From Chrysemys picta bellii (Eukaryota): a stretch of DNA of 64,000 nt. The position numbers and the translations under genes were made by a program. The DNA is taken from the NCBI RefSeq assembly GCF_011386835.1, contig NC_088812.1, positions 12,338,001-12,402,000 of the forward strand, read 5' to 3'. Of the stretch, positions 1-64,000 are shown piece by piece. The notes beneath the pieces are model-generated. The model was not told the origin of the DNA, did no database searches, and saw only the letters and a program-made list of their open reading frames with translations. The first letter of the stretch is position 1. The number at the start of each line of letters is the position of its first letter.

Positions 1-1339
1 GGAGAGGAGAATGGGGCTCTGGACAGCCCAAGAACCGTCCATCGTACGGACAGCCCAGGCCACGCCAGGAAACGCAGCCCCAGAGCCGGGACTCGGAAGG
101 ATCAAAGCTGGAAGCAGCGAAGAAGGGGAAGGAATGAGAGAGAAGTCAAGGCCCCGCTGCCCATCCCCGGGTGTAGAAGAGGCTGATGAACGGTCCTGGC
201 TCATCCTGGGAAGGGAAACGTGCAGCCCACTGTATTAAAATTGGGACAAGCCTGCAAAATTCAAGAGTGGTGGGGACCCTCCTTGTCTCCCCCCAAGAGG
301 TAGCTGCACCCTTGGGGCCAGCCCTCCTCCAGAAGATCCGAGTGGATGGTCAGGTCATTCTCAGTTTACATAATGGGTGGGGCCAAGGAGGGAGCACTAT
401 CTCCAGAGAGATGAAGGGACTGGCCCAAGTCCTCCCAGGCAGCCGGTGGCAGAGCTAGGAACTGAATCCAGATCTCCAGAGTCCCAGTTCACCGGCCTTA
501 ATCTTGGCCTTTTCTGTCTTGACCTAATTCCAACCCGGCTAATTCCATTCTGCCTTCCTAACATCCTCCTGAAGAGTCAATCAGCTATAGGATTCTCCGC
601 CACTTCCTGTCCTAAACTTGCTGGGTGCTGTTAAACAGCTGATGCATCCTGCCCCAGAGGTGGCTGCATTTCAGCTGTTGCTTGGATACAGCCACAAGGC
701 CGCCGGGCTCATTCTGATAGGATCTAAACGAAAACAGAAAACAGAGTTAGTGTTTCACTTGTCTCTTTTGTCTGGGATCTATTTTCCTGACACTTATTCT
801 GGGTCCTTTCCCTGTGGCGTGTAACTGATGCTAATCACAAGCTCACTAACTCAGCTCCCACCGGCGGTTTCAGCACAAAGGGAGGACGCTGCATCCACAC
901 ATTGTCCTGCCGACTCAATTCACAACGTGCCGTGACAAAGCAACACCGGACTGCGGCAGAACTTCACCACCATCCCACAGCGTGGCACAGCTGCCCGGGA
1001 AAGTAATGCCACCGAGCCTGGGGATGTTCAAAAGGCAGCTCTGACATCGTCACGGCTTCAGGGGGCAGCGTGGGAAAGACACGTCAGATTCCGTCACCGC
1101 GTCCCATCACAATGCGTTAGTGGTGGCGTCAGAAACGTCACCGCTCTGGCAACAGGGTCTCGCATGGCGCTGTGTGTGATGTGCCTCGGTAACACCACCT
1201 CCGAACACGTCACTGTATTGCCTCAAAACACCCCGGCTCCATGCCAGCCCCGGGGCCAACCACCACCCTGCTGGGTCAGTCCCCACCCCGGGCACAGAGG
1301 AGGCACGCCATGTCCCACCACCCCCGTGCAAAACGCCCC

Positions 1340-1980
1340 TGTAACAAAGCGGCCTCTGGCAGGACACTACTGAGAGTATCAATTCAGGACAAATTGCTTA
1401 GAGCAGGGCAGTCACCGCCCCTTTGCACACCAAACCAGCCAAACAAAGAGGACTTCGGTTTTACCCCACTGGCTAACCACAGTTCACACAAGCAATTCCC
1501 TTAGACACTTCAGTTTCCTAATATCACCACCAGTGCCACTCGTCATGGGGACGAATGGTTCTGAAAACCAATACCCCAGTAAAAGAGAAAAGTTCTCCTG
1601 ATTCCAAAGGACCAAGCCCCAGACCCAGGTCAATATACCCAGTTAGATCTTACCCACAAATCATGCTGTTGCCAATCCTTTAGAATCTAAAGAAATAAAG
1701 ATGAGAGCTAGAATTGGTTAAATGGAATCAATTACATACAGGAATGGCAAAGTTCTTGGTTCAGGCTTGTAGCAGGGATGGAATAAACTGCAGGTTCAAA
1801 TCAAGTCTCTGGAACATCCCCAGCTGGGATGGGTCCTTCAGCTCAGAGCTTCAGTGTAGCAAAGTCCCTCCAGAGGTCAGAAGCAGGATTGAAGACACAA
1901 TGGAGATGATGCAGCTCCCTTCAATAGCTATTGTATCCATACAAGCTCTGGCAAATGTTTGGAACCCAATTAACATGTAG
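1340..1980. mobile_element. LTR-like repeat fragment
   Basis: AT-richer than its surroundings, begins TGTAACA and resembles turtle LTR-type interspersed repeats from recollection. No TSD confirmed; the right boundary is approximate. Confidence 0.35.
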
Positions 1981-2133
1981 AAATGAATGTTGTCCATAGT
2001 ACAGGAATTTTGGCATTTAGCCGTGAAAGCAATATGCTAGTGTGCCTCAGTTTCCCTTTTCATACAGCACATCAGGTTTGGAACGTCTTTTCCCCTGTAA
2101 AAAGTTCCAATACTGTTCACAGGCATTAACTGT

Positions 2134-2383
2134 GGGTATGTCTACACTGGAAACGTCAAAGCGCAATGTGGGCAGTGCTTTGAAGTGCGAGTGTGGTCGC
2201 GCACGAGCGCTCTCTACCAGCGCTCCTGGTAATCCACCTCCACGAGGGGAACAGCTCCGAGCGCTGGGAGCCTGTCCACACCAGTGCTTAAAAGCGCTCA
2301 GACTTGCTGCGCTCAGGGGGTGATTTTTCACACCCCTGAGCCAGCATGTTAGAGTGCTATAAAATGTAAGTGTAGACAAGCCC
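2134..2383. mobile_element. PIF/Harbinger-like MITE
   Basis: TIRs GGGTATGTCTACACT ... AGTGTAGACAAGCCC with a 3-bp target duplication TGT (2131-2133 / 2384-2386). Confidence 0.7.
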
Positions 2384-3689
2384 TGTGAAACATCAGTATC
2401 ACAAGGTCTTTTAACATACTGTGTTCTTATTCATCACTCTTAATGTGTTCAAGGGATTTTCCAAAAGATTAGGCACATTGTATATTTTTACAATTCTTGA
2501 TATTAGCAAAACATTCGTTCAAAAATCACCATTAGCAATAACAACAAATCCATTGAAGTGTCCATCTACAATCATGTTTGTCATGCCACACCTTAATACC
2601 ATTGGGGTTTGGGTCTTTTAGGGTTACCCTGTGGCTTCCCTTTGCAAAATTAAGTTTTCCTTTTTCTTCTTGTCCTGTAAAGCAAGTTTTTCTTCTCTCT
2701 GTCAGCCAGGTAATGTGCATCAACACAGACACTAGCTTGTTCACCAGCTTTCAGATCCTTAACTGCTACCAATTCCAAGGCTGGACTCTGGACCACACAA
2801 ATCCAAAGAGTCTGAGCGTGAGCGTTTGCTTGCTCTCCCCTGCATCCTTAAGCATTCAGCCATAAAACTGTTCTGCTCTGAAACCCCTGTCCTCAGACCC
2901 TGAAGCACAGACTGTTCGCTCACAGAATCAGCATGGAGACATTCCTGTTCCAACACCATTGTCTTCCCAACAAGCTGGCCAAACCCAGCCACTTGGTTCC
3001 ACTTCCTTAGCAGCTCTTACTCCATCTGAGACCTTCTCAAAGCTAATCACACGGGATCTCTCAAAAGGAAAGTCAGTGGATCCATTCACAACAGAACATT
3101 TCTGGCTGTTAGGAACTGAAACTTCCTGGATTAAATCACTCCCACAGCCTTCAGTTGCAGCAAACTGCTTGCACAGATCACCCTGAACATTTCCCCATCA
3201 CTGGTTAACATAAGGCCATTTGCTTGTTCCTCCACCATTCACAGCACCTTTCAAAGAGAGATGAATACCGAGATTGATAGGATCTCCCTTTGACCTCTGA
3301 ATGACCAGAATACAGCATAGACAGGGACTGTTGATTACGATCCTACTCATACATATGTAAAGACCCAAAACCACAAACATTCTCTCCCCACATGTCTTTT
3401 GAGGGTTATTTATTTTGCAGGATGTTTAACCCTTTCCAGCCAGGCGTTGTCACACCCCCAGCGTGAGACTGGTGTGGAAGGGCGAAATCAGAGCTCCTGG
3501 AGACACTTTAAGGCCATTCTAAGGTTGCTATGAGCTGGGTTTACACTGTGTGAGGCCAAATGAGTGAGGCGCGCTTGCCAGAAACTCAGTCCAGACTCTG
3601 TGAAACGTTTCAGGGACTCCGGGGTCTGGTCTGTGTGTCGACTTAACATAGCCATTAATGTTCTTCAGCGAGCGCTGACTCTGGCCACA

Positions 3690-4120
3690 TCACGCCCCCC
3701 GCCAGTGCCAAACACCCTCCCCCGCATCACCCCCCCCCAGTGCAAACCCCCCCCGGCCACCCCCCCACTGCATCACACCCCCCCAGTGTCAACCACCCCC
3801 CGCCACCTCCCCACTGCATCACACACACCCCAATGCCAACCCCCCCCGCCACCCGCCACTGCATCACACACACCCAGTGCCAACCACCCCCTGCCACCCC
3901 CCATTGCATCACCCCCCCCAGTACCAACCACCCCCCACCACATCACCCTCCCGGCCACCCCCCACTGCATCACACCCCCCCAAGTGCCAACCCCCCCCCG
4001 GCCACCCCCCCACTGCATCACACCCCCCCAAGTGCCAACCCCCCCCGGCCACCCCCCCACTGCATCACACCCCCCCAAGTGCCAACCACCCCACCCCCCC
4101 CGGTGCCAGGGGGCGACATC
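3690..4120. repeat. C/A-rich minisatellite (~40-45 bp unit)
   Basis: Recurring cccccactgcatcacacccccccaagtgccaacccccccc units directly upstream of the BLOC1S1 promoter. Confidence 0.85.
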
Positions 4121-4620
4121 CCCCTCCCCTCCCGCGCCCCCGCTCTGGCCCCGTAGGCCCCCGCCCTCGTCGCGGGGGGCGGGGCCGCGGGGTCACGTGG
4201 CGGCGCAGTCACATGACCCCGCGCGCGGAGCGGCGCGGCCCGGCCCGGCTATGCTGTCCCGGCTGCTGCGCGAGCACCAGGCCAAACAGAGCGAGCGGAG
4301 GGAGCAGCAAGGTGAGAGCCCGGGGGGAGGGCTCCCGGCGTCTCCATGGCAACCTGCTCCCCCCCCCCCGGACCGGATTCCTATTGGCCCGGGCGGCCGT
4401 CACTCTGGGGGGCTGGACCTGCCTGTCCGCGTCGCGCCAGGCTTCGGGATCGCCATGGCGCCGCGTGATGACGTCACGCTCGTGACCTCACTGTTCGGGG
4501 GTGACCCCGTTACTCTTCTCGTGGCGTCATCTCGTGACGTCACCCTCGAGAGCGGCCGTGGCCCCTCTGGTGTCGTGTACCCCCCAGCTGGGGGTGGGGG
4601 GCTGGACCCTGCTTTGCGGT
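4100..4620 (+). promoter_or_regulatory. BLOC1S1 CpG-island promoter / exon 1 region
   Basis: CpG-dense. GTCACGTG 4192-4199, GTCACATGAC 4208-4217, X-box-like GTCTCCATGGCAAC 4340-4353, full CRE TGACGTCA at 4469-4476 and 4535-4542. Confidence 0.75.
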
Positions 4621-7600
4621 GGGGAAACTGAGGCACGGAGCGGGGGAGCGACTCGGATCAGTGGCAGGGCTGGAGTCGGAACCCAGGTGTCCTGAGCCCG
4701 GGCGGCCCTGCTCTGACCCCCCCGAGCCGCTCGCCCCCCCCCCCCCGAGCCAGGATAGAGCGGAGACTCCTAGACTGGCAGGGTGGGAAGGGACCTCAGG
4801 GGGTATCGAGTCCAACCCCTGCTCAAAGCAGGACCAACCCCAACTAACTCATCCCAGCCAGGGCTTGGTCAAGCCGGGCCTTAAACACCTCTAAGGATGG
4901 AGATCCCACCACCTCCCTAGGGAACCCATTCCAGTGCTTCACCACCCTCCTAGTGAAATAGTTTTTCCTAATATCCAACCTAAACCTCCCCCACTGCAAC
5001 TTGAGACCATTGCTCATTGTTCTGTCATCTGCCACCACTGAGAACAGCCGAGCTCCATCCTCTTTGGAACCCCCCTTCAGGTAGTTGAAGGCTGCTATCA
5101 AATCCCCCCTCATTCTTCTCTTCTGCAAACTAAATAACCCCAGTTCCCTCAGCCTCTCCTCGTAAGTCATGTGCTCCAGACCCCTAATCATTTTCATTGC
5201 CCTCCGCTGGACTCTCTCCAATTTATCCACATCCTTCTTGTAGTGTGGGGCCCAAAACTGGACACAGTACTCCAGATGAGGCCTCACCAATGCTGAATAG
5301 AGGGGAACTATCACGTCCCTCGATCTGCTGGTAATACTCCTACTAATGCAGCCCAACATGCCATTGGCCTTCTTGGCAACAAAGGCACACTGCTGACTCC
5401 TATCCAGCTTCTCGTCCACTGTGACCCCCAGGTCCTTTTCTGCAGAACTGCTGCTCAGCCAGTGGGTCCCCAGCCTGTAGCGACTCCAAGGAGTTGTGGT
5501 GGGACGCCGACAGACGCCGGTCGGCGGCGGATAGGATCGAACCTGGGACCTCTGGAGCTTAGTGCTTGATCTAAAAGGCATCTGGCTGTTAGCTACGGCT
5601 GGAGAGCAGACTCAATCTCGCTCTCTCGTGGTGTCGGTGCAGAACCCCACACCCTGGAGGTGTGTGGGTTACGCTGGCTCCTGTAATCCCCGAGACCCTG
5701 CTGGCCTCCCAGAGCCGGGGGTAGAACCTAGGAGTCCTAGCTCCCGTTTCCCTCCCTCCGCCCGGACTAACCACCAGATCCCGCGCCCGCTAGCGCTGTA
5801 CAAATACCTTCTCGTTACCTGAGCTTTGACAGCGTTTCCCAGGCGACGCAGACACCTCGAAGGACGAGCTTGGCCCTTGTCACCCCAGAGCTCCCTGCTC
5901 CCGCTGAGCGCCTGGGATGGGGGACGTGCCGCCGCCGCTCACGGGGATCAGCCCAGCCTCGTCTCCAGGAACTCCTGCCATTGCACAAGCTGGTCTGCGC
6001 GGTTGCGACTTCAGGATCAATGCTGGCGGGGCGACGTCTGTAAAGGGGCAGTTGGTTTGGGCCCCCCCTCCCTCCCCACAGTACAAACACTGAGGCACTC
6101 GAGCCTTTCCCTTGCAGAGCGGAGACGGCGAGAGGCCATTGCTGCGGCCACGTGCCTGACTGAGGCCCTGACGGACCACCTGAACGTAGGGTGAGTGGCC
6201 GAGCCGCCCGGCAGCATCGGGAAGAGCGTGTCCTGCCCGGCGCACGGTGACGGCATTTCCCCGGGGCCTCCCCAGGGCTGGGCAGGGAGTTCCGGGGAAG
6301 CAGTGAGTGGCACTACATAGGCTTGGCGACTGAACTGCCCCTGGCCCCTAGGCATAGTCCCTGTGGGGGCAGGGGGCAGCCTGGCAATGGGGTACGAAAC
6401 CTTTCGTCCAGGTCGTCCCACCCAGGCAGACAGCAACCCGTTGATGGCTGTTTAGTGGCCTGAGTGTCATGAGTTCGCAGGCCTCAGAGCACAGCGAAGT
6501 GGGGATAGCGATGTGCTTTTGGGGTGTGGCCCCTTCACGCCACAAAGACCAAGCACTGACTGGGGTCCAGCCCCCGCTGCCACCCAGGGTGGGGGAAGCT
6601 GGGTGGGGGCGGGGTACAGCCCTGGGGGTCGTGGGCCTGTGGTCCCCAGGGCTCCGAACCCTGCACCTCTCACTGAAATTCATGCTCTGGATTTGCGGCC
6701 CAGGCCAATGGCAGGGTCCGGCTTTGTGTGTGGCTCCGGGGCCTATCGCCCTGGGCTCTGCTTGGCCCCCCCCCCTTGGCGCTAGCTGGGGCTGCGTAAT
6801 CCTCTGAAAACCGTAGCCCGCAAAGACTCCTCAGCGCCCCCGAACGGGGCAGCTCCCTGCCAGTCCCTGGCCAAGATCCCGCTCCCCTGACTGCGGGAAG
6901 CGGCTCGGCAGAGGGAACTTTGCGGCCGTGTTCCCAGCAGGGATGTGACTCTGCTCATCGGGCAGCGAGCTGGCTTCTGGGCAGCTGGCTTTTCCCTCCA
7001 TGGGCACCCGCCCAGGGGCCTCTCCCTCAGGGCTGATAATGGCTGGTTCCCTCCCGGCCAAGGCCTGCAAGGGTTCGGTTGCAAAGGCTTTGGTCAGCGT
7101 CGTGGTGCGGGTTCCCTGGCGGGCTCCAAGAGAGAGCAGGGCTCTCCCCCTTTGCCGCCAGGCAGGCTGCCCCTTCTCCAAGCACCCGCAGCCTTCCAGG
7201 GCGGGCTGGCTGCAGGGCAGGGCTGAGGAGCCGGGGGCCTGCTGCCAGCGCTCCATGCCCTTGGGCTCTGGGCGTTACCTGGCCCCCGGGAGCCTCCTGC
7301 CACACAGACACGTCTAAGGTGGGCTCCTCCCCAGGCGCGTCTCTGCAGAGGGGGCTCTGTCTGTTCCGGCTCCCCAGCCGAGCTGGGTCGGGCACACCAG
7401 CCGCTGTACCCGTGACGGGCACGCAGCCCCACGCCGGGCCAGACCCTGGGGAAAGTAAGCTCCGTCCCTGGCATGAAACGAACATGCTGGTCTCAGCCCT
7501 GTTCCCGGTGGCCCTGCCAGGCGCCTCCTGGTGGTGGTCCCAGCAGAAAGGCCAAAGCACCCTGGGGAGGGGCTGGGAGCTTCAGAGGCAGTGGGGCTAG

Positions 7601-10600
7601 TGGCTAGAGCAGGGCGGCTAGGAGGGCAGGACTCCTGGGTCCCCTCGCTGCTGCCCCACTGTGCGAGTCCCTCTCCTGTGCCTGCATTCCCTGCCTGGCT
7701 GCGAGGGTGACTGCCCTGCCGCCCATACCGCGCGCGAGGAAGCTAGCCCGGCCCACATGCCTCCCCCAGCCCGTGCCCCACGGCCCATGCCCCAGAACTC
7801 AGTGCCTGGCACACCCCCTCCAGCTGTCGGGCTGGATCCCTTCCCCGCTCCAGGAGCCCTGTTGCATTCTGGGCACACCGGGTGTCCTGCGTGCGGCCTG
7901 GCCTGAGGAGAACCCGACGCTCCCAGGGCCTGGTAATGGGTCCCAGATGCTGCCAAGCCGCTAAGCTGCTCCGGCTTGGGAACTTCCCCGGCCAGAGACT
8001 CCCAGCGCCTGCCTCCGCCCCCACTCCGGGGCGTGCTCCTCCGGGGCCTGCCCCGGCCTGGGCCTCTGGATCCCGGCCAGCCGCTGCTGGGGCTGCCGGC
8101 GCTGAAGGGGGCGATACGGGGGGCAGGGTGTATGTCCCCGGGCGGGGCGGCCGGCGGGGGGGCGATACGGGGGGCAGGGTGTATGTCCCCGTGCGGGGCG
8201 GCCGGCGGGGGGGCGATACGGGGGGCAGGGTGTATGTCCCCGTGCGGGGCGGCCGGCGGGGGGCGATACGGGGGGCAGGGTGTATGTCCCTGTGTGGGGG
8301 GGGAGAGGGGGCCGTTCCCGGGGCCTGGCTGATCCCCCCCCCCCTGCCCTGCCCAGGGTGGCCCAGGCCTATGTGAACCAGAGAAAGTTGGACCATGAGG
8401 TGAAGACGCTGCAGATCCAAGCTGCCCAGTTCGCCAAGCAGACGGGCCAGTGGATCAACATGGTGGAGAACTTCAACCAGGCGCTCAAGGTCAGTGCGCC
8501 CGGGACGCCCTTGGGGGGCGGATCTCCTGCCCAGCTGCCCCCCGCCCTGCCCCGAGGGCAGAGAAACCCCCTCGCCCAGGTGCCCTCCTGCCTCCAGCCC
8601 AGGGCTGGGAAAGGGTCCCCCAAGGGTCTCCGGTCAGCTGGCGGGAGGGGGCTCTGATTTCCCTGGGGCGCTCGGCCGTTGGGGGTGGGGATGGTGTGGA
8701 GCAGGGGGGTGGCACCGTGCTGGGGGAGGCAGCTGGTTGGTGCCAGTTTCTGTTGACACCGGCCTGCCCCCCCCCCCAGGGCCTTGGCCTTCTGCCTGTG
8801 CCCCCATCACGCTGGCATTGGCACCACCGCCGCCCTCTCCCGCCACTGCCAGATCAGAGCTGTTTGGTCTCCCTCCGGCCTCCCCACAGCACTCGCTCCA
8901 GGGCAGAGAATCGGCCCATTGAGCCTGGCTTGGCCTGAGCCCTCAAAGCCGGCATTGTGCCCACCGGGCGTGGGGGACGGCGCTTGTCACCGCACAAAGT
9001 CAGAGCCCCCCCTCCCCCCGCTGGCGCCCGACTCCTCCCCTTCGCCCACCCAGCAGGGCTGGCATGGCCGTATGCCCAGCACCTCCTCCCCTGGCCTCGC
9101 CCACCTGCAGCCTCGGCGCCGGACATACCGACATGCCAGGAGTGTTCCCTGCCACTGCGGAGTGGCTGCTTGGCTTCACGCCGCTGGGGGCCAGGTCCTG
9201 CCCACGCTGGCTCCGGGGCCCTGCACCACTGGGCACGGGTGCAATGTGTGGAGCAGCGTCAGCTCCCCGGGTGCAAGGAATGGATGGTTCAGCACGACGG
9301 GCATTGTGTGCTCAGGAGGCGTTCAGCTGGGCTAGCAGGGGCTGTGGGTCGGGAGTGAGGGGCACCGGCAGGGCTGGGGGGCTGCAGGTCGGGAGTGAGG
9401 GGCACCGGCAGGGCTGTGGGGGGGGCCAGGGCTGGGCTAGCAGGGGCTGCGGGTTGGGAGTGAGGGGCACCGGCAGGGTGGGGGGGCTGCGGGTCGGGAG
9501 TGAGGGGCACCGGCAGGGTGGGGGGGCTGCGGGTCGGGAGTGAGGGGCACCGGCAGAGCTGGGGGGGGACCCCCGGGTAGCTCCCCCTGCTGGTCACTCA
9601 GCTGCTGTGCATGGTGCTGAACGGGGGAAGGGCGCCACCTGCTGGTCAATGTTGTACTTAAAGTCCTGCACAGGATCTTTTCAGGGGGAATAAGACAAAA
9701 CGCCACATTTATTAGTAATACATGTATTTATTAACACTGTATTATATGCATATAATATATTACACTTACACTCACACACACACAAACACACTCCGTCTTG
9801 TTGTTACCAATTAGTTGCTCCCCTTAACTTCACTGGCCAGGTGAGTTAGATGGGTGAGGGGGTGGAGCCGGGCTTCTGCCGATCCGGATCGATGCTCCCA
9901 TGTTGACAAGACGAGACCCGGGGTCCTCTGCAAGACACCTCACTTTTATAGCAGCTTTCCTCTTATGCAAATCTAGACCAGATTCAAACTCTGTGTCTGT
10001 GTCCATTGGTCCTTTGTGCTGCTTTCTTTTGAGTGTTGTCCCAATGCTGCAAAGAGGGTGTTTCCAAAAGAAGGTGCTTGCTTCTAACCCCCGAGGCCGT
10101 CGGTATGTCTGCTTGTCTTTAATGAGCCCACTTGACACGTTTGATTGTCCTTGGGTCTGGCTCCCAGCCCCTCTCCAACAGTTGAGGCTGTCTGGAGGTG
10201 CTGCCTTCCATGCCTTGCTCATCCACACCTCATTCATTCAACAGGGCAATTGATTAAGGGGGGGGGGGGAGAGCTCTTGTTCTACTGCTAGCAAAAAGAA
10301 GAACAGGAGTACTTGTGGCACCTTAGAGACTAACAAATTTATTAGAGCATAAGCTTTCGTGGACTACAGCCCACTTCTTCCGAAGTGTAGTCCACGAAAG
10401 CTTATGCTCTAATAAATTTGTTAGTCTCTAAGGTGCCACAAGTACTCCTGTTCTTCTTTTTGCGGATACAGACTAACACGGCTGTTACTCTGAAACCTGC
10501 TAGCAAAAATAAATTTTTCTTCTATCTTATTCTATCCTTAGGGGCTATAATATTCTACCAAGGGCAATGCAAAGTTTCTAAATGAGGCTTTGATACAAAG

Positions 10601-11222
10601 TCCCATGAAAACAGAGGTCACACGTGGGTAGACCCACCACAAGGTTATATGAAGAGGCACAATGTAAAGTCATATGAAAATTATCAGAGATTTATCTACA
10701 TTGTTGTGGCGTTCTGCCTTATTCCCCCTAAAAAGATCCTGTGCAGTACTTTAAGTACAACATCAGAGGGGAGAACTGCGCCTGGGCACAGGCAGCCCCA
10801 GCGTGTGGGCCCCATGGGCTGGGGACCGGGGGCCAGGGCCGGCTCCAGCATTTCTGCTGCCCCAAGCAAAACAAAAACAAAAAAGCCGCGATCGGCGGCG
10901 GCAGTTCGGCGGCAGGTCCTTCGCTCCTAGAGGGAGTGAGGACCTGCCGCCCCCGAATTGCCGCAGGTGCCGCCCCTCTCCCTTGGCCGCCCCAAGCACC
11001 TGCTTGTTAAGCTGGTGCCTGGAGCCGGCCCTCCCAGGCAGGGTGGTGTAGGGTGCCCGAGGCGTTGCCCAGCCCTGCAGGCTGGGCCCTGAGGTCTCCT
11101 CTGCCCGACAGGAGATTGGCGACGTGGAGAACTGGGCGCGCAGCATCGAGCTGGACATGCGGACCATCGCCACCGCCCTGGAGTACGTCTACAAGGGGCA
11201 GCTGCAGCCCTCCAGCTCCTGA
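4251..11222 (+). CDS. BLOC1S1: Biogenesis of lysosome-related organelles complex 1 subunit 1 (GCN5L1), 4 coding exons, 125 aa
   Basis: Exons 4251-4311, 6118-6190, 8357-8489 and 11112-11222, all GT-AG with consistent phases (61+73+133+111 nt). The spliced protein [64 protein letters not shown]...[36 protein letters not shown] is recognisably BLOC1S1. AATAAA at 11703-11708. Confidence 0.97.
4767..5483 (-). mobile_element. CR1 LINE, 5'-truncated 3' end
   Basis: ORF 4844-5581 encodes the CR1 ORF2 C-terminus ([30 protein letters not shown]...[21 protein letters not shown]), followed by the CR1 3' UTR. Confidence 0.92.
5485..5630 (-). mobile_element. tRNA-derived SINE fragment
   Basis: The minus strand reads gcactaagctccagaggtcccaGGTTCGATCC, a perfect Pol III B-box in a tRNA-like context. 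It abuts the CR1. Confidence 0.6.
8105..8300. repeat. ~51-bp tandem repeat (about 4 copies) in BLOC1S1 intron 2
   Basis: The unit gggcgatacggggggcagggtgtatgtccccgtgcggggcggccggcgggg repeats just upstream of exon 3. Confidence 0.85.
9325..9570. repeat. GC-rich minisatellite, GGGTCGGGAGTGAGGGGCACCGGCAG family
   Basis: Several tandem copies of the same core found at 33690-33895, 40035-41015, 60690-61650 and 62645-63230. Confidence 0.85.
9650..10762 (-). mobile_element. Solo LTR (9650-10700) with an inverted copy of its terminal 58 bp (10705-10762)
   Basis: On the minus strand: TG start at 10700, CCAAT (10005-10009), octamer ATTTGCAT (9965-9972), TATAAAA (9944-9950), AATAAA (9708-9713) and ...TACAACA end at 9650. 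9650-9707 and 10705-10762 are inverted repeats. Confidence 0.65.
10293..10496. mobile_element. Penelope-like element fragment forming a 76-bp perfect inverted repeat
   Basis: Arms 10293-10368 and 10386-10461 are exact reverse complements. The insertion is flanked by the direct repeat CTGCTAGCAAAAA (10285-10297 / 10497-10509). The Penelope assignment rests on recollection of this turtle repeat. Confidence 0.7.
10834..11033. mobile_element. hAT-type MITE
   Basis: TIRs CAGGGCCGGCTCCAG ... CTGGAGCCGGCCCT. Near-identical to the copy at 44099-44296. Confidence 0.75.
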
Positions 11223-11787
11223 GGCCCCGCCCGGCTGGAGCCCCCGCACCCCCCTGGCTGCCGGGCTCAGGACCCCCCCCCCCCCCGCTGGCCCCAGCTG
11301 CACCCCGCCCGGCACCCGCCCAGTGGGAACGGCCCAGCGGTTTGCCCCCTCGGCTGGGTGGAGGGAGCAAGGAAGAAACGAGCCGTCCTGCATTGCCTGT
11401 GTCCCTGCCCGGGGGACGGGCACCGTCCTGCCAGCCAGCGGGGGTGTTGGGAACCCCGGCCGCAGGCACTTTGCTCTGGCCCTGGGGGCTGCTGGCCCGT
11501 CTGGTGCCCTGCCCCAGGGGGGAGCCGTTGGGTGTAGGCCCTGGTGCCACCTGAGCCTCTCACTGGCCTGCAGGTCGCAGAGGGCGTCTGGGTCGGGGAG
11601 GGGGGAGACGGGATCTGCCCCCCAGCGCAGTGCTGCAGGGGGCACTGTGGGGGGCAGGGCAGGAGCACTGGCTCGGGTGGGGGGGGCTTTGCTGGGGAAT
11701 GGAATAAAATGTATCAGTTAAACCGGAGCAGGATGTGTGTCAGAGCCTCTGTAAGGGGGGAGCTGGGCGCTAAGGGGAACCCAGCCT

Positions 11788-12150
11788 CTCCCAGCAGGGG
11801 GTGCTGGTTGGGGGGGAGCTCAGCAGGGGGTGCTGTGAGGGGCGGGGCAGGAGCACTGGTTGGGGGGGCTCCCAGCAGGGGGTGCTGTGAGGGGTGGGGC
11901 AGGGTGCTGGTCGTGGGGGAGCTCAGCAGGGGGTGCTGTGAGGGGCGGGGCAGGAGCACTGGTTGGGGGGGCTCCCAGCAGGGGGTGCTGTGGGGGGCGG
12001 GGCAGGAGTGCTGGCTCGGGGGCTCCCAGCAGGGGGTGCTGTGGGGGCAGGGCAGGGTGCTGGTCGGGGGGGGAGCTCAGCAGGGGGTGCTGCGAGGGGC
12101 GGAGCAGGAGCGCAGGCTGGGGGGGCTCCCAGCAGGGGGCGCTGTGGGGG
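11788..12150. repeat. ~51-bp tandem repeat with CTCF-like core (8 copies)
   Basis: C(C/T)CAGCAGGGGG(T/C)GCTG at ~11790, 11819, 11871, 11922, 11974, 12025, 12076 and 12128. Confidence 0.85.
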
Positions 12151-15106
12151 GGGCAGGAGTGCAGGCTGTACCATGCCCCGTGGGGGAGGGGGAGTTAATG
12201 TCGGATCAGGGCTCCCCCCTCCCCACCCCCAAATCCTCTTTCGCACTTAAATCCGCCTCTGAGTCCTGGACAAAGGAGCCGTGTGACCCGGGCACTGGCT
12301 AATCCTGCCCCACCCCCATGCTCAGCACATGCTCCCCGCTCGGATGCCCCCCCAGCTGGGCCAGGCCCGGGGGGGGGTGTCCCTGCTCCGTGCAGGGCAG
12401 TGGGGGGGCCCCTTTCCCACCCCCTCCCCTGCCCAGGCCGGCCCCATGGCCCCGGCCTGCCGAGCGTGTCCTGGCGTCTCTTTGATGTCACCATGCATGG
12501 GGGGGAGGGGGAGGGAGCCTGGTTCCCCCCCACCCCCCATATGCCATGAGGGAATTCACCCTGGGGCACCCATCCTACAGCTGGGGAAACTGAGGCACAG
12601 AGCAGTCGTGCATCGCAAGCAGGGTGACTTCACAGACCCCCCGACGTTGTGCGGCTCAGTGGGTCCAACATGGCAGGTTCCTGGCGTCTCCTGCCCCCGC
12701 CCCCTCCCCTGCCCTCACCCCTTCTGTCGTGCTCCCTTGGTTTGGCCCGGCTGCCCCGGTCCCCTCCAGAGCCCCCGTTACCCCTCGCTGCCAGGCTGTG
12801 GGGCGCGTGCCCCTGACCATCGCTGGGGGATTGGGGCTCCCGGGGGCGCGCTGGCTACGTGGGTGCAGGGCCCCATTGCTGCAGAGCCGGCCCTGCCCCC
12901 CTCCCTGGCACCGCCCGCTGTGCCCAGCTCCTCCTGGCGTGGTGCTGGCAGGGCTTAGCGCCGGGCTGGCAGGGCCCGCCCCATGGGGGGGGGCAATCGG
13001 CTCTTCCCTGGACTTTGCCTGGAGCAGAACTTGTGTGACTGAGCCCCGGCCCCAGAGCCGGTCTGAACAGCAGGAAGGTATGTGGGACGAAGGCAGCGCA
13101 GGGGGTATGGGCCGGGGGGTGGCAGCTGGATCAGGGCCCAGCTGCAGGGGTGATGCCAGGCGTGTCGGGGGTGAGGGGCGTAGGGGGCAGAGCTGGTGGC
13201 TGGTGGAGCAGGGGTCACGGACGGGGCGAGCGGCTCAGCCACTGACCCCCCCCATACCTGTGGGTCGCCCCAGCTGCCCTGGCGTGGTGAGGCTGCATGG
13301 GGCCGGGCTGGGGGCCACTGAAAGCCCAGATGGGGCGGCAGGACGCCTGGGTTCCATTCCCAGCCCTGCGCTGGGTCCGTGGGTCAGCCCCTCCCCTGCT
13401 TTGTGCCTCAGTTTACCCACCTGAAACACAAAGCGCCTGCCCCCCTTTGGCAGCTGCTGAGGAAGGGCATTTTGCTGCTGTCTGGGGGACCTTCGGGAGC
13501 TGTGCCGAGAGGCAGGCAGCTCCCCCCCGTCCAGCCCAGCCCCAGAGCGTAGCCCTGCTGTGCCCGCCCGGAGCAGTGGTCCAGCCGTTCCTGCATCCCG
13601 CTGCCTGTGGCTGGTGCGAGGGCTGGCGTGGAGCCAGGGCACCCGTGTGGCCCCCTCAAGGCGCCCGCAGGCCGGGGGCACGACCCTGTCGACGGGTCTC
13701 AGGCCAGCTGGGCCCCTGGGCGAGGGCAGCCTGCCCCTCCGTTAACCCTTCCAACGCTGGCACCAGCACCTGCTGTGAGGGGGCAGGACTGGGCCTACCA
13801 GACAGACCCTGGGGTGGTCCCCAGGCTCCAGCCTCCAGCCCAGGCGCCATGCCCCCCCGGGAGAACTGCAATGGGGGGGAGGCACAGACTCGGGTGCAGC
13901 CCCTGGAGGAGGCGCGGACTGGCCCAGTCCCACCTGAGCCAGCCCCCGGGGGCCCTCGCGCCCAACTCCTTCGAGGGTATGAAACCTCCTCCCCGGCCGG
14001 GCCTCTCGCTGTTCAGAGGATTCAGGAGCACGGGTCTAATCCCCCTTGGTAATGCCCCCCCCCCAGCCACGGGGCACTGGGCAGCCGGCCCAGCTCTGCC
14101 GTCGGGGCCAGGGAACGGACCCCACCTTCCCCCCTTCCTACCAGCCACTGCCGGGAGCCCCTCGGTAGAACCCTGGTTCTTGGGGGGGGCGCTGGGTCCC
14201 CCCCCTGCGACTGAGCATGCCCCTCCCCCCCGCAGTGCCTCCAGGTGCAGAGCCCACATGTCACCCTGTCCCCCCCCCGTGGCCCCTTCCAAGGCCCCAG
14301 CTCAAGGCAGGGTTGTTTGGGGGCTCGAGTGGGCGAACTGGATGGCTCCACTCACCCCGTCCAGGGGGGGAGCAGGCGACGCAGGGGGCCAGGCACCGAC
14401 ACCCCCGGCCAGGGGGATTAGCAGGTAAGACAGGAAGCTCTCCCCCCCCCCGAGCCCCAGGGGGCTTAGAGTGCCCGGGGGAGGGGACTGAGCTCTCCCC
14501 TCGTGACTGCAGGGGCCAGCGGCCGGCTTCGCTCTGCCCGGCTCCCTGCCCCGAGCCCGGGGGCATGTGGCACCAAGGGGGGGGCACCCCGCTCTGTGCC
14601 TCAGTTTCTCCATCTCTGTAACAGGGAAGAAGCCCCATCCCCAGTGCCCCCGGCCCCTCCCCACGGGAGCCTCTGACGCGCTGATCCCGGCTAATCCGCA
14701 GCACGCCCGGCCGAGGCCCATGGCCTACTTCGGGCAGGTTGTCGCGGAGACCGGCCGTGGGGGGTAAGGGGGAGCCGTGGCTGCGGGGGGCTCTTGCCCC
14801 CCCCGGGAGGGCGGCTGCACAGAGCGAGGGGGTGGGGGTCTCCCTGTGCCACGGAGTTGGCAAGTGGTAAGTGCCTGCCCAGGCCACGGCCACCCACCGA
14901 CCCGGCACCTGCCCGAAGCCAGTGGGCTGGAGCCTGGGGACCAAACCCCCTGCTCAGGGCACCCTCCTCCCCCTGCCGCAAACACTGTGAATTACTCCGG
15001 GAGGGAAGCGGGTGGGAGGGGGTGGGGGACCCAGGACACCTGGGTTCCTTGCACGATCCCCTCCCCTCCGACTCTGAGGCTGGTGTGTTTGGCGCAGGTG
15101 CCAGCC

Positions 15107-18100
15107 ATGTGGCTCTACGTGGGCCTGGTGGCCCTGGTGTGGGCGCTGGGCTGGTACCTGCGGGACCGCCAGACCCTGGCCAGTGTCCAGGACAAGCACG
15201 TCTTCATCACGGGCTGCGACTCGGGCTTCGGGCACATGCTGGCCAAGCGGCTGGACAGGAAGGGCTTCCGGGTGCTGGCCGGCTGCCTGACCCAGAAAGG
15301 AGCCGACAACCTGCAGCGCACCAGCTCGGCCGGCCTGCGGGCCACCCTGCTCGACGTGACCAGCAGCGAGAGCATCCGGCGGGCCGCGGCGTGGGTGCAG
15401 GCTGAGGTGGGGGAGAAAGGTGAGCGGGGGGGGGGGGGGAGCTCCCTGCCTCTTCCAGCAGGGGGCACCGTGGGGAGCAGTGTGGAGGTGCTGGGGGGGG
15501 GCACCCAGCCAGGGACACCGTGGGGGGCAGAGGATCTGGCTCGGGGGGGCTCTCAGGGCAGATCCCGGCTCCCTTCCAGGTCTCTTCGGGCTGGTGAACA
15601 ACGCGGGGGTGGCGAACCCCATCGGCCCCACCGAGTGGATGCGGATCCAGGATTTCCGGCAGGTTCTGGCCGTCAACACCTTCGGCCTCATCGAGGTGAC
15701 CCTGGCGCTCCTGCCGCTGCTGAAGCGGGCGCGGGGCCGCGTGGTCAACACGTCCAGCGTGCTGGGGCGGCTCTCGGCCAACGGGGGCGGCTACTGCGTC
15801 TCCAAGTACACGGTGGAGGCCTTCTCCGACAGCCTGCGGTGAGCCCCCTACATCCGGCCCCCTTCCCGGCCCCCTTCCCTGTCCCCTCTCCGACAGCCTG
15901 CGGTGAGCCCCCTACATCCGGCCCCTTTCCCTGTCCCTTCCCCGACCCCCTTCCCTGTCCCCTCTCCGACAGCCTGCAGTGAGCCCCCTACATCCTGCCC
16001 CCTTCCCGGCCCCCGGCCCCCTTCCCCGACCCCCTTCCCTGTCCCCTCTCCGACAGCCTGCGGTGAGACCCCTACATCCTGCCCCCTTCCCGGCCCCCGG
16101 CCCCCTTCCCTGTCCCTTCCCCGACCCCCTTCCCTGTCCCCTCTCCGACAGCCTGCGGTGAGTCCCCCACATCCCGCCCCCTTCCCTGTCCCTTCCCCGA
16201 CCCCCGGCCCCCTTCCCTGTCCCCTCTCCGACAGCCTGCGGTGAGCCCCCTACATCCTGCCCCCTTCCCCGACCCCCTTCCCTGTCCCCTCTCCGACAGC
16301 CTGCGGTGAGCCCCCTACATCCGGCCCCCTTCCCGGCCCCCTTCCCCGACCCCCTTCCCTGTCCCCTCTCCAACAGCCTGCGGTGAGCCTCCCACATCCT
16401 GCCCCCTTCCTGGCCCCCGGCCCCCTTCCCTATCCCTTCCCCAACCCCCTGCCCCCTTCCCTGTCCTTTCCCGGCCCCCTTCCCTGTCCCCTCTCCGACA
16501 GCCTGCGGTGAGCCCCCTACATCCTGCCCCCTTCCCCGACCCCCTTCCCTGTCCCCTCTCCGACAGCCTGCGGTGAGCCCCCTACATCCGGCCCCCTTCC
16601 CGGCCCCCTTCCCCGACCCCCTTCCCTGTCCCCTCTCCAACAGCCTGCGGTGAGCCTCCCACATCCTGCCCCCTTCCTGGCCCCCGGCCCCCTTCCCTGT
16701 CCCTTCCCCAACCCCCTGCCCCCTTCCCTGTCCTTTCCCGGCCCCCTTCCCTGTCCCCTCTCCGACAGCCTGCGGTGAGCCCCCCACATCCTGCCCCCTT
16801 CCCCGACCCCCTTCCCTGTCCCCTCTCCGACAGCCTGCGGTGAGCCTCCCACATCCTGCCCCCTTCCCGGCCCCCGGCTCCTTTCTCTGTCCCTTCCCCA
16901 ACCCCCTGCCCCCTTCCCTGTCCTTTCCCGGCCCCCTTCCCTGTCCCCTCTCCGACAGCCTGCGGTGAGCCCCCTACATCCTGCCCCCTTCCCCGACCCC
17001 CTTCCCTGTCCCCTCTCCGACAGCCTGCGGTGAGCCTCCCACATCCTGCCCCCTTCCCTGTCCCTTCCCCAACCCCCTGCCCCCTTCCCTGTCCTTTCCC
17101 GGCCCCCTTCCCTGTTCCCTCTCCGACAGCCTACGGTGATCCCCCCACATCCTGCCCCCTTCCCGGCCCCCTTCCCTGTCCCTTCCCTGACAGCCTGCGG
17201 TGAGCCCCCCACATCCTGCCCCCTTCCCCGGCTCTCTGTCACACAGCCCCCATCCCCGACCCCCTGCCATGCCGCGCTGGGAGGTAGTGCCCCCTGCCAG
17301 GCCCCCTCTCAGAGAAGGCCTGGGTTACCCCCAATCCCTCAACTCTTTGCTGGGGGACAGGCTGGGAGCCAGGACTCCTGGGTTCTCTCCTGGCTCTGGG
17401 AGGAGAGTGGGGGCTAGTGGTTAGGGGGGGGAGAGAAGAGAGCCAGGACTCCTGGGTTCTCTCCTGGCTCTGGGAGGAGAGTGGGGGCTAGTGGTTAGGG
17501 GGGGGGGAGAGAAGAGAGCCAGGACTCCTGGGTTCTTGCCCTGCCCCCGCATTGATGTGGCACTGGTAGAGTCGGCTCCTGCTCTGGACACGGAGTTAAC
17601 GCCTGGGCACCGGCCACTCAGCTCCGTTCCGGATCCGGCCTGTTCCCCGCCGGCTGTCCTGGGGCTGGGGGCACTTCCCCCGCAGCTCACGCCGGTGCCT
17701 TGCAGGCGGGACATGTACCACTTCGGGGTGCGCGTGTCCATCGTCGAACCCGGGTTCTTCAAGACGGCCGTGACTAGCCTGGACGCCATCGAGGCCTCGC
17801 TGCAGGAGCTGTGGAGCAGCTGGCGCCCGAGGCCAGGCAGAGCTACGGGGAGGATTTCTTCCAGCAGTGTGAGTGCCGGGGCCCGGGCCGGCCAGGGCCA
17901 ACCCCCAGAGCTGGGCCTCTGGCACTGGGGTGCTCAGGTCACAGGCTGAAGGGAAATGGGGGGCCCCCTTCATCCTGTGAGACCCCCACTCAAGTCACTT
18001 ACCTGCTACCCTGCCTCAGTTTCCCCAGCTGCAGAACAGGGCTGTGGGGAGACAGTCAGCTGATCCCCTGCACTCCCCACGTGGGGCTGCTCTTTGTCCC

Positions 18101-18785
18101 CCCCCCATCCCCGTGTGTCTCAGTCCAGCCCATGGCCACTGAATGGGGAACCCCTCCCAGCTGCTGGGGTGGGGGCTGCGTAACCCAGGTGCTGCAGAAG
18201 CAGAGGTGGGGGGCATGGCAGGGGACACAAGAAAAGAATCGCAGCCCTGAGGAGACAGGAAGTGCTGTGCCTTCCGCTGGATGCAAGAGCCACCTTCACT
18301 TCCTGTCCTAAACTCCCCTGCCCAGTTGCTGCATGGCTGGATAAACACTGCCCCCGCCCCCAGGTGGTTGAATCTCAGCGCCGGGCAAGGCAAGGCATCC
18401 CTGTCTAAACAGCTGCCGTGCTCCACCCCAGAGGTGGCTGCATCTCACTAGTAACACAGAGGTGCCCGGGGCAGGTAGGCAGTGGCCCAGGAGGCAGGAA
18501 TGGGAGCCATGCATGGGGGGCTGTGCCCAGCCCTGCCTCACCAACCCCCTCCCCTCCCCAGACCTTAAGGTGCAGCGTCTCATCATGAACTTCATCTGCG
18601 ACCCCGACCTGAGCAAGGTGACCAGCTGCATGGAGCACGCGCTGCAGGCCAAGCACCCGCGCACGCGGTACAGTGCCGGCTGGGACGCCAAGCTGCTCTG
18701 GCTACCGGCCTCCTACCTGCCGGCCTTCCTGGTGGATGTTGTGCTGGCCACGATCCTGCCGAAGCCGGCTCGCCGCAGCCGCTAG
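15107..18785 (+). CDS. RDH5: 11-cis retinol dehydrogenase (SDR family), 4 coding exons; apparent 1-nt deletion in third coding exon
   Basis: Exons 15107-15419, 15580-15838, 17706-17868 and 18562-18785. Motifs TGCDSGFG (cofactor binding), GLVNNAG, YCVSK (catalytic YxxxK), IVEPGFFKT and C-terminal [13 protein letters not shown]. The position between BLOC1S1 and CD63 matches RDH5. The frame breaks near 17813 (see findings). AATAAA at 18855-18860. Confidence 0.93.
15820..17230. repeat. Minisatellite built from the RDH5 exon/intron junction (16 extra copies, units ~64-125 bp)
   Basis: Each unit carries ...ctctccgacagcctgcgGTGAG or a close variant. Donor-like GTs at 15903, 15979, 16063, 16158, 16241, 16306, 16383, 16508, 16573, 16650, 16775, 16840, 16965, 17030, 17136 and 17200. 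Confidence 0.92.
17360..17535 (+). repeat. Tandem copies (~77 bp, 3x) of a SINE-head-like module
   Basis: gggctagtggttag (A-box-like) ... gagccaggactcctgggttct (B-box-like) repeated. The same module recurs at ~7600, 19050-19215, 21990, 30000, 30910, 39420 and 59455-59580. Confidence 0.65.
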
Positions 18786-21063
18786 CCCCAGCGCTGTACG
18801 TGGGGTTTAGCCCAAAGAATGTGATTGGGCCCCGGCCCCCCAAAGCCTCTTGGAAATAAACCAGCCCCCAAAGGACGCCAGGCCTGGCCCGCTCGGTTCT
18901 GTTCACATTCCCCCGGGCAGGGACCGGGCAATTCCCCTTCCCAGCCTGGCTTCGCCTCCCGCCAGCCCCCTGCTCAGTGCGACAGCGGGGGGCTTCCTGG
19001 GTCTCGCCCCGCTGCTGGGAAGGGAGGGGGCCAGTGGAGTGTGGGGGGGGTCAGGACTCAGGGGTTCTCAGCCCAGCTGCTGGGAAGGGAGGGGGCCAGT
19101 GGAGTGTGTGGGGGGGTCAGGACTCCAGGGTTCTCAGCCCAGCTGCAGGGAAGGGAGGGGGCCAGTGGAGTGGGGGGGGGGGTCAGGACTCGGGGGTTCT
19201 CAGCCCAGCTGCTGGGAAGAGAGGCAGCCAGTGTGTGGGGGGGTGTCAGCTGCTCAAGGGGGCGCTGGGGCCAGGGCGCTGGAAAGCAGGACCCCTGGCT
19301 GGGCGAGTCACAGCCCGTGCCCACGCTGCCCTGGGGCTGTTACGGACTCACGGATCGTGCCCACTCTTGGCCCCGTGCGGTCCGTGAGGGGTGCCCCTGT
19401 AAGGGCCAGGCCCACCCGCCCGCAGCTCCCATCCTGCTAGCCCCGGCCCCGGGGCTTGAACCTGCAAAGCTCGGGGCTGGTTAGGTTCCCCTCCTGCAGC
19501 CCCACATGTGACCAGCAGGGGGCCCAGCTGGGAGACAGTAAATGTCACGTCCCACTAGCCCTCAATGGGGGCAGCCAGGCCTCCTTCGCTATGGGGGATG
19601 GGCTGCTCCCGGGGGGGGCACAGCTGGGCCCCTGCCCAATCCGAGCAGGCGGGAGTGAGCTGCTCCCAGCCGAGGGCTGGCCCCAGGTGAGTCGAGTTAC
19701 TGGGTCTCAGCTGCACGGCCCATGCACCAGCCTCAAGCAAGGCACATATGGGTCACGGAGCCCCCCTGCCTGGCCATTGGGGGCCCGGAGATGGAGCGGG
19801 GGGGTCCCCACGCCCACTGTGGGGGGCAGAGGGGACACCAGGAGGCCACCGGGCGCCAGGGCCGAGCCCCATGTCTGGTCGGCAGGGGGCCCCCGGCCTC
19901 ACCCCACGACTAGCTGATCCCCGGCCCCAGCCCAGGGGCTCCTGCTGGCTTGGAAGGGGCCAGGCTCTCAGCTGCTCAGCAGCAGGGCCCCCCCCCCCGC
20001 CTGTCTCCACCCAGCCCCCGGGGGCCCCGGTGGCTCCCCCCCCTTCCTGCTGCAGGAAGCAAGACCCTTCCGGAGGGGAGCGGCCGGACAAGTTTCCATG
20101 ACAACACTTGCCAGAGACCTTCAGGGGCTGAAAAATATTGAAGGGGGGGGGTGGGAAGAGATGAACAAGTCCAGCCCCCTCCCACCATGCTTTTGGGGGC
20201 GTGGGGGGGGGGGTCAAACACCAGCCCAGGCGGGTGAAATTCTTGGTGTGTGGTCACCAGCCCTGGGCTGGAAGGGGGGGGGGGTAACTCAGGGGTCAGA
20301 GGGATGGGGGGGCGGGGAAAAAATCACACATGCCCCCCCACTGAGCTGGGCACGAGGCTCCCGGTCCCGCTGCAGCAGCAGAGGGGTTAACACTTGGGGG
20401 CAGGCCCTGCCCCCCACTCACCACTGACGCGGGGGGGGGGTTGCTCCCCTGGGACCCCCAGCATGGACCCCCCAGGGCATGTGTGTAGGAATCCCCCCCC
20501 CTCCTGGCACTGACCCAGCCCGGGCTGCCCCAGTAACACCTGCTTTGAGCCCGGCAGACGCCCACACGGCCCCGGCTGCGGGGGGGGGGGGGGTGAGCAC
20601 AGGGGCATTTCGGAAACTGCCTTAACCACCCCCCACCCCCAAGAGCTGCCCCCTTGCCCCCCAAGCCGGGGCCGAAGGACCCAAGAAGCCCCGAGGCAGA
20701 ACAGAGCAATCCAGGGAAGCTTTTTATTTTCAAAATATTGTGCCCCCCCCCCAAACACATCTTCAAACATATCAACATTCCCCCCTCTCCCTAAAGACAG
20801 AGACCCCCCCCCGGACTCCCCTCCCCCGACACTGGAGAGGTGGGGGGGGAGGGGCAGCTAAAGAAAGAAAAGGGGGAGGGGGTTTGGCAAATATTTAAGG
20901 CACCTGCTGCCCCTCCATTAGAGGAAATATGGTAACCGCTGCAGGACAGGAGCTGCCCACCAGGGGGCGCTGCGGAAAGAAGGCGGGTCTGACGGCTTAA
21001 AGGGGCAGAGACACCCCCAACCCCCCAGAGTCCTGGCTGGGGCAGGACGACCCCGCCCGGCCA

Positions 21064-24000
21064 CTACATGACCTCGTAGCCGCGCCGGATCCCCCTCATG
21101 AGGCAGCAGGCGAAGACGATGCCCAGGAGCTGTAAGAGGGGACGAGGAGTCAGGCGATCACGATGCCAACACCCCCCCGGCTTTAACCCCCCACCCGCCG
21201 GGCACTGCCCGGCCCTGCGACTTTTGCCCTCCAGCCCATTAGAGGGAGGGGCACCCCCAGCTCACCCCCCAAAGCTCCCCGATCGGCCCCTCAGGGTCCC
21301 AGCTCTGCGCCCAGACCCAGCCGCGGGATCTAGGGAAATTGTCCAGCACCCTGGATTCCCCCACCCCACCCCCAGCACTGCCCCGCCCATCCGGGCTGCC
21401 CATGTCCGGACTCAGGAGCAGGGGCGGGGCATGCCGCGGGGCAGGACCAGGGCCAGGGGCGGGGCCAGGAGCAGAGGGGACCAGGGGCGGGGCCCTCAGT
21501 ACCTCGAAGAAGGCGATGCCCAGCGCCACGGCCGCCACGATCACAATATGTTTCTTCAGCCAGGCCTCGATGCTCTCCGCACAGCCCTGCAGCGGGAGCC
21601 GATGAGGTAGCTCAGAGACCCAGCTGGGACAGTGCAAACCCCCCTTTCCCACCAACCCTACCCACACCCGAGCCCTGCCCATCCCCACCAGCTCCAGCTG
21701 GGACAGTGTGAACTCCCCCTTTCGCCCCAGCCCTGCCCACACAGCCCCCCAGCCCCAGGCTGGAACTCACTTGGACGTTGATGGTGTCAGCGGTGGGATT
21801 GACGTTGCAGGTGGACAGGGTGGCGTTCGCCTGGCAGCAGGATGTGGGGACGCTGTGGTTGCTTTTGAACGGTTCGTATTTGAACCAGTCTGTGTAGTTA
21901 TGGGCTCCGCAGCAGGAATACTGTAAACAAGGAGAGAACCAGGGGTCAGAACAAGCAGGAGCTGTCTGGCCTCAGGGGCGTGAGGTCTAGTGGTTAGAGC
22001 AGGTGGCTGGGAGTCAGGACTCCTGGGTTCCCTCCCCAGCTGTGAGAGGGAAATTTGGTCCAGCATTTGGAACTAGGGCCTGCAACACCCCACCTGGTCC
22101 CCCAAATGAGGTCAAAGGTCACCCCCCCCACTCACTTTCTTCTGCAGTTCGTTCATGGTCTCCGCTACCAGCTCGTCCTTGCTGTATTTCTTCATGGCAT
22201 CCTCCAGGCCGCCCTGGAGCGCGGTGCGGACCTGGGGGGGGAGCAGGGGGGGTCAGAGCAGCCACATGCGTTTCCAGAGGCAGCGCCCAGGGGAACAGGG
22301 CTGCCGGGGCCGAGCGCCCCCTTGTGGGCTCTCGCGTCACCCACAACCTCGGCTGGAGGGGCCCGGACCCAGGCTGAACCCCACTGGCGATCCCCAGGCA
22401 GCCCCAAGAGACGCCTGCGCCAGGGGAGCAGGACCCCCGCCCCCCCAATCGCGGGAGCCACACGGCAGCGAGGTGCCCACCTTGTCCTTGAAGATGTACC
22501 CGGCGATGGCAGCCGCGATCTCCACCAGGAAGATACAGGTGAGCAGGACGGCGAACTGTGGGAGAGAACGGGGTGAGCCGTGCCCCTCAGCCCTGACCCG
22601 CAGCCCCCCCGCCAGCCCCGCCCCGGGCTCCCTGCCCCCACATCCGAAACCCTTGTGATGCCCCTGAATCCTGCCCCCCCAGCTCCCCACCGGGCTCCCT
22701 GCCCCCCAGCCCTAAACCCTTGTGATGCCCCTCAGTCCTGCCCCGCTGGCCCCCCCGCCCCCATCTCTGCCGCTGGCCGCGCCCCCTCACCGTGGTGACC
22801 ATGCAGTAGTTCTCCTTTGAGGCCCCGCAGCAGCCGAAGAAGGAGACGAAGAAGATGACGACGCCCACCACGATGATGACGATGGGGGCGCCCGAGGCCG
22901 AAGGGCTACTCATGATCAGTGTCTTGTTGAGCTCGAGCTGCACTAAGACCCCGATGACGATGAGGGCAATGCCGCAGAGCTGGAGGGGAAACGGGGGCAG
23001 GTCAACCCCGCGCAGCGCCTGGTCAGTGCCCCTCCCCCACACTCACCCCTCCCAGCCCCCGGCTGGCCCTGGGCCCCATCAGAGCCAAGAACGTGCTGCC
23101 CACGTCCCCTCTGCTGGATAGCACCTGACCTGCTCAGCTGTGTGTCACAGCCCCGTACTGCTGGCAGCTGATGGGGATTCGCCTGTAGCCGGGGTGGCTT
23201 TTGGAACGAGGAGGAGGGGGGACGCGAGTGCCAGTCCTGCCATCCTCAGGGAGTTCCTCTATTTGCTACAAGAGCTTAAATGTCCCCCCAGGATCCCGAA
23301 GCACATGCCAGGCCATGCTTGAAATGCAGCAACCTCTGGGGCAGGGCATGGCGACCTCGCAGCAGCAGTGCTGGAGAAAGGAGTTCCCTCCCCATCCCAC
23401 CAGGTCCTGCCCAGTATCCCCTCCTGGGGGAGGGGTTTGGATAGTTCGGGATACCACACACCCCCCAGCCAGGACATCAGGGTTCGCACCCCGAGCAGTG
23501 CCAGGGTGATGCCATGCAGACACCAGCCGCCCTGGCAGCATCTCAGACACCAGAATGGGGGGGGCAGAGACACCCCCACCCTAAAGACAATCTGGAGCAA
23601 GGGGAGGGGTGAGAACCCCCCCAATAAGGGGGAGATGTGCCAGGTAAGTCCCACCTGGCCCCAGAGAGCGACCCACACACAGACCCAGGCCCTGCGGCCT
23701 CCTTATCTCCTCATCCCATCTGGGGATCTCAAAGCACAAACTCTACTGAACTTCGCCTCCTCCACACTCCCATGTACACTACACTCCCCACGTGCTCTCC
23801 CCCCCCCACCAGCCTCCACCCCCTTCCCAAACAGCCCCGCCCGCCCTATTTACCTTTCCCTGCCCAAGGAACACAGACCCACAGGTGCATGGACGCCACC
23901 CACTTGCCAGGGATCAAGGGGCAGAGAGCGCTGCCAGCCCCGGGAGGGGGCACGGGGCAGGGTCATTCCCTGAACACATTGGGGAGGGGGGGGGCTCACC

Positions 24001-27000
24001 AGGGGCAGAGGCTGGCAGGGACCAAGACGCCCTGGCCCCACTCAGGGGGGGCAGATAGGGTCCGTGGCCCCACTGCCGGGCAAGGGCGCCACTGCTCAGC
24101 CGCATCACAGGACCCTACCCCACCCCCCGCGCCTGGTCCCACCCCACTGAGCGGGGGGTGATTTGGTACCAGCAGGACAGAGCTGGGGGCACCAGACCCT
24201 GTGTGGCTGGGGAGTCAGCACCCCCCAGGTCCGAGTACTGTAACCCCATGGGAGCCCCCCCCCGGGTATGTGTCCTGTGACTCTGGACCTCCCCTTTCTC
24301 CATCAGCCCCCCGGGAGGGGGGGTTCCTTGTGCACAGGGGGGTCGGGATCGGCTGGAACCAGCAGGGGGAGGGGCACGGGAAAATGCCACATGGGCGAAT
24401 AGGCCCCACCCCCGGGTGTGACCAGGCCTGGGGGTCCCCAACGGGGGAATAACGCCCCCCCCTTAATCCTGCCCTCCCTGTTCCCCCCCAAAGCCCAGCC
24501 GCCTTTCTCCCCCTCCAGCCCAGCTACATGGCGGGCGGCGGGGGGGTGGGGGGGGTGTTATTAAAGCCAAGCAACTCTGGAGCCTGGGTTTCCGGCCTGG
24601 CCTGCTCGCAGGCGGGGTGTGAGTGTGTGTGTGTGTGCGTGAGTGTCTGTGTGTGTGTGCGCGCGTTGTGAGGCCTCGCAGGGGGCAGAGGATTCTGGCA
24701 CCGGCTCTTCGGCTACAGGGCCCGATGCCAAACGCGACCCTCCCCCCCCCGCAGGGCCGGGCGGCTGCCACGTTAGCCCAGCCCTGGCTCAGCCCCCGCC
24801 CCCGTCAGCAGGACAAGCTCTTGGTGCGCAGCAGGGCCCAACCGGCCCTGCAACAAACCGCCTCCTGCTGCTGCCGGCGAGCTGCCCCAGGGGCAGGCCT
24901 GGCCCCCTCATCCCCACCTCCCCGGGGTGGGCTACGGGGGGAGGGGCGGGGAGCCAGGCCTCTGGGCTTCCCACCCTAGGAGGAGAGCAACATCCAGCGG
25001 TTAGAGCAGAGGTAGCTCAGGCCCCCCGGGTTCCGGTACCAACTCTGCCATAGTCAGGTCCCTTCCCCGTGCCTCAGTTTCCCCATCTGCCGAATGAGGC
25101 CGCTCCACCTTCTGGAGCCTTATTCCCTGGTGGGTTTTTTTTTTTGGGGGGGGGGGGGGGGGCAGCACAGGGCGCCGGTCAGAGACCCTGAGCCGAAGCC
25201 CTTTCAGTGACGTTCCATCCGCCGGGATCCCCACCCCGGGAAAGCCCCATGTTCTCTGCTCAGGTGTGTTTACCTGCCGGGGAAGGTAAACAGAGCGGCC
25301 AGCTTGCCGGCCTGTGCAAACACCGGGGACACTCCCCTGAGCTACTCACCAAGGACGGGCTGGGCCGGGCACCACTGACGCTGCCCCACGTCCCTGCCAG
25401 GCCGAGGGGAGATACAGACACAGCCACTGGGGTCACAAGGGCCACTGCCGTGCCAGACTCTCCTCATTCCCCCGGCTGCAGCCCACGCCCACCACTGAGC
25501 CCGACTGCGGGCACCTGGGCCATATCCCTGGCACCATGGGCGCTCCAGCACCGCCCCGGGACTCCCCGGTGCCAACGGGTCGTCAGGGTCCCCTTGCCAA
25601 CCTCTGTGGGACAGTGGCCAGGGCTGGGCACACGCCCCCTCCCCCGGGACCTCCCTGGCCGGGTGGGGCTGGGACAAGAGGCTCTGGCTTCTTCCCACCA
25701 TTGAGCAAGTGAGACCCCCGTGAGAGCCGCTCCTCCCGCCTACGAGGGGTGACTCAGCCCCCCCGTTCCCAGCAGGACGCGCCCTCCCCCTCCGGCCAGT
25801 TCCGTTGGGCAATCACTGCCCGATTACGATCGACACCCGGAGCCGTTAGGCGCTGCCCGGGTCTTTCCCCACCAGCCACTTCCCCCTGGGCACATGACGC
25901 CGGCTGCGATAGCATCTCCCTCGGGGCGGGGGCCCAGCACCGTGACAGGCCCCCTCCGCGCCCAGCTCCCGGGACCACGGCCCCCGAGGTCACTGGGTCA
26001 TGGACAGGCCGTGGCAGCGTCAGCAGAGGTGTCAAGGGGGGAGGGGGCATCTGTCCAGGGCAGGCGAGGCCAGCCCTGAATACGCTGCCGTGCGGCCCAG
26101 CATAAAGTCTCCAGCCGCTCTTGGAAAAAAATGCTTATGACTCACTCACTGCCTTGGGGCGTTACCCCTGAAACCTAATGCTGGCTGGTTATATGTCAAC
26201 AGTGCAGCTGCTGGGCTATTAGCAACAAGTCACCAGCTGCTCGGGGGGGGGGGGGGGGGGGGGGAACGACACACCTTCCCTAGCTGACTCCTCTTTAGGA
26301 TTAGCTGCCCACCCCCCCACCCCCCAAATCCACACCCCCCAAACAAGTCAGCCGCTGCCAAGCAGACACCTTCCAGACTTCCTGCCCCGGAGCACCAGAA
26401 AAAGCCTCACGGCCCAGTCAACCATCCCTTGTGCCCCACCCCAGCGGAGAGCCGGGAGCAGCCAGGGAAGGCCCCGTCGCCTCACCTGCAATTCTGGGCT
26501 GGTTTGCACCCTCCAGACACATTAAATGGAAACTCCTGTAACCCCAGGGCGTGAGCTGGGCGGTGCCATCGCTAGCCAAGGCCTGTACGAGGCGGCGGCA
26601 CTATGCTCTCTGCCAAGGAAAGTCAGAACCCCAAGCCTGTTGTCATAGACCCCATACTGCAAACAGGCAGGGGAGAGTCCCGTGTGCTGGTCCTGGGCGA
26701 CCTGGGGGCACTGTGGCCACGAAGGTCTGAGTGGCACCAGGTTCGTGACAATACTAGCCAACTTCCTCGACTCCCTGGCCCCAGTGTGAGGCCGATGCTC
26801 TGTGCGTTTGTAGGGCCCTTTGGAGCCCCCATTAGCCACCAGAGCTGGGCCGCAGCTAGTCCACGTCCTGCCCCCACAGCAGGGAAAAGGAGCCTCTCTG
26901 GGGCTGGGCCAGAGCCCAGAACCCGGCTCCGAGCTTCCGAGGGGCTCAGGGCTGAGAGTCGGAATCTCTCTGGTCTCCCTAATGAGCCCAACTGGCTCCT

Positions 27001-27526
27001 CGGCCCCACACATCAGCCCCAGCCCGGGCCCATCTAGCCCGGCCTCCAACCTACCAGCAACGGGGACAACCAGCCCCCGTGGACCTTCCGCCCAGCCCCA
27101 CCCCAGGTTAGGCCCAGCTCATGCCCTGCCACAGAGGGGGGTCAGCCCCCCACATCCTGAGAGACCCGAACCCCCCACCTGCCACAGCCCCTGTCCATGG
27201 GGAGCCCCATGGTCCAACTCCAGGGATGCAGTTTGCAGCTGACCCTGGGGAGTCTCCAGCCTCCCCCCCTCACCCCCCGCAGAGCTGGGCTGGACCCTGG
27301 GACCTCCCAGCCATGGCTCGGCCCCCCAGATCCCCGCCAGCAATGGGGCAGGGAGACACGCCCATGGGCGCTGGGGGGGGACTAGGGGGTGGGGGTGACG
27401 CAATCAGGAGCCGGCCCGAGGGAACGAGGGGTGCGGGGGGGGGGGCCAGGCCCGACTCACCCAGAACAAGAAGTTGAAGAAGAAAACCAGGAACTTGACG
27501 CATTTCATGCCGCCTTCCAACGCCAT
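21064..27526 (-). CDS. CD63: CD63 tetraspanin (LAMP-3), 7 coding exons, 241 aa
   Basis: Minus-strand exons 27526-27461, 22979-22791, 22555-22481, 22231-22136, 21920-21771, 21586-21503 and 21129-21064, all GT-AG and phase 0. Starts MALEGGMKCVKFL, has the CCG motif (YSCCGAHNYTDW) and ends in the GYEVM lysosomal sorting signal. A probable non-coding exon 1 ends at 27740. PolyA signal (tttatt on +) at 20723-20728. Confidence 0.97.
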
Positions 27527-28150
27527 GGCGCCCGGTGCTGGGGAGGGACAAAGCGCTCAGAGCCGCCGGCGGGGGGGGGGGGGGGGGGGTGCGGAGCAGC
27601 CGCCGCCCCCCCCGTCTCCCGCGGAAACACCCCCCCTCCCGCCAGAATCCCCCCCCCGAGCCCCCCAGCCCGGCCCCGCCCGCCAGATCCCCCCCGCCTC
27701 GGCCCCCCAAAGCGCCCGAGACGAGCCCCCCCCCCTCACCTCGGTCCCCCCGAAAGCCGCGGCCGCTCTGTGCCCCGGGACGCAGCTCCGGTCACTTGAC
27801 TGCTCGGATCCACGCAGGTAGCGGGAGGGGCCCCGGCACCACGTGACCCCTGTGAGTCAACAGGAAACCCGCGTGGGCGTGGGGCGGCCCCGGCCCCGGC
27901 CCCGCCCCTGGGTGGGTCCCAGCCCCGGCTCCAGGGGCCCCGGTTAACCCCCCCCCCCCCCCCCGCCGGGCCCAGGGTGACCCCGCCAGCCCCGGGATCT
28001 GCCCCCCCCCCACGCGCGGCCCCCACGTGACCTGAAATCCCCCCCCCCCCCCCCCCGCGCCCCGGGAATTAACAGCAACTTCCTCCAGCTCCAGGGCCAC
28101 ACAGCTGCTGAGGCCGGAGCCGCCGAGCTGCGGCCCAGGGTCAGACAGGC
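27500..28150 (-). promoter_or_regulatory. CD63 CpG-island promoter
   Basis: CpG-dense region upstream of the CD63 ATG with GC boxes, CACGTGAC at 27840-27847 and 28024-28031, GTCACTTGAC 27791-27800 and AP-1 TGAGTCA 27853-27859. Confidence 0.7.
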
Positions 28151-28467
28151 CCCATCTCGCCCCCCGATCCCACCATCCCCCCAGCCCTGCCCCAGCTTTG
28201 GGGGAGACCCCGCGTCCCCTCCCAGCTCCTGCCGGTCAGAGGTTTAGGTCGCCCCGAGGCGGCTGCGGCCCTGCCCGTGAACTGGCCCAGTTATACTTTG
28301 GGCCTTCACAACATCCCCTGGCGAGGAGTTCCACAGGTTAACCGCGCCTTGCATGGAAACGCACTGCCTCTCGCTTGTAGGAAACCTGCTGCCTGTTCGC
28401 TTCATTGGCGACCCCAGGGAAAGGGCAAATAACCCTCCCTAGTCCCTTCCTCCCTTTCACTGCGGCT

Positions 28468-29213
28468 GGGTCTCTGAAAACACCCAGTGTTCAGCGGCTG
28501 TCAAAAAAGGGAACAGAATGCCGGGAATCATTAGGAAAGGGATCGATAAGACAGAAAATGTCATCTTGCCTCTATATAAATCCATGGGATGCCCACACCT
28601 TGAATACTGGGTGCAGATGTTGCCCCATCTCAAAAACCATACAGTCGAAAAGGTTCAGAAAGGGGCAACAAAAATGACTAGGGGTATGGAACGGCTTCCG
28701 TAGGAGGAGAGATTAATAAAACTGGGACTTCTCTGCTTGGAAAAGAGACGACTCAGGGGGATATGATAGAGGTCTATACAATCGTGACTGGTGTGGAGAA
28801 AGTCAAACAGGGAGTGTTATTTACTCATAACACATGAACTAGGGGTCAGCTGATTAAATTAAAAGGCAGCAGGTTTAAAACAAACAAAAGGAAATATTTC
28901 ACACAACGCACAGTCAACCTGTGGAACTCCTTGCCAGAGGATCTTGTGAAGGCCACGACAATAACAGGGTTCAAAAAGAGCTAGATCATTTCATGGAGGA
29001 TAGGTTCGTCAATGGCTACTAGCCGGGATGGACAGGGATGGTGGCCCTGGCCTCTGTTTGCCAGAGCTGGGAATGGGTGACGGGGATGGCTCACTTGGTG
29101 ATTCCCTGCTCTGTTCATCCCCTGTGGGGCCCCTGGCACTGGCCGCGGTAGGAAGACAGGACACTGGGCTGGATGGACCCTTGGTCTGACCCAGTCTGGC
29201 CGTTCTGATGTTC
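28468..29213 (+). mobile_element. CR1 LINE, 5'-truncated, degenerate
   Basis: ORF 28518-28703 (LPLYKSMGCPHLEYWVQ...VEKVQKGATKM), then CR1-type 3' sequence ending tggtctgacccagtctggccgttctgatgttct. Confidence 0.85.
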
Positions 29214-31355
29214 TCCCTCCCAGCCTGATTTTCTCGCCCTCTCTCCTATCCCCCCTCAGTCATCTGTCCTGGGACAGGAGCCGTTCCAGCCCCGGGATCA
29301 CCCTGCTGCTCTGGGCAGTGTAGCAAGGCCCATCTGGGACGGGACCCAAACCGCCCCGGGTGCTGAGCGCTGGGTTCGAAGGGGCTGGGAGCTGGAAGCC
29401 AAACCAGACAAATTAGTTACAAATTAGTCCCAGATTGTTAAGGGGAGGGGATTAGGCCCTGGCCCCACCTCCCCGGGGCAGGGGGAGAACCCCATCGCTG
29501 GCAGTGCCCCAGCTGTGCCCAGGGCAGACTAGAGGAGAACCTGGGGTCTCTCCGGCCCCTGCACGGCGGTAGAACAGCGTCCACCCCAAATCGATAGTTC
29601 ACCCAGGCCCTACAGTGAGGCTTTTCCTCACCGCCGGCCCCCCTCCCGGGAGGATCACGTCCAGCCCCTCTAGCCTGGCTGGGGGGCTCTGCTCTGGGAC
29701 CAGGTGATTCTCCCAGGGCTGAGCGGGGCATGGGGCGCAAGGAGCTGGTTTGCCACGCGGCTGCCAGTGCCTCATGGGGCTGGGCAGCTGCCCAGGGAAC
29801 GCGGCTCCTCCGGCGTGGAAGCAGGCGGCCTGCGGGAGCGAGAGCTGGTTTCCCTTGCAAATAGCGCGGTCCGGAGCACGACAGCCTGTGGCAGGTGCAG
29901 GAGCCGACAGCGCTGGGGGCTGAATCGCCTGCTCCAGGGAGCCTTTGAGCCGCCACACCGCTGAGCCAGCCAAGTTTAGCCATGTGGGAGGACAGCAGGG
30001 GAGCCAGGACTCCTGGGTTCTGTCCCAGGTCTCCACCCGCCTCACTGCGTGACCCTGGGCAGGTCACTGGCTTGTTCTGTGCCTCAGTTTCCCCCCCTGG
30101 GGAATGCAGACAATGCCGGGCTGTTGTCGAACTGCCTTGTAAAGTGACTTCATTTTACCCAGGAAAGTCCCTGGGTGCTGGGCTGGCGTCAGCCCGGACA
30201 GGACAAACCTTCCTTTATGTCCCCGTTGCAATGGCAGGCCCGGTTCAGTCTCGGAGGGGGGAGAGGCTGTCAGTTAGGGGCAGGACCTTGGTTTTAAATG
30301 TCTCCCTCATACCCTTGTGTTTTATGGCCTCCATCAGGGCATTAGAGAGACCATCCCACCCACCACCACGATCAGCCACCAGCAGCGTGTGGTCTGGGCC
30401 CTCGGGCCGCGGGCACTCTGCCTGCTGCCCACGGCACGGGCCGGGCGAGGAGCTGGAGCGTGACTTTAGTATCTGTAGTGTGTAGTGCCTAGCGGTCCCA
30501 CCCGAGACCAGGGCCCCCCATGCCAGGCCCGGCACAAACACGGAGGAGGAGCCAGCCCCTGCCCAGAGAGCCTGACCCCTAACTCGATAGGTCAGGGGAT
30601 CAGGGCACTGAGGCCCAGAGAGATTTGGTGACTTGCTCACGGTGGGTGCAGAGCTCAGAAATGACCCCAGGTGAGGAGTTAGACCTGGAAACAGCGCCCC
30701 CTAGAGGGGAAAGGCCCATGCTCCATTCCCAGCCCCCCCAGCCAGCCAGGCCCTGCCCTGGGGCTGGATCACCCCCTGGAGAGGTGCGGCCCATCACTCC
30801 AGATTAGATAGCAGCAGGGTGAGGTGTACGGAAACTCCTCCCTCCTGCCCTGCCCAGGGACAGCTCAACGCTGCCAGGTCGGGGAGCCCCAGGGCATGGG
30901 CTGCCCGGAGCCAGGACTCCTGGGTTCTATTCCTACCTCTGTGCTCACAGACTAGGTCACCCTGGGCAGGTCCCTTTCCCTCCCTGCGCCTCTCTCCCCA
31001 CCCCCGCTGCTCACCTCTGTACAGCTGGGCCCAGAGGGCAGCCTGCCCGCCTCTGCGTCCAGCTCCCGGCACCCCCCGCGTGGGCCTGAGCCAAGGGGCC
31101 TGGAGCAGGACACCCCCCCAGCGGGTCCCAGGGGAGTTTGGGGCAGTGGGGTGCCCAGAGGATGCTGGGGGCTGGGACCTGCATGCCAGGGAAGAAGGGA
31201 AGAGCCAGCGGCCCCGGCGAGCTCCCTGCCACCCCACTCCCTGGCAGCTCCCAGCACCCTTGGCTTGGCTCTGCAGGTCTCGCACACGCCAAGGCTGGGC
31301 AGCAGGGCAGGGGTCCGGGTACTCCGCTGCGGGGGTGGGGCAGGGGGCATGGATA

Positions 31356-32387
31356 GGACAGTTACCTGTTCCGTAACTGGCATTCTTCGAGATGCGTTGC
31401 TCCTGTCTATTCCACAGTAGGTGTGCGTGCTCGCCCCGTGCACCGGTGCCGGAAGTTTTTCCCTTAGCAGCATCCGTAGTGGGGGAGCCCCACTGCGACC
31501 CCTGGGGTGACGCTGCCACATTGTGCCATAAAGGGGGCTGCGTGCTCCCCCCACCCTCAGTTCCTTCTTCCAGACAACTCCGACAGAGGGGAAGGAGGGT
31601 GGGACGTGGAATAGACAGGAGCAACACATCTCGAAGAACGCCAGTTACGGAACAGGTAACTGTCCTTTCTTCTTCGAGCGATTGCTCCTGCGTATTCCAC
31701 AGTAGGGGACTCCAAGCTATGCCTGACGGAGGTGGGTAGGAGTTTTAAGGGTTACCCGGGCGGAGCACCGCCCTACCAAACCCGGCGTCATCCCGTGCTT
31801 GGGGGACGATCGCATAGTGCGATGCAAAAGTGTGGCCAGAGGACCACGGAGCAGCCCTGCAGATGTCCTGAATAGGGACATGAGCCACCTAGGCCGCTGA
31901 CGAGGCGAGAGCTCGGAGCAGATCTCACGCTCCTTCTTTGTTCGCGGCTTGAAGGAGCGGCAAATTTTACACTTCTCACTAACGTGAGCCTCGCCCAGAC
32001 AGCGAAGACACTGAGTGTGTGGATCGCTTCTGGGCATAGAGTTGTGACAAGAGTCGCACGCACGACTTGAAGCCTGGGCCACGGGGCATGCCCCGAGCCC
32101 GGCACTAGCGCAAGAAAGTTCAGTGAGACTGGACACCCCTAGGGCTATAAACACTGCAGCCAAGGCTGGAGCACGAAGTTCCGACTACCGTCACTGGCGG
32201 CAAGAAGGAACTGAGGGTGGGGGGAGCACGCAGCCCCCTTTATGGCGCGATGTGTCGGCGTCACTCCAGGGGTCGCAGCGGGCTCCCCCACTACGGATGC
32301 TGCTAAGGGAAAAACTTCCGGCACCGGTGCATGGGGCGAGCACGCACACCTACTGTGGAATAGACAGGAGCAATCACTCGAAGAGAA
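31356..32387 (-). mobile_element. Non-autonomous DIRS1-like (tyrosine-recombinase retrotransposon) element
   Basis: ~185-bp inverted terminal repeats (31383-31569 / 32202-32387), an internal complementary region 31607-31705 matching both termini, and a gag-like Cys/His remnant (CDSCHNSMPRSDPHTQCLRCLGEAHVSEKCKICRSFKPRTKKER). No RT, RNase H or recombinase. Confidence 0.8.
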
Positions 32388-33120
32388 GCCGTACTGCCCC
32401 GACCCCCCTGACCAGGCAGCGGGGAGCAGCTGCCGGGGCCCTGCTGGGGGCCTGGCCCCCGAGCTCACTGCTCATCCCTGGGCAAAGCGCACCCTGGCTC
32501 GAGAGGGAACTGCCCGGCTGGGCCGAGGGGGGAACGTTTCCTGCCCAGCAGGGTTTATACAGCCCGGCTGCTCCTGCCCCCTGCTGGCTCCGGCTGGTAG
32601 CATAGCATGGGGCCTGCTGCCGTGCCCAGAGGGGTCTGGTGCAGTGTGCCCCGCCCCGCCCCAGTCCCAGAGCGCTCCAGGGCCGGGTAGAACCCGGTGC
32701 CCAGGAGCACCAGCCGGGCAATAGCTCTGGAGATGGGGTGGCCGGGCCAGGGGCCTGGCCTGGGGCGAAGGAGGGAGAACACATGAAAGGCGAGAGGGCA
32801 GGAACAGAAACGCACTGTTTAATGGGGGGCCAGGAAACACCCCCTGTGGCAGAGGCTGGCACAAGCGGGCGCCCGCAGCACTAGCAGAGGGGGGTGGGGC
32901 TGGAAGGCTCCGGGGGGGAGGGGAGGTGGCACCTCTCTGGGGCCTTTGCCCCATGCGTAAGGTCTGCGGCACCTGCCAGGAGCAGTGGCTGCCTGCAGCC
33001 CCCTGCCCCCCCTCCGAATGGTGCTGCCAACCTCACCCCTTCGCGCCCTTGGGGCCAGACTGCCCCCACCCCCACCGGCGGAGCCAGGCCCTCCCCCCCG
33101 GCAGGGCAGTCCCCTGCGGG

Positions 33121-36100
33121 TCACAGGGCAGCAGTGGTCAGAGTGGCCAGCACCACCTCCAGGTGTTCGCGGTGCATGAAAGCCACCAGGCCGCCCCGGT
33201 TGGCCCAGCGCTCAGCCCCCACGGCGCCCGCCGCAGGCTGGTTGTAGGTCAGCTCCGGCAGCGCCCCCCGCTGGCCAGCGCGCCAGGCCTGCAGGGCAGC
33301 CTCTAGGTCCACCATCCCTCCGCCCAGAGCCCGCAGGATGGCATGGGGGGCACACGAGTCCCACTTGAAGGTGCTGCCCTCCGAGAGGACGTAGGCCTCG
33401 GCCAGCCCCAGGATCACACATAGCATCTTGTAGCCGGCGCCCGAGGCGAAGCGCAGCCGCTCCCCGTACAGCGGCCTCAGCGCCCGCTGGATCGCCGGCG
33501 TCTCGCTGCTGCTCAGGACGACGCAGGGCTCGGGGCGTAGCGGGGGCCGGTGCAGCGAGGCCAGGCTGGTGCCCTGGTACGAGATGCCCCAGTGATACAC
33601 ACCCTGCCACCTGCAGACAGGAGAACACAACAGGGACAGCACCAGCTGCGACAGGGAGCTGACAGCAGCTGCTCAGGAGAGGAGCTCGGGGGCTGGGGGA
33701 GCGGGGAGCCCAGGGCTGGGCTAGCAGGGGGCTGCGGATCAGGAGTGAGGGGCACCGGCAGAGCTGGGGAAAGGGGGAGCCCAGGGGTGGGCTAGCAGGG
33801 GGCTGCGGGTCAGGACTGAGGGGCACTAGCCGAGCTGTGGGGTGCAGAACCCAGGGCTGGGCTCGGAGGGGGCTGCGGGTCAGGACTGGGGGACACCAGC
33901 AAAGCGTGTGTGGGAGAGGATCACACACACCCTGGGGGGGTCCCTGCCATGAACTGAAGCTGATCAGAGGTAACCAGGAGCCTCAGAGCCAGCAGCCACT
34001 GGCAAATACAATTTAGACAGGGCTACTATAAGGTGGGTGCATAACTGGCTGGATAACCGTACTCAGAGAGTTGTTATTAATAGTTCCCAATCCTGCTGGA
34101 AAGGCACAACGAGTGGGGTACCGCAGGGGTCGGTTTTGGGACCGGCTCTGTTCAATATCTTCATCAACGACTTAGATATTGGCATAGAAAGTACGCTTAT
34201 TAAGTTTGCGGATGATACCAAACTGGGAGGGATTGCAACTGCTTTGGAGGACAGGGTCATAATTCAAAATGATCTGGACAAATTGGAGAAATGGTCTGAG
34301 TTAAACAGGATGAAGTTTAACAAAGACAAATGCAAAGTGCTCCACTTAGGAAGGAACAATCAGTTTCACACATACAGAATGGGAAGAGACTGTCTAGGAA
34401 GGAGTACGGCAGAAAGGGATCTAGGGGTTATAGTGGACCACAAGCTAAATATGAGTCAACAGTGTGATGCTGTTGCAAAAAAAGCAAACGTGATTCTGGG
34501 ATGTATTAACAGGTGTGTTCTTCCGCTCTACTCTGCTCTGGTTAGGCCTCAGCTGGAGTATTGTGTCCAGTTCTGGGCACCGCATTTTAAAAAAGATGTG
34601 GAGAAATTGGAAAGGGTCCAGAGAAGAGCAACAAGAATGATTAAAGGTCGTGAGAACATGACCTATGAAGGAAGGCTGAAAGAACTGGGTTTGTTTAGTT
34701 TGGAAAAGAGAAGACTGAGAGGGGACATGATAGCAGTTTTCAGGTATTTAAAAGGGTGTCATAAGGAGGAGGGAGAAAACTTGTTCACCTTAGCCTGTAA
34801 GGATAGAACAAGAAGCAATGGGCTTAAACTGCAGCAAGGGAGGTTTAGGTTGGACATTAGGAAAAAGTTCCTAACTGTCAGGGTGGTTAAACACTGGAAT
34901 AAATTGCCTAGGGAGGTTGTGGAATCTCCATCTCTGGAGATATTTAAGAGTAGGTTAGATAAATGTCTATCAGGGATGGTCTAGACAGTATTTGGTCCTG
35001 CCATGCGGGCAGGGGACTGGACTCGATGACCTCTTGAGGTCCCTTCCAGTCCTAGAATCTATGAATCTATGAATCTATGAAAGCAACACCCCCACCCCCT
35101 TCTCTCTGCCCCAGTCCCTGGGGGAAGGGTGGGGTTGGTGCAGGCCAAGGGCTCCACCGAGTGGCCTGCCCCAGGTGGGTTTCCCCAGCAAGGTCCTGGT
35201 GCTGGGGCGCTTGCAGACCCCCCTAGCCCAGGACGTGCCCAGGGCAGGGCTCAGGGGAGATCCGGGGGTGAGTACCTGTGGGTGAGGGGGTCCTCCCGGA
35301 AGAACGGCTCGTTGATGACCCCCAGGACCGGGTCCCCCGAGCTGCGGTCGTACGCCCCAATGAGCACCAGCGCCGAGCACAGCCCGGACGGGCAGATGCC
35401 ATCGATGGGCGCCACGCGGGCCTGGCCGCGGATGTACTGATTGGTGGAGTCTGCCAGAGAGAGGTGACGTCAGAACCAGGCTCCGAGCCCCGCCCGGGGC
35501 AGAGTGCAAAGCCCACCAGCCAACAAAGCCACGTGGCTCCCTTTGTCCTCGCCTTGCGGGCCACTGGGCAACAAGTTCTCTGGGTCTCAGCACGACTGGC
35601 GCTAACTGGGGGTCTCAGCCCTACAGGGTCCCTCCAGGGCAGGGAGGAGCCACCTTGGGGGTGGGGCCAGGGGTCAGCACCTTTTCCCAGCGCCAGGACA
35701 CCCTAGTTGGTCAGCTGCTCCTGGCGCCCCCTGGTGTCATGCTGGGGGATGGCAGCGAGGGCCCCCCTTACCGATGGGGTCGATCCAGATGGCCAGTCTC
35801 TCCGGGGGGATTGCCAGCGCCACTGCGTCCAGCGCCGGGTCCTGCAGCGCCACCTCCTGGTGGATGGCGGCTGCCAGCAGCTCGGCCGCTGGCTGGTTCC
35901 GGTCCAGGATTGTAAAGAGCAGCGAGGCCGTGTCCTGCTGGGTCGCACACACCTGCACCACCAGGGTCTCTCCTGCGGGCAGACGGGCTTAGCCAGACAG
36001 GGCAGGCTCAGGGGCTCCCAGTACAGTGTGAAGTGGGGGGACCCCCCACCCCAGTACAGGACCAGCTCAGAGCCCTCCCCACCCCATGCTGGGGCAGGCT

Positions 36101-36720
36101 GCGTGGGAGACCAGGACCCCACTCTGCAGGGTACAGCGCCCCCCGCTGGTAGCTCCGTCCCGTGCCCACGCCGCCAAGTCACTCACCCAGGCTGTTCTCA
36201 AACTGGTTGGACTCCTCCCCGCCGATGTGGCCGCGCAGCTCCGGGAACTGAAAGAGACAGGGAGGCTCAGGGCAGCACAAACGCCTTGTCTCAGGCCCAT
36301 GAGACTCCATCTCCCTTGGTCTAGGGGTGAGGGGATCCTGGAGCGGGGTGTCCATTGATGGGGATCGAGACAGCTCCTTGCCTCAGGGATATGATGCCCT
36401 CCCCATGCCCCCAAGAGGCACCCCCTGCTCCCGCCTAGGCACCACCCCCACCCCCTGGATGCAGTCGGGCAGGCGGAGAGGAGAGGCCCCCAGCCCCGCA
36501 GGGCGCCCACGGGTACCTCCTTGCCCACGTCGTGCTTTATGACCTCCTGGATGAGCACGTCCGCCAGCGTCTTGAAATCCTGCACAAACTTCTTGTTCTT
36601 GTCGGTGCCCGTCTTCTCCTCGATGAGCAGCTGGAAGAGCGCCTCCTCCTGGCGGCACAGCTGGGCGATGCGGGCCGACTTCTCCGACGCCCCCACCAGG
36701 CTCTTCAGCAGGGCTGCCAT
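33121..36720 (-). CDS. Inositol polyphosphate 1-phosphatase-like protein (INPP1 paralog), 5 coding exons, 376 aa
   Basis: Minus-strand exons 36720-36517 (204 nt), 36247-36187 (61), 35972-35772 (201), 35450-35276 (175) and 33610-33121 (490), GT-AG and in frame with no internal stops. Contains DFKTLAD, GEES, WIDPIDST, GAGYK and FKWDSCA motifs of the INPP1/IMPase metal-dependent phosphatase family. ATTAAA-type polyA signal (tttaat on +) at 32818-32823. Confidence 0.92.
33690..33895. repeat. GC-rich minisatellite (GGAGTGAGGGGCAC family), degenerate
   Basis: About 3 copies in the last intron of the INPP1-like gene. Confidence 0.7.
34002..35079 (+). mobile_element. CR1 LINE, 5'-truncated, in intron 4 of the INPP1-like gene
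   Basis: ORF 34037-34984 with RT motifs ([28 protein letters not shown]), a CR1 3' UTR and an octamer tail (TCTATGAA)n at 35055-35079. Confidence 0.95.
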
Positions 36721-37939
36721 GGTGGAGCGGGGGTCTGGAAGGGAGGCAGAGATAGATGGCACCCCGGATCCCCCTACACCTTCCCACAGGCCAAGAGAGA
36801 CCAGAGCCCACCAGAAGGGGAAAAGGAAAGTCCAGTGGTTAGAGGGCAGGACTGGGGGAGCAGGGCTCCCAGGTCCATGGGGAAGGGAAGCGGGGCTAGC
36901 AGGAGAGCAAGGGGCTAGGAGCCAGTTCTGTGCCTGATCCGCTGCATGACTTTGGACAAGTCCTGTCTCCAGGCCTCAGTTTCCCCTCCGAAATGGGGAG
37001 AGATGAGCCTTGTCTCCCCCTCTCATGGAGTTGCAGGGCAGGCTGGAGTGGGGCCAGGACCACCACCCGGCATCGTGGTGCCAAAGGGGTTAACAAAACC
37101 CGGCTCAGAATAGCGGGTCTAAAGCAGCAGCCGGGGAGTTGCTCTGAGACGGGGGAGCCGCCTGCCAGCCGGGGCAGGGCTCACCCCAGCTCCAAAGGTT
37201 TCTGTGAGAGGCACATGCCAAAATTAACCCAAACTGCTACCAGATGTGACAGAGGCCAGGCCAGGCCGAGTGCCAGAGGGCAGGGGAACGCCACAGGGAC
37301 TCTGGCCCGGCCTGGGGCCATGCCATGGGGCCGTGGATCGACCCACGGGGACTCTGGCCCGGCCTGGGGCCGTGAATTGTCCCATGGGGCCGTGGATCAA
37401 CCCACGGGGACTCTGGCCCGGCCTGGGGACGAACCATGGGGCTGTGGCTCGAGCCACAGGGCTCCGGCCCGGCTCACTCCCCCACGCAGTTTCCTTCTGG
37501 GGGATGCTGCCTTTGGTGCCAGGGCAGAGCACTGGGCCAAGCTGGCAGCGTGTGGGGGAGGGGAAGGAGACTGGGGCAATTCCCCCGGCCCCTCCTGTTG
37601 CCGCCCCGGCCCCCCTCGCTGGCTTGGAGGGGGCGAGGCGGCTGGTGGGGAACAGCCCTGGCAGGGGTCGGCTGGGAGACCGCCCCCCCACCGGTGCTAT
37701 GGGCCTGCCCCATCAGAGCCCTGGGCTCCCGGGGGGGGGGGCAGCCCCCTCCCCCTGGGCCATACAGGGCCAGCAGCGCATACAGCTCCCTGGCCCGGGC
37801 CCCACAGAGACCCCGACCCCTCCCCTCCCCTCCAGGGGCGACCCCACCCTGCCTGAGTCAGGCGCCCACCCGGCCCCACATTAACCCCTTCAGTGCCGAA
37901 CAGCATCCCAGGCAGGAGCCCAGCGGCAGCAGCCCCCCC

Positions 37940-38160
37940 CCCCCCCCCCAGCCTGTCAGCTCCCCCCCAGCCTGGGACCTGCCCCCCCAGCCTGTCAGCT
38001 CCCCCCCCCCAGCCTGTGACCTGCCCCCCCCCAAGCCTGGGACCTGCCCCCCCCAGCCTGGGACCTGCCCCCCCCAAGCCTGGGACCTGCCCCCCCCAGC
38101 CTGTCAGCTCCCCCCCCCAGCCTGGGACCTGCCCCCCCAGCCTGGGACCTGCCCCCCCAG
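37940..38160. repeat. ~21-bp C-rich tandem repeat
   Basis: ccccccagcctgggacctgccc / ccccccagcctgtcagctccc units. Confidence 0.8.
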
Positions 38161-39250
38161 GCAATCCGGGCCCCCCTCGCGTGCAGCATCGTGCCGCTCC
38201 CCCCGGCCCCCCCGTACCCGCCGGGCTCAGGGATGCTGCGGCCGCTCGCGGGCGCTGACGGATCACGGGTGGGATCGTCCCGACACCCCCGCGAGGGGCG
38301 GGTCCCCGCCCGGCCATGTGACGCCGCGGGGTTAACCCCTTCGGGGCCGGGCTGCCCCACATCCCCCCGCCCCCCGCCCCAGGGGCTTGGGCGTCGAGCC
38401 CGGGAGTTCCCGGGTTTGGATCGGAGCCTCCGCTCCAGGCCCTGGCCGTGCCCCCCGCCCCGCTAGTCACAGGGGTTATCGCTGGGGAAATCGAGGCACG
38501 GGGGTGGGGGGGTCCGGCCAGTCAGCGCAGAGCCAGGAATAGAACCCAGGAGTCCTGAGTCCAGCCTCCCTCCCTCCCAGGACCCCCCGCCAGGGCCGGG
38601 AATAGAACCCAGGAGTCCGGGGTCCCCCTCGCCCCCGCCAGAGCTGGGAATAGAACCCAGGAGTCCGGGGTCCCGCCCCTCTCCCGCGAGAGCTGGGAAC
38701 AGAACCCAGGAGTCCGGGATCCCGCCCCTCCCCCGCCAGAGCTGGGAACAGAACCCAGGAGTCCGGGGTCCCGCCCCTCCCCCGCCAGAGCTGGGAACAG
38801 AACCCAGGAGTCCGGGGTCCCGCCCCTCCCCCGCCAGAGCTGGGAACAGAACCCAGGAGTCCGGGGTCCCGCCCCTCCCCCGCCAGAGCTGGGAACAGAA
38901 CCCAGGAGTCCGGGGTCCCGCCCCTCCCCCGCCAGAGCTGGGAACAGAACCCAGGAGTCCGGGGTCCGCCCCTCCCCCGCCCCATTCGCAGGGTCCGGAC
39001 CCTGCCCTCCCCGGGGCCCGGGGCTGGTCGGAGCCGGGAGCGGGGCAGAGTTGGGCCGGATCGGGCCCGCCCGGTAAGACCCCGTTTCTAACCTGCCAAG
39101 ACCCGAATTTCGGGTTCTGGGTTTCCCAGGCAACCGCTGGTGACATCAGCACGGCAGAACCGGGCCCACTCTCAGGCCTTGGTGATGTCATCAGCCGTTG
39201 CCATGGTGAAACAGCGAGCTCTGAACTCAGGTCCTGACAGGTCAGTAAAA
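38150..39250 (-). promoter_or_regulatory. Probable CpG-rich promoter region of the INPP1-like gene
   Basis: CpG-rich segment 1.4-2.5 kb upstream of the ATG-bearing exon (acceptor at 36735), with GC boxes, CATGTGAC 38315-38322 and X-box-like motifs at 39121-39134 and 39197-39212. The TSS cannot be determined from sequence. Confidence 0.5.
38535..38980. repeat. 49-bp tandem repeat (~9 copies)
   Basis: The unit gagctgggaacagaacccaggagtccggggtcccgcccctcccccgcca; the central copies are identical. Confidence 0.92.
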
Positions 39251-40034
39251 GAGGAACTGATTTTCCCGCTCTCAGATTATTCTGACACCTGGCACTTTAC
39301 ACACCTTCACGAACAAGACCCCGGGACCGCCCCCCCCCCCCCGCGCTCAACAGGGGAAACTGAGGCAGGGAGGGGGGAGACTTCAGCCTGGCCACACAGC
39401 AAGGCTGGCATAGCCGGGGATGGAACCCAGGAGTCCTGACCCAGCCCCACCCCCGCTCTAACCACTAAGCTGCCCCCAAAGACCCTCCCTCTGCCCCCAG
39501 ACACGCCTCAGCCCCTTGCCCCAGACAGGCAGGGGAGGCCCAGCCTCGCCCTGGGGCCTGCTCCCTTCCTGCAGGGGGTCTGGGCCGGATCCCTGGGCCT
39601 GGGGGGCTTCTCGCCGCCCCCGGGGGGATCAGGCGCCTGGAGCGGGGTCCAGCAGCACTGGAGGGAAGGGAGCTGAGCCCAGAAACGGTCTCACGGGAGC
39701 TGCCTTCGGGGCCAGTGCTGGGACGCAGGGGCCCAAGGGAAGCAGGAGTTTTACGGAGAATCAGAAATCCAGGGGCCGCAGGGCCCAGCCCCATCGCAGG
39801 AGCAGTTCCCGGGGCCCGGTGCCTTATGCTGCGTTGGGTGTTTTATCCTCGCCCCGTGATGGCCAATGGCTCCGGAACGCCCCTTCCTTTGAGGGCCACG
39901 GCCCTGCAAGCCCCGGCTCGGGGCGTGGGCCGGTGTGGGGCTGCCGGGGAGACAAGGGGAGGGGGAGCCAGCCACAGCCAGGGAGGGAACCACACTCACT
40001 GCCTTCACTCCATTGTGCCAGGGTACCATGATCC

Positions 40035-41015
40035 CGACCCGCAGCCCCTGCTATGGGCTTCCCCACCCAGCGCTGCCGGTGCCCCTCACTCCCGACCCGC
40101 AGCCCCCTGCTATGGGCCCCCCCGCCCAGTGCTGCCGGTGCCCCTCACTCCCGACCCGCAGCCCCCTGCTATGGGCTCCCCCCGCCCTGCACTGCCGGTG
40201 CCCCTCACTCCCGACCCGCAGCCCCCTGCTATGGGCTCCCCCAACCCAGCGCTGCCCGTGCCCCTCACTCCCGACCCCCAGCCCCCTGCTATGGGCTCCC
40301 CCCGCCCAGTGCTGCCAGTGCCCCTCACTCCCGACCCACAGCCCCCTGCTATGGGCTCCCCCCGCCCAGCGCTGCCGGTGCCCCTCACTCCCGACCCGCA
40401 GCCCCTGCTATGGGCTCCCACCGCCCTGCACTGCCGGTGCCCCTCACTCCTGACCCGCAGCCCCCTGCTATGGGCTCCCACCGCCCTGCACTGCCGGTGC
40501 CCCTCACTCCTGACCCCCAGACCCCGCTATGGGCTCCCCCGCCCAGCGCTGCCGGTGCCCCTCACTCCCGACCCGCAGCCCCCTGCTATGGGCTCCCCCC
40601 GCCCAGCGCTGCCGGTGCCCCTCACTCCCGACCCGCAGCCCCTGCTATGGGCTCCCCCCGCCCAGCGCTGCCGGTGCCCCTCACTCCCGACCCACAGCCC
40701 CCTGCTATGGGCTTCCCCACCCAGCGCTGCCCGTGCCCCTCACTCCCGACCCGCAGCCCCCTGCTATGGGCTCCCCCCGCCCAGCGCTGCCGGTGCCCCT
40801 CACTCCCGACCCGCAGCCCCTGCTATGGGCTCCCCCCGCCCAGCGCTGCCGGTGCCCCTCACTCCCGACCCACAGCCCCCTGCTATGGGCTTCCCCACCC
40901 AGCGCTGCCGGTGTCCCTCACTCCCGACCCGCAGCCCCCTGCTATGGGCTCCCCCCGCCCAGCGCTGCCGGTGTCCCTCACTCCCGACCCGCAGCCCCTG
41001 CTATGGGCTCCCCCA
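40035..41015. repeat. ~60-bp GC-rich minisatellite (reverse orientation of the GGAGTGAGGGGCAC family)
   Basis: The unit cccccgcccagcgctgccggtgcccctcactcccgacccgcagccccctgctatgggct, roughly 16 copies. Confidence 0.92.
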
Positions 41016-41620
41016 GACTCACACCCATACACCCCCCGGGGCTGGGCTAGGCCAGGCCATTAGCTCCCCGCCTGGCTCTGCTGACTCCAGCCGCAGGAGG
41101 CCGGGGATGCTGCACGCTCCGCCTCCACTAGGTGGTGCTCTGAACCCTGCTCTAGACAGAGAAGCGGGGGGGGGGGGGGCCTTGATATCAGTGGTTAGGA
41201 ACTGGGGATCTATTCTGGCACCCAACAGCCCAAGTTGAACCGACCCTGAGTCCACCCAGGCCACAGCAGGTGCTAAAAGCCCCCCCTCCCCCGGAGACTC
41301 AGTGACCACGGACCCAGGGGCCCAGGTTCCAGAGCTCTGGGGCACCCGCGGAAACACCCCGGCACCGACAAACCCGGAGCTGCTTTGGAGACGGGTTCTC
41401 ATTCTTCGTAAGCGGCCCAGAGCCACGTGCTCATGCCCCCAGCGCAGGGCCAGACGAACCGCAGTGCTCAGCTTGGGAGCTGTTTGGGCCAGGGACCGGT
41501 TTCTGGTTCTGTGTTTGTACAGCGCCTGGCGCACTGGGTGCCCGGGCCGGGCCTGGAGCTCCTAGGTAGCACCGCAATGCAAGGGGAATAAGAAGTCACA
41601 GGAACTCAGCTGCGGATGTT

Positions 41621-41688
41621 GGTCCTGCTTTGAGCAGGGGGTTGGACTAGATCCCTCCTGAGGTCCCTTCCAACCCTGATCGTCTATG
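41621..41688 (+). mobile_element. CR1 3' end fragment
   Basis: ggtcctgctttgagcagggggttggactagat...gaggtcccttccaaccctgat...ctatga, the same 3' UTR as the larger CR1 copies. Confidence 0.75.
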
Positions 41689-44098
41689 ATGGACATTTTG
41701 TAATGCCCTGGACAAGTGCCTGCGTTTGAGCTCCTTGCATGGGATTTTAAAACAAAACTTTACGTAGGAAAACAAAGTCGAACAGGTGCCTGAGGCGTCA
41801 CCGGAATTCCGCAGTGGCCTCACTGCCCAGTGGCAAATCCCAGCCACAGAAAAGATAATAACAAACTCCTCCCGCTCAGAGTAGGGGTCTTCCCAACACA
41901 CGTGCGCACCCCCTGCCCCCCAGAACTAGCATCTACATTCAAAAACCAAACGGGGGTAAGCTCTCGCATTCCCAGGCACCACGGCCCCTTCCCGTACAGC
42001 TGGTAACGGACACTCAGACCACGCTCTGGCCTGCTGAATGCCCTTGGACAAGTCACTGCTCTGCTCAGTGCCTCAGTGTCTCCATCTCTACAATGGGGCC
42101 ATGGGCACTGCCCTGCTCCGTAAAGCACTTTGTGACACTATGAGTCACTAGCTCTCTTGGTTGCAGAGAAAAACTGGACACGTGACCAAAGTGGAAACCT
42201 AAAAGCTCAGAAACCAGAAGGGGGGAATAGAGAGAAACCCAAATTAATATTTTTTAAAAACTCATCATTTTTATGCCACTCATGATTTTCGGGGGCCCAG
42301 CCATAGGCCTGGAATGGCTGGGTTGGACTCCCCCCCCCCCCCCGTTTGCACTAAATCCAATTGCAAACTCCCCCACTTTAGTGAAACTGATCCCACTCCA
42401 TGTGCAGACAATCAGCTGCCATGCAACCCCCCCCCTTTACTGCCACCCCCTGGAACTGGCATGACCCCCCCCCTGAACACCAGCTCACCAGCAGCCGCAG
42501 CTAGCTACAAGCGGGGGGGGGGGATGCATGTGGACCTGTACGGCTTTCCTGGGTGTGGGGGGGAGCCTTGCCCGATTCTAACGCAGTGTGGGGAGCTGGG
42601 TGGGGTGAGCTGAGCCCTGCAGCGCCTCCCCCTGGTGGCTTCAGGGCTGGGCGTGGGGTTCAGCCCTGTCTTCCTGCGTGTCACGCTATTGGCGCAGGGG
42701 TTGCTTCGGTGGCTGCAGGGGGCTGGGCAGGCAGCACCATTTCCCGGCCTTTTCCAGTGCCTGGCCTGCCCCGCGAGAGGCTCCTAAGACTGCCCTCCCC
42801 GTGGGGCTCATCGCCCAGTGGGGCAGGTTCTCTGGCCTTTTCGGCACTGATTCAGCTGCTTGGTGACAAGCGCATCAGCAAACGACGCGCCCGACGGACG
42901 GCCGCGGCCCCACGAACGCTGCAGCCCACACATAGCTTTAGGCACATTCTGCAGTATCCCCCCGCTGCTGAAATGCAGCCACCTCTGGTGCAGAGCACGC
43001 CAGCGGTAAGCACAGCACCTCCCAGGCCTGGAGATTCCATGCCCAGCTGGAACTGCGGCAGGGGGAAGGGCAAAATGTAAATGCGTTTGGCCAGGGCACG
43101 AGCGACAACCCTGTACGCTGAGGAAACATGCCAGGGCTCTTTCCCGCCCAGGGGCAGCCAGCGGGTTTAACGATCCAGCCCCAAGCTGGCGACACCCCGG
43201 GACGGCTGCAGTTTAAGGGTGTCCAGGTGAGCTCTCTCTGTGTGGGCTGCATGGAGCAATGGTTAGAGCAACCATGTTCCCTGGGGTGGGGGGCTCCCCT
43301 CCAAAGAGGCGGGCATCAAAACAAACCCTTTCCATGCTTTGATTGTTATCTCCCCGTCTCTGCAGCACAAGCCCCAGGCTGTAGCTACAACTCCTGTCCT
43401 CCCGGACACCCCGGCGCAGTGAGACGCAGCCCACAAATAAACGTCTTTTACAACAACGGACCTAAAACAAAACCTCAGCCCAAAACCCCAAACCAAAACC
43501 AGCCAATCCAACAAGAATCTGGCTGGGACTTTGCTAACGGATAAAGAAACCGACCTGACATATACAGAACTGAAACCAGTCCTTTCACAGTCAAACTCCG
43601 AATAAGGGCATCTGTCCCTTCCTCCCCAGTGTCCCCACGGCCACGTCTCACTGACACTGCACCTGCCTTAGGGCAGGATGGTCCCTCGTATTTGTCTGTA
43701 ACATGTCCCACTCTGTGAGTGATAATTCCATGAAAATCAGCGGTAAAGCCCAGACGAGAACCCCGGAGTCCGGATCCCCCAGGCCCGGATGGCTCAGCCA
43801 TACACACAAGTTCCAAACCAGTCAAGGCTTTTTGAAATGACTTTCTCCTTGCACCTGAGGCTGGGGAGGAGCGGACAGTCACACGCCTTGCCGTGCATCT
43901 CTGCAGGGAAGCCAGTGACCCCAGCCCTGCAGCTCTGCTTTCCCACGCTCTCTCCCACATCCAGGCTCCCCATTCATGGCCTGGGGTTCACTTTTCTGCC
44001 GACGGAGAATCCCACGGAGAGTTGGGATGGCAGAGACCGGGCTGGGGGCAGGCCCGCCTCCAAGCTGCTATCACCCGCGTTCAAGGGTGGCTTCAAAC

Positions 44099-44296
44099 CA
44101 GGGCCGGCTCCAGCATTTCTGCCGCCCCAAGCAAAAAAAAAAAAAAGCCGCGATCGGCGGTGGCAGTTCGGCGGCAGGTCCTTCGCTCCTAGAGGGAATA
44201 AGGGACCTGCCGCCCCCGAATTGCCACAGGTGCCGCCCCTCTCCCTTGGCCGCCCCAAGCACCTGCTTGTTAAGCTGGTGCCTGGAGCCGGCCCGG
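44099..44296. mobile_element. hAT-type MITE with 8-bp TSD
   Basis: TIR CAGGGCCGGCTCCAG; perfect TSD CTTCAAAC (44091-44098 / 44297-44304). Confidence 0.85.
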
Positions 44297-45554
44297 CTTC
44301 AAACAGGAAAGAACTCCAGGCATAAAGCAAAGCTTCCGGCCAGCCGGCGAGAAGAACCGAACCAAAGCAGGTGCTGGGTTTGTGGAAATCTGGCCCAGGA
44401 GTCGATGTGGTTGGCTAATAAACGGCCCCGGCAGCCCGTGTCGCTCCAGGATTGGCTGGGGCCACCAGGAATATTTTAGGGCACCTGCAAGTCCTGACCT
44501 AGCTCTTCCCTTTCCCCTTCCGGAGGTTTCAGGGAGAGTCGTGCTCACGGCTCGACCTCCAGCCCCCACGTCAGGGCTTGGGGTCGCTCACAGGCATGGC
44601 TTCCTTTAGCCTCGCCGCCCCCTGTGAGGGAGGGAGTAGCTCTATTTCCAGCCTACTGGTGGAAAACTGAGGCACGCCGAGGCGCAGGGACCTGGCCCAT
44701 TGGCGCCCCAGACTAGGCCCGAAGCCTCAGGACAGAGCCAGGGATTCCTGCATCCCCAAGGCGCTGGCCGAGCCGCAGCGCAGCGTGTCTCAAAGGACCG
44801 TCTCCGAGTGCGGGAGAACCCGCCGCAGCCCGGCACTGAAAAGAACTGCACCTTATGTGATGCCTCACTTTGCCTTGGAGCCCAGGTGGCCTCACTGGGA
44901 GACCAAGTGCCAGCGCCTCAGGACCCGGCCTTGCACAAAGGAACCGGGCCGCACTCGCCTGCTGCTGGGGGAGGCTGCTCCGTGCGGAGCCTGTTCCCAC
45001 TTTCGCCACGTCCAGTTCTCAGGCCCCTGCATGCAGCCACTGATCCCGGCCCTGCCCTCCCCTGCCCCACAGTCCCGCTCGTGGCCTCCAGCCGCTGCGG
45101 TCTGTCTCCGTCTGGCCACCACACGCTGCTCCTGGTGGCCACCCAGCAGCCGCCTTGCTGACGCGGAGTCCGCTAACGCTGCACCAAGGTCCCGTTCTGC
45201 CTGGCACACCCCTGGCTCCCAAAGACCCGCGGGGACGAGGCTGGTGGGGCTGGCTCATGTGGGGTCCTCATTTCTCAAGCCTTGAGCATGCCTAGGTCTC
45301 CGCATCTGCCCAGCCTGCAGGTTCCTTGCCAAGGCAGGGCCGCGGGTGCAGCACAAGGGACGGGGGCGGGGGGGGGGGGGGGGAATCTGGGGGGCGTTAC
45401 AGGAGATTCCCAGATGTTAGAGCTGGACAAGAGCTTTTGGGGTCAAATCATCCGTCCTTGGCCAGTGCTGGTCTGGGTTCCTGTCTCCAGGCCAGTTGGG
45501 AGTGTCTCAAGAGACAGGACAGAATAGAGTTCAGCATGTCAGCTGATCTAATCT

Positions 45555-46700
45555 GTCCGTCTATCCATCCCCATGCACCCCCCCATCTATCTATCTATCC
45601 CCACACACACCCCATCTATCCATCTCCATGCACCCCCATCTATCTATCTATCCCCCCCCACACCCCATCTATCCATCCCCATGCACCCCTGCATCTAATC
45701 TATCTATCTATCCCCATGCACCCCATCTATCTATCCATCACCATGCACCCCTGCATCTAATCTATCTATCCCCATGCACCCCATCTATCTATCCATCCCC
45801 ATGCACCCCCCCATCTATCTATCTATCCCCCCACACACCCGATCTATCCATCCCCATGCACCCCCATCTATCTATCCATCCCCATACTCCCCATCTATCC
45901 ATCCCCATGCACCCCTGCATCTAATCTATCTATCTATCCCCATGCACCCCATCTATCTATCCATCCCCATGCACCCCCCCATCTATCTATCTATCCCCCC
46001 ACACACCCGATCTATCCATCCCCATGCACCCCATCTATCTATCCATCCCCATACTCCCCATCTATCCATCCCCATGCACCCCCGCATCTATCTATCTATC
46101 CCCACACACACCCCATCTATCCATCTCCATGCACCCCTGCATCTAATCGATCTATCCCCATGCACCCCCATCTATCTATCCATCCATCCATCCCCATACT
46201 CCCCATCTATCCATCCCCATGCACCCCCCATCTATCTATCTACCTATCTATCTATCCCCACACACACCCCATCTATCCATCTCCATGCACCCCTGCATCT
46301 AATCTATCCCCATGCACCCCATCTATCTATCTATCCCCAAGCACCCCCATCTATCTATCCATCCCCATACCCCCCATCTATCCATCCCCATGCACCCCCC
46401 ATCTATCTATATCTAATCTATCTATCTATCCCCACACACACCCCATCTATCCATCTCCATGCACCCCCGCATCTAATCTATCTATCTATTCCCATGCACC
46501 CCATCTATCTATCCATCCCCATACCCCCATCTATCCATCCCCATGCACCCCCCATCTATCTATCCCCCCACACACCCCATCTATCCATCCCCATGCACCC
46601 CCATCTATCTAATCTATCTATCTATCCCCCCACACCCTCTATCTCTCCCCACACCCCTCTATCTATCTATCTACACACACCTCTCTCTCGCTCTCCCCTT
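45555..46700. repeat. (TCTA)n / CCCCATGCAC compound microsatellite-minisatellite
   Basis: Interleaved ctatctat and ccatccccatgcacccc units; the plus strand is very G-poor. Confidence 0.92.
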
Positions 46701-47259
46701 TTATGTTTCTGTCTATGTAGATCCAGCTGCTTGACCCCTGTGCTAAGCCAGTGCAGAGCAAAGGGCTATGCCACCCCCAAGCCAGATGAGGGACCTGGAG
46801 TAAGAACAGCCAGATGCTAACATCTGTCTTATGGGACCGGCTGCCTGAGAAGCAGCCGGGGCAGGGCCTAGGAGGTGAGATGACAGGACAGACCCATCTC
46901 AGCAGGGACGGTCCATTCGGCCAGGCGGGATCTTTCCTGCTGCGGAAGTTCTTTGTGGCTACTGAAACTGGTCACCAGCTCTGCCCCCGGCTCCACAACG
47001 CATCGGCCCGCAGGATGGGTGACGCTGGTGCCAGGCAGCTCAGGGCATTGGGAGCTGAAAGGCAGCTGGGTTGAAGATACGGTAAGGCCTTAGGTCAGAC
47101 AGAGCTTCCCCTCCCTAAGGGCTTAGCAGCCTATGGGACAGGCCCAGGCTCCCTTGGGCAGGCAGAGCCCTCGGGGAGACCAGGCTGAGCGAGGACTTGG
47201 CCCCAGATTCATTCCACCCAGCACTGAAATGCCAGATGGCTGCACACCATGGGATATTT

Positions 47260-48345
47260 TCACAGAATCTCAGGGTGGGAAGGGACCTCAGGGGGTATCT
47301 AGTCCAGCCCCCTGCTCAGAGCAGGACCAACCCCAACTAAATCATCCCAGCCAGGGCTTTGTCAAGCCGGGCCTGAAAAACGTCTAAGGATGGAGATTCC
47401 ACCACCTCCCTAGGGAACCCATTCCAGTGCTTCTCCACCCTCCTAGTGAAATAGTGTTTCCTAATATCCAACCTAGACCTCCCCCACTGCAACGTGAGAC
47501 CATTGCTCCTTGTTCTGTCATCTGCCACCACTGAGAACAGCCGAGCTCCATCCTCTTTGGAACCCCCCTTCAGGTAGCTGAGGGTGCTATCAAATCCCCC
47601 CTCACTCTTCTCTTCTGCAGACTAAACAATCCCAGTTCCCTCAGCCTCTCCTCATAAGTCATGTGCTCCAGACCCCTGATCATTTTTGTTGCCCTCTGCT
47701 GGACTCTCTCCAATTTGTCCACATCCCTTCTGCAGTGGGGGGACCAAAACTGGACACAGTACTCCAGATGTGGCCTCACAGTGCCGAATAGAGAGAAATA
47801 ATCACCTCCCTCGATCTGCTGGCAATGCCCCTACTTATACAGCCCAATATGCCATTAGCCTTCTTGGCAACAAGGGCACACTGCTGACTCATATCCAGCT
47901 TCTTGTCCGCTGTAATCCCCAGGTCCTTTTCTGCAGAACTGCTGCCTAGCCATTCGGTCCCTCGTCTGTAACAATGAATGGGATTCTTCCATCCTAAGTG
48001 CAGGACTCTGCCCTTGTCCTTGTTGAACCTCATCAGATTTCTTTTGGCCCAATCCTCCAATTTGTCTAGGTCACTCTGGACCCTATCTCTACCCTCCAGC
48101 GTATCTACTTCTCCCCCCAGCTTAGTGTCATCTGCGAACTTGCTGAGGGTGCAATCCTTCCCATCATCGAGATCATTGATAAAGATGTTGAACAAAACCG
48201 GCCCCAGGACTGACCCTTGGGGCACTCCGCTTGATACCGTCTGCCAACTAGGCATGGAGCCATTGATCACTACCTGGTGAGCCCGACAATCTAGTCAGCT
48301 TTCTAGCCACCTTATCGTCCATTCATCCAATCCATACGTTTTTAA
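47260..48345 (-). mobile_element. CR1 LINE, 5'-truncated, frameshifted
   Basis: ORFs 47776-48270 ([20 protein letters not shown]...KFADDTKL), 47570-47779 and 47337-47531 are consecutive CR1 ORF2 pieces. Confidence 0.93.
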
Positions 48346-60689: not shown

Positions 60690-61650
60690 GGGGTGGGCTG
60701 CAGGTCGGGAGAGAGGGGCAACGGCAGAGCTGAGGGGGAGCCCAGGGCTGGGCTAGCAGGGGCTGCGGGTCGGGAGTGAGGGGCACTGGCAGAGCTGGGG
60801 AAGGGGGGAGCCCAGGGCTGGGCTAGCAGGGGCTGCGGGTCGGGAGTGAGGGGCACCGGCAGAGCTGGGGGGGAGCTCAGGGCTGGGCTAGCAGGGGCTG
60901 CGGGTCGGGAGTGAGGGGCACCGGCAGAGCTGGGGGTGGGGAGCCCAGGGCTGGGCTAGCAGGGGCTGCGGGTCGGGAGCGAGGGGCACTGGCAGAGCTG
61001 GGGAAGGGGGGAGCCCAGGGCTGGGCTAGCAGGGGCTGCGGGTCGGGAGTGAGGGGCACCGGCAGAGCTGGGGGGGAGCTCAGGGCTGGGCTAGCAGGGG
61101 CTGCGGGTCGGGAGTGAGGGGCACGGGCAGAGCTGGGGGGGAGCTCAGGGCTGGGCTAGCAGGGGCTGCGGGTCGGGAGTGAGGGGCACTGGCAGAGCTA
61201 GGGGGGGATCCAGGGCTGGGCTAGCAGGGGCTGCGGGTCGGGAGTGAGGGGCACCGGCAGAGCTGGGGGGGAGCTCAGGGCTGGGCTAGCAGGGGCTGCG
61301 GGTCGGGAGTGAGGGGCACCGGCAGAGCTGGGGAAGGGGGGAGCCCAGGGCTGGGCTAGCAGGGGCTGCGGGTTGGGAGTGAGGGGCACCGGCAGAGCTG
61401 GGGGTGGGGAACCCAGGGCTGGGTTAGCAGGGGGCTGCGGGTCGGGAGTGAGGGGCACCGGCAGAGCTGGGGGGGCAGGGCTGGGCTAGCAGGGGCTGCA
61501 GGTCGGGAGTGAGGGGCACTGGCAGAGCTGGGGAAGGGGGGAGCCCAGGGCTGGGCTAGCAGGGGCTGTGGGTCGGGAGTGAGGGGCACCGGCAGAGCTG
61601 GGGGGACCCAGGGCTGGGCTAGCAGGGGCCGCGGATCGGCAGAGAAGGGC
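60690..61650. repeat. ~60-64-bp GC-rich minisatellite in GDF11 intron 1
   Basis: The unit gggctgggctagcaggggctgcgggtcgggagtgaggggcaccggcagagctggggggg, roughly 15 copies. Confidence 0.92.
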
Positions 61651-62644
61651 ACCGGCAGAGAGGGAGGCAGAATCTCCTGGAAGAGCAGGATGGATGGATG
61701 GAGTGTGAGTCTCTGGGACGGGGGTCTACATGGCACCGGTGGCTGCTGCTAGACCAGAAAGATGAAGGGCATCAAGTGTATCAGCTGCTCCCCAGCCCTG
61801 CCAGGCCCCCTGCCCCCCAGGGACCCGTCTCTTGGGATGAGGGGAGTTCTGGCCTGCTGGCACGCCGGGGTTGGCACCTCCAGGCCAGGTCTGGGCCCCT
61901 CCCAATCTAGTTCACACAGGCTGCGTGAAGCTGCAGCACCAGCTGCCGGCCCTAGCGACCAGGGCCAGCTGCCAGGGGCTCCGTGCCCGGCGAGCAGGCC
62001 CACGCCATCCCTCTGCTGGGGGGTTGGCACCCGAGGATTCAGCCTCCCTGGCTGCTGGGCTGGAGCCAAGCGGGGCAGTGCCGGCCGTGAAGTGGGAGCC
62101 TTGGCTCCTCGCCTGGGAGCTGGGGCTAGCGGCTGGGACGAGGCCAAAGGGTGAACACAGCTGCAGGGCTGGGACCCTCCAATAGGCAGGCTGGGGAGAG
62201 GCCAAAGGCCCCTGAGCCACCGGGGGCCGCTGGGCCAGGATCTGCGGTGCCCGGGCCCAGGTGAGCCTCGAGCGAAGCACAGAGCCCCCTGCCCAGCTCC
62301 GTGCCAGCCCTGGGAACAAAGAGCCGCCCCCACCCGCGCACCCTCCAGCAGCCCCTCAGCTGCAGCCAGCGTCCCGGGAACCTTTCTGCCCCTGGTTGCC
62401 AGGGCGACGGGAATAGCATCTTGGCACGGCGGGCGGCCAGCATGCCAAGAGCAGCGTTAGCGGGCAGCGGTGCCCTCCTCGGCAGCCAGCAGCACGTGGG
62501 GAGCAGGGGCGGGGGTCGCCCCGGAGGGAGATCCCTGCCCCACACCCAAGGGGGAGGCAGCTCGGACACAAACCTGCCTCTGGAGGCCAAGACTCACGTC
62601 TGCCTCAGGCCACAAGTGACATGAGCTTCATGGTCTCACCAAGG

Positions 62645-63230
62645 GCTGCGGGTCGGGAGTGAGGGGCACCGGCAGAGCTGGGGGTCGAGGGGAGCTCAGG
62701 GCTGGGCTAGCAGGGGCTGCGGGTCGGGAGTGAGGGGCACCGGCAGAGCTGGGGGTGGGGAGCCCAGGGCTGGGCTAGCAGGGGCTGCGGGTCGGGAGTG
62801 AGGGGCACCAGCAGAGCCAGGGAAGGGGGGAGCCCAGGGCTGGGCTAGCAGGGGCTGCGGGTCGGGAGTGAGGGGCACCAGCAGAGCCAGGGAAGGGGGG
62901 AGCCCAGGGCTGGGCTAGCAGGGGGCTGCGGGTCGGGAGTGAGGGGCACCGGCAGAGCTGGGGAAGGGGAGAGCCCAGGGCTGGGCTAGCAAGGGCTGCG
63001 GGTCGGGAATGAGGGGCACCGGCAGAGCTGGGGAAGGGGGGAGCCCAGGGGTGAGAGAGCAGGGGGCTGCGGGTCAGGAGTGAGGGGCACCGGCAGAGCT
63101 GGGGGGACCCAGGGCTGGGCTAGCAGGGGCTGTGGGTCGGGAGTGAGGGGCACCGGCAGAGCCGGGGAAGGAGGGAGCCCAGGGGTGAGAGAGCAGGGGC
63201 CTGTGGGTCCGGAGTGAGGGGCACCAGCAG
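62645..63230. repeat. ~60-64-bp GC-rich minisatellite in GDF11 intron 1 (second block)
   Basis: Same unit as 60690-61650, roughly 9 copies. Confidence 0.92.
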
Positions 63231-64000
63231 AACTAAACTTGCCTGCATCTGCCATGCTTGGTCTGGCTCCCTCCTCTCCCAGATTGTCACCTCCCTGTCC
63301 CCCCGCCCTCCCTTTGCTGTGTCAGTCCCTGGTGCAGGCCGGGGGGGCTGCCCACTGGCTGAGGGCCCCTGAGAACTGTGGGTCTGTGGGGCCTGGCCCA
63401 GCTCTGGGTCCCGGTGCCCCACAATGCTCACTGCAGGGGGTCCCATGGCTCAGAGGGTTGCAGAGGCTGGGTCCTGCCTTTCCCCTCCTGCTGCTCTGGG
63501 CCTGGCGTGGGGCAGCTGCTGAGAGCCACGCACCTGGTACCCCGGCCTGAGCCCAGCACGCAGCAGGGCCCTTCTGGGGTCGGGGGCAAGGGGGGACCCC
63601 CCATGTGCCACAGATCTCCCTCCCCCATGGTGCTGGCCCCATTGTGGCCAGAAGGAGGCGCTGCGGAGCGTCACTGGCCATGGGACTGGAAGGCAGAGCC
63701 GTGCTGTGGCTTTAAGAGTGCCGGGGAGGGCAAGGGGAAGGGGGCAGAGAGAGGAAAGTACTTTTATGGGCTGCTCCCAGGAGAGTGGATTTAATAGGGA
63801 GCTTGTGCTCAGCAAATTGCTGGGAGGGGTTTGTTAGCAAAGCACCGCAAGGCCCCCCGGCCCCTGTCACTTTGGTTTATGGGAGCCCCTTGTGGGCGCG
63901 GGGGGCTGGGCGGGTGACATTCCTGGCCCCCGGTTGGTGTCATGACCCCTATCTGTTAGTGGAGGCCTCGGTTCACAGCAAATGGCCCAGCGCTGCAGCT

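What the first reader, a model, noticed from the sequence alone, without database searches (positions are those of the whole stretch)
33121..36734. Intact INPP1 paralog between CD63 and GDF11: probable 2R ohnolog absent from the mammalian locus
Seen: a complete, stop-free 5-exon gene (204/61/201/175/490 nt, 376 aa) with the metal-binding motifs DFKTLAD, GEES, DPIDST and WDSCA. Established: human CD63 and GDF11 are neighbours with no such gene between them, and the single human INPP1 lies on 2q32 near MSTN, the GDF11 paralog (the 2q32/12q13 paralogon also pairs NAB1/NAB2, GLS/GLS2 and STAT genes). Inference: this is a second INPP1 from vertebrate genome duplication, kept next to GDF11 in this lineage and lost in mammals. 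It is clearly diverged from human INPP1 as I recall it, and lacks roughly 20 aa of the loop after the YWGxSY segment. That would mean a second, probably Li+-sensitive Ins(1,4)P2/Ins(1,3,4)P3 1-phosphatase with possibly different substrate range or tissue expression.
Basis: partly seen in the sequence, partly recalled or inferred. Interest (0 to 1): 0.8.

Follow-up and report, generated by a model that had tools for sequence, protein, structure and literature searches.

The report
Second INPP1 gene beside GDF11
This turtle's only working inositol polyphosphate 1-phosphatase gene is an ancient duplicate of the human lithium-target gene INPP1, not its counterpart. The true counterpart sits beside myostatin as a dead gene, so "INPP1" in reptiles and birds names a different gene from the human one.

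Summary
There is a 5-exon, 376-codon, GT-AG-spliced INPP1-family gene on the minus strand (CDS 33121-36720), between CD63 and GDF11.

- **Expression and constraint:** RNA contigs from four studies join all four predicted junctions. dN/dS is about 0.2.
- **Active site:** every metal and substrate ligand of crystallised bovine INPP1 is kept.
- **Two clades:** vertebrate INPP1 proteins split into clade A (sharks, sturgeon, amphibians, mammals) and clade B (sharks, ray-fins, lungfish, coelacanth, caecilians, all sauropsids). The window gene is in B. Each clade mirrors the species tree. AU tests reject orthology with mammalian INPP1 and reject a tetrapod-only duplication.
- **The A copy in this genome:** the human-type position (MSTN-HIBCH-x-MFSD6, contig C11) holds an A-type pseudogene. 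It has five stops, two frameshifts, missing parts and a lost catalytic Asp.
- **Synteny:** stork, alligator and flatback turtle have the same CD63-INPP1B-GDF11 order.

This gene is the sole intact INPP1 here, not a second enzyme. The short loop is ancestral; clade A gained about 20 residues.

The gene is already annotated in relatives as INPP1 or INPP1-like. The reciprocal-loss reading was not found in the searchable literature. Interest is moderate.

The parts
39093..39158 (-). 3' end of an upstream non-coding (5'UTR) exon. The donor GT is at 39092-39091. The true start of the exon was not determined.
   Evidence: An RNA contig (X13) runs on for 63 letters beyond 36737. Those letters match the window uniquely at 39096-39125.
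36517..36734 (-). First coding exon. The acceptor AG is at 36736-36735, followed by 14 nt of 5'UTR. The ATG is at 36720-36718 and the exon carries 204 nt of CDS (codons 1-68, including D54 of DFKTLAD).
   Evidence: contigs end or join at 36735-36737; junction 36247|36517.
36187..36247 (-). Coding exon 2 (61 nt), with the GGEES motif holding metal ligands E79 and E80.
   Evidence: (junctions 35972|36187 and 36247|36517 in four runs).
35772..35972 (-). Coding exon 3 (201 nt), ending in WIDPI of the DPIDST metal-binding motif.
   Evidence: (junction 35450|35772).
35276..35450 (-). Coding exon 4 (175 nt).
   Evidence: junction 33610|35276, which skips 1665 nt.
33990..35082 (+). CR1-type LINE fragment with an open reverse-transcriptase frame and an (ATGAATCT)n tail, inside intron 4. 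It is not part of the mRNA.
   Evidence: ORF 34037-34984; skipped by the spliced contigs; repeat-level depth.
33121..33610 (-). Coding exon 5 (490 nt including TGA). It holds the short loop, the GAGYK substrate-binding segment and WDSCA (catalytic Asp).
32803..33120 (-). 3'UTR, with an ATTAAA signal at 32823-32818.
   Evidence: RNA contigs reach 32852, 32859 and 32803. The signal was found.
21018..27644 (-). Neighbouring gene CD63 (tetraspanin).
   Evidence: Tetraspanin Pfam hit at window 22791-22979. Collinear with flatback-turtle CD63. tblastx to alligator CD63.
52575..52871 (+). Neighbouring gene GDF11, exon 1. The gene body runs off the window; its last exon is at C22:12422686-12422970.

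Best explanation
The gene is the 'B' member of an ancient pair of INPP1 genes. The pair arose before sharks and bony vertebrates split, most likely in the vertebrate whole-genome duplications that also produced MSTN and GDF11.

The B copy stayed beside GDF11 and CD63. It survives in sharks, ray-finned fishes, lungfish, coelacanth, caecilians and all sauropsids. It is absent from the mammal, frog and salamander proteins sampled. The A copy stayed beside MSTN, HIBCH and MFSD6. It is the INPP1 of mammals and amphibians. In this turtle it is a decayed pseudogene.

The window gene is therefore the animal's only intact inositol polyphosphate 1-phosphatase. By inference from complete conservation of the catalytic and ligand residues, it removes the 1-phosphate from Ins(1,4)P2 and Ins(1,3,4)P3 by the three-metal Mg2+ mechanism, and lithium should inhibit it at metal site 3 (Asp54/Glu80).

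Shown here: gene structure, splicing, purifying selection, clade membership, synteny, and the pseudogene. Inferred: enzymatic activity, lithium sensitivity, and the assignment to 2R rather than another pre-gnathostome event.
For: - **Structure and family:**
- **Spliced RNA:** all four junctions appear in four runs from four studies.
- **Selection:** dN/dS is 0.21 against flatback turtle (bootstrap 0.11-0.37), 0.20 against alligator and 0.38 against stork. Of 13 transcript variants, 10 are synonymous.
- **Active site:** D54, E79, E80, D153, I155, D156, S157, T158, E269, G290, A291, K294 and D317 (bovine numbering, PMC7948987) are all kept in the window protein, and nearly all in 25/25 clade-B rows (S157 is Ala in 5 of 25; E269 is Asp in coelacanth).
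- **Tree:** 47 rows give clade A at 100/99 and clade B at 96/93, each with sharks at the base and a species-tree-like order. A shark (Pristiophorus), a sturgeon and two caecilians have both copies.
- **AU tests:** tetrapod A+B as one clade, p 1.3e-6. Mammal A plus sauropsid B as one clade, p 5e-6.
- **Own genome:** the order is MSTN-type exon C11:51247388-672, HIBCH exons 51340968-51412999, A-type remnants 51448950-51453994, then MFSD6 51487608-51507307. The remnant carries 5 in-frame stops, 2 frameshifts, P154N and D317N. Its exon 1 and the first ~70 codons of exon 5 were not found. It groups as sister to mammalian INPP1 (91/83) and is rejected from clade B at p 2.4e-6.
- **No third locus:** a marsupial A query finds only these two loci.
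- **Synteny of B:** GDF11|INPP1B|CD63|RDH5|BLOC1S1 in stork and alligator, and GDF11|INPP1B|CD63 in flatback turtle. In fishes it lies beside DNAJC14-like and PAN2, both 12q13 genes in human.
- **Introns:** at least three of the four intron positions are shared by A and B.
Against: - No enzyme assay was possible, so activity and lithium inhibition rest on residue conservation.
- No cyclostome or amphioxus sequence was included, so 1R, 2R and another pre-gnathostome duplication cannot be told apart.
- Absence of A in other sauropsids, and of B in mammals, frogs and salamanders, rests on their not appearing among the 120 best named proteins of three searches. Their genomes were not searched.
- Support for clade B as a whole is 96/93, and 93/92 in the smaller tree. 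This is good but not maximal.
- The individual stops of the pseudogene were read from the assembly only. Independent DNA runs hold 0.83-0.96 of the region's words, but no reads were laid on it.
Confidence: 0.86

Rival explanations
1. It is a single-lineage gene: the ortholog of human INPP1, moved from the MSTN region to the GDF11 region in sauropsids.
For: NCBI names the bird, lizard and crocodilian gene simply 'inositol polyphosphate 1-phosphatase'. No intact second copy exists in this genome.
Against: An A-type pseudogene still occupies the HIBCH-MFSD6 position. The window protein groups with shark, fish and caecilian B proteins, not with mammals. Forcing mammal A plus sauropsid B into one clade costs 166 lnL units, p-AU 5e-6.
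Confidence: 0.02
2. It is a younger, lineage-restricted segmental duplicate (tetrapod or sauropsid age) that only looks old because one copy evolved fast.
For: Clade A sits on a fairly long stem: 0.43 in the first tree and 0.24 in the second.
Against: Sharks, rays and sturgeon carry both types, and each clade reproduces the species tree. Tetrapod A plus B as one clade is rejected at p 1.3e-6. The two copies lie beside the paralogous pair MSTN and GDF11.
Confidence: 0.02
3. It is an old duplicate from before the gnathostome crown, but from a small-scale duplication or from 1R rather than 2R. On this reading the link to MSTN/GDF11 is partly coincidental, or reflects a duplicated block rather than a whole genome.
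For: Nothing here dates the split relative to cyclostomes. Only one flanking paralogous pair (MSTN/GDF11) was verified in this genome.
Against: The 2q32/12q13 regions are a recognised paralogon (established knowledge; recalled, not tested here). The fish B genes also sit beside other 12q13-type genes, DNAJC14-like and PAN2. Intron positions are shared, as expected for a DNA-level block or genome duplicate.
Confidence: 0.09
4. It is an annotation-like artefact or a decaying gene: an open frame by chance, or a recently dead copy.
For: The region is 68% G+C, where long spurious open frames are common.
Against: It matches a solved INPP1 over its full length at E 2.4e-115. It has exact GT-AG introns that RNA contigs confirm in four studies. 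dN/dS is 0.2-0.4 with intervals that exclude 1. All catalytic residues are intact.
Confidence: 0.01

Closest known systems
Mammalian INPP1 (bovine enzyme, PDB 1INP / 6WRO / 7KIR; human gene at 2q32 beside HIBCH, MFSD6 and MSTN)
   Same: - It has the same fold family (PF00459) and aligns end to end at about 52-55% identity.
- The metal motif D54...E79E80...D153PID156ST158...D317 is identical, as are the 4-phosphate ligands K294, G290, A291 and E269.
- At least three of the four intron positions match.
   Different: - It is a paralog, not an ortholog. It belongs to clade B and lies beside GDF11 and CD63 rather than MSTN and HIBCH.
- Its loop after xWGxSY has 18 residues against 36-44 in clade A.
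- The gene is compact, about 6.4 kb from the known 5' exon to the poly(A) site.
'INPP1' / 'INPP1-like' as annotated by NCBI in other sauropsids, caecilians, fishes and sharks (e.g. Dermochelys, Mauremys, Alligator, Ciconia, Rhinatrema '-like', Rhincodon '-like')
   Same: These are orthologs of the window gene at 95% identity (turtles) down to 56% (sharks). They fall in the same clade. In stork, alligator and flatback turtle they occupy the same CD63-x-GDF11 position.
   Different: Nothing of substance differs. The public names do not separate the two ohnologs, so B is called INPP1 where A is missing and '-like' where both exist.
BPNT1 / 3'(2'),5'-bisphosphate nucleotidase (PDB 1JP4, 2WEF), the next nearest lithium-sensitive family member
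   Same: It shares the core fold and the metal-binding motif. The match covers residues 130-319 at E ~1e-16.
   Different: The similarity is far weaker and only partial. The window protein has the INPP1-specific N-terminal region and overall architecture.

Membership tests
INPP1 enzyme family (Li+-sensitive, Mg2+-dependent phosphomonoesterases, Pfam PF00459) | Inositol_P domain above Pfam's gathering score | tested here: met
   108.4 bits against a cut-off of 27, E 6e-31.
INPP1 enzyme family (Li+-sensitive, Mg2+-dependent phosphomonoesterases, Pfam PF00459) | End-to-end similarity to a crystallised INPP1 rather than to IMPase, BPNT or FBPase relatives | tested here: met
   1INP at E 2.4e-115, residues 2-371 against 2-389. 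The next family (BPNT1) reaches only E 1e-16.
INPP1 enzyme family (Li+-sensitive, Mg2+-dependent phosphomonoesterases, Pfam PF00459) | Metal-site motif D54...E79E80...D153-P-I155-D156-S-T158...D317 (PMC7948987) | tested here: met
   All are present in the window protein. All are invariant in 25/25 clade-B rows except S157, which is Ala in 5.
INPP1 enzyme family (Li+-sensitive, Mg2+-dependent phosphomonoesterases, Pfam PF00459) | Ligands of the substrate 4-phosphate: K294, G290, A291, E269 | tested here: met
   They correspond to K275, G271, A272 and E250 of the window protein. All are conserved in clade B except E250, which is Asp in coelacanth.
INPP1 enzyme family (Li+-sensitive, Mg2+-dependent phosphomonoesterases, Pfam PF00459) | Hydrolysis of the 1-phosphate of Ins(1,4)P2 and Ins(1,3,4)P3, with uncompetitive Li+ inhibition | not testable with these tools
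   This needs a recombinant enzyme assay. It is inferred here only from residue conservation.
Ortholog of human INPP1 (clade A, MSTN-linked) | Groups with mammalian INPP1 in a gene tree | tested here: not met
   The window protein lies in clade B. One clade with mammals is rejected at p-AU 5e-6.
Ortholog of human INPP1 (clade A, MSTN-linked) | Lies between HIBCH and MFSD6 near MSTN | tested here: not met
   That position (C11:51.45 Mb) holds the A-type pseudogene. The window gene is on C22 between CD63 and GDF11.
Ortholog of human INPP1 (clade A, MSTN-linked) | Long (36-44 residue) polar loop after xWGxSY | tested here: not met
   The window protein has 18 residues there, as do the other sarcopterygian clade-B rows; across clade B the range is 18-23.
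Vertebrate whole-genome-duplication ohnolog pair | Both copies contain cartilaginous and bony vertebrates, with a single-copy invertebrate outgroup outside both | tested here: met
   Tree of 47 rows: A at 100/99, B at 96/93, vertebrates against invertebrates at 100/98.
Vertebrate whole-genome-duplication ohnolog pair | The copies lie in paralogous chromosomal blocks | tested here: met
   The A remnant is beside a myostatin-type exon and B is beside a GDF11-type exon in the same genome. Fish B genes lie beside 12q13-type genes. The wider paralogon (NAB, GLS, STAT) was recalled, not tested.
Vertebrate whole-genome-duplication ohnolog pair | Same exon-intron structure (not a retrocopy) | tested here: met
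   Boundaries fall at codons 68/69, 88/89, 155/156 and 213/214 in B. Matching breaks appear in frog A and in the turtle A remnants, except that 88/89 was not resolved in frog A.
Vertebrate whole-genome-duplication ohnolog pair | Timing between the invertebrate-chordate split and the gnathostome crown, resolved to 1R or 2R with cyclostomes | not tested
   No lamprey, hagfish, amphioxus or tunicate sequence was retrieved.
Live protein-coding gene | Spliced transcripts and purifying selection | tested here: met
   All four junctions appear in RNA contigs of four studies. dN/dS is 0.20-0.38. Synonymous to non-synonymous transcript variants are 10:3.

The most novel reading that the evidence does not exclude
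Sauropsids, and possibly most ray-finned fishes, lungfish and coelacanth, run inositol-phosphate recycling on the B ohnolog alone. The ortholog of the human lithium target was lost, perhaps once in the sauropsid stem, and turtles keep the fossil because their DNA evolves slowly.

Every 'INPP1' result from chick, lizard and probably zebrafish would then concern a paralog that diverged more than 450 million years ago. B keeps the ancestral short loop. The ~20-residue polar or acidic loop of clade A would be a derived feature, perhaps with a regulatory role of its own, that mammals depend on and birds do without.
Probability: 0.35. Interest if true: 0.55.

Novelty: new member of a known kind. Interest (0 to 1): 0.45.

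Why it matters
INPP1 is one of the few enzymes inhibited by lithium at therapeutic concentrations, and it is treated as a single-copy vertebrate gene.

This locus shows there are two ancient copies, retained differentially:
- mammals, frogs and salamanders keep A;
- birds, crocodilians, lizards and turtles keep B;
- sharks, sturgeon and caecilians keep both.

Cross-species comparisons that equate chicken or reptile "INPP1", and probably the fish gene, with the human gene compare paralogs. This is hidden paralogy. It affects orthology tables, rate and selection analyses, and the reading of lithium or inositol-signalling experiments in non-mammalian models.

The case also offers a natural experiment. 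Either copy alone suffices for a tetrapod, and species with both copies allow a test of subfunctionalisation and of what the A-specific loop does. As genome evolution it is a clean but not unusual case of reciprocal ohnolog loss, here with the losing copy still visible.

Tried and rejected
- **Earlier notes:** The search of earlier findings near the window returned nothing.
- **Contig look-ups:** P0002 and P0001 (isoform products) were not on record. The catshark B and bullhead-shark A loci came without DNA or neighbours. The frog A locus had no called neighbours within 10 kb. Synteny of shark and frog copies therefore stays untested.
- **Diagnostic A/B substitutions:** there are no fixed differences. 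Only two near-fixed ones exist (positions 2 and 182), neither at a known ligand. A changed substrate range is not supported.
- **Missing pseudogene parts:** a search for exon 1 and the 5' part of exon 5 across C11:51413701-51473700, at E up to 50, found nothing credible.
- **Age of the pseudogene:** back-of-envelope estimates from branch length (0.44 against about 0.2 expected) and from stop density range from roughly 60 to over 200 million years. That is too loose to choose between one stem-sauropsid loss and several later losses, so no age is claimed.
- **Literature:** searches for INPP1 with ohnolog, paralog, GDF11, MSTN or synteny found no paper.
- **First exon guess:** my first boundaries were off by two bases and gave a frame-shifted translation. 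This was corrected.
- **Structure prediction:** judged unnecessary given the E 1e-115 match to solved structures, and not run.
- **Output overflow:** the tblastx for CD63 produced a very long, mostly repeat-driven output. Only its top hits were used.


Full report
**Observation**

The gene lies on the minus strand. Its exons are 36517-36720, 36187-36247, 35772-35972, 35276-35450 and 33121-33610, measuring 204/61/201/175/490 nt. Each is flanked by AG and GT. Joined, they give a 376-codon frame ending in TGA, with the motifs DFKTLAD, GGEES, DPIDST and WDSCA. My first boundary guess was two bases off.

Pfam Inositol_P scores 108 bits against a cut-off of 27. Bovine INPP1 (PDB 1INP) aligns from residue 2 to 371 at E 2.4e-115, with a net 18-residue gap after the xWGxSY segment.

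**Is it a live gene?**

I laid contigs of four RNA-like runs on 32600-37000. The runs come from four studies and carry two organism labels. In every run a contig of 1.0-1.5 kb skips exactly the four predicted introns: 33610|35276, 35450|35772, 35972|36187 and 36247|36517, all with CT..AC ends on the + strand.

- **3' end:** the contigs extend through a 3'UTR to about 32803-32859. An ATTAAA signal sits at 32823-32818.
- **5' end:** the contigs stop or jump at 36735-36737, where an acceptor AG lies. One contig continues with 63 letters that match the window uniquely at 39096-39125. An upstream non-coding exon therefore ends at 39093, with donor GT at 39092-39091.
- **Selection:** codon comparison with orthologous loci gives dN/dS of 0.21 against flatback turtle (bootstrap 0.11-0.37), 0.20 against alligator (0.14-0.27) and 0.38 against stork (0.28-0.50).
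- **Variants:** of 13 coding differences seen in the transcripts, 10 are synonymous.

**What the protein should do**

The structural paper on bovine INPP1 (PMC7948987) defines three sets of residues:
- the family motif D54...E79E80...D153PID156S157T158...D317;
- the three metal sites, with lithium acting at site 3 through D54 and E80;
- the ligands of the substrate 4-phosphate (K294, plus the main chain of E269, G290 and A291).

All are present in the window protein. All are invariant in the 25 clade-B rows except S157 (Ala in 5 of 25) and E269 (Asp in coelacanth). No position is fixed differently between the two clades. Only two are nearly so (positions 2 and 182), and neither is a known ligand.

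The inferred function is therefore ordinary INPP1 chemistry: Mg2+-dependent removal of the 1-phosphate of Ins(1,4)P2 and Ins(1,3,4)P3, inhibited by lithium. This is inference.

**Organism and relatives**

The best hits are turtle proteins at 94-96% identity (Terrapene, Mauremys, Dermochelys, Natator). Next come squamates and crocodilians (71-77%), birds (58-73%), caecilian '-like' proteins (63-64%), lungfish, sturgeon, teleosts and sharks (55-62%). No mammal, frog or salamander appears among the 120 best.

Mammalian INPP1 is only about 52% identical, no closer than a starfish INPP1. With a bat INPP1 as query, frogs and a salamander follow the mammals at 60-63%, and no sauropsid appears. A salamander query adds second, different proteins from two caecilians, a sturgeon, three sharks and a ray.

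**Phylogeny**

I built an IQ-TREE (LG+C20 PMSF) tree of 47 rows, rooted on four invertebrate sequences. It has two vertebrate clades.

- **Clade A (100/99):** sharks and a ray, then sturgeon, then frogs, a salamander plus caecilians, and mammals.
- **Clade B (96/93):** sharks and rays, then ray-finned fishes, then lungfish and coelacanth, caecilians and sauropsids. The window gene sits among the turtles.

Each clade repeats the species tree. A sawshark, a sturgeon and two caecilians have one protein in each clade. AU tests reject all tetrapod sequences as one clade (p 1.3e-6) and mammal A plus sauropsid B as one clade (p 5e-6). The split predates the gnathostome crown.

**The other copy in this genome**

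A search of the whole assembly with the window protein, and again with a marsupial clade-A protein, finds only one further locus, on contig C11. Its neighbours run in the human 2q32 order:
- an exon encoding the mature myostatin-type peptide at C11:51247388-672;
- HIBCH-type exons at 51340968-51412999;
- MFSD6-type exons at 51487608-51507307.

The INPP1 remnants lie between HIBCH and MFSD6, at 51448950-51453994.

| Remnant | State |
|---|---|
| Exon 2 equivalent | Intact, 86% identical to marsupial and caecilian A |
| Exon 3 | Two stops; WVDPI changed to WVDNI |
| Exon 4 | A stop, a frameshift and another stop |
| Exon 5 | A frameshift and a stop; FKWDSCA changed to FKWNCYA, which removes the catalytic Asp317 equivalent |
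| Exon 1 and first ~70 codons of exon 5 | Not found anywhere in 60 kb |

Read through with X at the breaks, the remnant groups as sister to mammalian INPP1 (91/83) on a long branch. It is rejected from the sauropsid B clade at p 2.4e-6. DNA runs under several organism labels hold 0.6-0.96 of the region's sampled words. The sequence is therefore not peculiar to this assembly, although I could not lay reads on it.

**Synteny of B**

- **This genome:** the window gene lies between CD63 (tetraspanin exon at 22791-22979) and GDF11. GDF11 exon 1 is at about 52575-52871. Its last exon, at C22:12422686-12422970, encodes the GDF11-type mature peptide.
- **Flatback turtle:** the locus is collinear with window 21663-62240 and is annotated GDF11|INPP|CD63.
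- **Stork and alligator:** both show GDF11|INPP|CD63|RDH5-like|BLOC1S1-like. In the stork this is on a 3.2-Mb chromosome.
- **Fishes:** a teleost B gene lies beside a DNAJC14-type gene, and the bowfin B gene beside PAN2. Both are 12q13 genes in human, by established knowledge.
- **Introns:** at least three of the four intron positions coincide in B, in frog A and in the turtle A remnants. This argues against retroposition.

**The loop**

Between the xWGxSY motif and the following strand, clade B has 18-23 residues. The four invertebrate outgroups have 17-24. Clade A has 36-44. The short loop is ancestral, and clade A gained about 20 polar or acidic residues.

**Interpretation**

This is an old ohnolog-type paralog of INPP1, kept beside GDF11 and absent from mammals. 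The translocation alternative it named as a refutation is excluded.

Three refinements apply.
1. The gene is the sole intact INPP1 of this turtle.
2. By the protein searches, the same seems true of all sauropsids. Mammals, frogs and salamanders kept only the other copy. This is reciprocal loss with hidden paralogy in public gene names.
3. There is no sign of an altered active site.

'2R' itself remains an inference from the MSTN/GDF11 paralogon. No cyclostome sequences were available. The wider distribution rests on capped protein lists, not genome searches: A absent from teleosts, lungfish and coelacanth, and B absent from mammals and batrachians.

**Novelty**

The gene is already annotated in relatives as INPP1 or INPP1-like. 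Four literature searches found no paper describing two vertebrate INPP1 ohnologs or their reciprocal loss. Comparative-genomics databases may show it implicitly.

I rate it a new, or at least unrecognised, member of a known kind, of moderate interest. It is a clean example of differential ohnolog retention with the fossil of the lost copy still in place. It also has a practical consequence for anyone equating bird, reptile or fish 'INPP1' with the human lithium target.

Noticed in passing
G000:C11:51448950-51453994 (loci L008, L009): This is a unitary pseudogene of the mammalian-type INPP1, between HIBCH and MFSD6 and about 200 kb from MSTN. It has 5 stops, 2 frameshifts and the changes P154N and D317N. 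Exon 1 and part of exon 5 are missing. RNA-like runs X36 and X11 hold 0.42 and 0.36 of the region's sampled words, so it may still be transcribed.
   Followed up: partly
window 33990-35082 (+): A CR1-type LINE fragment with an open reverse-transcriptase frame (ORF 34037-34984) and an (ATGAATCT)n tail sits inside intron 4. It accounts for most of that intron's 1665 nt. The same intron is only about 70-145 nt in stork and alligator.
   Followed up: partly
window 9309-9572, 33693-33905, 40029-41016, 60695-61660, 62637-63234: A G-rich tandem repeat family with a period of about 60-70 bp is scattered through the window, including intron 4 of the gene and the GDF11 intron. It is also present in the flatback-turtle locus (L015:591-1082 and 26676-26946).
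   Followed up: no
window 39093-39210 (-): The upstream non-coding exon of the gene contains a short upstream open frame (ATG GCA ACG GCT GAT GAC ... TGA, about 10 codons). The 5' end of the exon and any further upstream exons were not mapped. One RNA contig carries 339 more letters upstream of the first coding exon.
   Followed up: partly
window 35890: The assembly reads T where contigs of all four RNA runs read C. The difference is synonymous (Pro116). It is either an individual variant or a base error in the assembly.
   Followed up: partly
window 49842-50010: An assembly gap of 169 N lies between the gene and GDF11.
   Followed up: no
L015 (flatback turtle) 10001-27520: The public gene model there is 539 aa over 17.5 kb and starts within 500 bp of GDF11. 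It is probably an over-extended N-terminus. The turtle RNA contigs here support a start codon at window 36720 and a 5' exon only about 2.4 kb upstream.
   Followed up: no
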